This document shows positions 1 to 64,000 of a stretch of 64,000 nucleotides of DNA, piece after piece. The DNA comes from Candidatus Marinacidobacterales bacterium (GTDB lineage Bacteria; Acidobacteriota; Vicinamibacteria; Marinacidobacterales; SMYC01): assembly GCA_965237955.1 (NCBI GenBank), contig OZ250169.1, positions 1,824,001-1,888,000 of the forward strand, given 5' to 3'. The notes under the pieces were generated by a model. It was not told where the DNA came from, ran no database searches, and saw only the letters and a program-made list of their open reading frames with translations. The position numbers were made by a program, and so were the translations under genes. Within the stretch, counting starts at the first letter, position 1, and each line of letters begins with the position of its first letter.

Positions 1-230
1 CCCAGCTCGACCAGTCGCTCGAGATCAACGATGAGTATGTCGATGCGCTGATTTACAAGAACCTACTTCTCCGCGAGAAGGCCAAAGTCAACCCGCGCGA
101 CAAAGACGAGCTCACCGCGCAGGCGAATGAGCTCCGGGACAAGGCCATGGCGCTGCGCGAGGAGCAGGAAGAGGCGGCTCGGTCTGCAGCCGCGACTGAC
201 GCTGAGGAGGCTCAGCAGGCGAGCCAATAA
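1..230 (+). CDS. 3' end of a TPR-like helical protein (partial, runs off window start)
   Basis: Manual translation from nt 3: QLDQSLEINDEYVDALIYKNLLLREKAKVNPRDKDELTAQANELRDKAMALREEQ...SQ*, stop TAA at 228-230. 'SLEINDEYVDALIYKNLLLR' is a TPR-type helix-turn-helix. Not in the ORF track because it has no start here. Confidence 0.6.
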   Translation, partial: QLDQSLEINDEYVDALIYKNLLLREKAKVNPRDKDELTAQANELRDKAMALREEQEEAARSAAATDAEEAQQASQ

Positions 231-412
231 GCACGAAGGAACCTCTCTTCTCCTCTTCGGGCGGCTCGTTGGGCGAGACAGTGCTTTCGGGCGCTGCCGC
301 GCCCCTTTTTTGTCGGGACATGACCGACTGCGTTCTCATCATCGATGACGATGAGTGCCTGGCCGCCATGTTGGCCGAATACCTCAAAGTCGAGGGGGAG
401 CTGCGTTGAAAC

Positions 413-1096
413 CTAAGTCGGTGCCTTTTCCTTGATGTCGACGATGATCCAACGCGAGGCCTCGGTGCGATCGCTCTGCGGACCAGAAAGGTCGTACTTT
501 CGAAGCGTAACCGTATAGGGCTTCTCGTCGGCATCCGGGAGTTTGAGCATGAGCAGCATTTCCGTCACCGCGACGTCTCCATCCAAGTTCTCGATGGTCA
601 CCTGTCTGATCACTGACCTAGTGGCGAGCCTGGTTTCGGTGTCGACGGCCCGTTCGAGCTCTTGAAATTTGTGTTCCGTCGTTTTGCGCTCTTCAACCCG
701 CTTCGACCACTCCTCTTGAATCTCACCAAGCTCTCCGCTGAACTTGAACTGTGAGTCCTGTTTCTGCTTCCGGATGATCCGATCGAGAGCTTTTCCGTTG
801 TCCGCGAGATACACTCTGCCTTCCTCCAACGCAGCGTCTCGTTCCTTCTCGGCGGCCTCTAACCGAACGAGCAGCTCTGGCAACGTGAAAGACTCAGTCG
901 ATTCGGAGCTGACGTCCACCACCTGCCACGACTCTGCCGGCCCGGGAGGGCTGACGGCCGACATGGCGGCAAGCGTAGCGCTGTCGTTGCTCCGGGCGGC
1001 AAGGAAGAATTGGTCGATGGTCGCTTGCTCCGGACTACCGCAGGCCCAGAGACACGCTAGGATCGCACCCACCACCCATTCTCTGTGGTTCGTCAT
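413..1096 (-). CDS. Hypothetical lipoprotein with central coiled coil
   Basis: From ATG 1096 (MTNHREWVVGAILACLWAC-GS): hydrophobic signal plus lipobox LWAC, AAGGAG upstream, helical E/K/R-rich middle. Confidence 0.7.
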   Translation of the reverse strand: MTNHREWVVGAILACLWACGSPEQATIDQFFLAARSNDSATLAAMSAVSPPGPAESWQVVDVSSESTESFTLPELLVRLEAAEKERDAALEEGRVYLADNGKALDRIIRKQKQDSQFKFSGELGEIQEEWSKRVEERKTTEHKFQELERAVDTETRLATRSVIRQVTIENLDGDVAVTEMLLMLKLPDADEKPYTVTLRKYDLSGPQSDRTEASRWIIVDIKEKAPT

Positions 1097-1208
1097 CGGA
1101 TCCTCCTTTGGAAAAGCAGACAGAAGCTTGTCCCACGAGCTGGAATTATAGTCCCGATCGGTTAAAAAGGAAAAGCCTCCCAACCGAACTGGTGCGGGGG
1201 ATTATTAG

Positions 1209-2924
1209 GGTTCTCCTGTCGTTTCGGGGGATCTGATTTGTGTTGGAGGGCATGGCCTATGGACGCTGCCGCGATTGTGGAAAACGCCGGAAACTCCGGG
1301 CGAGAGAGGCGTTTAGGGAAAGGTTGTGAGCACGTACAAACGTGGAGCGGCGTTTTCCACAATCGCTTGGAAAACGCTTCGCGTTTCCCACGAGCGCCCA
1401 CAGGCCCCTCCTGATATATATACAAGAAAGATTAATTCATATGGGATAAGGAAGGGGGGGCTCGATTAGTGGAGGCTATGGAAAACGCCCTTCCAGGCTT
1501 CGAAGAGAACTCAGTCGTGAGCAAGGTCTGAACGACCAGAACCGTGGGGGCGTTTCCCACAGCCTCGTCTCCCGCTGAGGGGCAGTGGCATTTGGTGAGG
1601 CCCGTGGGTTGAGAGGGTAAGCCATGTGTAGATGCGCATCGGCGAGAACGCTAGAATCTTTTTTTCCGAAAGAGAAAAGAGCGTTCCCGCGATGCGCGTT
1701 ACTACGTTAGTCAACAAGCTCATCGGATTGCAAGGCCTGTGGGTCCGAGGTTTCCACTTCCAGGCGGACAAAGCCAGAGTGGTGGTGGATGTAGTACCAC
1801 GGAGGAGGAAGCCTCTGTGCGGGATTTGCGGACGAAAGGTCCGCAAGAACAAAGATCGCTACAATCGCTACTGGCGGCACTTGGACCTGTTCGGAGTCCG
1901 GACCTATCTTCGCTACTCGATCCGACGAGTGGTATGTCGGCGGTGTGGAGTGGTCAGAGAAAAGGTGCCTTGGGCCGACAAGGGAAGCCGCTTTACCAAA
2001 AGCTTCGAACAAGAGGTAGCGTGGCTGGCACAGAGGACGGACGTCAGCGCCGTAGCGAACTATTTCCGAGTGACGTGGCGTTCGGTGCGACGGATCATCC
2101 AGCGAGTGGTTGCCGAGCAGCGGGATGAGCGGCGCGAGCTCGATGGATTGCGGGTGATTGGGATGGACGAGATCAGCTACCGCAAACGCCACAAGTACTT
2201 AACAGTGGTAATAGACCATCTCAGCGGCCGGGTCGTCTGGGCGGGAAAGGAGCGCAAGGCCAAGACGCTGCTGCGGTTTTTCCGCAAGCTCGGACCACAA
2301 AGAGCCGCGGAGCTCGAAGCGGTCAGCATGGACATGTGGGAGCCGTACAGAACTGTCGTCGGCAAAAAGGCTCCTCAGGCACGGGTGATCTTTGACCGCT
2401 TCCACATCGTCAAGCATCTGAACGAGGCCGTGGATAAGACCCGGCGCGAGCTGGTGCGCGAGCTCAAAGGGACTGCCCGGCGCAACCTCAAGAACACCAA
2501 GTTTCCCCTTCTCAAGGCCAAACACAACCGCAGCGCGAAAGACAAACGGGTGCTCCGCGAGCAGGTGCGAGCTAATCGTCGCCTCTACCGCGCCATGCTT
2601 CTGCGCGACAACTTCATGGACCTCTACACCTACAAAACCGAGACATGGGCCAAGAAGTTTCTCCGAGGATGGCTGCGGCGCGCTATGAGCTCGAGGATAG
2701 AGCCCGTCAAACGCGCGGCGAAGATGAGCAGCCACTTCGATGGCGTCATCGCGTGGGTCACGTGGAGACTCAGCAACGGCCGACTCGAAGGAATGAACAA
2801 CAAAATCAGGCTGCTGAGCCACCGCAGCTTTGGACTCCACTCTGCCGAAGCTCTCATCAGTCTCGTCTACCTAAACTGTGGCGGTCTCACCCTCGAGAGG
2901 ATCCACTGAAATGGCAGGAGAGGC
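1209..2924 (+). mobile_element. ISL3-family insertion sequence (1716 bp)
   Basis: Imperfect TIRs GGTTCTCCTGTCGTTTCGGGGGATCT and (revcomp) GCCTCTCCTGCCATTTCAGTGGATCC; exact 8-bp direct repeat ATTATTAG at 1201-1208 and 2925-2932. Confidence 0.92.
1692..2909 (+). CDS. ISL3-family transposase
   Basis: CxxC...CxxC zinc finger, GMDEISYRKRHKYLT, VSMDMW, FDRFHIVK, SNGRLEGMNNKI motifs. Start at 1692 is preferred over 1632. Confidence 0.95.
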   Translation: MRVTTLVNKLIGLQGLWVRGFHFQADKARVVVDVVPRRRKPLCGICGRKVRKNKDRYNRYWRHLDLFGVRTYLRYSIRRVVCRRCGVVREKVPWADKGSRFTKSFEQEVAWLAQRTDVSAVANYFRVTWRSVRRIIQRVVAEQRDERRELDGLRVIGMDEISYRKRHKYLTVVIDHLSGRVVWAGKERKAKTLLRFFRKLGPQRAAELEAVSMDMWEPYRTVVGKKAPQARVIFDRFHIVKHLNEAVDKTRRELVRELKGTARRNLKNTKFPLLKAKHNRSAKDKRVLREQVRANRRLYRAMLLRDNFMDLYTYKTETWAKKFLRGWLRRAMSSRIEPVKRAAKMSSHFDGVIAWVTWRLSNGRLEGMNNKIRLLSHRSFGLHSAEALISLVYLNCGGLTLERIH

Positions 2925-2982
2925 ATTATTAGAAACAGAGCGCTGAGAGGCGGCGGACGCCACCTCCCAGCGAAGACCGAAT

Positions 2983-3429
2983 CTAAGGGCTACCGCCGCG
3001 GCCCGCGGGCGCGTACGGATCCGGCGGAACGATGCCGACACGTTCGACACCGTTGCCGCGCGCCACATCCAATATCGCGACGACCTCTCCGTACTTCAGC
3101 GTAGGCGCTGCCCGCAAGAAGATCGTCTTGTCCGCGCGCGTCTCGAAGATGTCGCGTATGCGAAGGGGTAACTCATCCCTAGTGACCGGCTGCTTGTTGA
3201 TGGTCACCTGGCCTCCCGCGTCGATATCGAGCACGAGCTGGTTCGGATCGGGTTCTTGGTTCTCCTGGAGGTCATCGGCCGATTCCGGCAGCTCCACGTC
3301 GTGGCCCGCCTGGGTGAGTGGCGTCACCACCATGAAGATGATGAGCAGCACCAACATGACGTCGATAACCGGCGTCACGTTGATGTCCTTCATCGCGCCT
3401 TCGCTACCTGCAGCTTGTGACATTCCCAT
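2983..3429 (-). CDS. exbD: Biopolymer transporter ExbD/TolR
   Basis: INVTPVIDVMLVLLIIFMV transmembrane motif; C-terminal 'LKYGEVVAILDVARGNGVERVGI'. Confidence 0.9.
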   Translation of the reverse strand: MGMSQAAGSEGAMKDINVTPVIDVMLVLLIIFMVVTPLTQAGHDVELPESADDLQENQEPDPNQLVLDIDAGGQVTINKQPVTRDELPLRIRDIFETRADKTIFLRAAPTLKYGEVVAILDVARGNGVERVGIVPPDPYAPAGRGGSP

Positions 3430-3464
3430 AAGAGTGCTCCTTGTAAATCGTCCGAAACGACTGC

Positions 3465-3875
3465 TTAGCCTGTTTTTTTCTCCGTGATCAGGCCGATTTC
3501 GTCAGCGCCGCCGTCGCGGCAAAGCTCCATTACCCGCATGACGTCGCGGTACTCCAAGCCCTCGTCTGCTTTGAGAAAGAGGATCTTCTCCGCCTTTCCT
3601 TCGAATGCCTCCGAAAGCTTGGTGACGAGCTCCGCTTCCGCTATCGGTACCAGGTTGAGGTAGATGGCATTGTCCAACCGGATGGCCACGTTGACGACAT
3701 CTTCGCTGTCCGGCTTGTCGCGAGAAAATTGCGCTTCCGGCAGCTTCACGTCGACACCTTTTTGGAGCAGCGGGGTGATGACCATGAAGATGATGAGCAG
3801 CACCAGCATGACGTCGGCGAGCGGCGTCACATTGATGTTGCTATTGAGTTGGGTCGTGGCTGTGTTCGTTCCCAT
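3465..3875 (-). CDS. exbD: Biopolymer transporter ExbD/TolR
   Basis: INVTPLADVMLVLLIIFMVITP; 'LKADEGLEYRDVMRVM'. Confidence 0.9.
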   Translation of the reverse strand: MGTNTATTQLNSNINVTPLADVMLVLLIIFMVITPLLQKGVDVKLPEAQFSRDKPDSEDVVNVAIRLDNAIYLNLVPIAEAELVTKLSEAFEGKAEKILFLKADEGLEYRDVMRVMELCRDGGADEIGLITEKKTG

Positions 3876-3912
3876 AGCCGTGTCTCCTTAGTAGATAAAC
3901 AACGACGACAGC

Positions 3913-4593
3913 CTAGTTGCTAACCGTCTTCTTGGCCATGTAGTCGATGAGCTCAGAGGCGCTGTTGTCCATCTCCACGGTGAAGCCTTCCACGCGCGCG
4001 ATGAGGTAGTTGAACGCCCACACGGCCGGGATGGCCACGAAAAGCCCGAACGCCGTCGCCACGAGAGCCTCCGCGATTCCGGCCGAGACCGCGCCGATAC
4101 CGCCGGAGCCCGTGAGAGCCATGCCGCGGAAAGCGTTGATGATGCCGGCAACCGTTCCGAACAGTCCCACGAACACGGCGGTCGCACCCACCGTGGCGAG
4201 GCCCGAGAGGCCGCGCTTGAGATCGGTGAGGTTCAGCGCGGTCGCGCGCTCGATGGCCCGGTGTGCCGCTTCCATCATGTCGGAACGGCTGCCTTCACCG
4301 CTCTCCTTCTGGTACTGGTATTCCTGGAGACCGGCGAGAAGAACTTTGGCCAAGTGGCTGTTCTTCACGTCCTTTTGGCTCGAAGACTTGATGGCTTCTT
4401 GAATCTTGCCGTCCTTCAGGAGCTTCGCCACCCTGGGTGCATAAGCTCGGGACTGCTTCTTGGCCTTGCGGAACGTCATGTACCGCTCGATCATCACGCT
4501 CAAGGAATAAATGGACATGAGCAACAGCGTGAAGTTCACAGCCCTCGCGGTGAATCCCATGTGCTGCCAAATATCGATTAAGCTGAACGACAT
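3913..4593 (-). CDS. exbB: MotA/TolQ/ExbB proton channel
   Basis: LATVGATAVFVGLFGTVAGI and GIAEALVATAFGLFVAIPA motifs; ATG 4593 preceded by GGAGGA. Confidence 0.9.
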   Translation of the reverse strand: MSFSLIDIWQHMGFTARAVNFTLLLMSIYSLSVMIERYMTFRKAKKQSRAYAPRVAKLLKDGKIQEAIKSSSQKDVKNSHLAKVLLAGLQEYQYQKESGEGSRSDMMEAAHRAIERATALNLTDLKRGLSGLATVGATAVFVGLFGTVAGIINAFRGMALTGSGGIGAVSAGIAEALVATAFGLFVAIPAVWAFNYLIARVEGFTVEMDNSASELIDYMAKKTVSN

Positions 4594-4707
4594 TATTTCC
4601 TCCTGTTTGCCCTTTGGCTTAGTGCTTTGACTTTTGAACCGCCACGTTGGTGGGGCCACGTGGTGATGAACTGGACATCGAAAAACTCGGCGAAAAACTC
4701 AATTCGA

Positions 4708-5448
<741 letters not shown>

Positions 5449-5781
5449 GGCGTTCGGCGCTCCTTTCGAGAGATTATGAACGACTCTGATTAAATGTATA
5501 GGCTCGCTCTAATCCGTATCGTACTCACACCAAGCGAGATATGAGCGATATCCCATCTTGGTTAAAGCCCTTAGACACCTGACGCCGCAAAAGGTTCCTG
5601 TCGGATCGGAGAGAACATGAACGCTACGGTCCCGCGAACCAGCCACGGCGTCGGGCAGCTCGCACACCTCCCGCATGTCAATGGCATGCGACGGGTGCGG
5701 CATGGATAATGTGAAGCCCAATCCATTGTCAGATAATTAAGACAGCGGCTTGGAGGAGCCACTGCCCCATTCGAGCGGGCT

Positions 5782-5810
5782 ATACTAATCCTCAGTTTGC
5801 GGGCTGTCAA
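5782..5810 (-). promoter_or_regulatory. Sigma70-type promoter for the tonB-exbB-exbD-exbD operon
   Basis: On the minus strand TTGACA-17 bp-TAGTAT, about 330 nt upstream of tonB. Confidence 0.6.
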
Positions 5811-5837
5811 GCATTTACCCGTGGCAGCTGGTGACCC

Positions 5838-5900
5838 AGCTTCGCCGTTGGCTTCGGCGGGCCAGCCGAAGCTTTGAGCGAAGGCTGGCTGGCAGCTTCA
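5838..5900. repeat. REP-like palindrome (CTTCGCC..GGCTTCGGCG..GCCGAAGC..GCGAAGGCTGG family)
   Basis: Imperfect hairpin; a near-copy lies at about 6726-6790. Confidence 0.6.
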
Positions 5901-5901
5901 G

Positions 5902-6660
5902 CTAATACAAGTTAAACCTGACGACTAGGTCGCTCAGGCAAGGGATGGGGCGGCCGTTCTTCATCGCTGGCTCGAAGCGCCAGCTCGATTCCACGGTGCG
6001 GATTGCCGCGTCGTCGAGCTCGGGAATGGAGCGGAGTATCTCGAGGACGTGGACTTTCCCTTGCTCGTCGATCACGACACGCAATTTCACGGAGCCTTTG
6101 ACGTTTTGCCGGATCGCTTCTACGGTGTAGCTCGGCAGGGGCATACGGAGAGGCCTCGGTTGGACATCGGGAGTAGGGAATTTGCCGGTGCCACCGATGA
6201 CGCCGCCTACGAGGCCGCCCGGGACGCCACCGACCACGCCGCCCGGCATCCTGCCGCCTATCCCGTTAATGTCACCGTCGTCGAAACCGTTTTCGACACC
6301 GATCGGGATATCGCTCATCGGGAGCGTGGCGGTGAGCATCTCGACGGGGATCACGAAGGTCGGCGTCGGGACGAACGTCCTGGCATCGGGGTCCACGGGG
6401 CGAGGGGCCGCTCGTGAGCTTTGCTCGAGCGATACACCTCGACGCAAAGCGGGCGGAGGCGGTGGCGCGAATTGAAGAAACGTCGTCGACGGGGCGTTGG
6501 GCGTCAAGTGCTCCGGCACGGAGAACAACGACATGACGGTGATTGCCGCGAGGGCGAAACCATGGGCGGCGAATCCGAGCGGCCCACTCAGCCCGTATCG
6601 CAGGCGCGCTCCGTCTCGACCCGCGGACAGCGTGTCAGAGAAAAAGCTCGGCTCCGGCAT
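5902..6660 (-). CDS. Second TonB-family protein
   Basis: TM with 'AAHG', Pro stretch, GGVVGGVPGGLVGG, TonB C-domain 'YTVEAIRQNVKGSVKLRVVIDEQG...WRFEPA'; AAGGAGG before ATG 6660. Confidence 0.85.
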   Translation of the reverse strand: MPEPSFFSDTLSAGRDGARLRYGLSGPLGFAAHGFALAAITVMSLFSVPEHLTPNAPSTTFLQFAPPPPPALRRGVSLEQSSRAAPRPVDPDARTFVPTPTFVIPVEMLTATLPMSDIPIGVENGFDDGDINGIGGRMPGGVVGGVPGGLVGGVIGGTGKFPTPDVQPRPLRMPLPSYTVEAIRQNVKGSVKLRVVIDEQGKVHVLEILRSIPELDDAAIRTVESSWRFEPAMKNGRPIPCLSDLVVRFNLY

Positions 6661-6691
6661 GGGCCCCTCCTTGGGCCATTGTACCGCCATC

Positions 6692-6790
6692 GGTCCGCCT
6701 CCGCGCCAGAAGGCTACGGCGGACCCGCCTTCGCCCTTGGCTTCGGCGCGCCAGCCGTAGCTGCACGCGAAGGCTGGCTGAGAGCTGGAA
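6692..6790. repeat. REP-like palindrome cluster (same family as 5838-5900)
   Basis: CCGCCTCCGCGCCAGAAGGCTACGGCGG followed by CCGCCTTCGCCCTTGGCTTCGGCGCGCCAGCCGTAGC...GCGAAGGCTGG. Confidence 0.6.
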
Positions 6791-6795
6791 GCCGG

Positions 6796-7749
6796 CTAAA
6801 CTCGCGCTTCCCGAGCGTCCGGTTTGTCGCGATCTCTCACGGGGCGGTCACGGAGCCCGCGCCACCACAACACGATCGGTGAGGCGATGGCGATCGACGA
6901 ATAGGTGCCGATGATCACCCCCGCGACGAGCACGAAAGAAAAGGCTCTCAGGACGGCGCCGCCCATGACGTACAACGCGACGACCACGAACAGCGTGAGC
7001 CCCGAGGTGAGGACGGTACGCCGGAGCGTCTGGTTGATCGAGAGGTTCATGATGTCTCGAAGCGATTTTTTCCGGACGAGCTTCCGGTTCTCGCGCACGC
7101 GGTCGAAAATCACGATGGTGTCGTTGACCGAGTAGCCGACGAGAGTCAAGAACGCGGCGATCAAGTACAACGTAATCTCGAGGTTGAAGATCGATACCAG
7201 CGCGAGCGTGAGCACCACGTCGTGGATGACCGCGAGGGTAGCGCCCACTCCGTACACGAGCTCGAAGCGGAAACCGATGTAGCCGAGCATCGCCACGAGC
7301 GCGAACAGCGTCGCGTTTCTCGCTTGGCGGCGCAGCTCGGCACCGACGACGGGGCCGACGATCTCCGTGCTCGCGTCCGCCAGGGCGTTTCCAGAAATAT
7401 CCTCTCTGAGGGTTCGGAGAATGGTGTTGGCACTGGCATCGAGCTCGCCTTCGTTTCCCTCCGCACGCTCGACCCGGATCATGACCATGTTGAGCTCGTC
7501 ACGGTCGTAGCGCTGGATCACCGCATTGCCGAGGCCGGCTCCTCGCAGTTGCTGGCGGATGACGTCTACTTCCGGCGTGGCTTCGAACTTCGCGTAAACA
7601 ATGGTGCCTTCGGAGAAATCGATGCCGTAGCGTAGCCCGCCCTTTCGGGCGATGTCGAGGGCACCGATGAGGGCCACGATGACGGAGATGGTGATGAAGT
7701 GCCAGCGGTACTTCAGCCAGTCGATTTTGGTATCGCCAATGAAATCCAT
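6796..7749 (-). CDS. secF: Protein translocase subunit SecF
   Basis: GIDFSEGT, VGPVVGAEL, GYSVNDTIVIFDRVRE, GTYSSIAIA. Confidence 0.96.
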   Translation of the reverse strand: MDFIGDTKIDWLKYRWHFITISVIVALIGALDIARKGGLRYGIDFSEGTIVYAKFEATPEVDVIRQQLRGAGLGNAVIQRYDRDELNMVMIRVERAEGNEGELDASANTILRTLREDISGNALADASTEIVGPVVGAELRRQARNATLFALVAMLGYIGFRFELVYGVGATLAVIHDVVLTLALVSIFNLEITLYLIAAFLTLVGYSVNDTIVIFDRVRENRKLVRKKSLRDIMNLSINQTLRRTVLTSGLTLFVVVALYVMGGAVLRAFSFVLVAGVIIGTYSSIAIASPIVLWWRGLRDRPVRDRDKPDAREARV

Positions 7750-7761
7750 GTTGGTCGCGTC

Positions 7762-9291
7762 CTAAATACTGAGGGCTTCGACCTGGCGGCGCCCGCCGAG
7801 TACGAGATCGAAGATGAACCGTGAAACGAAAATAGCGGTGAACATGTTCGCGATGAGCCCGATGCTCAACGTTACCGCGAATCCTTGGATGGGTCCGGTG
7901 CCGAATTGAAAGAGAATGGCGGCGGCAACGAGGCTGGTAACGTTCGCGTCGACGATGGTCCAAAACGCCTTGCCGAAGCCGGCGGAGATCGCGGTGCGCG
8001 GTGTTTTTCCAGCGCGCATCTCTTCCTTGATGCGCTCGAAGATGAGAACGTTGGCGTCCACGCCCATGCCGATCGTGAGAATGACGCCGGCGATGCCCGG
8101 GAGCGTGAGCGTGGCAGCGAAGTACGCGAGCGCGCCCACGAGGATCAGCAAGTTGAGCATGAGTGCTACCACCGCGTTGACGCCCGCCAACCGGTAATAC
8201 AGAAGGATGAAGAGCACGACCGATGCGAAACCCAAGGCGGATGCGGTGATCCCGCTACGAATCGAATCCGCGCCGAGGCTGGGCCCGACCGTTCGTTCTT
8301 CCTGGTACTCGAGCGAAGCAGGAAGCGCGCCCGATCGCAGTTTCAGAGCGAGGTCGTACGCTTCCTGGGACGTGAAGCTCCCGGTGATTTGTCCTTGATC
8401 GTAGATCACGCCCTGTATTACCGGCGCTGAGATGACGATACCGTCCAAGATGATGGCGAGCCGCTCGCCGAGGTTCTCGCGGGTGGCGGTCCGAAACTTG
8501 TTGGCTGACTCTGCTTTCAGCGTGAAGCTGATGTCCGGTTGGTTGGTTTGCGGATCGACTCCGGGGCGGGCGTTTTTCAGATCGCGACCGGTGATCACGG
8601 GGATGCGATCCAACAGGAAGTATTCAATGTTGCCGCCCGCGTCCGGCTCGCCGGGCAGTATCTCGGTGCCCGGCAGGGCCTGCGGTTCGGATGGCCCCGA
8701 GCTTCGGACGATACGGAGCTCGAGCTTCGCGGTCGATTTGATGACTTCTTTGGCGCGGGCGACGTCCTCGAAGCCAGGAAGCTGCACGAGAATCTGGCTG
8801 CTTCGGTCTCCGTGGGGAGCGATGACTGGCTCGGCGACGCCGAGAGCGTCGACGCGTCGCCGGATCGTCTGGATGGCCTGGGTGACGGTTTCTTCTTGCA
8901 GGATGCCGACGTCGGACGGACGCATCTCGAGCTCCCAGCCGCCACCTGCGAGGCTTCGGACGTCCCACGCCGGGAAACTCTGGTCCATGATGAGCCGGAA
9001 CGCGGCATCTTCATTGGTGTCCAGTCCCTCGAGGGCGAGCTTGCCGGGCTCGACGTCGTAGATGTTCGCGAACGCGATGCTCTGATCGTCGAGGATCTCG
9101 GAAAGGCCGTCCGCCACCTCACGGGTCACGGCGACGAGAGCATCCTCGGTGTTCACCTTCATGATGAGATGGATGCCGCCTTTGAGATCCAGGCCGAGCT
9201 TGATTTTCTCCTCGGGTGGGTAGAATGCCCAGGTGGACCCGACCACAACGGCAAGGATCAATAGGGCCTTCCAACGCAGATTCTTCTTCAT
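7762..9291 (-). CDS. secD: Protein translocase subunit SecD
   Basis: KLGLDLKGG, IRRRVDALGVAEP, VGPSLGADSI, GMGVDANVLIFERIKEE. Confidence 0.96.
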   Translation of the reverse strand: MKKNLRWKALLILAVVVGSTWAFYPPEEKIKLGLDLKGGIHLIMKVNTEDALVAVTREVADGLSEILDDQSIAFANIYDVEPGKLALEGLDTNEDAAFRLIMDQSFPAWDVRSLAGGGWELEMRPSDVGILQEETVTQAIQTIRRRVDALGVAEPVIAPHGDRSSQILVQLPGFEDVARAKEVIKSTAKLELRIVRSSGPSEPQALPGTEILPGEPDAGGNIEYFLLDRIPVITGRDLKNARPGVDPQTNQPDISFTLKAESANKFRTATRENLGERLAIILDGIVISAPVIQGVIYDQGQITGSFTSQEAYDLALKLRSGALPASLEYQEERTVGPSLGADSIRSGITASALGFASVVLFILLYYRLAGVNAVVALMLNLLILVGALAYFAATLTLPGIAGVILTIGMGVDANVLIFERIKEEMRAGKTPRTAISAGFGKAFWTIVDANVTSLVAAAILFQFGTGPIQGFAVTLSIGLIANMFTAIFVSRFIFDLVLGGRRQVEALSI

Positions 9292-9343
9292 GGGGTCTCG
9301 ACTCCAACGGCCTCCCCGTCATCGAGGGCCGGCGTATGTGAAT

Positions 9344-9658
9344 TCAGGAGCGCTTGGACGGCTCCTCGACGCGCTGGGCGACGGCTGACTTGGCGAACTG
9401 GATCTTGACGCTGTCGGCAACGCGCACCTGGATCTGATCGTCCGAAACGCCCACGACGGTTCCGTAGATACCTCCGCTCGTCAGGACGCGATCGCCGTTT
9501 TTGAGCTGGTCTCGCATGGTCTCCGTGTCCTGTTGAGACTTGCGTGCGGGCCGAATGACGATGAAGTAGAAGACCACGCAGATGATGAGGATCAGGTAGA
9601 GCGGGTTGCCGAAAGGCGAAAGCGAGCTCTGCCAAGGAGCGAACCAAGCGGTGAACAT
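9344..9658 (-). CDS. yajC: Preprotein translocase subunit YajC
   Basis: VFYFIVIRP...LKNGDRVLTSGGIYGTV; lies between tgt and secD. Start uncertain (9658 or 9694). Confidence 0.92.
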   Translation of the reverse strand: MFTAWFAPWQSSLSPFGNPLYLILIICVVFYFIVIRPARKSQQDTETMRDQLKNGDRVLTSGGIYGTVVGVSDDQIQVRVADSVKIQFAKSAVAQRVEEPSKRS

Positions 9659-9690
9659 CTTAGTAATGATAGTGCAGCGGTTTTCGGGCT

Positions 9691-10833
<1,143 letters not shown>

Positions 10834-10954
10834 CTAAAAAAACAGGATATGGCCAGGACCCGCTGTTGATACGGGTTTTCGTGCACTTTCCGCTGCCGCT
10901 CCTGCTAACGCGTTCAATACAAAGCATCAAGTTCTCGAGCCACCGACAAAAGGG

Positions 10955-11026
10955 TTGACAGGCCCCTCAGCCCTTCCTTATCCTACATCTAGTATGTCAA
11001 GCCTGGACTCAGACAACTGCTAGTTG
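10955..11026 (+). promoter_or_regulatory. Sigma70 promoter overlapped by two NrdR-box-like sites
   Basis: TTGACA 10955-10960, 18 bp, TATCCT 10979-10984. ATCCTACATCTAGTAT (10980-10995) and AGACAACTGCTAGTTG (11011-11026) are 31 bp apart and resemble acaCwAtATaTwGtgt. Confidence 0.5.
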
Positions 11027-11202
11027 TTACTGCTCTTCGAGCGGATGGCGCCCCTTGGTGCTTCTGTCCGAAGAACGGTGGTTTGGGTTTTCCGGCATGC
11101 GAGCGGAAGACCGAGATGTCATTAAGAAATTTTGAACTTTCAAAATGCAGTGACTCCCTCGGGCACCTCTGCTCTATCCCCTAAGGAGAGGAGGCGATAA
11201 GC

Positions 11203-11271
11203 ATGGCAAAAAAGAGAAAGAAAGCTACCAAGAAGAAAGCGGCCAAGAAAAAGGCTGCAAAAAAGAAATAG
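11203..11271 (+). CDS. 22-aa Lys/Ala-rich basic microprotein (MAKKRKKATKKKAAKKKAAKKK)
   Basis: Strong SD (AAGGAGAGGAGG) just upstream of ATG, own promoter and intrinsic terminator; below the ORF-track size cut-off. Confidence 0.8.
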   Translation: MAKKRKKATKKKAAKKKAAKKK

Positions 11272-11295
11272 CGACTTCCTCAGGGGTATCGAGAG

Positions 11296-11326
11296 CGGGG
11301 GTGAGAGCTTCACCCCCTTTTTTTTC
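11296..11326 (+). terminator. Intrinsic terminator after the microprotein
   Basis: GGGGGTGA-GAGCT-TCACCCCC hairpin followed by a long T-run. Confidence 0.85.
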
Positions 11327-11369
11327 TCAGCTACCAGTCAAAAGCGGCCAGCTTCCAGCTGGCCGCAAA

Positions 11370-12200
11370 TCAATCCTTTAGCACGTAGCGGTGGATTGCG
11401 TCGGCAACTCCGGCGTCGTCGTTGCTTCTTGTTTCGGCGAAGCCTTTGTTTTGCAATTCTTCGACGGCGTTGGCCATCACCACGCCTAGACCTGCCGCCT
11501 CCAGCATGTCTAGGTCGTTCCAGTTGTCGCCCATGGCGAGGGTTTCGCTCATCGGGGCTCCGACATGCGTGCTCAAGAACTTCAAGGCCGATGATTTGTT
11601 GGCGTCGGCCGCTAAAACGTCGAGTAGGGCGAGATCCTCTTTGGGATACTCGGTTTTGATGATGCTCACGCTTGCGCCGGAGAGCGCGCTCGTCAGATGT
11701 TCGGCGAATTCGCGGATCTCGGTTAGTCCGGCGGCGAAGCCGATTTGTACGGGATCACGCTCGAGCACGAGGGACGGAACCCAGTTCGGAGGCGGGATCG
11801 TTTGATTCAAGTACCGTCCGACGTGGGGAAGCAGCTTGGCGTCTTCGCGAAGAATCAAGCGTCCTTCCCCGTTGGGACCGTCGTGCACGACGGGCTCGAT
11901 CCCGGCTTCGGTGGCAATGTCGAGAACCGCTTCCGCGACGTCGCGCGGCAAGAGGCAAACTCTCAGGAGCCGCCCGGCGACGCCGTTTTTGATAATGGCC
12001 CCGCTGTTCGCGACGACGAACGGATCGATCGGAAGCTTGGCGACATAGGGACGAGCTGACGGGAAGCGGCGGCCGGTGACGATCGCCACCGCCACGCCGG
12101 CATCGACGCACGCGCCAAGAGCTTGTCTGTTTTCTTCCGCGATGTCGCGCGTCGAGCTGAGTAGAGTGCCGTCGAGATCGACGGCGACGAGCCGGAACAC
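11370..12200 (-). CDS. Cof-type HAD-IIB hydrolase
   Basis: DLDGTLL, VTGR, MGDNWNDLDML...GVVMANA. Confidence 0.92.
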   Translation of the reverse strand: MFRLVAVDLDGTLLSSTRDIAEENRQALGACVDAGVAVAIVTGRRFPSARPYVAKLPIDPFVVANSGAIIKNGVAGRLLRVCLLPRDVAEAVLDIATEAGIEPVVHDGPNGEGRLILREDAKLLPHVGRYLNQTIPPPNWVPSLVLERDPVQIGFAAGLTEIREFAEHLTSALSGASVSIIKTEYPKEDLALLDVLAADANKSSALKFLSTHVGAPMSETLAMGDNWNDLDMLEAAGLGVVMANAVEELQNKGFAETRSNDDAGVADAIHRYVLKD

Positions 12201-12202
12201 TT

Positions 12203-14254
12203 CTAGGGCTCACGGTAGGGAGACGTGAAACCGTCCCAGATCGTGACGTCGACGATGGGGTCGCCGGGCTCGAGTCGGTCGACGATCTCCATCCCCGAGG
12301 TCACTTGCCCGAAAACGGTGTTGCGACCGTCGAGATCGGGTCGCGGCAAGTGGGTGATGAAGAACCGGCTTCCGCCCGTGTCCTTCCCGTGGTTCGCCAT
12401 CGCGACCGTGCCTCGCAGGATGGGGCGCCTGTTGATCTCGGAGCGAATCACATAACCAGGCCCGCCGTTGCCGTCACCTCTCGGGTCTCCTGCCTGAATG
12501 TATCCGTTGGGAACGACGTCGTGAACCGAGAGCCCGTTGTAAAAGCCGTCGCGGGCGAGCCGTACGAAGTTCCGCACCGTCATCGGCGCATCGAGCACGA
12601 AGAGCTCGAGCTCTATGACCCCAAGCTCGGTGCGAATGAAGGCCTGCGGTGAATAGCGAGGGCTAACGTAAGGTCGGTAGGTGTCGAGGCTCAATTCGCT
12701 GGGTCGAGCGCGAATCGCCGCGTTGGCGTCGCCGGCCTGCCTGGAGATCGCTGCCGCCTGGCGTCGGACGAGATAGCTCGTGTCATCGATCGCTCTGCGC
12801 GCGCTTTCAAGTCCTGACTCTGGCTCGAGCGCCGCGAACACCGCGAGAAGCCCCGCTTTGACACGCGGCTCGTCCTCGTCCGCGACGAGAAAAGCCTCGT
12901 GGACCGGCGCGGCGGCTTCGGACGCCCCGATGCTCCCGAGCGCCACCGCGGCCGCAAGTTTCTCAAACGGATCGTCCGCGGACAGATGCTGTATGAGCAC
13001 GGTCACCGCACCTTCCGGGTCGCGTCGTGCCAAAGCGGTGAGCCCGTGCGAGCGAACGCGCGCGTCCGGCTCGAGAGAGGCATCGACCATGGTGCGCAAT
13101 AGCTCCACCGCTCTTTCGCCGGTCATGCGCCCGAGTAGATCCGCGAGTGCGGCTCGCACCTCCCAGTCTAGGTCCGCGCCCACGCCCGCGAGCAATAGCC
13201 AGAAGCCCGCCGGGTCTTGTCGCGCCAACGCCGGCAAGACGAGTGCGCGTAGCCAACGGCTTTCGCTCCCCAGCCGATCCAAGAGCGGCTCGATAGCAGC
13301 CGGCGCCGACAGGGTCGTCAGCGCCTTGAGAACCACCGCTTGAACGTAGCGCGTGTCCCTTTCCAGCAACGTCAGAAGAGCCGGCACGACTTCCGGGAGT
13401 CCAATCGATGTCGCCGCACGCACCGCGGCAATGCGAACCCGCTCGTTGGGATCGGACAACATCACCCGGATGGGATCACGTGCGGTCGCGCTCGCCACCG
13501 TGCGAAGCCCGCGAGCGCTCCACAACCGAAACTCTGGATTCCTCTCGCCGGCGTAGTACGCCAGAAGCGGCGCGCGCTGATCGCCTTCGAGCTCGCTCAG
13601 CGCCCACGCGGCGGGCCACCAGACGAAGCGCGGTGTCCCGCCTTCGGTCGCGAGAATGTCCCAGCTCCAACGCAGACTTTCGAGGCGAGCCAAAGCAAGG
13701 ATTGCGAGCCTCAAGTCGTGGTGAGGATGGCGAAGCGCTGACACGTCCATGTCGTCGGCCCACTCGTAAGGCTCGGCTCCGCGCGGGACCGAGCTCGAGA
13801 TCGCCGTCGCGATCGTCTCGGCAGCGGCATCCCTTCCCTTCTTGCCGATCGTCTCGTACGCCCGCGCACGGACGGACGGGTCGTCGTCACGCGTCGCTTC
13901 CGTCAACCGGCGGAGGGCGTCCTCGGGAAGCTCCTCCTCCAACAAGCCGAGCGAGAAAGCTGCTGTCGCGCGTACGTAGGCTGTACCGTCATCGAGCAGA
14001 GGAGCGATCGCCGCCGCGGCGCCGGGCTCACCGATGCGGGCCAGCACCAGGGCGGCCCGCGCCCGGACTCGCCCGGCCTGGTCGCTCAGGTGCGCGTGCA
14101 CCTCGCCGTCCCCGAGGGAGCGTTCGTCCTCGAGCTTGAGCAAGCGAGCGAGCTTGTCTTCGAGTGTGGGCTCGACCGGGTTCGGTGTCGATGCGCAGCC
14201 GACGGTGAATAAGGCCAAAAAAAACGCGCCCGTAAGGCGCTGACGCTGTTTCAT
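12203..14254 (-). CDS. Lipoprotein with HEAT repeats and C-terminal cyclophilin-type peptidyl-prolyl isomerase
   Basis: Lipobox TVGC; repeated 'VRARAALVLARIG'-type HEAT units; APMTVRNFVRLARDGFYNG, QAGDPRGDGNGGPGY, GSRFFITH, TVFGQV. Confidence 0.88.
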   Translation of the reverse strand: MKQRQRLTGAFFLALFTVGCASTPNPVEPTLEDKLARLLKLEDERSLGDGEVHAHLSDQAGRVRARAALVLARIGEPGAAAAIAPLLDDGTAYVRATAAFSLGLLEEELPEDALRRLTEATRDDDPSVRARAYETIGKKGRDAAAETIATAISSSVPRGAEPYEWADDMDVSALRHPHHDLRLAILALARLESLRWSWDILATEGGTPRFVWWPAAWALSELEGDQRAPLLAYYAGERNPEFRLWSARGLRTVASATARDPIRVMLSDPNERVRIAAVRAATSIGLPEVVPALLTLLERDTRYVQAVVLKALTTLSAPAAIEPLLDRLGSESRWLRALVLPALARQDPAGFWLLLAGVGADLDWEVRAALADLLGRMTGERAVELLRTMVDASLEPDARVRSHGLTALARRDPEGAVTVLIQHLSADDPFEKLAAAVALGSIGASEAAAPVHEAFLVADEDEPRVKAGLLAVFAALEPESGLESARRAIDDTSYLVRRQAAAISRQAGDANAAIRARPSELSLDTYRPYVSPRYSPQAFIRTELGVIELELFVLDAPMTVRNFVRLARDGFYNGLSVHDVVPNGYIQAGDPRGDGNGGPGYVIRSEINRRPILRGTVAMANHGKDTGGSRFFITHLPRPDLDGRNTVFGQVTSGMEIVDRLEPGDPIVDVTIWDGFTSPYREP

Positions 14255-14330
14255 GAGGCGCAATTATAGCCCGGAGCCGAGCAAGTCGACCCGTTCCCCT
14301 GCCCTTGCCTCTGCCCCTGCCCGTCCCCGT

Positions 14331-15417
14331 TGCCTTGGTGCACAACTCGCGATCTCGGTCCACAATTGTCCTTTACTCACGGATTCGAGGTTCCCCATGA
14401 GCATTTTCAAACGCACTCAGCGGAAGTATGTGAAGAAGGCCTATCGCGTGAGGAATTGGCGTGAATATGAGGCGGGTCTACGCAACCGTGGGAGCCTGAC
14501 CGTCTGGATCTCGCTCACCGCCGGCAAGCTTGTGAACTGGGACGCGCCCCGGCCGAGGAGGAGGAAACCGGGCCGTCAACGCAAGTACTCGAACCACGCC
14601 ATCGAGACGGCTGTCACCCTGGGCATGGTGTTTCATCTGTCATCTAGGCAGAGCGAGGGATTGCTGCGATCGTTGTTCGCTCTGATGAAGCTAGACAATG
14701 ATGTGCCCGATCACACCACGATTTCGAGGCGCAAGGCGAAGCTGGGTAAGGTCCCCTTCTACCAAGACAAGCAGAAGACGCCGTTGCACATCTTGATCGA
14801 CAGCAGCGGTCTCGCTGCCCACGCCGGCCAGCTGCGCAGAGCACCAAAGAGCAGGGACTATCGCAAGCTCCATCTGTGTGTCGACGAGCAGAGTGGCGAA
14901 GTCGTCGCCGGCGAGCTGACGAGCAAAAGAGCCCGCGATTCATCGCGGGTTGCATCGCTTGTCGGACAGATCGACAGTCCCATCTCATCGGCCAGAGCTG
15001 ACACCGCATACGACGCCAGCGGCGTCTATGAGGCGATCGAGAATCACAGCGCTCATCGCTCGCCGAGGGTGCTGATACCGCCGCGCAAGGGCGCCCAGCT
15101 CGCATCGGGGCCGGCGAGCAGCCGACAGCGCAATCGCAACATTGCAGCACAAGCTCGGCTCGGCAAACGAAAGTGGCACACAGAATCGGGCTACAGCAAA
15201 CGGAGCAAAGTCGAGACAACGTTCCATCGCTACAAGGCTATCGTGGGCTCAGCGATGCGAGCGAGAGGGTTGGCGGCACAGAGAGTCGAGGCAAGGATCG
15301 GGTGCAAGATTCTCAACACCATGACGGCGCTCGGGATGCCTGATAGCGAGATGATCGGATGATGGGAGTCGGGGCCAAGCGAGCTCTCGGCCTCTATCGG
15401 AGTTGTGCACCAAGGCA
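14331..15417 (+). mobile_element. IS5-family (IS903 group) insertion sequence
   Basis: Perfect 18-bp TIR TGCCTTGGTGCACAACTC / GAGTTGTGCACCAAGGCA; no target duplication seen. Confidence 0.9.
14397..15362 (+). CDS. IS5 (IS903-like) DDE transposase
   Basis: YRVRNWREYEAGLRNRGSLTVW, PDHTTISRR, IDSSGL, RKLHL, ADTAYD, YSKRSKVETTFHRYK. Confidence 0.94.
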   Translation: MSIFKRTQRKYVKKAYRVRNWREYEAGLRNRGSLTVWISLTAGKLVNWDAPRPRRRKPGRQRKYSNHAIETAVTLGMVFHLSSRQSEGLLRSLFALMKLDNDVPDHTTISRRKAKLGKVPFYQDKQKTPLHILIDSSGLAAHAGQLRRAPKSRDYRKLHLCVDEQSGEVVAGELTSKRARDSSRVASLVGQIDSPISSARADTAYDASGVYEAIENHSAHRSPRVLIPPRKGAQLASGPASSRQRNRNIAAQARLGKRKWHTESGYSKRSKVETTFHRYKAIVGSAMRARGLAAQRVEARIGCKILNTMTALGMPDSEMIG

Positions 15418-15683
15418 GCATAAAGGCCTCCGCTGAGCTCGAAGCACTCCCGAGCGCAGAAAAGAAAGGATGTATGGTTCCCCGAGCTCACAACCGTCCC
15501 AGTCATTCTGGCGCGGGCTGTTCGATAATAGTGACATCTGCTTCAGCCAGAAGGCTCGAACAGCGATCTGGCCGTTGGGGAGAACCGGAGGGTTCCCGAT
15601 CCCGCACCCGGGCGCGTCGCTCCCGCGCTTGAGTTATCCCTGCAGGCGCCGTTACAATCGCGTGTCAGGGAGGACTTATCGCG

Positions 15684-15995
15684 ATGGGAACCTTTCACAA
15701 GGTCGCAGAGACAAAGAACCTTGCCCCCGGGCAGGGTATGGCCGTCGAGGTCGCCGGAAACAAGATCGCTCTTTTCAACGTAGATGGGACCTGCTACGCG
15801 ATCGCGGACACCTGCACGCACCGTGGAGGCCCTCTGTCCGAGGGATCACTCGAGGGCAGCACGGTGACCTGTCCGTGGCACGGAGCCAACTTCGATGTCT
15901 GCACTGGCAAGAACCTGACGCCACCCGCGCCAGCGGAAGTGACATCCTACAACGTGCGAGTCGAAGGGGACGACGTCGAAGTCGAGATATCGTAG
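15684..15995 (+). CDS. Rieske [2Fe-2S] ferredoxin (dioxygenase ferredoxin-type)
   Basis: CTHRGGPL...CPWHGANFD; GGAGG SD. Confidence 0.93.
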   Translation: MGTFHKVAETKNLAPGQGMAVEVAGNKIALFNVDGTCYAIADTCTHRGGPLSEGSLEGSTVTCPWHGANFDVCTGKNLTPPAPAEVTSYNVRVEGDDVEVEIS

Positions 15996-16001
15996 GAATT
16001 C

Positions 16002-16346
16002 ATGGGTACGTTGATTCAGGAAAAGTGCGTCGCCTGCCGACGCGACGCGCCAAGGCTCAACGACTCAGAGATCGCGCACCTGAAGCCCGAAACCCCGGAG
16101 TGGCAGGTCCTGTCTGAGGAGAACATCCCGCGCCTCAACCGCGTCTTCAGCTTCAAGAACTTTGCCGAAGCGCTGGCGTTTACGCAGAAGGTCGCCGAGC
16201 TGGCTGAAAGCGAGGGTCACCATCCAGCGATCCTCACCGAGTGGGGTCGCGTCACGGTCTCTTGGTGGACCCACAAGATACAAGGCCTACACCGCAACGA
16301 TTTCATCATGGCCGCCAAGACCGACGCCTTTTACGGCATGCACTGA
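16002..16346 (+). CDS. phhB: Pterin-4-alpha-carbinolamine dehydratase
   Basis: [35 protein letters not shown]. Confidence 0.92.
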
Positions 16347-16471
16347 TGACCGGCGACGCGTGCTGTCCTCACCGAGGGGAGGATTCCAGGCGAGCGACTA
16401 CCCTCAAGGATGAGTGGAAAAGCGTCGCTCAGGAACTCGCTGCCGAAGCGACCTTGAGAGTCCGAGCCTAA

Positions 16472-18397
16472 GGGCCGCCGACAAAATAACTGTCTAGTTT
16501 TGAGCACACTCTTCCTGTTTCAGATCGTGATCGCGATGTCGTCTGGCATCACGAGAGCCTGGCAAGCTCCCTAGAAACGGAACATTTGTAGATCTTCAGC
16601 AACCAGCGCGTGTTTGACAAACGGTCCTCATTTTAGGGAGGATTACGCCTATCAAGGAGCACTTCTCCTATTATGAGACCTACGAGCTATCAGTCTGAAG
16701 ATCTCGACCGCCTGTTGAGGAAGCACAAAATAGCTACCCTCGATGATTTGAAGGCAGTGTTGGGTACCGATGTGGACTCGACCGTCTTCCGAAAGCTCAA
16801 TGAGTTGGCGTATCGGACAAGCTACTCCCACCGTGGTAGCTACTACACGTTGGACGAGATCGCCCAGTTCGATCGAAAAGGTCTTTGGTCGTTGCGCTCA
16901 GTGTGGTTCTCGAAGTACGGGACGTTGCTTGCGACGGTAAAAGCGTTGGTCGCGGCCTGTGAGGCAGGCTACTACGTCGACGAGCTCGAGGACGTGGTGC
17001 AGGTTGACGTCAAGGCTCCTCTGTTGAAACTGGTCCGAGAGAAAAGATTGGCGCGCGAGCAGGTGTTCGGCCGATATCTGTATCTGGCCACCGATGTGAG
17101 CACGCGCAAGCAACAGCTCTCGGCCCGCCAGGTACATGAGGCGTCACCTTCCACGTTGGGCTGGGTCGGGGGAGTCCGCGTGCTCCCCGTGGAGTTGAAG
17201 GCTGCGATCGTTCTTTTCTACAGCCTGCTCGATGAAAAGCAGCGCCGTCTCTACGCGGGAGTCGAGGCCATGAAGCTCGGTCACGGTGGCGACCAACAGA
17301 TTGCCGAACTGCTCGGGATGGATCCGAGCACGGTAGCCAGAGGTCGTAGGGAATTGCTAATGAGAGATGTTGAGCTCGACGGAGTTCGGCGAAAGGGTGG
17401 CGGACGGCGCGCCGTGCAAAAAAAACGCCAGAAGTCATCGCCAAGATCGAAGAACTCATGAAGCACGACACCGCGGGCGATCCGATGACGGGAGTGAAAT
17501 GGACGCGGCGGACCACCGACAAGATTGCTTGCGAGCTAAGAAGCCTCGGTGTGAACGTCAGCAGCAAAACCGTCGGTCGACTGCTCAAACAGCTCGGCTT
17601 CTCGTTGCGGGTGAACCACAAGAAGCTGTGCGGTGCCACGTCCGAAGATCGCGATACCCAATTCGCGTGTATCGCCGAACTGCGCGAGCGTTTTGCCGCA
17701 GCTGGTCATCCCATCATCAGCGTAGACACGAAGAAACGGGAGCTGGTGGGATTATTCAAAAACGGCGGGCAGGCCTGGAACCGCGAGCCGACTCTCGTCA
17801 AAGACCATGACTTCCGTTCCGAATCGAACGGCATCGCAATCCCCTACGGCGTCTACGATCTGCTCGCGAACCGCGGGACAGTGTTCATTGGTACCTCGTA
17901 CAACACCCCGGACTTCGCCGTGAATGCCATCGAGAAGTGGTGGCGAACGGAAGGACGGCGACGCTATCCTGCAGCCCGTGACCTCGCGATATTGGCAGAC
18001 GCCGGGGGCAGCAATGGCTATCGGTGTCGGGGTTGGAAGCACGGGCTTCAAACGCGGATTTGCAATCGCCACGACATCGCTATCACCATAGCCCACTATC
18101 CGTCCGGTACATCCAAGTGGAATCCAGTGGAGCACCGTCTGTTCAGCGAGATCAGCAAGAACTGGGCGGGCAGGCCTCTCGACAGCTACGAAACCATCCT
18201 CAAATACATCCGCACGACCACCACCTCTTCCGGTTTGCGGGTACGCGCACACCTTATCCGGCGTCGTTATCCGAAGGGCGTCAAAATCACTGACGAGCGG
18301 ATGCAGGCGCTTTCCGTTACAAAGGACCAGACTCTACCCAAATGGAACTACACCATCCGACCGTCTTGAAAACGGGAACTTATTTTGTCGCCGGCCC
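16472..18397 (+). mobile_element. ISAzo13-family insertion sequence (1926 bp)
   Basis: TIRs GGGCCGCCGACAAAATAA / TTATTTTGTCGCCGGCCC; 3-bp DR TAA (16469-16471, 18398-18400). Confidence 0.9.
16673..18369 (+). CDS. ISAzo13 transposase, two ORFs (16673-17461, 17458-18369) joined by a probable programmed -1 frameshift
   Basis: LDEKQRRLYAG, TAGDPM, ISVDTKKRELVG, HYPSGTSKWNPVEHRLFS. A8 slippery run at 17418-17425; the -1 frame continues TPEVIAKIEELMKHDTAGDPM. Confidence 0.9.
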
Positions 18398-18462
18398 TAA
18401 GGGAAATTCTTAGGCTAAACTCATTTCAAAGGTTTGTCCGTCTTTTCCAATCCAGAGTCACC

Positions 18463-20155
18463 ATGATCCCGAACGCCGAGCAGTTGAGAGCCATCTCGCA
18501 GATGACCAAGGGGGACTTGGGCGAGATCCCCTTTCCGGTGCTCTTACAAGCGCTCGCCGTCCACAAACGCTCGGTAGTCCTCAGTATCGAGAGACGGCAG
18601 CTCAAAAAAGAGATCATTCTCGAGAACGGGATTCCTGTCGACTGCCATTCCAACCTGCTCCAGGACACCCTCGGGAAGTTCATGGTGGCGCGGGGCGCCC
18701 TTCATGGTGAGCAGAATCATCAAACTCTCAGCCAGAGCGCCACCACCGGGCAGCCGTTCGCTGAGATCCTGGTCGCGGACGGTCTGATCAACGCCTCCGA
18801 GCTCTACAAGATCCTCCAGCAGAACCTGGCGAAAAAGCTCCTCGACGGCTTCTCGTGGCGAAGCGGTACGTTCCAAGTTTCCACCAACTTGCCGCAGGTC
18901 GACTCACCGCTCAAGGTCAAAGCGCCTCAGCTCGTGCTCACCGGAATCTCGAAGTTCGCTCCCGAGGACGAGATCGCGGAAGCGATCGCCGGCCTCGAGG
19001 GAAAGCGGATCCTGTTCAACCCCAGACCCCCGTTCCCGCTCAAGGAGCTCCGCCTCACCAAGGATCATCAGGAGATTCTCGGGCTGGTCTCGCTCGGGAA
19101 GACGACCGAGGAGCTCGAGGCGGAATCGGGAATGGAGAAGGCCAAAGTGTTGCGCCTGCTCTACGCTCTCGCCGTGATTGGCGTGGCCTTGCCTGAAGAC
19201 TGGATCGTTCACGACGCCGTCGAGGCCACACCCGATATGGATTTTGCCGGGGTTGGTGGACGCTGAGCCAGAACCGGCTCCCGCGGCTACGACGCCGGCC
19301 GTGGACGTCGACAAGCTCAAAAACGAAGTCATGGAGGCTTATCTGCTTCACCGCAAGCAAGACGCGTTCGATCTTCTCGGTATCGCGGACGATGCGACCC
19401 GGGACCAGGTCGACGAGGCGTATTTGGCATTCGGTGAGAAATACGCTCCGTGGACTATGAGCCAGCCGGGCCTCGAAAGCCTGACAGAGAAGGCGCGCGA
19501 CCTGTTCATCGCTGGCGGCCGAGCGTTCGGCGAGCTGTGTAACCCGAAGACGCGGAACTCGCTCGTCGCGCGGCGCAACAGCGCGTTCAAGGAGAAGCTC
19601 GTTCCGGAAGAGGCGCGGAACGCTTTCGCCATCAAGTCGAACCTTCTCGATTCCGAAACGCAGTTCAATAAGGGCGTCGAGCTCATGAAGGAGGGCCAGT
19701 ACGCCGACGCCATCGAGCAACTACAATTCGCGTACGACTGTGAGCCCCAGAACAGCGAGTACCGTGCCGAGCTCGCTTTCTGCAAATACCGCAAGGACTC
19801 TCAAATCGAAAAGGACAACTCCCTCCAAGAGCTACGAGAGACGCTGCGCATCGAACCGGACTCCGGGCTCGCGCTCTACTATGCCGGCACGATCTACGGC
19901 GAGACTGGAGACTTCGCGAACGCCGAGCCGTTCCTGCAACGAGCGATCAAGCTCATGCAACCCGATCGCCGTCCTATCGATGCGCTGAGGCAATTCAAAA
20001 CCGCCGAGAGAGACAAACCTTTAAAAAGCGCCGCTTCTTTTAGCTACGAAAAGACTCAACGCAAAGGCGCAACGTCGCCAAGGCGCAAAGAGGTCCTCGC
20101 CGAGAGAGAACACTTTGCGTCCTTGCGTCCTTGCGTCTTGGCGTCTTTGCGTTAG
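18463..20155 (+). CDS. DUF4388-like N-terminus + J-like domain + TPR protein, split by a +1 frameshift near 19241
   Basis: KGDLGEIPFPVLL...FSWRSGTF (DUF4388/PATAN-like); 'AFDLLGIADDATRDQVDEAY' J-like helix without HPD; TPRs. Removing one T (GATTTTG to GATTTG) fuses the ORFs. The true end may be near 20043 (…KKRRFF*). Confidence 0.7.
20058..20153. repeat. REP-like element built of 8-mer (CGCAAAGG/CTTTGCG) inverted arrays
   Basis: AACGCAAAGGCGCAA...CTTTGCGTCCTTGCGTCCTTGCGTCTTGGCGTCTTTGCGTT; same family at 44205-44291 and 48686-48762. Confidence 0.75.
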
Positions 20156-20177
20156 TTCTTTTACGCGGCGAATGAGG

Positions 20178-21011
20178 TCACTTGCGGCGGGTGGTTTTTG
20201 GGGCCCTTTTAGGCTGGGGGACGAAATCCTTGCCGATCTTGGTCTCGAAGCCGGCCGCCTGGCGGTGGCCTCCGTTTTGAAACTGCTGCGCGATGCGAGA
20301 CACATCGAAGTCTTCACGAGAGCGAAGCGACCACTGCCGAATCCCGTCTCCGCGATCGAAATAGATGACGGCAAAAGGAGCGTCGTGGCGCTTCAAGAGC
20401 TCTGCGCCTACTTCGGAGCCGAGCACGGCGGCATTCACGACCGGAACCCGATATCCCGCTAGGGTCTCGAAACGAACCTGATCACACAGAAGTGCGACTT
20501 GCTGGCGCTTGTACCGCAAGATGGGCTCGCCCTCGTCCGCGAGCTCGGCGATGTCGAGGTCGTTCCAGACTCGGAAATCCATGCGGTAAGCGCTCAGCGC
20601 GGCGAATACCTCGCGGCTTCGGGGTAGCTGGTGAAGCCAAAGATCGCTATCCATCACATAGCGTAGAAGCTCGGGTACCGGTCTTCCGGTGTTGAAGAAC
20701 TCCCACGCGAGCACCGCGCCGCTCTTTTCGTTGTCGAAGATCGCGTATTCGAGCCCCTCGAGCTCCTCCTCCGCCGTTTGGTGATGGTCGATCACGGTGA
20801 GCGCTTCGAAGCGCTCTCGCATCTTCACGATGACGTGGCGCGGGTAGCAGAAGTCCAGAATATAGACGGTCGCGCCGTCTGGCAGCGCGGGCGGGGGATT
20901 GCCGTGGCGCACGGGAAGATAGTCGGCGTCGTCGCCGAGCTTCTGCCAGGCGGCCCACGCCGCGCCGAATCCGTCAGCGCAATGCGCATGGTAGAGGACG
21001 ATGGGTTGCAC
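20178..21011 (-). CDS. DHH/DHHA1 family phosphoesterase
   Basis: YHAHCADGFGAA, ILDF, VIDHH, SLRS, GGHRQAAGF. Confidence 0.9.
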   Translation of the reverse strand: MQPIVLYHAHCADGFGAAWAAWQKLGDDADYLPVRHGNPPPALPDGATVYILDFCYPRHVIVKMRERFEALTVIDHHQTAEEELEGLEYAIFDNEKSGAVLAWEFFNTGRPVPELLRYVMDSDLWLHQLPRSREVFAALSAYRMDFRVWNDLDIAELADEGEPILRYKRQQVALLCDQVRFETLAGYRVPVVNAAVLGSEVGAELLKRHDAPFAVIYFDRGDGIRQWSLRSREDFDVSRIAQQFQNGGHRQAAGFETKIGKDFVPQPKRAPKTTRRK

Positions 21012-21148
21012 AGGCTCGATCCTAACTCAAGATGTGGCCGTCAGCAGAGCGCTGTGCTAGGATTCCGGGTTCTGGCGCCGTATCCTCGCGGTTCTCGCAC
21101 AGGGCCTAGATACCCAAAAATGACACCTGAGAAACTCTCTAGGAAAGG

Positions 21149-22201
21149 ATGACTCCCAGCATGAAACGTGGTCTTGCGTTTTTCTTGTCGTCGATGCTCC
21201 TCGTGACGCTCATCATCGGCTGTGGCGCCGATGGCGGCAGCTCGCCCACCACACCAACGACACCCCAACCACCTACTACGGATTCCTCGCTGACCGCTCC
21301 CACGATCCGCTCGCCCGAGCAGGGTGAGCAGCTCGAAGAGCTCAAACCCGAGCTCGAGATCGGAAACGCCACCGGCGGTTCCGGAGCGCGGACTTACACT
21401 TTCGAGGTCGCCCGCGATGGGGCGTTCCAACAGATTGTCGCGATGGAGACCGGCGTCCGCGAAGGCCGCGGCGGCATTACCGCCTGGCAAGTCAGTGAAA
21501 CGCTCGAGGCGGACTCGAAGTATTTTTGGCGCGCGCGCGCGCGCACGAGCGCCGGTAGCGGACCGAGCTCCGCGAGCTCGGAGTTTCGCATCAAGTCAGG
21601 CTTTACCCGAGACCGCCCCTCCGGCGGTCTCGTGGTTTTCGATCCGCTGACCGGCGGCTCCATCGGTCAGGTGATGGGCGGGCGGTTCGTCGCCGGAGGC
21701 TGGCAAGCGCAATCCAAGGCCGATTGTATTCGCTACCAGATACCGGTACTCCCCGAGGGGAGGATCGAGCTCGAAACGACGAACCTGGGCACGCCCAACC
21801 CGTTCCCCGGAAAACGCATGCTCATCAGCATGTGGGACCCCTCGAAGGGCGAGTACACGACGAACCCGTTCCGGATGCACCTGCAGAAGCTCGACCGCTC
21901 CACGGTACGAGTGAACGACGTGCGCCTTCGCTGGATCTCCCGCGGCCAAGAAACGAACGTCGGGATCACGTTTTTCGACTTCGAGCCCAGCATCGTCTAC
22001 TCGTGGCGTATCGAATGGGGCACGTTTCCCGGTATCCCTTCGCAGCATGTGAAGGTGTTTCTCGAGGGTCTCGAGATCCTCAACCGCAACTACGATAGGC
22101 CCTACCGCCCGAACCCCCACTGGGTCGAGCTCGGCAACTGCGATCGTGAAGAGACGCTCGAGCAAGCTATCTGGTCCAATTTGAGAATCGGGACGCGTTA
22201 A
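21149..22201 (+). CDS. Secreted lipoprotein, Ig/FN3-like plus beta-sandwich domain
   Basis: Lipobox IIGC, Thr/Pro linker, 'YTFEVARDGAF...YFWRARA' Ig-like signature. Confidence 0.7.
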   Translation: MTPSMKRGLAFFLSSMLLVTLIIGCGADGGSSPTTPTTPQPPTTDSSLTAPTIRSPEQGEQLEELKPELEIGNATGGSGARTYTFEVARDGAFQQIVAMETGVREGRGGITAWQVSETLEADSKYFWRARARTSAGSGPSSASSEFRIKSGFTRDRPSGGLVVFDPLTGGSIGQVMGGRFVAGGWQAQSKADCIRYQIPVLPEGRIELETTNLGTPNPFPGKRMLISMWDPSKGEYTTNPFRMHLQKLDRSTVRVNDVRLRWISRGQETNVGITFFDFEPSIVYSWRIEWGTFPGIPSQHVKVFLEGLEILNRNYDRPYRPNPHWVELGNCDREETLEQAIWSNLRIGTR

Positions 22202-22294
22202 TAAGCTCCCGATCCTTATTCCCCTTTCATAGAAGGGGAAAGGGTGGCTCAATCCGAGTGCAGCGCCGGGTGAGCGGCTACTCCTGGGATTCGT

Positions 22295-23680
22295 CTACTC
22301 GTCCGTCTCGTCCGCGTCTTCCTTCACTTGAATCAGATCACCCCGCACCAGATGAATCTTGTCGAAGCTCTCCGCTGAGATGACGTAGTACCAGGGGGCG
22401 AAGCGCTCGGAGAGCTCTTCCGACGTCTCCTGACCCTCTGCGATCTCGTCCTCCCAGCTCTTGTGGTCGTCCGCGAGTTTCTTGTTCTCTTTGTCGTCGT
22501 CCGACCATTCGCTTTGTTCTTTGTCCTCGAAGTCGCGGTTCGCCGGTCGCGGAGGCTCCGGGAGTGCCGAGCCGTCGAAATCGGCGGTGATGAAGAGATA
22601 GCGGTTCTCTCCCGGTCCAGCTTCCTCTTCGCCGGTCGAGTCGTCGCCGGCGCTGATGGCTTCACCGCTTCCGTACAAAATCTCTCCGAAGCGAAGCGTG
22701 TAGAAGACTCCTTCGTCGGTTCGCACCTGTAGCTCGCCTTCGTTCGACAGGAGGTCGCCGGTACGGGTCAGATAGAAGCCACGACTCTGCAACGACAAAA
22801 CGTCCGCGCGAGAGATCGTCAGTCCCGACAACCGTTCGTCGATGCCTTCGGGCTTGGGCCGAACGCCGACGATGGAGAGATTATCCACCGCGCGCAACAA
22901 GTCGTTCATTTTCGTCGAGTCGACTTCCTGGTTGGCGCGCATGCCGTTCGCGGTCCAGGTGCCGTCGTTCTTGTCGAGGGTGACGGTATCGCGTTCATCG
23001 ACCATGAGCGTGCGCTCGTTGATCGAGTAGTCTTTCAGGATCACGTGGCCGATGTTCGTTTGCTGAACTTCGAGAAGATCGCTCTCGATCCAGTCTTCGA
23101 ACTTCGTCGAAATGTCGACGTCGATCTTGGCTGCGTAGACACGCTTTTGTCCTGGTACCCGAACGAAGTGGAAGTTCTCGCGACCTTCGATCTCGTTCCC
23201 GACGATGATGTCGGCGAGGATCTTGTCGTTTTCGCCCTTGATGGTGACACGCTTGCCCCGGCCGCGGAGGCTCGTCGCCGTTTCGTCGAGCGGGTCGAGG
23301 ACACCGAGTGTTTCGTGGTCGGCGACGTTGTCCGAGCGAAAGTCGTCTTTGGTGACGGTGATGATGCCGGCGGCCGTCTCGGCGAGTCGATCTTCGCCAT
23401 CGGCGACGTAGTTGTGGTGCGACGGGATTGTCCACAGCCCGTTCTGATTGGTGACCTTGAACGGTCGCGCTGCCGCGGTATCCTCGTCGAACTCGATCAC
23501 CTCGAGCGTGGTCGCGACGTTGGGATCTTCGAAGTCCGGAAAAAACGGCTCACCTTGGTCGAGGAAAGCGCTCGGCGTCACGTTGCGGGGTGCGGTGACG
23601 ATGGCGACGATCATAAGGAGCAGCGCGGCGCCCGCCAGTGTTTTGGTGAGCTTCAGCTCGCTCTCTCGTTCTTCTACCAT
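22295..23680 (-). CDS. DUF4340-like membrane-anchored protein of Gld-type ABC system
   Basis: Single N-terminal TM, repeated 'W...' beta units; last gene of the GldA/GldFG-like operon. Confidence 0.75.
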   Translation of the reverse strand: MVEERESELKLTKTLAGAALLLMIVAIVTAPRNVTPSAFLDQGEPFFPDFEDPNVATTLEVIEFDEDTAAARPFKVTNQNGLWTIPSHHNYVADGEDRLAETAAGIITVTKDDFRSDNVADHETLGVLDPLDETATSLRGRGKRVTIKGENDKILADIIVGNEIEGRENFHFVRVPGQKRVYAAKIDVDISTKFEDWIESDLLEVQQTNIGHVILKDYSINERTLMVDERDTVTLDKNDGTWTANGMRANQEVDSTKMNDLLRAVDNLSIVGVRPKPEGIDERLSGLTISRADVLSLQSRGFYLTRTGDLLSNEGELQVRTDEGVFYTLRFGEILYGSGEAISAGDDSTGEEEAGPGENRYLFITADFDGSALPEPPRPANRDFEDKEQSEWSDDDKENKKLADDHKSWEDEIAEGQETSEELSERFAPWYYVISAESFDKIHLVRGDLIQVKEDADETDE

Positions 23681-26389
23681 TTACGCTCCCTCCCTCAGAC
23701 GATGGGCCGCTAGGGCGCCTTCTCGCTCGCGTTCTCTGCGACGGATGAAGATGTAAACGCCGAGCAAAAATACCGGAATCGGCGGCAGCAGTACCGCCAA
23801 CGTGCGGATGCCGCTCTGAATGCGCCGAATCTGGGACTCCATTCTTTGCTCGCTCGCTCGAATCTCGGCGTCCTTCTCGGCGTCGATGTTGGTCTTGAGC
23901 ACGTCGAGCTTTCGGTTTTCGACCTCTTCGAGGTTGCGCGCCATGATTTGCTTTGTCTGGGCGTCCACGTCGTCGCGGACCCGCACTTCGGCGACTTTCT
24001 CGTCCAGCCGGCGTTGTGCCGCGGCGAGCGCCTGCTCGGCGCGCATCTCGGCTTGCGACTCTTCCTGCGTGCGCTGCTCGATGAAATCGCGGGTCTGATT
24101 CTCCACGCGCTCCAGTGTTCGGTGCCGAACCCGCCGGTTCCGGAGAGCCACAAAGGACTCGTCGCCGACGAGCGTGTCCATGGCGTTGAGGAAGAACGTG
24201 ACGTTGTCGAAGTTCAAGTTGCCGGGGCCAATCCGCCGGATCTCGAAGAACTGCTCCGAGATGAAGTCGAGGTCGGCGATGGCGATGACGTGAAGTGGCG
24301 GCCGGGCGGCGACAGCGTTCTCATCGTCGTCCTTGTCGGGCTCGTCGGGCTCGCCCGCGTCCTCTGTGCTGCGCACTTCGGCTGCGAGCGTGTACGTCAT
24401 CGGGTCCGGTTGGTGCGGCAAGTTGCGATTCAACTGAGAGCCCAGGAAATTCCGTTGGACCATCTGGAAATAAGGAAAGCGTCCCGAGATCGCGCCCGAC
24501 TGCAACAAAGCACGATAGGTCAGACCCTCGGCGGAAGCCGAATCGATGTGACCTGGATAGAGCAGCACCAGCTGTTGGAGCTTGGCGCTGGCCGCGTGGG
24601 CTTCGTTGAAGACTTCCGGGTTCTGATTACCGTGACCGAGGAACACGACTTCGGGTGGCAAGTGCGCCAAGTCCGGATGGGGGTTGTAGGTGTCCCACGT
24701 GATCATGGCCGGATCCCACCGGAAACCCAGGCCGGTGAGAAAGCCGCGGATATCGCCTTTCGGCTGTGCGGGTGGCTGTTGCTGCCGCATGAACGGGTTC
24801 TGGCTCGCTCCGGGCTGCTCCGATGGAGCGAGACTCAAGTTCACGATGGGAAGCGGATCCACGAGCAGAAGCGCCGGCGTGCCTAGTCGTATAAAGTCGG
24901 CCACGTTGTCCATTTGCTCTTGGGTGAGCGACGAGGGTAGGGCCACGAGGAGGCCGTCGACGTCTTCGGTGACGGGATTATCCGGCGTGATCTGAACGAC
25001 CTCGTACTGCTTGCGAAGCTCTTCGACCACCGACCACGACGGCGTCGACTGCATCGTCTGAAAGTCCAGCCCGCCGAACAGGCGCAGCGCGGTGTTGATG
25101 ACCCCTATTGTCTTCCGTTCGGTGTTGGCAACGACGCGAATGCTGCGCGCGATCTCGTACTCGGCCGGCAGCCCGCGATCGAAGAACGGGATGACCTGCT
25201 CCTCACCGCCGCAGGTAAAAGCGAGACCCAGGAAGACTTCGCTGAAGCCGGCGCGCGCTCTCTGGTGGTTCGGGATCTGCCGCGGCCCAATACCGAACTT
25301 CTCTCTTGCTTCCCGGGCCTCCTCGCTGAACGGCTCGGTATCGTAGATTGCGATCTGAACGCGTCCGCCGCTCGCCGATGCCACGTCCTTGAGGAGGCCA
25401 ACGACGTTCGCCCGCGTCTGCACGTACTGCTCGGGAACCGTCGGGCTGATGTAGGCCTGCACGAACACCGGCCGATCCCTGTCGATCTGGCCAACCAACG
25501 CCTTGGTCTCGCGGTTCAACGAGTGGAGCCGCTCGGCGGTTCCATCGACACGGAGGCCGAGTCGGCTCACGATCGAAACGCCAGCGACGAGGATGACGAC
25601 GACGGACACGGCGCGCACGAGATGATGTGTCGACATGCGAACCCCGTCTGCCTCACGCGGCCAGTGACGCTGGCTGACGAGGAGCACGTTCAGGTACAGG
25701 AACACGCCGGTGACCGAAACGAAGTAGAGAGCTCCGGTGAAGCTTACGACACCGCGCGCGAAGTCCTCGAAGTGATGGAAGATGCCGAGAGGCGCCACGA
25801 TCCGCGCGAGATCGACGCTCAACGTCCCCGCCATCGCTTCGATGAAAACGCCCATGCTGCAAAAAACAGCGCCGAGAATGAAAGCGATGGTCACGTTCGA
25901 AGAGAGCTGCGACGCCAGCATACCGACCGCGATGAGCGTCGCGCCTATTAGCCAGTAGCCCAGGTAGTTCACCAACATCAGGCCCAAGTCGGGGCTGCCG
26001 AGGAAAAGAAGCACGACGACGTGGCTGAGCGAGAGCACGAGCGACACGGTATAGATGCCGAGCGCCGCGCCGTATTTCCCGAGCACGACTTCTAGATCCG
26101 TCGCCGGCAGCGTGAACAGCAGCTCGTCCGTACCCTGCTTCTTCTCTTCCGCCCATATCGACATGGTGAGCGCGGGCACGAAGAACACGAGGAGGTACGG
26201 AAAGACCGCGTTCAGCTGGTCGAGGTTGGCGAGGTTGTTCAGGAAGAAGCGATCCTGCCAGAAAGCAGCCGCCGCGCTCAAGAAAATGAAAAGGGTAATA
26301 AAGACATAACCAGTGGGATTGCTGAAGTACATGCGCAGATCCCGCTTGGCGATGGCGCGGACGATGTTCCAATTCACGTCTTTGATCAT
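23681..26389 (-). CDS. Fused GldF/GldG-like ABC-2 permease + periplasmic domain
   Basis: AIAKRDLRMYFSNPTGY, PALTMSIWAEEKKQGTDELLFTLP, HFEDFARGV, 'EYEIARSI', IADLDF, C-terminal TM. Confidence 0.85.
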   Translation of the reverse strand: MIKDVNWNIVRAIAKRDLRMYFSNPTGYVFITLFIFLSAAAAFWQDRFFLNNLANLDQLNAVFPYLLVFFVPALTMSIWAEEKKQGTDELLFTLPATDLEVVLGKYGAALGIYTVSLVLSLSHVVVLLFLGSPDLGLMLVNYLGYWLIGATLIAVGMLASQLSSNVTIAFILGAVFCSMGVFIEAMAGTLSVDLARIVAPLGIFHHFEDFARGVVSFTGALYFVSVTGVFLYLNVLLVSQRHWPREADGVRMSTHHLVRAVSVVVILVAGVSIVSRLGLRVDGTAERLHSLNRETKALVGQIDRDRPVFVQAYISPTVPEQYVQTRANVVGLLKDVASASGGRVQIAIYDTEPFSEEAREAREKFGIGPRQIPNHQRARAGFSEVFLGLAFTCGGEEQVIPFFDRGLPAEYEIARSIRVVANTERKTIGVINTALRLFGGLDFQTMQSTPSWSVVEELRKQYEVVQITPDNPVTEDVDGLLVALPSSLTQEQMDNVADFIRLGTPALLLVDPLPIVNLSLAPSEQPGASQNPFMRQQQPPAQPKGDIRGFLTGLGFRWDPAMITWDTYNPHPDLAHLPPEVVFLGHGNQNPEVFNEAHAASAKLQQLVLLYPGHIDSASAEGLTYRALLQSGAISGRFPYFQMVQRNFLGSQLNRNLPHQPDPMTYTLAAEVRSTEDAGEPDEPDKDDDENAVAARPPLHVIAIADLDFISEQFFEIRRIGPGNLNFDNVTFFLNAMDTLVGDESFVALRNRRVRHRTLERVENQTRDFIEQRTQEESQAEMRAEQALAAAQRRLDEKVAEVRVRDDVDAQTKQIMARNLEEVENRKLDVLKTNIDAEKDAEIRASEQRMESQIRRIQSGIRTLAVLLPPIPVFLLGVYIFIRRREREREGALAAHRLREGA

Positions 26390-27141
26390 GATGCCGGTGC
26401 CTCTGCCGTGTTCTCGTTCTGGGTCAGACGATAGAACGGTTCCTCGAGCGAGCCGCCTTCTTTGAGCTCGTCGGCGGTGCCTTCGAACACCAGCCGGCCG
26501 TTGTGAACGAACAGCACGTGGTCGGCGATCGCCGCGACCTCTTGAAGAATGTGCGTCGAGATGAGGATGGTCTTGTCACGCCCGAGCTTCTTGATGTTGT
26601 TGCGAAAATGACGAATCTGGTTGGGGTCGAGCCCCGCGGTGGGCTCGTCCATGATGAGGACGTCCGGGTCGTGAAGAAGCGCTTGCGCGAGCCCGACGCG
26701 CTGGCGCAAGCCGCGCGACAGCTTGCTGATGGGCTTTTCCAGAACCTCGTGGAGCGCACACAGGTCGCGAACGTCGGCGATCCGCCTTTTGAGCGTCGTC
26801 GGGTCGATCTCGCGCGCCTCGCCGAAGAACTCGAGGAGCTCGAGCGGCGTCATATCGAGATAGAGCGGTCCGTTCTCGGGCAGATAGCCGAGTCTCTTCG
26901 ACGCCGCGATCCGTTCTTTGTGGACATCGAGTCCCGCGATCCGAGCGGAGCCTGCGCTCGGCGCGAGATAGCCGGTGAGCATTTTCATCGTCGTCGTCTT
27001 GCCGGCGCCGTTCGGCCCTAAAAAGGCCACGATCTGCCCCTCGGGTATCGAGAAGCTGATGTTGTCCGTCGCGACGAAAGGCCCGTAGTACTTGGTCAGG
27101 CCACAGGCTTCGATCATCGTTTTCGAAGATGCTTCCTCCAT
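26386..27141 (-). CDS. ABC transporter ATP-binding protein (GldA-like)
   Basis: GPNGAGKTT, LSRGLRQR, LIMDEPTAGLDP, STH; AGGAGG before ATG 27141. Confidence 0.92.
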   Translation of the reverse strand: MEEASSKTMIEACGLTKYYGPFVATDNISFSIPEGQIVAFLGPNGAGKTTTMKMLTGYLAPSAGSARIAGLDVHKERIAASKRLGYLPENGPLYLDMTPLELLEFFGEAREIDPTTLKRRIADVRDLCALHEVLEKPISKLSRGLRQRVGLAQALLHDPDVLIMDEPTAGLDPNQIRHFRNNIKKLGRDKTILISTHILQEVAAIADHVLFVHNGRLVFEGTADELKEGGSLEEPFYRLTQNENTAEAPAS

Positions 27142-27341
27142 CGAACGAATACCTCCTGAGCGATCGTTGTCGTTAACGGTCGGCAGGCGGGAGCGCGCGC
27201 GACCGAACCAGATTCTACTCAAAGCGTTTCGCGGAGACAAGTCGATTGCACGCTGTAAGCGATACAAATAAAAGATTTAAACCCAGGTAGTGAAATAACC
27301 CTTTGAAAAAGCTTAGTATTCGAGCCTAAGCCGTCGACCAC

Positions 27342-30005
27342 ATGTCCCAGCGCAAACGCTTTCTCGTGCCCGAGGTCGTCCAATCGTCGGGGATGGACTG
27401 TGGTCCAGCCGCGCTCAAAGCGTTCGTCGAGGGCCACGGAGTGTCGGTGAGCTATGGCCGACTGCGCGAAGCCTGCCAGACCGACGTCGACGGGACTGCG
27501 ATCGAGACCCTCGAAGAGATCGCGAACGAGCTCGGCGTTCTCGTGGAGCAAGTCATGCTCCCGAAAGATCTCGTGCTGCTCGAAGAGGCTGAAGCGCTGC
27601 CGTGCATTGCAGTCATGCGGCTTCCGAACGGCAACACCCACTTCGCGGTGATTTGGAGCGTGGTCGCAGGCATCGTCCAGGTGATGGATCCAGCGACGGG
27701 ACGCCGGTGGATGACGCGTGGCCAGCTCGTGCACGAGCTCTACGAGCACAACCTGCCGGTGCCGGCCGGAGACTGGCGTGAGTGGGCGAGCTCTGAGCAG
27801 GGACTGGGCCTCCTCACAAGACGTCTTTCCGCATTGAATGTTTCGAAGGGCACGGTCGACGAGCTCATCAGGAAGGCGCTGTCGGATCCCAGCTGGCGAT
27901 CGCTCGCGGCGCTCGACGCGGCCGTGCGCGCGGTGCGATCCATGCTCGATGCCGGCGCGTGCCGCAGTGGTGACGAAGCGGCGTCCCTCGTCGCTACGTT
28001 ATTCAAAGATGCCGACTCCATCCCCAGGAGCTACTGGTCTACGAAAGCGTTGCCGGATGCGCCTGGGCCAGATACTGATAACGACGTCGTGGACGAGATC
28101 ATGATCAGGGGCGCGGTACTCCTGCGACTCGACCGATCGCCCGCGAGCGAGAGAGTTTCCTCGCCGTCGCTTTCGCGGGCAATCGAGGCGGCGCGTGACG
28201 AAGAGCCGGCCCGGCCGGGGTGGGAGCTTTGGTCGCGGATCCGTGAAGACGGGCTCCTCACGCCGGCGGTCCTTGTCGCGGCGTTTGCCGGCGCCGCCGC
28301 AGCGGTTGTCATCGAGGCTCTTTTGTTCCGGTCTCTTCTCGAGCTCGCGCCGCTCTTCGGGCTTTCCGAGTATCGCGTCGGCATCGTCGGCGCCCTTCTC
28401 GCGTTCATGTTGGTAGCACTCGTGATCGACTACGCCGCGATCACCGGCGAGCTTCGTATCGGCCGGCGCTTGGAGGCGCGACTTCGGGTCGCGTTTCAAG
28501 AGAAAATCCCGCGGCTCGGAGATCGCTACTTCGGCAGCCGGCTCATCTCCGACATGGCGGAGCGCAACCACAGCATCCACTTGTTGAGGACGCTGCCCAA
28601 GCTCGCGGGCCAGCTCCTGCGGACGAGTTTCGAGATGGTTCTCACCACGGCGGCGATTATCTGGCTGGAGCCCGGGACGAGTGTGGTGGTGCTGCTCGTC
28701 GTGGCCGCGTCGCTTGTGATCCCGCTCGCGGGCCAGCCCGTGTTTCAAGAGCGCGATCTTCGGGTGCGAAGCCACGTCGGAGCGCTGAGCCGGTTCTATC
28801 TCGATGCGCTCTTAGGACTGATTCCGCTACGCGTCCACGGCGCGCAGAAACCGATTCGGACCGAGCACGAGAGTCTCCTCGTCGAGTGGGCGCGCGCGCG
28901 GCTCGGATTGCAACGGATGGCCACAGGCCTCGAAGCCGCGCAGTTTTGCGTCGGCTACGGTTTGATTGTGCTGTTGCTGCTCTCGTACTTGAATCAAGGC
29001 GGTGAGCCGGCGGCGGTGTTGCTCCTCGCTTACTGGGCGTTGAATCTTCCCGTGCTCGGTCTTCAGCTCGTTCGGCTCGCGTGGCGCTACCCGGAGCAGC
29101 GGAATACGGCTCTGCGTGTGACTGAGCCGCTCCGCGCGAGCGAGGAGTCTGAGCAAGCGCCCGTCGCTGACCGCACCCCCTTGGGCACGGGTCCTATTGC
29201 TATTCGATTGGAGAACGCCACGGTACGCAGGGCGGGTCACGTCATTCTCGACAACCTCGACGTCGACATCGACGCTGGCAGCCACGTCGCGATCGTCGGC
29301 CGATCGGGCTCGGGCAAGACGAGTCTGTTCGGTCTTCTGCTCGGCTGGCACTTTCCCGACGAAGGCCGAGTCCTCGTCGACGGTTCCATTCTGGGCGGCG
29401 AGCGTTTAGACGAGATGCGGGCGCGTACCGCCTGGGTCGACCCCGCAGTGCAGATCTGGAATCGCAGTCTCATCGAGAACCTTCGCTATGGGAACGACAA
29501 CCGCGCGGAGTTTCCGCTGGCAACGATCGTCGAGCAAGCCGAGCTCTTGCCGGTGCTCGAGATGTTGCCCCAAGGACATCAGACGCTGCTTGGTGAGGGA
29601 GGCGGCCTCGTTTCCGGCGGTGAAGGCCAACGAGTTCGGCTGGGACGAGCCCTGTTGCGGCCGGATGTTTCCCTCGTGCTCCTCGACGAGCCGTTTCGCG
29701 GTCTCGGGCGTGAGCTGCGCGCGGTGCTTCTGCGACGAGCGCGCGCGCATTGGCGGGAGGCCACGCTTTTGTGCATCACCCACGATATGAGCGAGACCGA
29801 GGGATTCGATCGCGTGCTCGTCCTCGACGGGGGCCGTATCGTCGAAGACGGACCACCGGGCGAGCTCTTGTCTCGGAAGAGCTCGCGATACCGCGCGCTC
29901 GTCGATTCCGAACGTGAGCTCAGGTCGCTTTGGTCCGACGGTTCGTGGCGCAAGTGGGAAATCCGCGACGGTGCGATTCACGAGCGTGAGCATGAGGCCC
30001 TTTGA
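27342..30005 (+). CDS. Peptidase C39-containing ABC transporter (PCAT), subunit 1
   Basis: VVQSSGMDCGPAAL (catalytic Cys), THFAVIW (His), VMDPATG (Asp); TM domain; GRSGSGKT, VSGGE, LLDEP, ITHD. Confidence 0.9.
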   Translation: MSQRKRFLVPEVVQSSGMDCGPAALKAFVEGHGVSVSYGRLREACQTDVDGTAIETLEEIANELGVLVEQVMLPKDLVLLEEAEALPCIAVMRLPNGNTHFAVIWSVVAGIVQVMDPATGRRWMTRGQLVHELYEHNLPVPAGDWREWASSEQGLGLLTRRLSALNVSKGTVDELIRKALSDPSWRSLAALDAAVRAVRSMLDAGACRSGDEAASLVATLFKDADSIPRSYWSTKALPDAPGPDTDNDVVDEIMIRGAVLLRLDRSPASERVSSPSLSRAIEAARDEEPARPGWELWSRIREDGLLTPAVLVAAFAGAAAAVVIEALLFRSLLELAPLFGLSEYRVGIVGALLAFMLVALVIDYAAITGELRIGRRLEARLRVAFQEKIPRLGDRYFGSRLISDMAERNHSIHLLRTLPKLAGQLLRTSFEMVLTTAAIIWLEPGTSVVVLLVVAASLVIPLAGQPVFQERDLRVRSHVGALSRFYLDALLGLIPLRVHGAQKPIRTEHESLLVEWARARLGLQRMATGLEAAQFCVGYGLIVLLLLSYLNQGGEPAAVLLLAYWALNLPVLGLQLVRLAWRYPEQRNTALRVTEPLRASEESEQAPVADRTPLGTGPIAIRLENATVRRAGHVILDNLDVDIDAGSHVAIVGRSGSGKTSLFGLLLGWHFPDEGRVLVDGSILGGERLDEMRARTAWVDPAVQIWNRSLIENLRYGNDNRAEFPLATIVEQAELLPVLEMLPQGHQTLLGEGGGLVSGGEGQRVRLGRALLRPDVSLVLLDEPFRGLGRELRAVLLRRARAHWREATLLCITHDMSETEGFDRVLVLDGGRIVEDGPPGELLSRKSSRYRALVDSERELRSLWSDGSWRKWEIRDGAIHEREHEAL

Positions 30006-32113
30006 TGTCGATGCGACATAGCTGGCCGCGCGCTCGGCTGGGCGAAGGGCTGAAAGCGCTTGCGCGGAAGAGCGGGATGCCGGTTTCGAGACCAGACTCG
30101 AACGAAGACGCGCCCCCGCCTCCGGCGGAAGGAGAAAATCTAGGCGAGTGGATGGACGCCGGGGCGCGCTGGCTCGGCATCGAAGCTACGGCGTTGAGCT
30201 TGCCGCACCCCGAGCTCGCGAGTTTTCTCCGCGCTCCCGGGCCCGCCATCGTGCGGGTGGCGGACGATGAGTTCCTCCTGGTGATGTCGGCGACGCGGCG
30301 TGAGCTTCGAGTTCTCGGCGATGACGGCCAGCCGCATCGCGTGGCTCGAGACGCCGTCGCGCGCGCCCTCGAAGAGCGGATTGGTGGCGACGCGGAGGGC
30401 GAAGTCGAAGCGCTCCTCGAGAGCGTTTCCTTGTCGGCTCCCGACAAGGCACGTGCTTACATGATCGAAGAGCGTCTGAACGACGAGACCATCGACGATA
30501 TCTGGCTCGTGCGCTCGCCGCCCGGCGCGAGCGTCGCCGAAGATGTGCGGCAATCGCGCGTTTTGCGATTTTTGGCGGCGTTCGTGGGCACCTACTTCAT
30601 CGACTACAGCCTGTTCATCGCTTCGTGGTGGCTCATCGGCCGCGGTGCGCTGCGCGGACAGATCGATTGGGGCTGGCTCACAGCGTGGGCGCTCTTGTTC
30701 GCCACCATGGTGCCGTTCCGCATGATGTCGACGTGGTACCAGGGACGAACCGCGGTCGCGGCGGGTGGGCTCCTCAAGCAGAGGCTCTTGCTCGGCGCCA
30801 TGCGCCTCGATCCGGACGAGACCCGTCAGGATGGATTCGGCCGCCATCTCGCCCGCGTCCTCGAATCCGAGGCCGTCGAATCGTCGGCGATGAGCGGCGG
30901 TCTGCTCTCGGCAGCAGCCAGCATGGAGCTCGTCATCGCGGCGGTGATCCTGTCGTTCGGCTCCGGCGGTCTCCTCCACGTCTTCCTTCTCGTCCTCACC
31001 GTGTTCGCGTGCTTCCTGGTCGCGTGGCGGTATTTCGTATCGCGGCGCGCGTGGACAGGAGCGCGCTTTCGCATCAGCCACGATGTGCTCGAGCGCATGG
31101 TGGGTTATCGCACACGACTGGCGCAGTTGCGCCCCGACGCCCGGCACGAGCGCGAAGACGAAAGCCTGGCGACGTATCTGGAAGTCTCCCGCGACGCCGA
31201 CCGTCTGTACGGCTGGCTAGCGGTGTTCGACCGGCTGTGGTTGCCGATCGGTGTGTTGGGTCTCGCGCCGGGCTTCATTGTTGGTCAAGCGACGCTCGGA
31301 CGGTTGGCGGTCGCACTCGGCGGCACCGTCCTCGCTGCGCGCGGACTGCAAAAGCTCGCGGACGGGCTCGCGGATCTGCTCGATGCCTGGATCGCGTGGG
31401 AGCGCATCGCTCCGCTCTTTCATGCTGCAGGCAGACGACCAGCTCCCGGCGACCCGAACGTGTTGAGTCTAGCGCGCCGACAAGGGGCGACGTCGAACGG
31501 ACGGCCGCTCCTGGAAGTGAAAGAGCTCAGCTACCGCTACGCCAATCGAAGCGAGCTGGTGATTCGCGGCGCTAGCTTCGGCGTCAAGACGGGCGACTGC
31601 ATTCTGCTGACGTCGCGATCCGGTGGTGGAAAATCGACGTTGGTTTCGCTCGTCAACGGACTGCGGACTCCCGCCACCGGAACGTTGCTCCTCGATGGCG
31701 TCGATCGGTTGAGTCTTGGCGCCGAAGCGTGGACGCGCCGGATCGCGACCGCACCGCAGTTTCACGAGAACCACGTCTTCACCGAAGTGTTCGCGTTCAA
31801 TCTCCTCATGGGCCGTCGCTGGCCTCCGACCGCCGAAGATTGGCGTGAAGCCGAAGGCCTCTGCCGTGAGCTCGGGCTCGGCGAGCTCCTCGACAAGATG
31901 CCCGGCGGGATGAACCAAATCGTCGGCGACACCGGCTGGCGACTCTCGCACGGCGAGCGCAGCCGGCTTTACTTGGCGCGCGCGTTGTTACAAGGAGCCG
32001 AGCTCGTGCTTCTCGACGAGAGCTTCGCCGCCCTCGACCCCGATAACTTGAGACAGGCGCTCCTCTGTGCACGGGAGAAAGCCGACACCCTCGTGGTGAT
32101 CGCTCACCCCTAG
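30002..32113 (+). CDS. ABC exporter subunit 2 (degenerate C39-like N-terminus, degenerate ATPase motifs)
   Basis: Overlaps subunit 1. No DCG motif; TM domain; Walker A SRSGGGKS, signature LSHGE, LLDES; ends right at the H-loop (VIAHP*). Confidence 0.85.
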   Translation: MMSMRHSWPRARLGEGLKALARKSGMPVSRPDSNEDAPPPPAEGENLGEWMDAGARWLGIEATALSLPHPELASFLRAPGPAIVRVADDEFLLVMSATRRELRVLGDDGQPHRVARDAVARALEERIGGDAEGEVEALLESVSLSAPDKARAYMIEERLNDETIDDIWLVRSPPGASVAEDVRQSRVLRFLAAFVGTYFIDYSLFIASWWLIGRGALRGQIDWGWLTAWALLFATMVPFRMMSTWYQGRTAVAAGGLLKQRLLLGAMRLDPDETRQDGFGRHLARVLESEAVESSAMSGGLLSAAASMELVIAAVILSFGSGGLLHVFLLVLTVFACFLVAWRYFVSRRAWTGARFRISHDVLERMVGYRTRLAQLRPDARHEREDESLATYLEVSRDADRLYGWLAVFDRLWLPIGVLGLAPGFIVGQATLGRLAVALGGTVLAARGLQKLADGLADLLDAWIAWERIAPLFHAAGRRPAPGDPNVLSLARRQGATSNGRPLLEVKELSYRYANRSELVIRGASFGVKTGDCILLTSRSGGGKSTLVSLVNGLRTPATGTLLLDGVDRLSLGAEAWTRRIATAPQFHENHVFTEVFAFNLLMGRRWPPTAEDWREAEGLCRELGLGELLDKMPGGMNQIVGDTGWRLSHGERSRLYLARALLQGAELVLLDESFAALDPDNLRQALLCAREKADTLVVIAHP

Positions 32114-32242
32114 TCCCCTGGATCTTTGATTACTATACAAAGTTAGGCTTTTCGCCAGCCCATAAGATTCATAAGATTCATGCACTTAGAATGGTTTCGG
32201 CAAGCTCTGCTTTATCTAGTTTGTTCTGATACAGGGGACTAG
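32110..32242 (-). mobile_element. IS630-type MITE (133 bp including both CTAG)
   Basis: Ends CTAGTCCCCTGGATCTTTGATTAC and (revcomp) CTAGTCCCCTGTATCAGAACAAACTAGA match the right and left ends of the IS630 at 34501-35689; no ORF. Confidence 0.88.
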
Positions 32243-32349
32243 TCGGCGTGGTCGTCCACCTTCGCTTTGGTGATCAGCGCGACTTCGGTGGCGCCCGCGG
32301 TGCGGCAGCGGTCCATCATCTCGAGCACATAACCGTACTGGAGGCGTTT
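32239..32349 (-). pseudogene. 3' remnant of an exbD/tolR gene
   Basis: Manual translation KRLQYGYVLEMMDRCRTAGATEVALITKAKVDDHAD* aligns with the ExbD C-terminus at 3465-3570 (GLEYRDVMRVMELCRDGGADEIGLITEK); 5' part absent. Confidence 0.75.
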
Positions 32350-32498
32350 TCGACGCGTTCTGAGGGGTTGGACACCGTCCCGGGGAAGAGGTTCCGTGCT
32401 GGGAAGTCCGTGGTACGGACCTCTCGAAGCGTTACTTTTTTACACAGCATTGTGGGCTTGACACCACGAAAAAGCGTCTCGATATATGACCATTTCGA

Positions 32499-33943
32499 GG
32501 AGATGCCCCTGAGATAGTTGAAGGTTAGGAGTGGCGGCTCCTAAGGCCGGGTTCGATAGAATCCGGCTGTGAAGGAAAAAGAAAGGAGCCACCACGATGT
32601 CAAATTACCAAATCATCGATGCGAAGAACAGGAAGAAGCTTCGAGAGATACTGAGCTCGAAGGGGCAAGCTCTGTTGCCGTTCTTGGATGCGATTGAGCG
32701 AACCGAGATAGCGATCGACGAAGTGATCGACGTTGCTGGCCGAGCGACGATCGAAGCGGTCTTGGATCTGTCAGCCCAAAGTGTGGCTGGGGAGAAACAC
32801 CTGGGGAAGAAGGGTAGCGATGTTCGCTGGCACGGCCGGCAGGGTGGCGTAGTAAGCCTTGCGGAGCGGAAGTTGAGAGTGAGCCGGCCACGTCTGCGGC
32901 GTAAGGGAAAGGCAGAGGGAGGGGAGGTTGCGATTCCTGCCTACGAAGCGGTGAACAACTCGTCTCGGCTGAGCCAACGCATCTGGGAAATCCTGATGCT
33001 GGGTGTGTCGACGCGCAAGTACGCGTCGGTTCTTCCCGAGATGGCGGAGACGGTAGGGGTTAGCAAGAGCGAGGTGAGCCGTGAGTTCGTGGAAGCAAGC
33101 GCGGAGCAGTTGCAGGGGCTGATGGAGCATCCGCTGGACGAGCTGGAGATCGCGGTCGTGTACCTGGACGGGATTCGCTTCGGCGAGCACCACGCGCTGG
33201 CGGCAATCGGCGTAGATACAGAGGGATACAAGCATGTTCTGGGGCTTCGGGATGGAGCATCGGAGAACCAGATAGTGTGCAAGGCGCTGCTGGAGGACCT
33301 GGTCGAACGAGGCCTGAGCCCAGAGCGGTGTCGGCTGTTCGTGATCGATGGCTCCAAGGCGCTACGGGTCGCCGTCGACGCTGTGTTCGGTACCCACAAC
33401 AAGGTCCAGCGTTGCAGGAAGCACAAGGAGCGCAATGTGCTCGGTTATCTGCCGCAGGAGCTGAAGCCGCAAGTGCAAGCGAGCCTGCGTTCGGCCTGGC
33501 AGCTCCCAGCAAAGAAGGGCAAAGCGCGGTTGGAGCAACAGGCGAAGTGGCTCGAGGACGACTACCCCTCGGCGGCGGAGAGCATCCGGGAGGGGCTCGA
33601 CGAGATGTTCACCATCAACGAGCTCGACCTCCCCGCATCTCTGAAACGCTGCCTTGGATCGACGAACATCATCGAGTCGTGCTTCAGCGGTGCGCGAGGT
33701 CGTACCCGTCGCGTCACCCGCTGGCGCAATGGCAAGATGGTTCTGAGATGGGCCGCTTCGGCTCTGCTCGCCACGGAGAAAAATTTCCGTCGTATCATTG
33801 GATACCAATCGCTACCGATCCTCGAAGCGAAGTTAGCGGAGGTCACTGAGAATCAAGCGCTCGACAAGCACGCCAAAGTCGGGTAAACCATGTGTCAGGA
33901 GCCGCCACCACCTCGAACCTTCAACTATGGTGGGGGCACCTCC
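32499..33943 (+). mobile_element. IS256-family insertion sequence (1445 bp)
   Basis: TIRs GGAGATGCCCCTGAGATAGTTGAAGGTT and (revcomp) GGAGGTGCCCCCACCATAGTTGAAGGTT; 8-bp DR CATTTCGA (32491-32498, 33944-33951). Confidence 0.93.
32597..33886 (+). CDS. IS256-family transposase
   Basis: GVSTRKY, YLDGI, FVIDGSKAL, QRCRKHKERN, STNIIES. Confidence 0.95.
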   Translation: MSNYQIIDAKNRKKLREILSSKGQALLPFLDAIERTEIAIDEVIDVAGRATIEAVLDLSAQSVAGEKHLGKKGSDVRWHGRQGGVVSLAERKLRVSRPRLRRKGKAEGGEVAIPAYEAVNNSSRLSQRIWEILMLGVSTRKYASVLPEMAETVGVSKSEVSREFVEASAEQLQGLMEHPLDELEIAVVYLDGIRFGEHHALAAIGVDTEGYKHVLGLRDGASENQIVCKALLEDLVERGLSPERCRLFVIDGSKALRVAVDAVFGTHNKVQRCRKHKERNVLGYLPQELKPQVQASLRSAWQLPAKKGKARLEQQAKWLEDDYPSAAESIREGLDEMFTINELDLPASLKRCLGSTNIIESCFSGARGRTRRVTRWRNGKMVLRWAASALLATEKNFRRIIGYQSLPILEAKLAEVTENQALDKHAKVG

Positions 33944-34033
33944 CATTTCGATGCTGGCAACGACTGTAGTCATGAACGTTGCAACATGTCTCTTAAGCGG
34001 GTAAAGAGGCAAATCTAATAAAGGAGTACTTCG

Positions 34034-34096
34034 ATGAAAGTCAAAACCCGAATCCAATCTGGTAGTGGTGGAAACCAGTTCAATCACTATCCCTGA
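34034..34096 (+). CDS. 20-aa putative exported peptide precursor MKVKTRIQSGSGGNQFNHYP
   Basis: AAGGAG at 34021-34026, 7 nt before ATG; SG/GG cleavage-type motif; terminator directly after; downstream of a C39 exporter. Not in the ORF track. Confidence 0.72.
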   Translation: MKVKTRIQSGSGGNQFNHYP

Positions 34097-34109
34097 GCGT
34101 AATTAGTAC

Positions 34110-34138
34110 AGGGCAGCCTTGTAGCTGCCCTTTTTTTT
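34110..34138 (+). terminator. Intrinsic terminator of the peptide gene
   Basis: AGGGCAGC-CTTGTA-GCTGCCCT hairpin plus T8. Confidence 0.85.
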
Positions 34139-34500
34139 GGGACTTATACCTATGGCTTGACACGCGCCCGCCGCTTCCGGTGGGCGGCGAGGCTGGATTT
34201 GGCATGGCGCTTGCGCTTGCGCTTCCGCTCGTCGTCACCGTCCTGCGGCTTAGGTTTGATTTTTTTGGTGCGTGGTAGCGGGCGTTTTCTAAGCAAGTCG
34301 TTTATTTACAACTGCTTAGGTACGAGGTGTGGATCGTAATAAGTCATCGTGTCTCCCGTTGGGAGACAGCCGGACGAGCCCGGCCTCGGTGAGTTCGGGC
34401 GCTGTGGGCTGCGCCAGCAGCCCAGCCATGTAGCGGCGGCGGATTTCCCTGTTTCCTAGCGGCTTCCGTGTTCCACTATCGCCCTTATGGGGTTGTCAAG

Positions 34501-35689
34501 CTAGTCCCATGGAACAGAAAAAGCTAGACAACACTGGCACTTCTGTGATCTGCTAAATGCATGAAACACAAGGGCCGGCGAAAAGCCGAATTGAAGCTGT
34601 CGTCTCAAGAAAGCGAAGCGCTGACGCGACTGGCGCGACGCAGCCGTAGTTCGCCGCACCAAGCCTTCCGAGCGAAGATCGTGCTGGATTGCGCGGCGGG
34701 TCTGACGAATATGGAAGTTGCTAGGAAGATGCACACCATGAGGAGCACGGTGGGCAAGTGGCGAAGACGCTTTGTAGAACAACGAATGGAAGGGTTGTAC
34801 GACGAACCTCGGCCGGGAGCGGCTCGCAAAATCGGCGATGACCAGATCGAGGAAGTCGTGACCAAGACGCTGGCGACGACTCCAAAGGGGAGAACCCATT
34901 GGAGTACGCGCTCGATGGCCAAGCATCTTGGGCTGAGTCATTCGACGATTGGACGTATTTGGCGAACGTTCGGGCTTCAACCGCACCGCTCGGAATCGTT
35001 TCGTCTCTCGCAAGACCCACAACTGGTCGAAAAAGTACGCGACGTTGTTGGCCTGTATATGAACCCACCGGATAACGCGGTCGTCCTGTGCGTCGACGAG
35101 AAATCGCAGATTCAAGCGCTCGAGCGTGCTCAACCTGTCCTGCCCATGAGCTTGGGCCAGCCCGAGCGACAAACCCACGACTACATTCGGCATGGAACGA
35201 CTGACCTGTTTGCCGCACTCGACGCCGCAACAGGTGAAGTCTTCGGAAAGTGCTACGCGCGACATCGAGCGCTAGAGTTCAAGAAGTTCCTCGCTGAGAT
35301 CGAAGCAGCCGTTCCCAGCGAGTTGGACATCCACGTCGTGCTCGACAATCTCGCCACGCACAAGACACCGGCGATCAAACGCTGGCTTTCCAAGCGACCT
35401 CGCTTCCACTTTCACTTCACACCGACACACGCCTCTTGGCTCAACTTCGCTGAGCGCTTCTTTGGCTTGCTCACCGAACACGCCTTGCGACGAGGCTCGC
35501 ACACGAGCGTGCCTCAGCTCCGCGTTGCGATACAAGACTATCTCGATGCTCACAACGAGAACCCAAAGCCGTTCAAGTGGACGAAATCCGCCGACCAAAT
35601 CCTCGAAACCATCGCTCGGTTCGCCCAGCGAACGCTCGATACACATGGCAAATCGAATTTGGACAGTAATTAAAGATCCAGGGGACTAG
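34501..35689 (+). mobile_element. IS630-family insertion sequence
   Basis: CTAG at both ends; CTAGTCCCATGG... / ...CCAGGGGACTAG. Confidence 0.92.
34561..35673 (+). CDS. IS630-family transposase
   Basis: [52 protein letters not shown]. Confidence 0.95.
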
Positions 35690-35795
35690 CGGTATAAGTC
35701 CCTTTTTTTTTGCGTGGACCCTCCTTTGGCTTGGTTCACGGCGGCTGAGCGTCGTTTTCACGAACCGCACGACAGGTTCGGCAGACCTGGTGGGA

Positions 35796-38700
35796 TCACC
35801 GGACGTTCAAGGTCGCGGGTTCGTCCATCTTGCGCCGTAAGTCTTCCGCACGCTCGACGATGCGAACCCCGTCGAACTCGGTGGCGATCGTTATCGATTG
35901 CTCGATCTCCACAAGCGCGCGTTCGGGCTCGCCGAGAGCGATGTAGAGCTCGGCGCGGCTGGCGCGCGCGATGGCTTGGAGCGGGCGGAGACGGCGTCCT
36001 TCGATGGTGCCGATCACCTGGGAAAGAAGCTCGGAAGCCATGCGCACGTCGTTGGCGTCTAGGCGTGCACGTGCGAGCTCTAGAGTCGCCTCGAGCTCAA
36101 GCTCGAGATACCCGCTCTTTTGCGAAAGCTCCCGCGACGCGACCAGCGTGCTCGACGCTGATTTTGCTTCCCCTTTTGTCCGAAGCAGAATCCCTCGTAC
36201 GAGTTGTAGCAAGGGTTCTAGACCCTCGGTGTCGACTTCACTAAGCGCTTTGTCCGCACTAGCCAATGCGTGCTCCGCCTCGGCGATGCGATTCTGAACG
36301 AGGTGCAGCCGCGCTTCCTGTATCTTCGATTGAGCGATACGCGCCGGGATGTGCTGCGCGTCGCTTACCGTTAGGCTTTCGACGACCGACTGCATCGCCT
36401 CTTCGTAGCGCCCCTGGTCGGCGTAGATTCTGGATAGCTCTTCATGAGCAGCCGCAGCGTCCGCTAAGTTACCTGTTTCTTGGAGCAGCGGAATCGAGCC
36501 CAAGAAAGCCTCGATGGCTTCTTTGTAATCGCCCTTGACCCGGTAGATTTGACCGTGATTGAAGAGATTGTAGGCGCGTCCCTTGGGATCGTTGGAAGCG
36601 GCGATGTGGACTTTGGCCTGCTCCAAGTAAACCATCGCGTCGGCGTATCTGCCTAGGAGAGAGTAGACGTGCCCAATCATGTTGAGACGATCGGTAAGCT
36701 CCGAATGCTGTTTGCGCTCCCACTCGATCTCGAGCGAGTCACTATAGTTGGTGAGAGCTTTCTGCAAGAAGCCTGAGCTTTCATTGACGGAGCCGAGGTT
36801 GATGAGCGCGAAGGACTCCATCGTGGAGTTACCAGTGTCACGAGCGATTGATAGTGCTTCGTCGAGAAGCGTGCGCGCCTGCTCTAGCTGGCCCATGTGC
36901 TGGTGTACCGTCGCTAAGTTCGTAAGCGTGGCGCTCACGCCGCGGCTGTTCTCCGCGGTTCGGCGGTAGTCTAGTGACTTCTGAAGCTCTTTGGTCGCAA
37001 CGTCGAATTCATTCAAGTCTCGATGGAGCGACGCCCAGGATCGAGTGGATCATCCCGAGCGCCTCGAAATCGCCCTTGAATGCGCCCGCATCCACGGCTT
37101 GCTCGAGAATCGGGATCGCCTCGCGGGTCCGCTTGTTCGTCACGAGCATGCGCCCCAGTCCCAAGAGCGCCCCCCCGTATTGGGGGTCGCGCTCGAGCAC
37201 ATCACGATATTTGCGGATCGCTTCGTCGACTTGTCCCATTGTCTCGAGCGAGCTCGCGAGGCTGTACAGAACGCCGGGATCGTTGGGATAAAGCTTCTGG
37301 AGCTCGCGATAGCTCTCGACGGCCGTCTCCGGGTCGTCGTGGATCCGGGCGGCAATCGCGTGTACCTCGTACCTCTCGCCTCGCGGTAGCTGGACGATTT
37401 GCGCGAGACGCTCGGCTTCGGCGATGGCCTCGCGAGCGCCTGACTCGTTTCCGAGGTGGAAGAACGCTTCGGCGAGGCGCGCGTGCGCCATGGCGAAACC
37501 TGAATCCTCCGCGATCGCCTCTTGGAAAAGAGGCACCGCGGCTTGGTTCGCACCGTCATGAAGCGCATCGAGACCCTGGTGGTACGCTCGAAAGGCCCCC
37601 AACGATGCCGTGGAAACTTCGTGGATCGGTCGGTCGACCCCCGCTTCGAGGTCCAGTTCCTTCGCAACCTCCACGGTGATGGCGTCCACGAGGCCGAAAA
37701 CCTCGGTAGCTGGGCCGTTGATCTGAATCGGTGTGCTGACCCCGGTTCGGCTGTCGCGCAGAACTAGATCCATCCGCAGCTGCTCTTGTGCTTCCACGAA
37801 GCGTCCGTGCAGGGAGACTTGCGCGTCCGCCATTTCCGAGACAACACCAAGCGTTTGCTCGTCGAACCGGCTCTGGCCCTCCTTGCCGAGATCCTTCAGG
37901 ATTTGATTCATGTGCGCTGGCGTCACCGGTCTCAACGTGGGTGACTGCGAGATATCGGTAATCAACATCTCGGGGATACCGATCTCCATCCACGCCAAAT
38001 CTTGGGCGCCGGTCACGTTGTGGAACGGGAGCACCGCGAGCGTGGTGGTTGGAACATCGGCGGCCACACGCGGAGGTGGCTGGGTCAGGTTGTACCAAAC
38101 GCCGACACCGAGCGCGCCTGCGAGACACGCTGCAGCGACCCAGCCTGGCCTACGGCTCACGGCCTTCTTCGTGCGGAGCCACAACGAGGAGTCGACTTGC
38201 TCGCGCGTCAGGTCTTCGAGCACTTCTTCCGCGCTGTGGTAGCGAAGGTCCGGATCCGCTTCGAGGCATTTGAGAATGATGCGCTCGAGGTAGCCAGGGA
38301 TATCGGGATTCGACTCGCGTGGAGAGGGAGCCTTCGTCTGAATTCGCGCGACGATCTTCGAGATCGCCGTGTCGCCTTTGAACGGCGTTTCGCCGGTGAG
38401 AAGCTCGTAGAGAATCACGCCGAACGAGTAGAGGTCCGACTGGGCGTCCGCGGTCTCACCTTTGACCTGCTCGGGGGAGATGTAATCGGGGGTTCCCATC
38501 ATCTCGCCCGTGCCCGTCATCGTCGCCGAGTCGGCGGTGCGAGCGATGCCGAAGTCCATGATCCGGACGACCCCGCGGCCGTCGACCATGATGTTCTGCG
38601 GCTTGAGGTCCCGGTGCACCACGCCTTGGCTGTGGGCTTCGGCGAGCCCGCTCAGCATCTGCTTCATGAACGACAGCGTCTCGGCGACGGGGACTTTTTC

Positions 38701-39267
38701 TTTCTCGTCCAACACCTCGCGCAAGTTCGCCCCTTCGATGAGCTCCATGGTGAAGAACTTCATCCCCTCGAACTCGCCGAGGTCGTAGATGCGGATGACG
38801 TTCTTGTGGGTGACTTTGCGCGCGAGGATCAGCTCTTGCTTGAAGCGCTCGAGAATTTCGCGGCTCGTGCTCTTCTCGGCGCGGATCGTCTTGAGCGCCA
38901 CCGCCCGGTCGAGCTCGAGATCGAGCGCTTTGTAGACGCGGCCCATGCCGCCTTCGCCGAGTTTCTGGAGGATTTGATAGCGATTGCCGAATCGGAACAG
39001 TCGAGGTAGCTCGCCGGTGTACTGGGATGGGGTCGAGAACCGCCAAAGCGACTCACGCGGACCGACCTCGTCGTCCTCGGACATCTCGCGAGCGGCGCGC
39101 AGGAGCTCGTCGGTCTCGGCCGAGGTGGTGCGTGAGCCGCCGATCATCTCGATCGGATCGGTCTTCGAGTCATCCTCTGGCTCGAACGCATTTACCAGGA
39201 GCGCGTTGCAGAGCGCGCACTCCATGCGGTCCGCGGCATTGTCGCGGCCGCAAGCTGGGCAATCCAC
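35796..39267 (-). CDS. Membrane Ser/Thr protein kinase with N-terminal Zn ribbon and extracytoplasmic TolB-N-like + TPR domain (+1 frameshift near 37025)
   Basis: CPAC...CALC; LGEGGMGRVYKA, VALK, HRDLKPQN, MDFGIA, YISPEQ; TM; 'LAVLPFHN'; many TPRs. Deleting one G at 37025/6 gives ...ILGVAHRDLNEFDVA..., fusing ORFs 37009-39300 and 35796-37016. Confidence 0.85.
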
Positions 39268-39429
39268 GGTGGAGCGACCCCCCCCAAGAAAGCTTTTCAA
39301 ATGGACTGTATTGGTGCTGTACTTAATATTGTGCGGGGCTTCCCGGCTAAGATCAACCCTTCAATTCGCTCGGCGTTGCGGCGTAATGCCAATTGAGTTA
39401 ATGTGTTACGTCCTTTTGGGAGGTTTGAG

Positions 39430-39830
39430 ATGCGACGTTGCCCTGTGATCTGGCTCGTTGAGCTTCTGTGCACCCGCTCCCGAAACCCCCCTCGCCCGAT
39501 GGTGGAAGGGGAACCTTCACACGCACTCGTTCTGGAGCGATGGTGACGATTACCCGGAGATGATCATCGATTGGTACAAGACCGCGGGCTACGACTTCGT
39601 CGCCCTGTCCGAGCACAACACGCTCGCCGAGGGCGAGCGTTTCATCGGCGTCGCCGAAAACGGTGGGCAAGAGCTCCTCGACGTGTACAAGGCTCGCTTT
39701 CCCCGACTGGGTCGAGGAACGGCGCACCAACGAAGGCGTGCATGAGGTGCGTCTCGAGACTCTCGAGGAATACCTCGACCAAGCTGAAGGAGAACCCGTA
39801 TCGGCAACGGGTACCTTTTTTGCGGTGAAT
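39430..39830 (+). pseudogene. Truncated and frameshifted PHP-like metallohydrolase
   Basis: WWKGNLHTHSFWSDGDDYPEMIIDWYK...DFVALSEHN, followed by a frame break and an end at about 130 codons. Confidence 0.7.
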
Positions 39831-39893
39831 TAGGTTGTCGCTAGGGTCGTCTTGCACGATCGGCGCGGTGTGCGTCATGCTAGGAAGTTAACT

Positions 39894-40592
39894 ATGGCTA
39901 GCGACGGACCTTCTCAACCTCCTCAACCTCCTCAAACGGGACCACCGGCACCCGCGGAGCCCGAGCTCGCGCCCTACATGATCGAAGGCGCTCGCTCGAG
40001 CCGCTCGAAGTGCAAGAGTTGCCGGAAGAAGATCGAAAAAGGAGTGCTGCGCCTCGGCGTTCTCATCGAAGGGCCCTATGGCGTCGGATACCTGTGGCAT
40101 CACCTCACCTGTGCCGCGAAACGACGGCTCGACGACGTCGAAGCTGCCTACGAGCGCGAGGCTTGGAAAGAAGCGAAAGAACCTCCGGAAGACGTGCCTT
40201 CGATCGAAGAGATGCGCAAGCTCAACGAAGAGGCGGAGGAAAAGCGCGAGCAACGAAAGAAAATTCCGTTCGCTGAAGTGGATCCGTCCGGTCGAGCGAA
40301 GTGCAAGCATTGTGGCGAGGTCATGGAGAAAGGAAGTCTCCGCGTGGTTCTCGGCCGGGAGATCGAGTTCGGAAGCCAGTACCGGACGATGCCGATTCAC
40401 GTGCACGGGTTGTGTGTCGCCGGCGAGATCGAGAAAGTCGACTGCAGCACGCTATCAGAAGGCTTCGAGCATTCACTTCGCCAGAACACCCGCGGGCTTA
40501 CTGAGGAACAGGTCGAATCGGTGTTGAAGGATATCGGCGAGCTTCCCGACGACCCCGAGACTGATGAGACTGAGGACGCCCCGCCGTTTTGA
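39894..40592 (+). CDS. Protein with two PARP-type zinc fingers
   Basis: IEGARSSRSKCKSCRKKIEKGVLRLG...WHHLTC and AEVDPSGRAKCKHCGEVMEKGSLRV...HVHGLC (CxxC...HxxC). Confidence 0.8.
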   Translation: MASDGPSQPPQPPQTGPPAPAEPELAPYMIEGARSSRSKCKSCRKKIEKGVLRLGVLIEGPYGVGYLWHHLTCAAKRRLDDVEAAYEREAWKEAKEPPEDVPSIEEMRKLNEEAEEKREQRKKIPFAEVDPSGRAKCKHCGEVMEKGSLRVVLGREIEFGSQYRTMPIHVHGLCVAGEIEKVDCSTLSEGFEHSLRQNTRGLTEEQVESVLKDIGELPDDPETDETEDAPPF

Positions 40593-40593
40593 G

Positions 40594-41993
40594 CTAATCC
40601 CGCGTTTTCGCGAAGAGCTTGAGCTGGTCGCGGCCTTCCTTCGGGATCGCGATCGGGTAGTTGCCCGAGAAACACGCATCGCAATAGCGTCCGCGGTCGT
40701 CGCCCACGGAGGCCATCAGACCTTCTTGGGAGAGATAGCCGAGCGTATCCGCGCCGATGAACTCCCTGATCTCGTCGACGGAATGATTCGACCCGATGAG
40801 CTCCTCGCGTCGGGGCGTGTCGATGCCGTAGTGGCATGGCCCCGTCGTCGGCGGTGACGAGACCCGGAAGTGTACTTCCGCCGCGCCCGCTCTCCGGATC
40901 ATACCCACGATCTTGCGGCTGGTGGTACCACGAACGATCGAGTCGTCGATGAGGATCACACGACGGTTCTCGATGACCGAGCGCACCGGATTCAGTTTGA
41001 TCTTGACGCCGAAGTGGCGGATCGATTGACGTGGCTCGATGAACGTCCGGCCGACGTAGTGGTTTCGGATGAGACCGAACTCCAAGGGAAGGCCGGACTC
41101 TTTCGAGTAGCCGACGGCGGCGACGACGCCGGAGTCGGGCACAGGGACGACGACGTCGGCATCGACGGGTGTTTCTCGTGCGAGCTGGCGTCCCAACGCG
41201 ATGCGCGTCGGATGAACGTCGCGAGAAAACACGGTGCTATCGGGGCGCGCGAAGTAGACGTGCTCGAAGATACAGTGTGACGCGGGTGTCTTGGGAAACG
41301 GGCGCAGGGATCGCACACCGTCATCATCGATAACGACCATCTCGCCCGGCTCGACTTCGCGGACGTAGTCGGCGTCGATGAGATCGAGAGCGCACGTTTC
41401 CGAGCACAAGACGTAGCTCGCGCCGAGCTTTCCCAGAATGAGCGGCCGGAAGCCTCTCGGATCGCGAACCGCCACGAGTGCGTTCTCCGTCAGGAACAAA
41501 AGCGAGAACGCGCCGGCCACCGTGCGGACAGCATCGAAGATCGCATCTTCACGGCTTCGTTGCATCGACTTCGCGTAGAGGTGCAGAATGACTTCGGTGT
41601 CGCTCGTCGTGCGGAAGATCGATCCGCGCTCGACGAGCTCGTGCCGGAGAAGATGCGCGTTGATGAGGTTTCCATTGTGACAGACTGCGATCTTGCCAAA
41701 CTTGCATTCGATGTAGATGGGCTGGATGTTGGCATTGTTACTCTCGCCCGAGGTCGAATAGCGCGTGTGTCCGATCGCATTCAACCCTTCGAGCTTCTCG
41801 AGCGCCTTGGCGTCGAACACGTCGGCGACGTAACCCTTCTTCTTGCGGCTTCGAAACCCGGAGTTACCTGAAGTGACGATCCCGGCAGCCTCCTGGCCGC
41901 GGTGCTGGAGCGCGTAGAGGCCGAGATACGTCACCCGGGAAGCCTCGGGGTGTCCGAAGATACCGAAAACACCGCATTCGTCTTTGAAGCCAC

Positions 41994-41997
<4 letters not shown>
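40594..41997 (-). CDS. purF: Amidophosphoribosyltransferase
   Basis: [32 protein letters not shown], Fe-S Cys residues. Confidence 0.97.
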
Positions 41998-44198
<2,201 letters not shown>

Positions 44199-44204
44199 AG
44201 GTTC

Positions 44205-44291
44205 TTTTCAACGCAAAGGCGCAAAGGCGCAGAGACGCAAAGGTTGAGGCGGCTCGATCTTCCTCGCGCCTTTGCGCCTTTGCGTTGAAAA
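44205..44291. repeat. REP-like CGCAAAGG palindrome between purQ and purL
   Basis: TTTTCAACGCAAAGGCGCAAAGGCGC...GCGCCTTTGCGCCTTTGCGTTGAAAA, a long perfect stem. Confidence 0.8.
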
Positions 44292-44295
44292 AGGA

Positions 44296-44997
44296 TCATG
44301 CGCGTTCCTTCGTCCACGCGACCAGGCTTTCGAATAGTTTGCGGCCGTCGTCTGTACCGAGCTCGGGTTCATAGCAGCGGTCGGGGTGCGGCATCAAGCC
44401 CACGACGTTTCCTTGCTCATTGGTGATCCCAGCGATGGCGCGAGCGGCGCCGTTCGGATTCGATTCGTCGTCGAGCTCGCCGTCTTCGTTTACGTAGCGG
44501 AAAACGACGCGGTCGTCGCGCTCGAGAGCGTCGAGTGTTTCGTCGACGGCGTAGAAATTTCCGTCGGCATGCCCTATGGGAACGCGCACCACGTCTCCCT
44601 CGCCGAGCGTTTTCGTCATCGGCGAGTCCCGACGCTCCGCGCGCAGGTAGAGGTAGCGGCAAATGTACGTCAAACTCTGGTTCCGCAGCATCGCGCCGGG
44701 TAGGAGGCCGGCTTCTTGCAGCATTTGGAACCCGTTACAGATCCCGATGACGGGCTTTCCTGCCTCCGCCATCGCTTCAACCGAGCTCATGATCGGCGAG
44801 AACCGGGCAATCGCACCGACGCGCAAGTAGTCTCCGTGGGCGAAGCCCCCGGGAAGGATCGCGGCGTCGTAGCCGTCGAGCGACGTTTCCTTGTGCCACA
44901 CGAGATCGGTGGGCTCTCCGAGAACGCTCTCGAGCGCGTAGTGAACGTCCTCTTCGCAATTCGACCCTGGAAAGACGCAGACCGCAAAGCGGGGCAA
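44296..44997 (-). CDS. purQ: FGAM synthase subunit PurQ
   Basis: VFPGSNC, PGGFAHGDYLR, GICNGFQ, NPNG, LMPHPDR; TTG start inferred. Confidence 0.95.
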   Translation of the reverse strand: MPRFAVCVFPGSNCEEDVHYALESVLGEPTDLVWHKETSLDGYDAAILPGGFAHGDYLRVGAIARFSPIMSSVEAMAEAGKPVIGICNGFQMLQEAGLLPGAMLRNQSLTYICRYLYLRAERRDSPMTKTLGEGDVVRVPIGHADGNFYAVDETLDALERDDRVVFRYVNEDGELDDESNPNGAARAIAGITNEQGNVVGLMPHPDRCYEPELGTDDGRKLFESLVAWTKERA

Positions 44998-44998
44998 C

Positions 44999-45241
44999 TT
45001 AGCTTTCCACCTCCACTCGAAAAACCTCGAGCACCGGATTGGATAGAACACGCTCGGCGATTTCGCGCGCCATCGCGACCGCTTCGTCTCTCGAGTCCAC
45101 GTCGAGGGTGAGCTCGAAGAACTTCCCCTGGCGGACGCTCGAAACTCTGTCGAAGCCGAGCCCGTCGAGCGCGCGGATGATGGTCTCCCCTTGCGGGTCG
45201 TGGACCGCGGACTTGAGCTTGACGATGACGTTCGCCTTCAT
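44999..45241 (-). CDS. purS: FGAM synthase subunit PurS
   Basis: VKLKSAVHDPQG...VRQGKFFEL...LSNPVLE; the real gene is the last 80 aa of the 532-aa track ORF. Confidence 0.93.
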   Translation of the reverse strand: MKANVIVKLKSAVHDPQGETIIRALDGLGFDRVSSVRQGKFFELTLDVDSRDEAVAMAREIAERVLSNPVLEVFRVEVES

Positions 45242-46542
45242 GAGCATGATCCGAACACGCGTTGGTAGATGGTGTCGATGTGCTCCATTTGTCTCTCCAG
45301 AACGAATGCTTCGTCGAGCTCGTCGTCCGACAGCCACTTCCCGATGTCGTCGTCGCCGCCGAGGAGCTCGCGCAACGTGCCTTTGTCTTGCCACACCGCC
45401 ATCGCGCTCCGCTGTACGAGACGATAGGCGTCTTCGCGCGCAAGCCCCTTCTTCGCGAGCAACAAGAGTACTTGACCGCTGAAGACCAGACCGTTCATGG
45501 AGTCGAGGTTCGCTCGCATCGTCTCCGGATAGACGATCAGGTTGTCGAGCACCGTCGTCGCCCGCCGGAGAATGTGGTCGGTGAGGATGTAGCTCGACGG
45601 CAGGATCATCCGCTCGGCGGACGAATGCGAGATGTCGCGCTCGTTCCAAAGCGGCACGTTCTCGAGCGCGGTCTGGAGATTTCCCCGGATGACACGGGCG
45701 AGACCGGAGATCTGTTCGCTCGCCACCGGATTGCGCTTGTGGGGCATCGCCGAAGAGCCTTTTTGTTTGTCCGAGAAAAACTCCTCGACCTCGCGAATCT
45801 CGGTTCGTTGCAGGCTCCGGATCTCGACGGCGATCTTGTCGAGTGTGCTCGCGGTGATGGCGAGGGCCGACATCGCTTCTGCGTGGCGGTCGCGTTGCAA
45901 CACTTGAGTCGAGATCGGTGCGGCTTTCAGGCCGAGCTTGGCGCACAGCTTTTCCTCGATATCGGGGGGCAGGTGCGCGAAGGTGCCGACCGCGCCGGAG
46001 AGCTTGCCGACGGCGACGGCGTCGCGGGCGGCGGCCAACCGGGTGCGGTTTCTCTCCATCTCCGCGTGCCAGAGCGCGAGCTTCATCCCGAAGGTCATCG
46101 GCTCCGCGTGCACGCCGTGGGTGCGCCCGACCATGATCGTTCGTTTGTGGTCGAGGGCTCTGGCCTTCAACACCCCGAGGAGCGCGTCGACGTTTTTCAA
46201 GATCAAATCGGTGGCGTCTCGGAGACGCATGCCGAGCGCGGTGTCGACGACGTCGTAGCTCGTCAGCCCGAAGTGAACGAACCGCCCCGCGTCGCCGACG
46301 TTTTCCGCCATCGCCTGGGTGAAGGCGATGACGTCGTGTTTCACGTCTTTTTCGATCGCGTCGATACGCTCGATAGAGTAGGCGCCCCTCGCCCGGATCT
46401 CCTCGGCCGCTTTCTTGGGGATGATGCCGGCTTCGGCCATGACCTCGGCCGCCGCGGTCTCGACTTCCATCCAGGCATCGAATTTCGCCTCTTCGCTCCA
46501 GATCCGGCCCATCTCGGGATGGACGTAGCGATCGGTCAACAT
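45238..46542 (-). CDS. purB: Adenylosuccinate lyase
   Basis: HFGLTSYD, GRTHGVHAEP, GSSAMPHKRNP, ERDISHSS. Confidence 0.97.
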   Translation of the reverse strand: MLTDRYVHPEMGRIWSEEAKFDAWMEVETAAAEVMAEAGIIPKKAAEEIRARGAYSIERIDAIEKDVKHDVIAFTQAMAENVGDAGRFVHFGLTSYDVVDTALGMRLRDATDLILKNVDALLGVLKARALDHKRTIMVGRTHGVHAEPMTFGMKLALWHAEMERNRTRLAAARDAVAVGKLSGAVGTFAHLPPDIEEKLCAKLGLKAAPISTQVLQRDRHAEAMSALAITASTLDKIAVEIRSLQRTEIREVEEFFSDKQKGSSAMPHKRNPVASEQISGLARVIRGNLQTALENVPLWNERDISHSSAERMILPSSYILTDHILRRATTVLDNLIVYPETMRANLDSMNGLVFSGQVLLLLAKKGLAREDAYRLVQRSAMAVWQDKGTLRELLGGDDDIGKWLSDDELDEAFVLERQMEHIDTIYQRVFGSCS

Positions 46543-47378
46543 TAGGAGAACACCAAAACGCCTTGCTTCTGATCGTCTCTGGCGGTGCGCGGCTCACTCA
46601 AACGGAGCAGAGGCGTCGGTCGGTGCGCGTAGGTCAGGTGCAGTTTGGGGGCACGCCCCCCGCGGCGGGCGAGCGCACTGACACAGCAGTCGAGCGCGAG
46701 GCGTTCGTGATTGTTTTGTTGCGACAAGTGCGCGAGAAAGAGATGGCGCACGCCGTCGGGTAGTCGGTGCTCGAGATAGGTCGCGAGCGCGTCGTTCGAC
46801 AAGTGGCCCCATCGACTGCCGACGCGTTGTCGGATGGACGCGGGGTAGTCGCTGTCGCGCAGCATCTCGACGTCGTGGTTCGCTTCGATGAGAATGGCGG
46901 AGCAGCCGCGGAGCCCGTCCACGACGTCGTCGGACATGTGTCCGATGTCGGTGACGTGACCGAACGCGAGCTTCCCGCGCCGGAGTCGAAATCCGACGGG
47001 GTCGGCCGCGTCGTGCGGAGTCGGGAAGAGATCGATCGTGATCCTGCCGAGCTTGACACTCGAGCCGGAGCGCACGCGCACCCAATCGACATGCTTCTGG
47101 GGTAGCTGTTTGATGCCGCGGTACGTGCCTTCGGTCGAGTACAAGCGAGCGTCGTGTCGGTTGCAAAACCGCCACGCACCTTTGGAGTGATCGCTGTGCT
47201 CGTGGGAGAGCAACACGCCGTCGATATGGCCCGGAGCGATCCCGAGCGTTCGCAGCCGGTTTTCAATCTCTCGACACGCTAGACCGGCGTCGAGGAGGAG
47301 CCTCACCGAGCCATCAGAGACGAAAGTGACATTGCCTGAGCTGCCGCTGCCTAGAACGGAGATGTGAAATTCAGGCAA
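46542..47378 (-). CDS. MBL-fold metallohydrolase (YycJ/WalJ-like)
   Basis: LGSGSSGN, SHEHSDH, PHDAADP, EANHD, GHLSN, AHLS. Confidence 0.88.
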   Translation of the reverse strand: MPEFHISVLGSGSSGNVTFVSDGSVRLLLDAGLACREIENRLRTLGIAPGHIDGVLLSHEHSDHSKGAWRFCNRHDARLYSTEGTYRGIKQLPQKHVDWVRVRSGSSVKLGRITIDLFPTPHDAADPVGFRLRRGKLAFGHVTDIGHMSDDVVDGLRGCSAILIEANHDVEMLRDSDYPASIRQRVGSRWGHLSNDALATYLEHRLPDGVRHLFLAHLSQQNNHERLALDCCVSALARRGGRAPKLHLTYAHRPTPLLRLSEPRTARDDQKQGVLVFS

Positions 47379-48628
47379 CCAGCGTCTCCGGTTTGGGATC
47401 GAAGTGAGCGCTGGCGCCGAGAAGCGTCATCGCGAGTGGTCGCTCGTTGAACATTTCCGTGGCTAGACGCAAGACGTCCTCGCTCGTCACCGCCTCGAAG
47501 CTTTCGAGCGCTTCCTCCACGGGGATGTGACGCCCGAAGGTCATTTCCTGTCTCGCCGCACGCGACATGCGCGCGCCGTTGGACTCGAGACCCATCAACG
47601 TGGCTCTGCGGAGATGAGCTTTCGCGCGCTCGAGCTCGTCGGCGGGCACCGGCTCGGCTTTGATCCGGCTGAGCTCGCGCAAGGTGAGATCCAACACGTC
47701 GGCGACGTTTTTCGGATCGGTTCCAGCGTACACCGTGAACTGCCCGCAATCCTGAAAGCTCGAGAGACCCGAATAGACCGAGTACGCGAGACCATGCTGT
47801 TCGCGAATGACCTGAAACAGTCTCGAGCTCAAATTACCTCCGAGCACGGCATTCAGAACGTAGCATGCGAACCGATCGGGAGATGCTGACCGAGGGGCAA
47901 CCGTGCCCACCACGAGATGGGCTTGTTCGAGATCTTTTTCTTGCACCCGTACCGTCGAGGCGACGTCGGGTGGCGTCACCGAGAGGTCGTCGGGTGGGCG
48001 TTTGCAATCGTTCGAAGTGAGATTGCACGAGCTTGGCGAGATCGCTGTGCTCGAGCCGACCGGCGGCAGCGACGATGATGTTGCTCGGCGCGTAGATCTT
48101 GCGGAAGAACGTGACGAGATCGTCGCGGCTGAAGCTTCCCACCGTTTCGGGAATGCCGAGAATGGGGCGACCGATCGGGTGATTGGGCCAGAAAAATTCA
48201 CAGAACATGTCGTGAACGAGCTCTTCGGGTGAGTCCTCGACGCTCTTGATCTCTTCGAAAATGACCCTGCGCTCGCGCTCGAGCTCACAGGCGTCGAAGC
48301 GAGGCGCGAGCACGATGTCGGAAAGCAGGTCGACCGCCCGGGGTAGATCTTCTCCCAGGACTTTGGCGTGGAAGCCCGCGTACTCCTGGGAAGTGAAAGC
48401 GTCGGTTTGCCCGCCGATTTCGTCCATTTCCTGGGCGATCCTCGCCTGAGTGCGGCGCTCGGTGCCCTTGAACACCATATGCTCGATGAAGTGCGAGAGC
48501 CCGCTTTCCTTCTCGGTCTCGTGCCGACTCCCGCGTTTCAGCCACACCCCGACCGTCACCGAAGGCACGTGAGCCATCTCTTCGGTGAGAATCGTAAGTC
48601 CGTTATCTAGAACCCGTTTACGGAGCAT
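47371..48628 (-). CDS. M16 (pitrilysin) family peptidase, +1 frameshift near 47993
   Basis: HFIEHMVFKGT (HxxEH), SSRLFQVIREQHGLAYSV; the two ORFs fuse if one C is removed (ACCCGAC to ACCGAC). Confidence 0.88.
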
Positions 48629-48685
48629 CCGAGAAGAAGGAAGATTATCACAAGGCGGCTCGACCCATCAATGAGGTGAAAGAGA

Positions 48686-48762
48686 CAACGCAAAGGCGCA
48701 AAGAAAGGATCAGCGCCGAAGGCGCTCACTTTGCGTCTTTGCGACTCCGCGCCTTTGCGTTG
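48686..48762. repeat. REP-like CGCAAAGG palindrome
   Basis: CAACGCAAAGGCGCAAAG...CTTTGCG...GCGCCTTTGCGTTG. Confidence 0.75.
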
Positions 48763-48814
48763 ACTTTTTCTCGCCGCAGAACAGGCTGCATAGAACATCT
48801 GCTAGCATGCAGTC

Positions 48815-49837
48815 GTGAAGAATTTGTTTGGGTTGACTCGCGCTGAGCTCGAGGCGGAGATCGAATCGCTCGGTCGTCCGGCCTATCGGGGGCGGCAGGT
48901 TTATCGCTGGATCTACGCGCGCGCGGTAAATGACTTCGAGGCGATGACGGATCTGTCGCGTGAGCTCCGGAACGAGCTTGCGGCCGCTTACACGCTCACG
49001 AAGCCTGCGATCGCGGAGCGTCACGTGTCCCGCGACGGCACCATCAAGTTCCTGCTCGCGCTCTCAGATGGAAGGAATGTCGAAACGGTTTACATCCCCG
49101 ACGGTGAACGGCACACGTTTTGTCTGTCGACCCAAGTGGGATGCCCGCTCAAGTGCACCTTCTGTTTCTCGGGGACGATCCGGTTCGAGCGCAATCTTGA
49201 GCCCGGGGAGATCCTCGCGCAGTTCATGCTCGCGCGCCACGAGCTTCCGGAGCTGCCTGCCCGCAGCAACATCGTGTTCATGGGAATGGGTGAGCCGCTC
49301 TTGAACTCGGACGGGGTGTTGACCGCGCTCGACGTCCTGACCGATGAAGACGCACTCGCGGTCTCGCCGCATCGTATCACGGTGTCGACGGCGGGCCTCG
49401 TCGATGAGCTGGAGCGGTTTTCTTCGAAAGCTCCATTGGTCGGCTTGGCGATCAGTCTTCACGCGACCACGAACGCCGTTCGCGACCGCGTCATGCCCAT
49501 CAACCGAAAACACCCCATCGAAGAATTGATCGCAGCAGCGCGCGCGCTTCCGCGAGCGCGTCGTCGCCGCATCACTTTCGAGTACGTGCTCCTCGGCGGC
49601 GAGAACGACACACCTGCTGATGCGAAGCGACTCGCGACTCTACTCGAGGGTGTCAAAGCAAAGATCAACGTCATCGCGTACAACCCGTGGCCCGGTGCGC
49701 CCCACCGACGCGCGACGCCGGAAGCGACCGAGCGTTTCATGGACGTGCTGACCGAGGCGGGGTTGACGGTGAGCTTGCGACGAAGCCGTGGCGACGATGT
49801 GCTGGCTGCGTGCGGGCAGCTCGCGAATCAATTTTGA
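48815..49837 (+). CDS. rlmN: Dual-specificity RNA methyltransferase RlmN
   Basis: CLSTQVGCPLKCTFC, FMGMGEPL, ISLHA, EYVLL, AACGQL. Confidence 0.95.
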   Translation: MKNLFGLTRAELEAEIESLGRPAYRGRQVYRWIYARAVNDFEAMTDLSRELRNELAAAYTLTKPAIAERHVSRDGTIKFLLALSDGRNVETVYIPDGERHTFCLSTQVGCPLKCTFCFSGTIRFERNLEPGEILAQFMLARHELPELPARSNIVFMGMGEPLLNSDGVLTALDVLTDEDALAVSPHRITVSTAGLVDELERFSSKAPLVGLAISLHATTNAVRDRVMPINRKHPIEELIAAARALPRARRRRITFEYVLLGGENDTPADAKRLATLLEGVKAKINVIAYNPWPGAPHRRATPEATERFMDVLTEAGLTVSLRRSRGDDVLAACGQLANQF

Positions 49838-49876
49838 TCGGGCTCGGGCACGGGCACGGCTTAGGAAACAGCCGCA

Positions 49877-50377
49877 TCACAGTTCGTTTTGCAGTTTCTC
49901 GGAAGCTTCTTCGACTTCCTTGGCTTTTTGCGCGCGGAAGGCACGGATGCGGTCGGCGAGCCCATCGTCCGAGGTTGCGAGGATTTGCGCGGCGAGGTGG
50001 GCGGCGTTGCGCGCGCCCGCTTTTCCGATCGCGACCGTCGCGACAGGAAAGCCCGCCGGCATTTGTACGGTTGCCAGGAGCGCGTCCATTCCACCGAGCG
50101 ATGTCGCTGACAACGGGACACCGATGACGGGTAAATGCGTGTGCGCGGCCATCGCACCTGCCAAGTGGGCGGCAGCGCCCGCGCCTGCAATTAAAACTTT
50201 GACACCGCGGGAAGCCGCTTCGGAAGCGAGCTTGGCCGAGCGCTCGGGCGTGCGGTGCGCTGAATAGACGCCCATCTCGAAGGGGATGTCGAGCTCTCGC
50301 AATACGACCGCCGCCTCGGTCATGACTTCCTTGTCGGAGATGCTCCCTATGACGATGATGACCTTGGGTGACGACAA
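49877..50377 (-). CDS. purE: N5-CAIR mutase PurE
   Basis: GSISD, SAHRTPE, AGAGAAAHLAG, PVIGVP, QMPAGFPVATVAIG. Confidence 0.96.
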   Translation of the reverse strand: MSSPKVIIVIGSISDKEVMTEAAVVLRELDIPFEMGVYSAHRTPERSAKLASEAASRGVKVLIAGAGAAAHLAGAMAAHTHLPVIGVPLSATSLGGMDALLATVQMPAGFPVATVAIGKAGARNAAHLAAQILATSDDGLADRIRAFRAQKAKEVEEASEKLQNEL

Positions 50378-50378
50378 C

Positions 50379-51674
50379 CTAACCTCCCTGAAACCGGGCG
50401 AGCGCTTTCTGACCGATGTCCTTCCGGTACTGGCGCCCATCGAAGCGAATGCGATCCACACCCTGATACGAGCGCTCGATCGCCGCTTGCAGATTCTGGC
50501 CTAACGCCGTGACCGCGAGCACCCGCCCTCCCGCGGTCACGAGCTTGTCGTCTTCCATCTTGGTGCCGGCGTGGAAAACGTACGTGCCTTCATCGAGCTC
50601 GACGCTTCCCGGATCGATCCCTTCGATCGCCTTGCCGGTTTCGTACTTCCCTGGATATCCGCCCGAGGCGAGAACGACGCTGACCGCGGGCTCGCGGGTC
50701 CATTCGGGACGATGCTGCCCGAGCGTTCCTTCGGCGACTTCGACGAGCAGCGGGAGAATATCGCCTTTCAATCGCGGCAAGATGGCCTGCGCCTCGGGAT
50801 CTCCGAAGCGCACGTTGAACTCGAGCACTTTGGGACCTTCGCTCGTCAACATCAGCCCGCAGTAAAGAAGGCCCTGGTATTTCCTTCCCTCGGCGGCGAG
50901 TCCCGAGATCGTGGGGTTGACGATGTCCTTGACGATGCTCTTCAACGTTTCGGCTTTCAAGTTCGTCGCGGGACAGATGCATCCCATGCCGCCGGTGTTG
51001 GGACCCTCGTCGCCGTCGTACGCGCGCTTGTGATCTTGAGCGGCGACGAGCGGGAGAACGTGATGGCCGTCGGAGAGCGCGAAAAACGACACCTCTTCGC
51101 CCTCGAGAAATTCCTCGAGCACGAGCCGTGTCCCCGCGCTTCCGAGCTGACGGTCGTCGATGAGCTTGGCGGCTTCGGCGAGCGCCTCTTCACGATTGGA
51201 GATGATGGCAACGCCCTTTCCGCCGGCGAGTCCGTCGGCCTTGACCACGAGCGGCATGCCGACCTCTTCGCTCTCGATCACCGAGGTCGCTTCCTCCATG
51301 CTGTTCACCACGTGATAGCGGGCGGTGGGAATGGCGTGGCGTTGTAGGAAATCCTTCGCGAACGCTTTACTGCCTTCGAGCTCCGCGGCCGCTCGGTTGG
51401 GACCGAATACACTGAGCCCGCGACGCTCGAACTCGTCCGCGAGGCCGAGAATCAGCGGGAGCTCGGGACCGACCACGGTGAGACCGATGGAGAGATTCTC
51501 GGCAAAATCAGCGAGTTCGACGATGTCGGAGGGGTCGATGTCGACGCAATCCGCGAGGCTCGCGATGCCGGCGTTTCCCGGAGCGCAGTAGAGCTCGGAC
51601 ACCTCCGGGCTTTGCTCGAGCTTCCACGCGAGGGCGTGCTCACGCCCGCCTCCCCCTACGACGAGCACCCTCAC
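50379..51674 (-). CDS. purD: Phosphoribosylamine-glycine ligase
   Basis: GGGREHAL, QDHKRAYDGDEGPNTGGMG, EFNVRFGDPE. Confidence 0.97.
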   Translation of the reverse strand: MRVLVVGGGGREHALAWKLEQSPEVSELYCAPGNAGIASLADCVDIDPSDIVELADFAENLSIGLTVVGPELPLILGLADEFERRGLSVFGPNRAAAELEGSKAFAKDFLQRHAIPTARYHVVNSMEEATSVIESEEVGMPLVVKADGLAGGKGVAIISNREEALAEAAKLIDDRQLGSAGTRLVLEEFLEGEEVSFFALSDGHHVLPLVAAQDHKRAYDGDEGPNTGGMGCICPATNLKAETLKSIVKDIVNPTISGLAAEGRKYQGLLYCGLMLTSEGPKVLEFNVRFGDPEAQAILPRLKGDILPLLVEVAEGTLGQHRPEWTREPAVSVVLASGGYPGKYETGKAIEGIDPGSVELDEGTYVFHAGTKMEDDKLVTAGGRVLAVTALGQNLQAAIERSYQGVDRIRFDGRQYRKDIGQKALARFQGG

Positions 51675-51790
51675 GAAATCGCCGTCAAATTCAATATTAT
51701 CAGCAACTTACGATACTCATTGAATCTCGTGATTATCCCACGGAGGCTCGGAAGGTGTCAACATTTTGGGTTGCGCGTGGTGGGAGGCAG

Positions 51791-51820
51791 TTGACAACCT
51801 GTAACCTCGTTACTTATAGT
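51791..51820 (+). promoter_or_regulatory. Sigma70-type promoter upstream of rpsU
   Basis: TTGACA-18 bp-TATAGT. Confidence 0.55.
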
Positions 51821-51988
51821 AGTTTCGAGTCGAGCGGGCTTCTATAACCGCACCATCGCGTTCGCCTGCATCCAATCTTCGCAATAGAGTTGGTTTCTTC
51901 TCTGCCGCCTCTCTTGAGGATGTCGTGACGTTTTCGTGGCGCGGTGCTGGCTCGATGACCTTGAAAAGGAAGGGGGGTGCTGTCGCCA

Positions 51989-52189
51989 TTGGCAGAGATT
52001 AGAGTCAACGATAACGAGTCGATCGAGAGTGCGCTGAGACGTTTCAAGCGCAAAGTGCAGCAAGAGGACATCATCAAAGAGATCAAGAAACACTCGTACT
52101 ACATGAAGCCAGGGGACAAGCGACGCGCCAAACAGGCACTAGCACGTAAGCGCCAGCGCAAGAAGATGCGCCGCGAACAGTCGGATTAG
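51989..52189 (+). CDS. rpsU: 30S ribosomal protein S21
   Basis: AEIRVNDNESIESALRRFKRKVQQEDIIKEIKKHSYYMKPG; TTG start inferred. Confidence 0.95.
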   Translation: MAEIRVNDNESIESALRRFKRKVQQEDIIKEIKKHSYYMKPGDKRRAKQALARKRQRKKMRREQSD

Positions 52190-52246
52190 CCAGCTAAGTG
52201 CGGCGGGCAGCAACCGGTGTCCGCCGCACGCATCGGCCATCAGCCA

Positions 52247-53233
52247 TCAGCGAGACTGTAGCGAGGTGATCGCGGCGACATTGACAATATCCTCCACGCT
52301 GCAACCACGCGAGAGATCGTTGGCGGGCATCGCCAGGCCTTGAAGGATGGGACCGATAGCGGCCGCACCTGCGAGGCGCTCGATGAGCTTGCAGGCGATG
52401 TTTCCAGAGTCCAAGTCTGGAAAAATCAGCGTATTCGCCCGGCCCGCCACTTCGCTCGCGGGGGCTTTTCTTTGCCCGACCTCGGGCACGATCGCAGCGT
52501 CGGCTTGAAGCTCGCCGTCGGTCGCGAGCGCGGGAGCGCGCGCTTTCAGCGTCTCCGCCGCCTCGGCAACCTTGCGCACGTGCGGGTGGTCCGCGCTTCC
52601 TTTCGTTGAAAACGACAACAGCGCGACTCGGGGCTCGATTTCGAGGAACAGACGGGTGTTGGCCGCGGCGAGCTCGGCGATCTCGACGAGCTCGGTCGCG
52701 CTCGGATCGGGCAACACAGCGCAGTCGGCGAACAAATATTGTCCGCGTTCGTCGGCGAAGCACATGAGAAAGAAGCTGGAGACTCGCCGGACACCTTCCT
52801 GGGTGCCGAAGACGCGGATCGCGGGACGCAATACGTTGGCGGTGCTGTTGAGAGCCCCGGCGACGTAGCCGGCCGCGTCCCCGGCGGCGACCATTAGCGC
52901 ACCGAAATAGATAGGGTCTTGGGCCTGGTTTCTCGCCTCGTCCTCGGAGATGCCTTTGTGACGGCCCATCTGGTAGAGACGCTCGCCGTAAATATCTGCT
53001 CTGGCGCGGTTTTGCGAGGAGTGGATCTCGATGTTCCCGAGGCTCACGCCCGCCGATCGCGCTGCATCGTGGACGGCATCCGGCTCCCCAATCAGAACGG
53101 GCTCGGCGACGCCTCGGGTGCGCATCGAAACCGCCGCTTTCAGGGTGCGGGGCTCGGTCGACTCGGGCAGGACGATGCGCTTCTTGTCGGAAGCGGCGCG
53201 CTCCTGGAGTTTTTGCAGAAACGGGTCGGACAT
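52247..53233 (-). CDS. pta: Phosphate acetyltransferase
   Basis: [47 protein letters not shown]. Confidence 0.93.
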
Positions 53234-53378
53234 CGAAGCGGCGAGTCTAGCACACGCATTGATGACCCAATAAGTGGCCCCGGCTCAGATAGTTTGACAA
53301 GGTATGGCGAGTGTGATAATTTTGTAGGGCTTCGAATAAAAGGGCGATGCCCTTGGTTTCTAGGAGGAACTCTTAGCA

Positions 53379-53717
53379 ATGAAGATCGAAGAACGAGCAG
53401 TCGATGGCGTCACCATCTTGGATCTGCATGGCAAAATGCTCATTGGTGAAGGTGACGAGCTGCTTCGCGAGAAAATCAATAGTTTAGTCGAGAACGGAAC
53501 CGAGAAAATCGTGCTGAATCTGGCCGAGGTTCCCTACGTCGACAGTGCCGGCCTGGGTGAAATCGTTCGCTGCTATACGACCGTCAGCCGCAAGAACGGT
53601 GAGTTCAAGCTCTTGAACTTGACCAAACGCATTCACGACCTGCTGTCGATCACGAAGCTTCTGACCGTCTTCGATACCTACGAAGACGAAGCGTCCGTGG
53701 TCAAGAGCTTTGCCTAA
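53379..53717 (+). CDS. STAS-domain anti-sigma factor antagonist
   Basis: VLNLAEVPYVDSAGLG; AGGAGG SD. Confidence 0.92.
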   Translation: MKIEERAVDGVTILDLHGKMLIGEGDELLREKINSLVENGTEKIVLNLAEVPYVDSAGLGEIVRCYTTVSRKNGEFKLLNLTKRIHDLLSITKLLTVFDTYEDEASVVKSFA

Positions 53718-53869
53718 GGAGACGTCGAGACGTCGAGGCGCCGGATTCGTTTGGACAAGCCTTGCACCGGAAGGAGTAAGGAAGCCAACGAGTGAGGAAG
53801 CTAGGGCGTAGACAAGTTGCTCCGTTCGCGGATGCGGCGGCCTTTCGTCAGCAAAGGTAAAATGCGCTG

Positions 53870-54763
53870 GTGTCTCTTGCTCGCCAGCTCAAACAGCTCC
53901 TCATATCCCTACGCCCACACCAGTGGACAAAAAATCTAATTGTACTCGCAGCGCTCATCTTCGCGGAGCGCCTGTTCGACGGCCCCTCGGTAACGGCCGC
54001 GGCGATTGCGTTCGGGATTTTTTGCTTGCTGTCGGGCGCGGTCTATCTCGTCAACGACCTGGTAGACGTCGAGCAGGATCGTCGGCACCCGGTGAAGCGG
54101 GACCGGCCTTTGGCGAGAGGGAAGTTGTCGCGGGTTGTGGCGCTTGCGGCGGCGGTATCGATCGTCGTCGTCGGTCTCACGGGCGCGTTTTTACTTGGGA
54201 CTCGGTTCGGGATTGCGGCCCTCGTCTACTTTATGATGATGACCGCGTATTCCTTGGCGCTCAAGAACGTCGTTATTCTGGACGTTCTCGTCGTCGCGCT
54301 GGGTTTCGTGCTGAGGGCCGTCGCCGGAGCGCTGGCGATCGACGTGGCGTTCAGCAACTGGCTCTTGGTATGCACATTGCTGGGCGCGTTGTTTCTGGCT
54401 CTCGCCAAACGGCGACACGAGCTGACGCTCTTGGCGGATGAAGCAGCGGAGCATCGGAGGATTCTAGGAGAGTATAGTCCCTATCTGTTGGATCAGATGA
54501 TTGCCGTGGTGACGGCTTCGACCCTGGTCTCGTACGCGCTCTACACGTTGGCGCCGGAGACCGTGGACAGATTCGGAACGGATCGATTCATATGGACGCT
54601 TCCTTTGGTGTTGTATGGGATTTTTCGTTACCTGTACCTCGTGCATCGAAAGGAAGCGGGGGGAGATCCTAGTCGGGTGCTCCTCAATGATAGGCCGATT
54701 CTCGTGACAGTGGCGCTTTGGGCAGCGGCGGTGGTCACGTTGATTTACCACGGAAGCCGTTAG
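53870..54763 (+). CDS. UbiA-family polyprenyl-phosphate phosphoribosyltransferase (DPPR synthase-like)
   Basis: LRPHQWTKN, YLVNDLVDVEQDRRHPVKRDRPLARG, KRRHEL, GIFRYLY. Confidence 0.85.
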   Translation: MSLARQLKQLLISLRPHQWTKNLIVLAALIFAERLFDGPSVTAAAIAFGIFCLLSGAVYLVNDLVDVEQDRRHPVKRDRPLARGKLSRVVALAAAVSIVVVGLTGAFLLGTRFGIAALVYFMMMTAYSLALKNVVILDVLVVALGFVLRAVAGALAIDVAFSNWLLVCTLLGALFLALAKRRHELTLLADEAAEHRRILGEYSPYLLDQMIAVVTASTLVSYALYTLAPETVDRFGTDRFIWTLPLVLYGIFRYLYLVHRKEAGGDPSRVLLNDRPILVTVALWAAAVVTLIYHGSR

Positions 54764-54843
54764 GGTATAGACTCTCCGAAACGACGAACTGCCCAGCGTA
54801 GTGAACGTGTTCGCCAACTTCGGCAAACACGGTTAGGAGGCCT

Positions 54844-55548
54844 ATGTCTACCTTCAGCGCGAAAGGATCGGACATCGATGTCGAGGCCATCATGGCCAAC
54901 ATCCGAAAGAAGATCGAAGAGAAGCGCAAAGGGCTCTACACGGAAGAAGAAGTTCGCGAGATCGCGGAGATGCGGCTCGACGCTATTCTCGACAGCAACG
55001 AGTTCAATAGTGATTTCGTCGCGGCGTTTCGGGCGCGGGACGAGCAGTGGAACTACACGTTTACTCCCGAAACGATTTATGCGTCGTCGCGAGCGGGAGG
55101 GGGTGGGCTCATCCGCTCGCTGCGCGGGCTTTTGAATCCAATTCTCAAGCTGTTCTTCAATCCCAATCCCATGATCAGCGCGCTCTCGCGCCAGTCGGAT
55201 CTAAATCGCTACTACGTGCTCATGCTGCACAACATGACTACGGAGATGACCCGGCTGAACCTCGAGCTCACGAACCTCAAAGCGCGGCTTCGAACCTTAG
55301 GCGTCCGGGTCGACTTCCAGACGAAACGCGAAAAGACGTTCGAGCAGCTCGAGTCGGGCCAGAGGAGAGAGACGCGAGAGACGCGAGAGACTTCATCTTC
55401 AACTTCATCGAACGAAGGCCGTCGCCGCGGGCGAGGTGGTGGCGGCGGACGGCGCCCCTACCGTCGTCGCCGTGGGGGAAGAGCGAGCGGCGGCGGTCGC
55501 GGTGGTGATTCCGGCTCCAGAGACGGTGGCGGTGGAGGCTCGAAGTAA
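54844..55548 (+). CDS. Hypothetical coiled-coil protein with Arg/Gly-rich C-terminal tail
   Basis: AGGAGG SD; DVEAIMANIRKKI N-terminus; coiled coil; RRRGRGGGGGRRPYRRRRGG tail. Confidence 0.75.
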   Translation: MSTFSAKGSDIDVEAIMANIRKKIEEKRKGLYTEEEVREIAEMRLDAILDSNEFNSDFVAAFRARDEQWNYTFTPETIYASSRAGGGGLIRSLRGLLNPILKLFFNPNPMISALSRQSDLNRYYVLMLHNMTTEMTRLNLELTNLKARLRTLGVRVDFQTKREKTFEQLESGQRRETRETRETSSSTSSNEGRRRGRGGGGGRRPYRRRRGGRASGGGRGGDSGSRDGGGGGSK

Positions 55549-55552
55549 CCGC

Positions 55553-56872
55553 GTGCCGGGAGGCTCCCGAGAGACGGTAGCTCTCGGCGCCGCTCGAGCT
55601 TCGACCCGGCCGCGAAGAGACGCCGAGCGGCTTCGACTCGCGTTCGTCGTTCAGCGATACGGCGACGACGTCAACGGGGGTGCCGAGTACCACTGCCGGT
55701 TGATCGCGGAGCACCTGGCGCGGCAGCATCAGGTCGAGGTGTTGACGACCTGCGCGAAGGACTACATCACCTGGCGCAACGAGCATCGAGCTGGGCTTCA
55801 GGTCGTGAACGGTGTTCGGGTGCGCCGGTTCAAGGTCAAAAAAACCCGAGATCCCGATCGCTTCGGCCGTCTGTCGCAAAAAGTTTTTCTGGGTCGTCAC
55901 GACGAGCAAGACGAGCTCGCGTGGCTCGACGAGCAGGGGCCGCTTTCTCCGAAGCTGCTGGCTTTTTTGAAACGCCGGTACGATGAATACGACTACTTTG
56001 TTTTCTTCAGCTATCGCTACTACCACAGCTTCTACGGCGTGCAGGCGGTCGCTCCCAAGGCGGTGCTCGTACCTACGGCCGAGCGGGATGAAGTGATCGA
56101 CCTCGCGATCTTCAAGACGTTGTTCCGCCTCCCGAGGGCCATCGTCTACAACTCCGTCGAAGAACGCGCGATGATCTGGCAGAAGTCGGGTAACCGCAGC
56201 GTGCGCGGCGAAGTCGTCGGAGTCGGCTCCGACGTGCCCGCATCCATCGACCGCGAGCTTTTCCGCACGCGGCAAAGCGGCCAGAACAAATTGGATCGCT
56301 ACATCATCTATATCGGCCGGATCGACCAGAACAAAGGCTGCCGGACGCTCTTCAACTACTATCGCCGCTACCGGGAAGAGACAAGATCGCCTCTCGAGCT
56401 CGTGCTCGTGGGTGGCAAGATGATGGACATCCCGGATGATCCGGGTATTCGCTACGTCGGGTTTTTGTCCGAGGCGGAAAAGTGGAGTGCGCTCACAGGC
56501 GCCGAGCTTCTCGTCATGCCCTCGGAGCTCGAGAGCCTTTCCATGGTGACCAACGAAGCCTGGTCAATAGGAAAGCCGGTTCTCGCGAATGGCAAGTGCG
56601 ACGTGCTGAGGGGCCAGTGCCGTCGCTCGAACGCCGGTCTCTACTTCGACGACTACTACGAGTTCCGGGGCGCGCTGTCGCGGCTCGAGGCCGACAAAGC
56701 GCTTCGCGACGGCCTCGGCCGAAACGGTGAGCGCTATTACCGTGGCCACTATCGCTGGGAAGTGGTAGAGGGAAAGTACAATCGGATGTTGTCGTTACTT
56801 CGCAACGAAGACCGAAAGCGACCACCGGTCATCGCTAGGGACGGTCTTTTGGCACGCCTTTTGGGAAATTGA
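55553..56872 (+). CDS. Glycosyltransferase family 4 (type A)
   Basis: LAFVVQRYG...GGAE, YIGRID, PSELESLSMV.NEAW; start uncertain. Confidence 0.88.
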   Translation: MPGGSRETVALGAARASTRPRRDAERLRLAFVVQRYGDDVNGGAEYHCRLIAEHLARQHQVEVLTTCAKDYITWRNEHRAGLQVVNGVRVRRFKVKKTRDPDRFGRLSQKVFLGRHDEQDELAWLDEQGPLSPKLLAFLKRRYDEYDYFVFFSYRYYHSFYGVQAVAPKAVLVPTAERDEVIDLAIFKTLFRLPRAIVYNSVEERAMIWQKSGNRSVRGEVVGVGSDVPASIDRELFRTRQSGQNKLDRYIIYIGRIDQNKGCRTLFNYYRRYREETRSPLELVLVGGKMMDIPDDPGIRYVGFLSEAEKWSALTGAELLVMPSELESLSMVTNEAWSIGKPVLANGKCDVLRGQCRRSNAGLYFDDYYEFRGALSRLEADKALRDGLGRNGERYYRGHYRWEVVEGKYNRMLSLLRNEDRKRPPVIARDGLLARLLGN

Positions 56873-56877
56873 GCTGA

Positions 56878-57960
56878 ATGCAGATTCACCAGATGCTCGC
56901 AGCTCTTTCCTATGGAGATGCCATCGGGAATGAAGCGTTGCGCATCCAGCGGATCCTTCGAGAGGGCGGATTCGATTCCGAGATTTTCGCGGAATCGGTT
57001 CACCCCGAGATGGCGGGCTTGGCGAAAAAACTCTGGGATTACCAAAACGTCTCGTCGCCGGACAACCTCCTCATACTCCATTTTTCGATCGGCGCAGGGG
57101 TGAGCACGTTTGCGTACCACTTGCCCGACCCGATTCTTCTCATCTACCACAACATTACGCCGGCGCGTTGGTTCGCGACGTTCCACCAGCATCTCGCCGG
57201 TCTGTGCTACCACGGGCGACGCGAGCTACAGGCGTTCGTTCCGCAAACGCGGCTGGCGCTGGGCGATTCCGAGTTCAACCGTGCGGAGCTCGAGGCGGTC
57301 GGGTTTCATCCGACCGGGGTCCTGCCGTTGCTTCTCGACACCGACCGTCTCGCGGAAGCGCCGAGCCCGGTCGTCGTCGAGATGTTCGATGACGACAAGA
57401 CGAATTTTCTCTTCGTCGGCCGCGTGATCCCGAACAAGTGCTTCCACGATCTCATCAAGGTGTTTGCGTTCTATCAGAAGTTCGTCGATCGCAATTCGCG
57501 GTTGCTGCTCGTCGGCGAGTGGGTGGGGTTCGAGAAGTATTACGAAGCGCTCATCCGGCTCGTCGATGATCTCCAGTTGAAAGACGTCGTCTTCACCGGG
57601 CACGTTGACGACGACGATCTCGCCGCGTACTACGAGGTCGCCGATCTGTTCCTGTGTCTGAGCGAGCACGAGGGCTACTGCGTGCCTCTGATCGAGGCCT
57701 TTCGTTTCGGTGTGCCGGTGATGGCCGCTGACGCGGGCGCGGTTCCCGAAACGCTCGGAGACGCCGGCGTCCTTATCCGCGAAAAACGTATCGATGAGAT
57801 AGGGCTCATGGCGCACGCCATCGTGAGCGACGAAGCGCTCAACCAGAAGATCGTCGAAGCTCAGGACCGCGTGCTCGAGCGCATGAGCTCCCGGGACGAT
57901 GCGGCATTGCTCATGGAGTTCGTGAAGCAGGCGATGGAGCGAGAAACGGTCGGTAAGTAG
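56878..57960 (+). CDS. Glycosyltransferase family 4 (type B)
   Basis: GDAIGNEA, YHNITP, FVGRVIPNK, SEHEGYCVPLIEA. Confidence 0.9.
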   Translation: MQIHQMLAALSYGDAIGNEALRIQRILREGGFDSEIFAESVHPEMAGLAKKLWDYQNVSSPDNLLILHFSIGAGVSTFAYHLPDPILLIYHNITPARWFATFHQHLAGLCYHGRRELQAFVPQTRLALGDSEFNRAELEAVGFHPTGVLPLLLDTDRLAEAPSPVVVEMFDDDKTNFLFVGRVIPNKCFHDLIKVFAFYQKFVDRNSRLLLVGEWVGFEKYYEALIRLVDDLQLKDVVFTGHVDDDDLAAYYEVADLFLCLSEHEGYCVPLIEAFRFGVPVMAADAGAVPETLGDAGVLIREKRIDEIGLMAHAIVSDEALNQKIVEAQDRVLERMSSRDDAALLMEFVKQAMERETVGK

Positions 57961-57961
57961 G

Positions 57962-59050
57962 ATGCGGGTGGGACGAGTCGGACGAGTTGACCAGTGGGTT
58001 CCAGCGGCGCATCGGGGGGATGCGATCGGCGACGAGGCTATCCGCATCCGCGACGTTCTCCGGCGAGCCGGCATGGAGTCCGACGTGTTTTCGTTACATG
58101 TCGACGATGACCTGGCGGGCGAGGTCCTCGAGTTCTCCGAGAGGCCTCAGAGCCCTCGGAGCGATGTCTCGATTCTTCATTTTGCCCTGCCGTCGCCGCT
58201 CACCGAAGCTTTCGTCGAAGCATCCGGCAAGAAAGTCCTCATCTATCACAACATCACCCCGTCTCGATTCTTCGTGAACTACGACAATGAGCTCGTCCGG
58301 ATTGCCGAGGCTGGGACGAGAGAGCTCGTGTCGCTGTCGGACGCGGTCGATCTCGCGCTCGGTGATTCGGAGTACAACCGCGAGGAGCTCGAGAATCTCG
58401 GTTTTGACCGGACTGGGGTTCTTCCCATTTTGATGGACTTCGACGACTACCTGGAGGGGACGCCGAGCCCGGTGATGGAAGAGATGCTGGACGACGGTCG
58501 CGCCAATTTCCTGTTCGTCGGCCGCGTCTATCCGAACAAGCGGTTCGAGGACTTGGCGCGACTCGCGTTCTTCTACAAGAAATATGTGTCCGAAGATTTC
58601 CGGTTCATCCTCGTCGGCAAAGCCGGCCGGATGGAGCGTTACCAACAGTCGGTCCAAGCTCTCGCGGACAAGTGGGGCTTGAGGCCAAGTGAGTTTTTGT
58701 TCACGGGGCACGTGAGCTTTCAAGACCTGCTCGCGTGTTACCGGTGCTCCGATGTGTTCATCAGTATGAGTGAGCACGAGGGCTTCGGAGTCCCCCTGGT
58801 GGAGTCCATGCTCATGGAGCTTCCGGTGTTGGCCTATGCGGCTGCAGCAGTGCCCGATACGCTGGGCGGCGCCGGTATTCAGTTTCGCGAGAAGCGATAC
58901 GAGGAGTTGGCCGAGATGGCCCATTTACTAACGGTCGATGAAAGTTTGAGAAACGCTGTGATCGAATCCCAACAAGCGCGGTTGGAGCGTTTTCATCCCA
59001 ACCGTGTCGAAGCCGATCTACTAGGCTACCTTGAGGAGGTGAGCTCGTGA
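57962..59050 (+). CDS. Glycosyltransferase family 4 (type B)
   Basis: GDAIGDEA, YHNITP, FVGRVYPNK, SEHEGFGVPLVES. Confidence 0.9.
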   Translation: MRVGRVGRVDQWVPAAHRGDAIGDEAIRIRDVLRRAGMESDVFSLHVDDDLAGEVLEFSERPQSPRSDVSILHFALPSPLTEAFVEASGKKVLIYHNITPSRFFVNYDNELVRIAEAGTRELVSLSDAVDLALGDSEYNREELENLGFDRTGVLPILMDFDDYLEGTPSPVMEEMLDDGRANFLFVGRVYPNKRFEDLARLAFFYKKYVSEDFRFILVGKAGRMERYQQSVQALADKWGLRPSEFLFTGHVSFQDLLACYRCSDVFISMSEHEGFGVPLVESMLMELPVLAYAAAAVPDTLGGAGIQFREKRYEELAEMAHLLTVDESLRNAVIESQQARLERFHPNRVEADLLGYLEEVSS

Positions 59051-61002
59051 AGCTGGCATTCATCGTACAACGATACGGGCGGGAGATTCTTGGCGGCTCC
59101 GAGACCCTTGCCCGTCAGCTAGCTGAGCGACTCTCCCGGCGCCACGAGATCACCGTGCTCACGACCACGGCGAAGGACTACATCACGTGGAAAAACGCAT
59201 ACAAACCCGGTGAGGAGAAACAGCGCGGGGTTCGCATAATCCGCTTTCCCGTAGAGGGCGAGCGCGACATCGACGCCTTCAACAAGTTCTCGGAAGGGAT
59301 CTATCAGGGTAAGCCGACGCGCGAGCAAGAGCTCGAGTGGCTCGAGCGGCAGGGCCCGGCGTCGCCCGAGCTCATCGAGTATCTGAAAAAGGAGCACGGT
59401 CGCTTCGACCTAATCATTTTTTTCACGTACCTCTACTACCCGACGTACTATGGTCTCCAAGTAGCACCGGAAAAAAGCGTTCTCGTTCCTACCGCTCATG
59501 ACGAGCCGCCGTTGAAGCTCGGCATTTTCAAGGAGATGTTCCAGCTTCCGAGCTCCTACTTGTTCAACACCGAAGCAGAAGAGCTGCTCGTGCTCGAGCG
59601 ATTCCCGGTGCACAAGAAGATGCGCGAGACCATCGGCATGGGGATGGATCTTCTCGATCAGCCTGACCCGTCGATTTTCCGCAAGCGGCACGCTGTCTCG
59701 GCCAACTACTTTCTCTACGCTGGGCGAATCGACGGAGGCAAGGGTCTCGAGGAGCTTTTTCGATACTTCAGCTTCTACAAGGAAGAGCATCCAGCGTCGG
59801 GGAACCTCGAGCTCATCCTCATCGGCAAGCTCGGCATGAAGCTCCCGAACGACAAATCGATTCGTTACGTTGGGTTCGTGGACGAAGCCGAGAAACTGTC
59901 CGCGATGGCGGGCGCGATCGCCGTGTTCCAGCCGTCGAAGATGGAAAGCCTTTCCATCGTGACCCTCGAAGCGTTCGCCGTCGCTACGCCGGTCATCGCC
60001 AACGCTGCCTCACAGGTCCTCATCGATCACTGCCGCAAAGCGAACGCTGGTTTCTACTATCGTGACTTTGAAGAGTTCGAGGAGATCGTTGGTCTCCTAC
60101 TCTCGGATCGAAACCTCGCGCGAGACCTCGGGAAAAACGGTCAGCGCTACATCAAGGAAAACTACGGGTGGCAGAAGCTTCTGTCGAAGTACGAGCATGC
60201 GCTCAGGAGCTCGGCTCGCCCAGTCAAAGAGCCGAAAGAGCCCAAAGATGCCCGTCGTCGGGATCGTGCTGAGCTCGATTCCGAACGCGAGCCCGAACGC
60301 GAGTCCGAACGCGGGGAAGAAGAGCCGGTCGAGACGAAAGAGCCGGATGCGGCCAGTGAGCGCGCTAACCCCGCTGACAATGCCACGCCCGAACCGAGTA
60401 AGGCTCGGGAAGAGGAGCGCGCGCACCTCGAAGCAGTTTCGGAGTCCGAGGATCCGGATGCAACGCTTGCGGACAACGGGCAGGTCGAAACCGCCGAGCT
60501 CGATCTCAATGCCGTGGCCGAGAGCACCGAGCCCCAAGATGGGGATGCATCGGCCGACCGTGCAGAGCAGGTTGTCGTCGAGCCCGAACCGCCGCCGCCG
60601 CCGGATGAGCCTTCGGAGCCGGTTGAGACCTCGGCGTCATCGGAATCGACGGAACCCCGGCCTGAGCCCCCTGAGCTTAAAGAAGATGAGCCCGCGGAAG
60701 AAGAGGTAGACGAAGACGTCGCGCACCTGCCGAGCTTTTTCCGCGCCGCGATCCCGCCGCGAAAACACGAGCCCGCGGCCAAGCCCCCGGAGGAGCCTCG
60801 TCCGGCCAAGCCTCCGGAGGAGCCTCCGAAACCCGCGTCACCTCCGCCATCGCCACCGCCAGCCGACGGCGGGATTCCGGAGTTCTTTCGTCCGAAACCG
60901 AAAGCCGACTCCGCCTCCAAACTCGAGTCGGAGGAGGTTTCCGATCGCAGCGACACGCAAAAAGCGAGCGACACCCCCGCGCCCGAGTCGACCGTCGAAT
61001 AA
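59047..61002 (+). CDS. Glycosyltransferase family 4 (type A) with about 260-aa acidic/Pro-rich tail
   Basis: LAFIVQRYG...GGSE, YAGRID, PSKMESLSIVTLEA; low-complexity E/P/A/S tail. Confidence 0.88.
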   Translation: MKLAFIVQRYGREILGGSETLARQLAERLSRRHEITVLTTTAKDYITWKNAYKPGEEKQRGVRIIRFPVEGERDIDAFNKFSEGIYQGKPTREQELEWLERQGPASPELIEYLKKEHGRFDLIIFFTYLYYPTYYGLQVAPEKSVLVPTAHDEPPLKLGIFKEMFQLPSSYLFNTEAEELLVLERFPVHKKMRETIGMGMDLLDQPDPSIFRKRHAVSANYFLYAGRIDGGKGLEELFRYFSFYKEEHPASGNLELILIGKLGMKLPNDKSIRYVGFVDEAEKLSAMAGAIAVFQPSKMESLSIVTLEAFAVATPVIANAASQVLIDHCRKANAGFYYRDFEEFEEIVGLLLSDRNLARDLGKNGQRYIKENYGWQKLLSKYEHALRSSARPVKEPKEPKDARRRDRAELDSEREPERESERGEEEPVETKEPDAASERANPADNATPEPSKAREEERAHLEAVSESEDPDATLADNGQVETAELDLNAVAESTEPQDGDASADRAEQVVVEPEPPPPPDEPSEPVETSASSESTEPRPEPPELKEDEPAEEEVDEDVAHLPSFFRAAIPPRKHEPAAKPPEEPRPAKPPEEPPKPASPPPSPPPADGGIPEFFRPKPKADSASKLESEEVSDRSDTQKASDTPAPESTVE

Positions 61003-61122
61003 CTTTACACACCATCTGTAACGGTAAGCTGTTGTCCAGCACGTCGTTACTGTCAACGCCGGCCGAAAACTGCGCATTCATGGCGGATGAAAATTGCACA
61101 CCCGAGCCATGGGTGGCGAACC

Positions 61123-61963
61123 CTATGACGCCGTCGCCTCCGTGTATTTCCTATGAGATTTAGCCGGCGGGTGAGGTTCGTCCGAACCCGCCGGATGGAG
61201 CGCTCGCCACAGTTCGGAGTGCTCTCTCATGCGGTAACTGTTTCCTCGGATGTTGACGAGGTGGCAGTGGTGCAGAAATGCGGTCGATGAGAGCGGCGGC
61301 CATGACTTCGTCGCCAAGGATCTCGCCCCATTCCTCGAAACTTTTGTTAGAGGTGAGCACGGTCGAAGCGCGCTCGTATCGCCTACTTATGAGCTGGAAA
61401 AAAAGCACCGCGCCGGTCTGGGTGACGGGTAGGTATCCGATTTCATCGACAACAAGCAGTGACGGATAACTGAGAACCGCGAGTCGACGAGTGAGGCGGC
61501 CCGCGTCACGAGCCTCTTCGAGGGAGGTGATGAGCTCAGCCAGGGTGCCGTAATAGACGCGCCGTCCATTCTGGGCAGCGGCGATGGCAAGACTAATCGC
61601 GAGATGAGTTTTGCCCACACCAGGAGGTCCCAATAAGACGACGTTCTCCTTACGTTCAACGAACCCGAGCTCGTGAAGGTTCTCAATCTGCTCGCGTTTG
61701 ATCGATGGCTGGAACGAAAAATCGAACTCATCGATTGTTTTGACCGCGGGGAGTCGTGAGGAGCGCATCGCCGCTTGGAGACGACGGTTGTTTCTCAACG
61801 TGATCTGCGCTCCAAGAAGGTTCTCGATGGCCTCCGCCGTTGTGACCGCACCGCCATCGGCATCAGATAGTACGCGGTCGACAGCTTCGAGCGCGCCAGG
61901 CATCTTTAGGTCGGCCAGCATCGTACGGATCTGCTCACGTCGCGATATTGTGCTCGCCTTCAT
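61123..61963 (-). CDS. istB: IS21 helper ATPase IstB (+1 frameshift near 61277)
   Basis: FDFSFQP, GPPGVGKTHLA, VDEIGY, TSNKSFEEW; DRILHHCHLVNIRGNSYR is restored by removing one base. Confidence 0.92.
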
Positions 61964-63003
61964 TGTCCACCTCCAACGAGCCGCGTGTAGACTTCGAGGG
62001 GACGATGCTCGACATCCATCGAAGGCAGTGTGGTTAAGCAGGCTTTTGGAGTTCTTCTCGCGGGTTGGTTTGGCAGTACAAGAGAGCGATATGGCCGCTC
62101 AACGAGCGGTCTCAGAGTGGCCCTTTCATCGCGCGCGAATCGTTCTATCGGTCGTTCGTTGGTTGTGCGATGGAGTCGGACGTTGGCGACGTCACTCAGC
62201 CAACGCTCGAGCTGAGCATCGAGGTCGTCATCGTTGATAAAGTGGCGACCGTAGAAGAAGCTTCCTCTCACATAGCGGATTGGCCTTTCCACTTTGCCCT
62301 TGGTCTTCGCCCGATACGGGCGACACGCTCTTGTTCGAAACTCCCAGTGGTGGGCGAAGCGGACGAACTCTGGGTTCTCAACGAGAGGGCCACCTTCCCG
62401 GCGGTGATCCTCGACGATGACCGAACGCATCTGGTCAAAAAGGAGCTCTTTGGGAACTCCTCCAAAAAATAGGAAGGCCTGCTCAAGCCCCGCGAACAAC
62501 GTCCGCATGTCCTGTCGCTTGAAAAACCGAAGCCATAGCAGCCTCGAGTATCCGAGCACCACGAGAAGTGCCCACCGACGACCCCATGGCAAACGAAAGT
62601 GTGCAAAATCGACCTGAGCTTGGTGGCCTGGTGAGGTCTCGAAACGCACCAGCGGCTCCGCCGGTGGCTGTGGGCGAATCTGCCGCACGTACTCCTTGAC
62701 CTGCGTGTAGCCGCCTTCATAGCCCGCGGCACGGATCTCATCATGCAGGCGTACTGAACTCAGCTCCGGGAACTCGTGCAGGCGCGAATGAAGGATCTCC
62801 CGGTACGGGTCGATCCTGCGCTCGATCCGCGGACGCTTCTTGTAGCGCACCGTTTCCTCGTCCAACTCTCGGTCCAGTTGACCCGTCTTTATCCAGTGGT
62901 GGACCGTTCGGCGGCTGATTCCTAGCTTGTCTGCTAGCGCCGCCTTCTTGATTCCCTGCTCCAAATACTCTCGTAGTAACACTCGTTTCTCCCTTCCGTA
63001 CAT
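61960..63003 (-). CDS. istA: IS21 transposase IstA
   Basis: RFETSPGHQAQVDF, LFDQMR, CRPYRAKTKGKVERPIRY. Confidence 0.94.
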   Translation of the reverse strand: MYGREKRVLLREYLEQGIKKAALADKLGISRRTVHHWIKTGQLDRELDEETVRYKKRPRIERRIDPYREILHSRLHEFPELSSVRLHDEIRAAGYEGGYTQVKEYVRQIRPQPPAEPLVRFETSPGHQAQVDFAHFRLPWGRRWALLVVLGYSRLLWLRFFKRQDMRTLFAGLEQAFLFFGGVPKELLFDQMRSVIVEDHRREGGPLVENPEFVRFAHHWEFRTRACRPYRAKTKGKVERPIRYVRGSFFYGRHFINDDDLDAQLERWLSDVANVRLHRTTNERPIERFARDERATLRPLVERPYRSLVLPNQPARRTPKACLTTLPSMDVEHRPLEVYTRLVGGGQ

Positions 63004-63133
63004 CGGCGCCTCCACTCCGGAAACGCCATTCTGATTGAAGGCGCGCCGTCATGTCTGGCACTCCAGACACACGACAACGGCCTCCTTTTACGGATGGCCG
63101 AGTGTGCAATTTACGCCCGCCGCTAACAGTTAC

Positions 63134-63240
63134 ATATAATGAGCGGTCGACGAGGCTTACCAGCACGGGGAAGGTCGTCAGGTTCGACGGCCCCGACACC
63201 TGATTGAAGTCGATCGTAATCGGCTTCCGGCGTGAGAACG
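63134..63240 (-). pseudogene. Short DUF2341-like fragment abutting IS21
   Basis: FSRRKPITIDFNQVSGPSNLTTFPVLVSL resembles the start of DUF2341 domains; no intact gene around it. Confidence 0.45.
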
Positions 63241-63439
63241 TGGCGTCGACACGGGTTGCGCTCGCGCATAGCAAGTACAACCAGCGTGATTCTCGTGATT
63301 GCCCTGTGCATGGATTCCCGGCCATGGGTGACGCAAGGCGCGTGTCATGCACGCTCGGGCGCAACTGGCTTCGATGGAATGACTTAGAGTTGTGACGTTC
63401 GAAAATAGGAAAAAAACCGCGTTGGGAGGGGCGAAATCG

Positions 63440-64000
63440 TCAAACGCGCTCGAGGCTTCGAATCGACGTTTGGTAGAGCTTTTCGGTGTGTTCGAAATTC
63501 GAGCGGCGATTCCGCGCGAGCCAGAGCTCTCGGTGTCGGGCCATCAGGCACCGCTGTTCGTGGGCGAGCGTTTTCGGTCGCCGGTGACCGAGGCCCTTCT
63601 CTGCCGCGAAGATCGACGCGTCGATGGCGAAGCGAAGCTCCTCCCTGGCGATCGGCCTCGGCGCGAATCGCTCCTTGTTCCTTGCGAAGACATCGCGGAC
63701 CTTCAAAAGCTTGACGAGCGTGCGCTCGAGCACTTTCGGCTTTACCTGTAGCATGAACGTTCCGTCGATCACATCGTCGAAGTAGACCGACTTGAGTGGG
63801 GAATTGTTGAAGTGGTCGAAGCCCGTTTGGTGCAGCCCTCCGAGACGACGGTAGATCTTTCCGGTAACACCCGAAGGGTCGTCGTAGAGCTGCATCGAGA
63901 ACGCTCGGTCGAACGCGCGCGCGTCGACGTCGCTGGCTCCCCAGCTCGCTTGGGCCCCCCACGCGAAAGTGAACAGCGAATTCCCGAGCAGGTTGTAGTG
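63440..64000 (-). CDS. C-terminal part of a GH20-like (beta-N-acetylhexosaminidase) protein (partial)
   Basis: Open frame from window end: HYNLLGNSLFTFAWGAQASW...HRELWLARNRRS, as recalled for GH20-type C-termini. Confidence 0.6.
   Translation of the reverse strand, partial: HYNLLGNSLFTFAWGAQASWGASDVDARAFDRAFSMQLYDDPSGVTGKIYRRLGGLHQTGFDHFNNSPLKSVYFDDVIDGTFMLQVKPKVLERTLVKLLKVRDVFARNKERFAPRPIAREELRFAIDASIFAAEKGLGHRRPKTLAHEQRCLMARHRELWLARNRRSNFEHTEKLYQTSIRSLERV

Follow-up and report, generated by a model that had tools for sequence, protein, structure and literature searches.

A candidate strain-specific peptide signalling module combining a C39 exporter, a short variable peptide and a TPR receptor kinase in an acidobacterium

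Reviews describe bacterial peptide receptors as histidine kinases or cytosolic RRNPP proteins, and the accessible portion of one of them (PMC13220807) contains neither 'Hanks' nor 'serine threonine'; the bacterial receptor kinase ligands described in the available text of PMC3601408 are muropeptides. The comparisons that follow rest on the accessible portions of the papers cited. The streptococcal ComC-ComAB-ComDE and BlpC circuits (PMC6363468, PMC7595303) resemble the locus analysed here in having a variable core in a small precursor with a Gly-Gly-, Ala-Gly- or Ser-Gly-type leader end, a C39 exporter with a Cys/His/Asp triad, and a receptor in the membrane. Their receptor is a histidine kinase, whereas the one predicted here joins a Hanks kinase to a TPR ectodomain. 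The present module also occurs in a diderm acidobacterium, and it has a leader of only 10 residues with Lys at -7 and an exporter built from two different subunits. A TPR coil predicted to read a short linear peptide is shared with RRNPP receptors (PMC13220807), but those are cytosolic and need peptide re-import, whereas the TPR region here forms one protein with a kinase, on the far side of a transmembrane (TM) segment. The likeness to staphylococcal agr (PMC12312760) lies in a contiguous hypervariable stretch spanning peptide and receptor and in natural populations that hold receptor frameshift mutants, although in agr the peptide is a cyclic thiolactone that is processed by AgrB, and the receptor is a histidine kinase.

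Individual components also have described counterparts. The NHLP/Nif11 export system (TIGR03794/03796/03797; PMC2887384) likewise combines HlyD, a peptidase-bearing ABC protein and a second ABC subunit, but the three proteins found here score far below the model cut-offs (147 versus 853, 100 versus 709 and 30 versus 156), the leaders are 10 aa long rather than long NHase-like domains, and no maturases occur at the window locus. In Xanthomonas RaxX/RaxAB (PMC8872720), RaxB is a Gram-negative PCAT and the exported peptide is sensed by a receptor kinase, although RaxX is sulfated and its receptor is a plant LRR kinase. Among kinases, a counterpart in layout is PknS/EcfK of Xanthomonas citri (ECF43-linked; PMC13147305), in which a periplasmic TPR receptor joined through a TM segment to a kinase signals to an ECF sigma factor; the accessible text gives PknS no known ligand or linked peptide, unlike the kinase studied here. 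The periplasmic TPR-CHAT protein with ECF/anti-sigma of Myxococcus, DdvA/DdvS (PMC11506125), resembles a second type of peptide locus described below, except that DdvA unites anti-sigma and CHAT in a single chain and its signal is unknown; the available texts leave the signals for both the PknS (PMC13147305) and DdvA (PMC11506125) TPR ectodomains open. In a search of mainly open-access literature, no paper described the present peptide family or a peptide/TPR-kinase pairing.

The locus lies in a 64,000-nucleotide stretch of DNA (the window). Its exporter begins with PCAT subunit A (27342..30005, + strand), which matches Peptidase_C39 (PF03412, above cut-off, E=8e-19) and ABC_tran (PF00005) and comprises a C39 peptidase with the triad C20/H100/D116, a conserved insertion, a TMD and an NBD; in the subunit A alignment, C24 and H104 were invariant in 20 of 20 homologues. 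An N-terminal C39 domain with a Cys/His/Asp triad fused to TMD and NBD is the PCAT/AMS exporter architecture. The partner ABC subunit B (30002..32113, + strand; PF00005) has a TMD as well as an NBD whose signature is degenerate, and it ends just past the His switch with five residues that are common to 62 of 120 homologues. As a lead only, its N-terminal domain may be C39-like: its Atlas matches fall in clusters in which 12-100% of members have Peptidase_C39, and in a profile comparison of the two subunits the NBDs alone aligned. The HlyD adaptor, a module member that had been overlooked earlier, is encoded away from the exporter at C1:6.707-6.710 Mb together with a second small kinase; in many other loci the HlyD gene adjoins the exporter, and in this genome it is unlinked but retained.

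The peptide gene (34034..34096, + strand) encodes a 20-aa precursor, MKVKTRIQSG-SGGNQFNHYP, consisting of a 10-residue leader that ends in Ser-Gly and a 10-residue core. It is preceded by the Shine-Dalgarno sequence AAGGAG (34021-34026) and followed by an intrinsic terminator (34110..34138, + strand; hairpin 34110-34131), and many relatives have a similar hairpin and T-run. Across the fetched loci, 42 distinct precursors share the 10-residue leader, and Shine-Dalgarno-like sites were found at 29 of 33 short precursors, compared with 160 of 1014 random ATGs. Cognate precursors in relatives have 15-22 aa and cores of 5-12 aa. The window leader agrees with the double-glycine type in its small residues at -2/-1 (Ser-Gly) and its hydrophobic residue at -4 (Ile), and the same residues occur in the relatives' leaders, though the search motif demanded them. 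The hydrophobic -7 and -12 positions of canonical leaders are absent from this one, in which -7 is Lys and the total length only 10 residues. According to the accessible text of PMC6363468, canonical leaders form a short helix with hydrophobic -7/-12, and a Leu-7 to Lys change impairs LahT. An NCBIfam search with the 20-, 60- and 72-aa precursors gave no match, and their Atlas neighbours are unnamed Acidobacteriota clusters. Third-position changes are in excess in the leaders (0.64 versus 0.21 and 0.18), an excess that we give little weight because it is partly produced by the search motif.

A plain sigma-70 consensus scan found no promoter at the peptide gene, whereas alignment of the peptide loci revealed a promoter-like element (32431..32487, + strand) with a GTTAC-N5-TAC box at 32431-32445, a -35 TTGACA at 32458-32463 and a weak -10. 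The pattern TTGAC.C..C is invariant in all 17 aligned loci and the box is present in 12 of them; scored with a matrix derived from the remaining 16 loci, the window promoter was the top site of the genome (49.7, next site 22.5). The same genome scan outlined no clear regulon, and its next site lies 5' of another gene, whose product we take to resemble a protoglobin.

Several mobile elements interrupt the locus. A 133-bp MITE with more than 100 near-identical genome copies lies at the exporter stop codon (32110..32242, no strand assigned); an IS256-family element (32499..33943, + strand; PF00872), present in dozens of copies and flanked by an 8-bp target duplication, separates the promoter from the peptide gene; and a second MITE (34139..35702, no strand assigned) sits in the terminator T-run and carries a nested IS630 at 34501-35689. 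At the IS256 site, contigs from runs X4 and X5 are continuous and lack the element. Excision leaves spacers of 346 bp between exporter and peptide and 135 bp between peptide and kinase stop. The first-pass annotation had estimated these gaps at about 340 and 130 bp and had called a PCAT with an intact triad, an ABC partner, and a tiny peptide gene with ribosome-binding site and terminator, all of which agree with the present results.

Convergent with the peptide gene is a Hanks-type receptor Ser/Thr kinase, split here into two ORFs. The N-terminal part (37009..39267, - strand) holds a Zn ribbon with two CxxC pairs, a kinase domain with all Hanks motifs (Gly loop, VAxK, HRDLKPxN and DFG), a TM segment, an alpha/beta domain and N-terminal TPRs, and stops at a frameshift at ~37020 that cuts the sensor; the C-terminal TPR half (35796..37016, - strand; TPR families) is out of frame and hypervariable. 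The one hydrophobic segment (residues 386-402) is moderate, with a hydropathy of only 1.66, follows a basic stretch and separates kinase from TPRs; this layout suggests a TM segment with periplasm-facing TPRs, unlike RRNPP proteins, which are cytosolic TPR receptors without a TM segment. The ectodomain of an intact orthologue from genome G017 was modelled with a pLDDT of 91.7, and the ectodomain gives a below-cut-off match (E=6e-31) to TIGR04510, a cyclase that takes its name from a different peptide system. In distinction from PknS, the kinase has a Zn ribbon, an alpha/beta domain between TM segment and TPRs that we take to be TolB-like, and about 15 TPR hairpins, and no ECF sigma gene adjoins it in the window. 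The earlier call of a convergent Zn ribbon-kinase-TM-TPR gene was right in motifs and layout, but it had missed the frameshift and the extra alpha/beta domain.

Relatives have a single kinase ORF of 1160-1260 aa, and the C-terminal TPR half is in frame both in them and in a protein from the same species (P0126); it is 58% identical to relatives whose upstream part is 87-91% identical. An assembly error was considered as the source of the frameshift and rejected: X1 and X2 short-read contigs, of which X1 may be from the source sample, bridge the site unchanged and gap-free, while P0126 is in frame. Because the receptor is frameshifted and IS256 stands between the peptide promoter and the start codon, the module copy in this genome is probably off, a damaged state that had also been overlooked. 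In other strains of the species, each part is found as an intact allele.

Linkage across genomes counts in favour of a signalling module. Among leader-bearing genes of f1 and f2, the nearest two families, 22 of 26 have a neighbouring TPR gene, which encodes a Ser/Thr kinase in 19 cases and a TPR-CHAT protease in 3, counts that are not independent because the genomes compared are related to one another; two of the other four loci are at contig ends and two have neither gene. About 6% of this genome lies equally close to any kinase. The leader DNA pattern occurred in 12 of 61 genomes, all of them within the 24 that bear the exporter, and in none of the 37 exporter-free genomes (reversed control, 0). 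The exporter-peptide-kinase block recurs amid different flanking genes, and the stop-to-stop gap between peptide and kinase is below 100 bp in 9 of 11 loci, the script leaving the other two unresolved. At three loci (L095, L097 and L098), kinase and peptide are still convergent while the exporter is not adjacent on the contig. The first-pass annotation had proposed that leader ORFs and convergent kinase-TM-TPR genes would co-occur with homologous exporter pairs, and they do so in varied contexts. The association is not universal: G033 has exporter remnants and the peptide without such a kinase, G007 and G015 carry this kinase with no peptide found, and in a sister clade of very similar kinases the peptide is absent from all six loci, indicating that receptors of this type can do without a neighbouring peptide. 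Regarding two-component systems, none of the window ORFs between 20 and 46 kb encodes a linked histidine kinase or response regulator, and neither gene type is conserved beside the f1/f2 peptide genes read.

Peptides with the same leader are also found next to three other TPR receptor types. A second peptide class, with Trp in its cores, lies ahead of a TPR-CHAT gene that bears a signal peptide in G000, G011 and G012, with ECF sigma and anti-sigma genes behind it in G012, and in other genomes ECF genes adjoin other kinases beside same-leader peptides; these pairings had been overlooked in the first-pass annotation. In two Blastocatellia/Acidobacteriota genomes, a kinase or CHAT neighbour is present at 6 of 13 peptide loci, and other loci sit with JmjC or B12-radical-SAM genes; among distant relatives, the leader also occurs where there is no receptor. 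In a phylum-wide sample, the leader pattern was found in 2 of 400 other genomes; within the G261 family, it was found in 1 of 29.

Sequence comparison shows that the leader and kinase domain are fixed, in contrast to the core and the C-terminal TPR region, which vary. For kinase pairs with a catalytic-domain identity of 88-98%, a range equal across both groups, median C-terminal TPR identity was 42% in the peptide-linked group (20-81%, 25 pairs) and 91% in the peptide-free sister clade (74-95%, 9 pairs), the P-proteins being grouped by similarity, not gene context. In genus g2, where kinase identity is 92-98% throughout, a pair with near-identical cores was 82% identical in the middle TPR region, compared with 24-41% for pairs with different cores, some of these g2 identities being lowered by frameshifts in the G001 and G016 kinases.

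We hold with moderate confidence that the locus encodes a strain-specific peptide signalling module made up of a C39 exporter, a short core and a TPR kinase sensor. Alternatively, the peptide may be exported while the kinase is an upstream regulator or a long-standing neighbour that senses something else, with TPR variation that has a different cause, such as host or phage proteins. The sister clade and the number of kinases, about 70 per genome, mean that receptors exist without the peptide; in G009/G013 the cores differ, though sharing their last four residues, yet receptor identity is flat at 88-93%, and the conserved box 5' of the promoter suggests regulated peptide expression. We nevertheless regard this alternative as unlikely, given that fast TPR change is limited to the peptide-linked group, that peptides recur beside the other receptor types and that the kinase-peptide pair outlasts loss of the exporter neighbourhood. 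It is very improbable, in our estimate, that the core holds the kinase off as an inhibitor or inverse agonist, or acts solely in the producer's periplasm, instead of activating from cell to cell. The periplasmic domain of PknS seems to restrain autophosphorylation, as far as the accessible text reports (PMC13147305), and the HlyD gene of this genome lies apart from the exporter; its retention here and its position beside the exporter elsewhere, by contrast, fit export past the outer membrane.

Two further alternatives concern the peptide itself. Many cores are Arg-, Lys- and Gly-rich, bacteriocins are commonly exported by C39 exporters (PMC6363468, accessible portion) and the tandem arrays of five peptide gene copies in G017 would raise the dose, so the cores might be short cationic antagonists used in competition or as antimicrobials, with the kinase as a linked sensor of self/non-self or damage. 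But 5-12 residues is very short for killing, several cores are neutral or acidic, and the loci read show no conserved immunity gene next to the peptides, which makes this quite unlikely. Slightly less probable still is a RiPP precursor modified by enzymes encoded elsewhere, whose product would differ from the plain core. In the Blastocatellia loci L041 and L154, this leader and exporter family accompany a TIGR03975 radical SAM enzyme (above cut-off) and JmjC proteins, whereas no maturase is present in the f1/f2 loci read and no modifiable residue is common to the cores. The description of the peptide as unmodified, made earlier from the lack of a nearby maturase, thus holds only for f1/f2-type loci, because in distant genomes the leader accompanies RiPP maturases. 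The broader earlier reading, in which an unmodified peptide is exported and sensed outside the cytoplasm by a eukaryotic-like kinase, is partly supported by these comparisons.

Under the signalling interpretation that we favour, the two-subunit C39 exporter would cleave the precursor behind the last Gly of the 10-residue leader and export the core, presumably via a type-I-like channel with the HlyD partner. The 5-12 aa peptide would then re-enter the periplasm and bind the TPR coil, probably through its C-terminal residues, and binding would activate the Ser/Thr kinase, with possible feedback onto the peptide promoter box. Since the convergent layout brings the variable 3' end of the peptide gene next to that of the receptor gene, the two might be swapped together. 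A wider proposal, to which we give somewhat less than an even chance, is that Acidobacteria use a peptide-hormone-like language in which a common 10-residue export tag and a single heterodimeric C39 exporter serve many short, variable peptides, each with its own TPR receptor outside the cytoplasm and a different output (Hanks kinase, ECF-phosphorylating kinase, or a caspase-like CHAT protease with anti-sigma).

If true, bacterial TPR receptor kinases would for the first time have peptide ligands encoded in the genome, and the system would be a bacterial parallel to the peptide/receptor-kinase pairs of plants. The locus yields matched, synthesizable candidate ligands of 5-12 aa for numerous receptor alleles found in nature; it also offers a predicted specificity region, and the peptide-free sister clade can serve as a control. 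The candidate ligands, alleles and control clade make the ligand question for a large class of orphan receptors addressable in vitro, with the host uncultured. The module also offers a hint of kin-specific communication in an abundant uncultured phylum.

The exporter pair proposed in the first-pass annotation was borne out in the 8.13-Mb, single-contig host genome: Peptidase_C39 and ABC domains were identified in subunit A (27342-30005) and an ABC domain in subunit B (30002-32113), each subunit being present in one copy. Its claim of an intact Cys/His/Asp triad also held, with C20/H100/D116 in subunit A spaced like C27/H101/D117 of LahT in the accessible portion of PMC6363468. The closest named homologues are from Acidobacteriota, several labelled Ca. 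Marinacidobacterales, and the exporter is present in 24 of 61 related genomes. Subunit B stops directly after its His-switch motif and has a degenerate signature, LSHGE; its last five residues are common to 62 of 120 homologues, and some relatives' versions (about 496 aa) lack the N-terminal ~190 residues.

The 20-aa gene was confirmed at 34034-34096 with its Shine-Dalgarno (SD) site and terminator. Self-BLAST delimited the two MITEs, IS256 and IS630 reported earlier, and their excision leaves spacers of 346 and 135 bp, close to the ~340 and ~130 bp first estimated. The 133-bp MITE and the IS630 element have end sequence in common (32110-32242 and 35658-35689), so the MITE is probably mobilised by IS630; the genome carries a heavy load of IS elements. 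When DNA upstream of 17 peptide genes was aligned (G011, G004 and G027 excluded), TTGAC.C..C was invariant and followed by a plausible -10; 12 of the 17 also have a GTTAC-N5-TAC-like box. In G011, the element was not found within 130 nt of the peptide gene. Position 32428 is the genome's top-scoring site for a matrix built from the other 16 loci, and IS256 sits between this promoter and the 20-aa gene, with IS256-free alleles in sequencing runs X4 and X5. The matrix runner-up (score 22.5; L165:7334-8052), upstream of a globin-like gene, is probably unrelated.

The exporter-peptide-convergent kinase order recurs in relatives (L037-L039, L081), as the proposed co-occurrence check anticipated, and is kept both with the window's neighbour genes and with unrelated ones. 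A GldG-like/DUF4340 ABC cluster (22295-27267, minus strand) and a double zf-PARP gene (39852-40592, plus strand) look like neighbours rather than module parts, because they border the module in family f1 and are missing from that place in f2. A degenerate leader pattern matched in 12 of 24 exporter genomes and in none of 37 exporter-free genomes, 28 of which are one family; looser patterns and a protein motif gave further matches. Among 26 peptide loci of f1 and f2 tallied with Pfam labels, 16 face the window's kinase type (including the unpublished G027, also used in the trees), two face a second kinase-TPR type, one follows an IS-broken TPR kinase, three have a TPR-CHAT gene downstream, one retains ECF and anti-sigma genes alone, two lie at contig ends and one (G033) has none of these; about 6% of the window's genome lies equally near any kinase. 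Three metagenome loci (L079-L081), the only ones of sufficient length to judge, show the same pairing, L079 with a kinase on either side of the peptide. No peptide was found in G007 and G015, which have the window's kinase type, or at any of six sister-type kinase loci; the five sister kinases included in the trees group as a single clade (99/96 and 100/98).

The G017 ectodomain is modelled with confidence (pLDDT 91.7; 57 sequences) as an alpha/beta domain and, after it, ~15 helical hairpins. The window's kinase is 87-91% identical to three close relatives in its N-terminal part and 58% in its C-terminal part, the drop beginning around the last 450 residues. Among overlapping pairs with 88-98% kinase-domain identity, with groups assigned by similarity, the C-terminal TPR had a median identity of 42% across 25 pairs of the peptide-linked-like group versus 91% across nine pairs of the sister group. 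Middle-TPR identity, where cores are known, was 97% for identical cores, 82% and 92% for cores differing by one residue, 24-41% for unrelated cores in genus g2 (two of these genes are frameshifted) and 74% for G025/L080. In the counter-case G009/G013, middle TPRs are 91% identical and cores share only their last four residues, which fits C-terminal recognition or an absence of co-variation alike.

From the fetched loci came 42 distinct precursors; their leader, M-K-[VI]-[KR]-[TS]-x-[IV]-[KQR]-[AS]-G, was itself the search filter. The 20-, 60- and 72-aa precursors match no NCBIfam model. Cores in f1 and f2 have 5-12 residues and differ widely; a C-terminal Phe occurs in 11 of 33 short precursors, and SD-like sites precede 29 of these 33 genes against a 16% background. 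Near-identical 18-aa genes are arrayed fivefold in G017 and threefold in G018 (L132:9258-9980; L134:9262-9950), with 53-bp spacing and overlapping stop and start codons. The leader agrees with the C39-substrate rules in the available text of PMC6363468 at -1, -2 and -4, but it does not read as a canonical double-glycine leader because position -7 is Lys and there is no position -12; from its alternating pattern, a strand seems likelier than a helix. Its repetition inside multi-core precursors of distant genomes supports a role as processing signal.

The kinase-TPR gene reported earlier exists, but in this genome it is split near 37020, which had gone unnoticed; in relatives it is a single ORF of about 1160-1260 aa. 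Because short-read contigs from runs X1 and X2 span this point without a gap and the same-species protein P0126 is in frame across it, the break is a natural polymorphism. At other loci HlyD and a small cytoplasmic kinase lie next to the exporter or the receptor; here, HlyD and a 300-aa cytoplasmic kinase form a detached pair (C1:6.707-6.710 Mb; L150:7434-9771). With the kinase split and IS256 behind the promoter, the copy is probably silent or deaf.

This genome also holds another peptide locus, now decayed (L115:5528-8250; C1:3207527-3210200). It consists of a DUF4388 gene, a divergently oriented leader-bearing gene that has lost its in-frame stop and, after that, a signal-peptide TPR(-CHAT) gene that is frameshifted and truncated; in G011 and G004 its counterpart and the kinase locus are joined, and in G012 it is intact with ECF and anti-sigma genes. 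In distant genomes, 23 leader-pattern matches fall in two genomes, where an ECF-type kinase or CHAT gene adjoins 6 of 13 peptide loci, the rest standing by themselves or beside JmjC and B12-radical-SAM genes. Seven leader-bearing genes lie on both strands within 2.7 kb at L160:2795-5450, where neither receptor nor maturase was seen. In distant genomes a ~360-aa protein begins with a leader-like N-terminus that lacks its last Gly, and further long ORFs neighbour peptide genes (L163:14342-15508; L153:12794-13867; L156:5564-7039); larger cargo may likewise carry the leader as a tag.

We favour, with somewhat better than even confidence, a reading in which the exporter would cut the leader off the precursor and export the core, which the kinase's outer TPR coil would bind, changing kinase activity; every biochemical step is inferred. 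Candidate outputs are the small kinase, the promoter box and the DUF4388 protein, which adjoins peptides in G004, G011, G012, G018 and G000 (the window's genome). That the kinase is a regulator or neighbour only is unlikely. An antagonistic peptide is improbable, and a RiPP modified in trans slightly more so, although at L041:420-11595 and L154:5432-8670 this exporter and leader are accompanied by a TIGR03975 B12-radical-SAM enzyme, a JmjC protein and a 380-aa TPR protein, a possible undescribed RiPP pathway. Inhibitory or intra-periplasmic action seems very improbable.

The favoured signalling circuit would work like Com/Blp-type pheromone systems, but the module falls outside that group, outside RRNPP and outside the NHLP cassettes, whose exporter layout is alike in the accessible text of PMC2887384. 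The nearest receptor designs in the partial texts consulted are PknS (PMC13147305) and DdvA (PMC11506125), whose signals are reported there as not identified. Excerpts on agr (PMC12312760) provide a precedent for a linked hypervariable region and for natural receptor frameshifts, and those on RaxX (PMC8872720) describe a peptide of a Gram-negative PCAT sensed by a plant receptor kinase. Literature searches by motif words and by topic returned no paper on this family. The module is real and conserved, and apparently undescribed; it would represent a novel form of peptide signalling that uses a predicted new receptor class. Receptor binding is predicted and the G000 copy is damaged; because core and TPR co-vary and a peptide-free control clade exists, the signalling claim is directly testable.

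Follow-up and report, generated by a model that had tools for sequence, protein, structure and literature searches.

The locus considered here raises the question of whether an open reading frame (ORF) of only 20 codons, lying in an AT-rich patch downstream of a C39 transporter pair, is a gene at all, and, if so, how its product might be cut and exported and what might receive it. A preliminary description of this part of the window (the whole 64-kb stretch of DNA that was analysed) had proposed a hidden gene with an ultra-short double-glycine-like leader, linked it to the transporters, and suggested that a motif search of the genome and of metagenomes would recover paralogues sharing the leader. 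Here we compare the locus with its relatives and weigh the explanations that they allow.

The peptide gene and its conservation

The gene and its immediate signals comprise the following features:
34021..34026 (+): Shine-Dalgarno sequence AAGGAG, 7 nt ahead of the ATG at 34034
34034..34096 (+): precursor gene of 20 codons, MKVKTRIQSGSGGNQFNHYP, supported by the ORF listing, by relatives and by the codon-position pattern
34034..34063 (+): ten-residue leader MKVKTRIQSG, delimited by conservation in relatives and by strain divergence at 34057-34062
34064..34093 (+): predicted mature core SGGNQFNHYP (GNQF motif plus four-residue tail), placed by the leader boundary
34110..34138 (+): intrinsic terminator-like hairpin plus T8

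Each local signal named in the preliminary description (AAGGAG-7 nt-ATG, the ORF, a GC hairpin with T8, an AT-rich patch) was recovered in place. The hairpin at 34110-34131 has eight pairs, six of them G-C, and runs into the T8 at 34131-34138, while the GC content over 33944-34138 is 0.44 against 0.605 for the whole window. The hairpin has a folding energy of -15.4 kcal/mol (z -2.0), with 12 of 200 shuffles folding as well. The pairing of a ribosome-binding site (RBS) with such a terminator is rare: the 8.13-Mb genome holds 344 ORFs of 10-50 aa preceded by AGGAG, and two of them, the peptide gene included, have one. The sole other such micro-ORF, MAKKRKKATKKKAAKKKAAKKK at window position 11203 (C1:1835203), is Lys/Ala-rich and histone-like.

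Comparative sequence analysis makes it nearly certain that the 20-codon ORF is a real coding gene served by a conserved promoter and a terminator of its own. A motif-free listing of short ORFs in the 11 assembled gaps between the second transporter gene and the tetratricopeptide-type (TPR) gene of relatives returned an RBS-led ORF with the leader in every one, and in six it was the sole short ORF. Across 17 genomes (the source genome, the 11 relatives with assembled gaps and five reached from the kinase side, with the unpublished genome G027 counted here and used likewise for the tree and for alignments A2, A4 and A5), the majority-base frequency over leader codons 2-10 was 0.84, 0.88 and 0.47 at codon positions 1, 2 and 3, respectively. 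When loci were found through the first transporter subunit (PCAT1) alone, 15 of 23 held a short leader ORF, the remaining eight being mostly short contigs. A degenerate leader pattern matched 17 places in 12 of 61 genomes, while its reversed control matched none; PCAT1 is present in all 11 relatives with a match and the 38 relatives lacking PCAT1 yielded no match, although these genomes are kin and not independent. The family consensus reads M-K-V/I-K-T-x-V/I-K/R/Q-A/S-G, and the closest relatives of PCAT1 belong to Acidobacteriota, including Ca. Marinacidobacterales and Vicinamibacteria.

Extending the leader pattern to metagenomes gave 122 loci, with about 1300 stretches estimated in total. 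The 121 loci analysed contained 156 distinct closed ORFs, 110 of them of 30 aa or less, and a PCAT was present in 12 of the 23 leader-found loci of at least 5 kb; two further matches fell on viral contigs. A start of the type M-K-V/I-K-T-x-V/I-K-A-G, a short ORF, an RBS and a nearby member of the PCAT clade occur together at the present locus. The hidden gene of the preliminary description is thus borne out by codon-position conservation, the 11 of 11 gaps and the silent reversed control; its ultra-short basic leader, compared there with MKxKTxxKAG micro-ORFs, proves common to many relatives, its link to the C39 transporter pair is upheld by co-occurrence in relatives and metagenome loci, and the motif search it suggested recovered paralogues and relatives with a shared leader and hypervariable cores.

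Database searches returned little. The precursor has no match in Pfam or NCBIfam, profile searches with nine longer leader relatives gave no family match bar one at chance level (E 0.015), and an Rfam scan of eight loci gave nothing at E<=0.5. The peptide is absent from an exact look-up in 15 billion proteins, in which one of five queries was found, as an unnamed protein. Contigs from the RNA runs X17 and X18, which were found mostly through IS256 words and cannot show absence of a transcript, cover mobile elements only and reach neither the ORF nor the end of the second transporter gene.

Two leader paralogues occur elsewhere in the source genome. The first, at C1:2641341(-), encodes MKIQSKIKAG-CPYIKTEP (L065; compare L225 and L227) upstream of a moaA-like gene, and its upstream motif TGGCA..CCTGCAAT, which we take to resemble a sigma-54 promoter, is common to the G017 and G018 loci, where the coding unit is present in tandem copies with TGA/TAA-CC junctions. 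The second, at C1:3208796 (L068), has the same leader and no early in-frame stop; it lies ahead of a signal-peptide TPR gene into whose later frame its own frame runs, and is preceded by a conserved GC-rich stretch that has no Rfam match. Orthologues of this second paralogue are found at L220:2121(-) and L216:6349(+), and in G011 it is a clean 17-codon ORF. In seven loci (L010, L021, L093, L121, L144, L166 and L180) tandem precursors repeat leader and core with an NHNQT motif, and other leader subfamilies have VSRCxGI ends or xxWGx hexapeptides.

Promoter and mobile elements

The region upstream and downstream of the gene holds a promoter-like block and several mobile elements, of which IS256 and the two MITE-like elements were absent from the preliminary description, as was the convergent kinase-TPR gene considered below:
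32110..32242 (no strand): IS630-type MITE of 133 bp in the PCAT2 stop codon, 113 copies
32431..32487 (+): conserved promoter-like block, from the relatives' alignment
32499..33943 (+): IS256 (transposase 32597-33886), 35 copies
34139..35702 (no strand): small element (about 375 bp) with GGGACTTATACC ends, in the terminator T-run, 10 copies

The promoter block consists of a GTTAC-n6-TACAC box (32431-32445), a -35 hexamer TTGACA (32458-32463) followed by CCACG, and a weak -10 region. In 12 of 16 relatives TTGACAC[CT]AC is found 75-120 nt ahead of the peptide start, and the box precedes the -35 in 12 of 13 aligned relatives, whose promoters were picked by the hexamer so that its invariance is partly by selection. 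We take the repeat spacing of the box to resemble that of OmpR/GlnR-type sites.

In the source genome IS256 has inserted immediately past the -10 region, where transcription would be expected to start, and increases the distance from -35 to ATG from 123 to 1576 nt. It is flanked by an 8-bp target duplication, CATTTCGA, at 32491-32498 and 33944-33951, as are 22 of the 27 full IS256 copies by perfect duplications of this length. A contig of run X4 joins 32473 directly to 33943 and represents an IS-free allele of a somewhat divergent strain (one contig, depth 3.2), and because of this allele the insertion near the expected start site is recent. Joints free of the MITE were likewise found in runs X1 and X4. 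The GGGACTTATACC-ended element, of a kind that inserts in terminator T-runs, carries a nested IS630 at 34501-35689 (39 copies). Three insertions in all lie no more than 2 kb from the peptide gene.

With IS256 between promoter and ORF, expression of the peptide in the source genome would need read-through, and the circuit here is possibly muted by this insertion together with a frameshift in the kinase gene. A reading compatible with any mechanism, to which we give somewhat less than an even chance, is that the family is functional while the source-genome copy is silent and its partner kinase a pseudogene. A scan of 32500-35500 detected no promoter-like site. The kinase reading frame is lost near 37016, with similar decay in G012, G015, G018 and G033. 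On the other hand, the ORF, RBS and terminator are intact, and IS256 is co-oriented with the ORF and has no T-run of five or more on the ORF strand, so that read-through is possible. Furthermore, the kinase frameshift may be an assembly error, given that 3 of 33 tested loci of the source assembly are frameshifted; the sequence alone is compatible with either error or real decay. The lesions in the four relatives, in which transporter or kinase genes are truncated, frameshifted or interrupted (L086, L088, L071, L084 and L218), either stem from long-read errors or mean that the locus has decayed more than once.

Exporter, leader boundary and candidate receptor

The transporter genes upstream of the peptide are:
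27342..30005 (+): PCAT subunit 1 (PCAT1), with C39 peptidase, membrane domain and ABC domain
30002..32113 (+): PCAT subunit 2 (PCAT2), an ABC half without the catalytic C39 motif

PCAT1 carries the catalytic residues Q14, C20, H100 and D116, the Gln/Cys/His/Asp set being invariant in 38 homologues, and its C39 profile matches include the solved structures of PCAT1, ComA and LahT. PCAT2 bears the signature LSHGE and, as in nearly all relatives, stops at the H-loop (IAHP*), which suggests, on sequence features, that the two subunits form an asymmetric heterodimer, the single such transporter pair of the genome. Shortening of PCAT2 by the MITE in its stop codon could be ruled out, as relatives end at the same IAHP. 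A Gld-like ABC operon (22295-27267, -), encoding an ATPase, a GldF/GldG-type fusion and a DUF4340 protein, is divergent from PCAT1 and adjoins it throughout family f1, not f2. An HlyD gene precedes PCAT1 in many relatives, whereas the source-genome orthologue is unlinked (C1:6707436-6708611, behind a small kinase gene), and the pair of HlyD and small Ser/Thr kinase at C1:6707436-6709770 matches a kinase-HlyD pair ahead of PCAT1 in G029 and G031; the ancestral HlyD-transporter locus seems to have been split in the source lineage. No HlyD orthologue was found in 10 of the 16 relatives with peptide, transporter and kinase-TPR genes, including genomes that are 98-99% complete, and delivery to the periplasm alone may therefore suffice.

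Conservation of the peptide across relatives stops at Gly10. Contigs of closely related strains diverge from the window at this same boundary: those of runs X1 and X5 match it to 34057 and then differ, reading A-G and then GVGGGDVY..., while that of X8 matches to 34062, with no listed difference over the 119 nt upstream of the divergence, and then reads AGNQFGHYP. These runs come from three independent studies and are represented by single contigs (depth 4.7-7.9) translated by hand. Because X1, X5 and X8 diverge at the leader end and X8 keeps HYP, close strains differ in the core and the HYP tail is real; its GHYP also rules out the NHYP tail as an assembly artefact. The leader comprises ten residues ending at Gly10, and the product is therefore likely the 10-mer SGGNQFNHYP and not a 7-mer. 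The preliminary description was therefore right that the leader is ultra-short and basic, while its range of 10-13 residues narrows to ten; it had also left the core as either SGGNQFNHYP or NQFNHYP, of which the former is favoured, a GG cut placing glycine instead of a hydrophobic residue at -4.

Among the cores of relatives are GHGGCGKQF, WSGQHGKQF, WKGKKF, SKGKKF, TGRKF, DGGKKF and EGGKKF, and further SGGDGRKF, PGDGKQY, ARRKRRKRF, PSSDRGTGF, PGTGGGHD, WSIRRGRGK and PSIRRGR. The motif G-[KRN]-[KQ]-[FY] occurs in 11 of the 12 cores of the family of SGGNQFNHYP, C-terminally except in the source lineage, and no residue is invariant across 17 cores. Proline at P1' is awkward for a papain-like protease, and Gly10 is followed by proline in 5 of 16 relatives and in 26 of 187 collected peptides, a set whose leader logo is biased by its own search pattern and was not used as evidence of conservation.

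Tail-to-tail with the peptide gene lies the gene that we consider the candidate receptor:
35796..37016 (-): C-terminal TPR part of the candidate receptor, in the other frame
37009..39300 (-): N-terminal part of the candidate receptor, with Ser/Thr kinase, one hydrophobic segment, alpha/beta domain and first TPRs

In six intact relatives this gene is one ORF of about 1140-1260 aa, and in the source genome a one-base shift near 37016 interrupts it. The tail-to-tail arrangement recurs in 16 relatives, one of them a remnant, and in G011, where the transporter lies on the kinase's other side, the peptide gene remains with the kinase. Among 60 relatives, the ectodomain and PCAT1 occur together in 17, the ectodomain only in one, PCAT1 only in five and neither in 37; PCAT1 is thus present in 17 of 18 ectodomain-bearing relatives, which are kin and not independent, and small genomes lack both genes. 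Also syntenic in family f1, and divergent from the kinase gene, is a gene at 39852-40592 (+) for a protein with two PARP-type zinc fingers, query matches to which count for synteny only.

Since the TPR part follows the hydrophobic segment, it is predicted to lie on the side of the membrane away from the cytoplasmic precursor. The modelled ectodomain consists of the alpha/beta domain and a long TPR superhelix (pLDDT 89.7). Its top matches in a fold search, which barely covered the alpha/beta domain, were APPBP2, MalT domain III and APC/C, and it also matched the Rap-peptide complex (Z 22.9, rmsd 4.4, 331 residues aligned) and NprR-NprX (Z 20.6, rmsd 6.5, 340 aligned). These matches are peptide-binding superhelices, but the fold is a generic one. 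Atlas matches of the alpha/beta domain to FlgO, TolB_N and LpoB clusters were all under 0.9 and serve as leads only.

Beyond the immediate relatives the association between peptide and kinase is confined. A TPR-type gene lies beside the leader peptide in 8 of 121 metagenome loci as against 8 of 605 random windows of the source genome, a background of a different genome than that of the metagenome loci. The kinase ectodomain was found at E<1e-12 in none of the 121 metagenome peptide loci, and no peptide lies within 1.5 kb of the kinase homologue in any of 14 loci from other orders. In a quick tree, five kinase copies that lack a peptide fall together in a single nested clade of paralogues (support 99). 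G007 and G015 are exceptions within the main kinase group, their copies being without a peptide as well. A test for ectodomain diversification between pairs with different cores gave no hot spot, and no response regulator was found among the scanned neighbours. The tail-to-tail order may also be inherited synteny around a shared terminator.

Taken together, an explanation to which we give an even chance is that a real gene encodes a precursor that is cut after Gly10 by the C39-ABC transporter and exported as a 10-mer, and that the TPR domain of the kinase senses this strain-specific signal. The individual steps differ in strength. The peptide is probably the substrate of the adjacent C39-ABC heterodimer, with cleavage after Gly10, and in favour of this Ile7 at -4 fits the pocket of LahT (PMC6363468). 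Release of an unmodified core to the periplasm, with HlyD optional, would be the somewhat favoured mode of delivery. Recognition of the core by the kinase-TM-TPR protein via G-[KRN]-[KQ]-[FY], perhaps with feedback on the GTTAC-box promoter, is a tentative proposal for which gene order and predicted fold are the evidence. Other leader peptides also adjoin TPR genes. More speculatively, the system may constitute a circuit of one order of Acidobacteriota, in which a heterodimeric PCAT frees unmodified pherotype peptides of 5-10 residues from a non-helical leader of ten residues into the periplasm, where the TPR superhelix of a Hanks-type Ser/Thr kinase with a single membrane span would read them. 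If true, this would couple an outward-facing RRNPP-like sensor to a receptor kinase resembling those of eukaryotes, and cyclases (TIGR04510) would carry that ectodomain too.

A less probable, though credible, account is that cleavage and export take place as above, yet the product serves in competition or as an antimicrobial, or signals to another receptor, the kinase-TPR gene being no more than an inherited neighbour. Many cores are indeed short, carry positive charge and finish in an aromatic residue, as do WKGKKF and ARRKRRKRF; hypervariability would also suit an arms race, and the kinase link is confined to one order. However, SGGNQFNHYP is near neutral, unmodified cores of 5-10 residues are small for a bacteriocin, the compact gaps between PCAT2 and the TPR gene hold no immunity-like small gene, and the peptide stays with the kinase after the rearrangement in G011.

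We consider it rather unlikely that the peptide is a RiPP precursor whose core is modified before export, whether the modifying enzyme is the kinase-TPR protein or has its gene at another place. What prompts this idea is that the ectodomain, in 17 of 17 members, finds its best NCBIfam match in part of TIGR04510, over about 400 aa and profile positions 262-662, a family named as a putative cyclase of a peptide modification system, and that Cys-rich and NHNQT-repeat leader members exist; the match is far below the cut-off, however, at 92.6 bits against 400. Neither the window genes of 21149-40592 nor 65 neighbours scanned in 12 related loci include a tailoring enzyme, a result with which an enzyme acting in trans would be compatible, the 17 cores share no invariant residue, and the TPR part is predicted to lie across the membrane from the cytoplasmic precursor.

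Primary cleavage after Gly12-Gly13 to give the 7-mer NQFNHYP, or trimming of the 10-mer to the 7-mer, is in our judgement very improbable, despite GG being the canonical motif, X8 having AG at the matching place ahead of NQFGHYP, and the presence, in 11 of 12 family cores, of a glycine ahead of K/R/N-K/Q-F/Y. The 10-mer is favoured because a second small-residue-Gly pair (residues 11-14) is scarce: of 156 metagenome peptides 17 have it, and of 16 syntenic relatives six. Such a cut would leave tripeptides in most relatives; in addition -4 would be glycine, and divergence starts at residue 11. Finally, we reject a chance ORF or non-coding element in an AT-rich intergenic patch, for all that the ORF has 20 codons only, lacks a family match and is absent from the protein collection, on the grounds of codon-position conservation, the fixed place in 11 of 11 gaps and zero reversed-control matches.

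Comparison with known systems

The sequence evidence points to a real, unannotated micro-peptide gene and to a variant of PCAT-exported peptides. As in the double-glycine systems ComC/ComA, CtA/PCAT1 and LahA/LahT, a C39 peptidase with Q/C/H/D is fused to an ABC transporter adjoining a small precursor gene, and a conserved leader with a hydrophobic -4 and glycine at the cut precedes a variable core. According to the LahT study, LahT150 requires the 13 residues closest to the cut, among which -4, -7 and -12 are hydrophobic and lie on a two-turn helix, and is strongly impaired by a change of Leu-7 to Lys (PMC6363468), while canonical junctions are given as GG, GA or GS in another source (PMC10885120). 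In the present family, -4 is V/I/L in 17 of 17 syntenic peptides (Ile7 here), whereas -7 is K/R; moreover, if Gly10 were taken as -2, many members would have W, R, P, D, E or T as residue 11 instead of G, A or S. The leader is thus unlike classical ones in being basic, ten residues long and alternating (V-8/T-6/I-4), with no -12, and in its A/S(-2)-G(-1) junction, and the transporter is a heterodimer with one catalytic subunit and not a homodimer. Of the double-glycine-like character proposed in the preliminary description, the hydrophobic -4 and the Gly at the cut therefore hold, while the A/S-G junction, the Lys at -7 and the missing -12 depart from it. The peptide appears to act like a double-glycine peptide with a PCAT, but outside the classical leader family. 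Since its leader is shorter than the 13-residue motif of characterised PCATs and breaks the -7/-12 rule, this transporter clade must read its substrates otherwise, and so short a tag, accepting nearly every core, would be of practical use in secreting peptides. The leader family, large by the metagenome estimate, goes unseen by gene callers.

The gene layout of many relatives is also that of the NHLM/NHLP trio (TIGR03794 HlyD, TIGR03796 ABC1, TIGR03797 ABC2). In contrast to that system, scores against cut-offs reach just 146.9/853, 100.4/709 and 34.6/156, the leader has 10 residues against more than 70, no NHLP or Nif11 leader is present and HlyD is unlinked. Members of TIGR04510 adjoin NHLP-type precursor genes; the similarity to our system lies in the ectodomain match of about 400 aa, and the difference in the cytoplasmic side, which bears a cyclase in TIGR04510 and a kinase here. 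Searches for literature on TIGR04510 found no paper, and text searches, leader motifs included, that covered the main text of articles in one library found no description of the leader or of a kinase-TPR peptide receptor.

Like the RRNPP systems (Rap/Phr, NprR/NprX, PlcR/PapR, AimR), the locus combines a short, presumably unmodified peptide of 5-10 residues with a neighbouring TPR-superhelix protein (fold Z 15-23). In RRNPP systems the receptor is cytoplasmic and the peptide leaves the cell through Sec before being re-imported, whereas the TPR part here is predicted to be extracytoplasmic on a single-pass Ser/Thr kinase and the peptide is accompanied by a dedicated PCAT; the locus shows neither an RRNPP-type HTH or phosphatase output nor a Sec-type propeptide, the precursor having no hydrophobic signal stretch. 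Hardly any of the many TPR-bearing Ser/Thr kinases of Acidobacteriota is known to have an assigned ligand, and the locus offers a candidate ligand-receptor pair with natural cognate and non-cognate variants.

With ComCDE and Agr, finally, the locus shares a predicted PCAT-exported peptide, a strain-variable, pherotype-like core and an adjoining membrane kinase. It differs from them in its candidate sensor, a TPR-bearing Ser/Thr kinase of the Hanks type in place of a histidine kinase, and in its diderm host, and it adds strain-level core variation pinned to the leader boundary together with a concrete receptor candidate.
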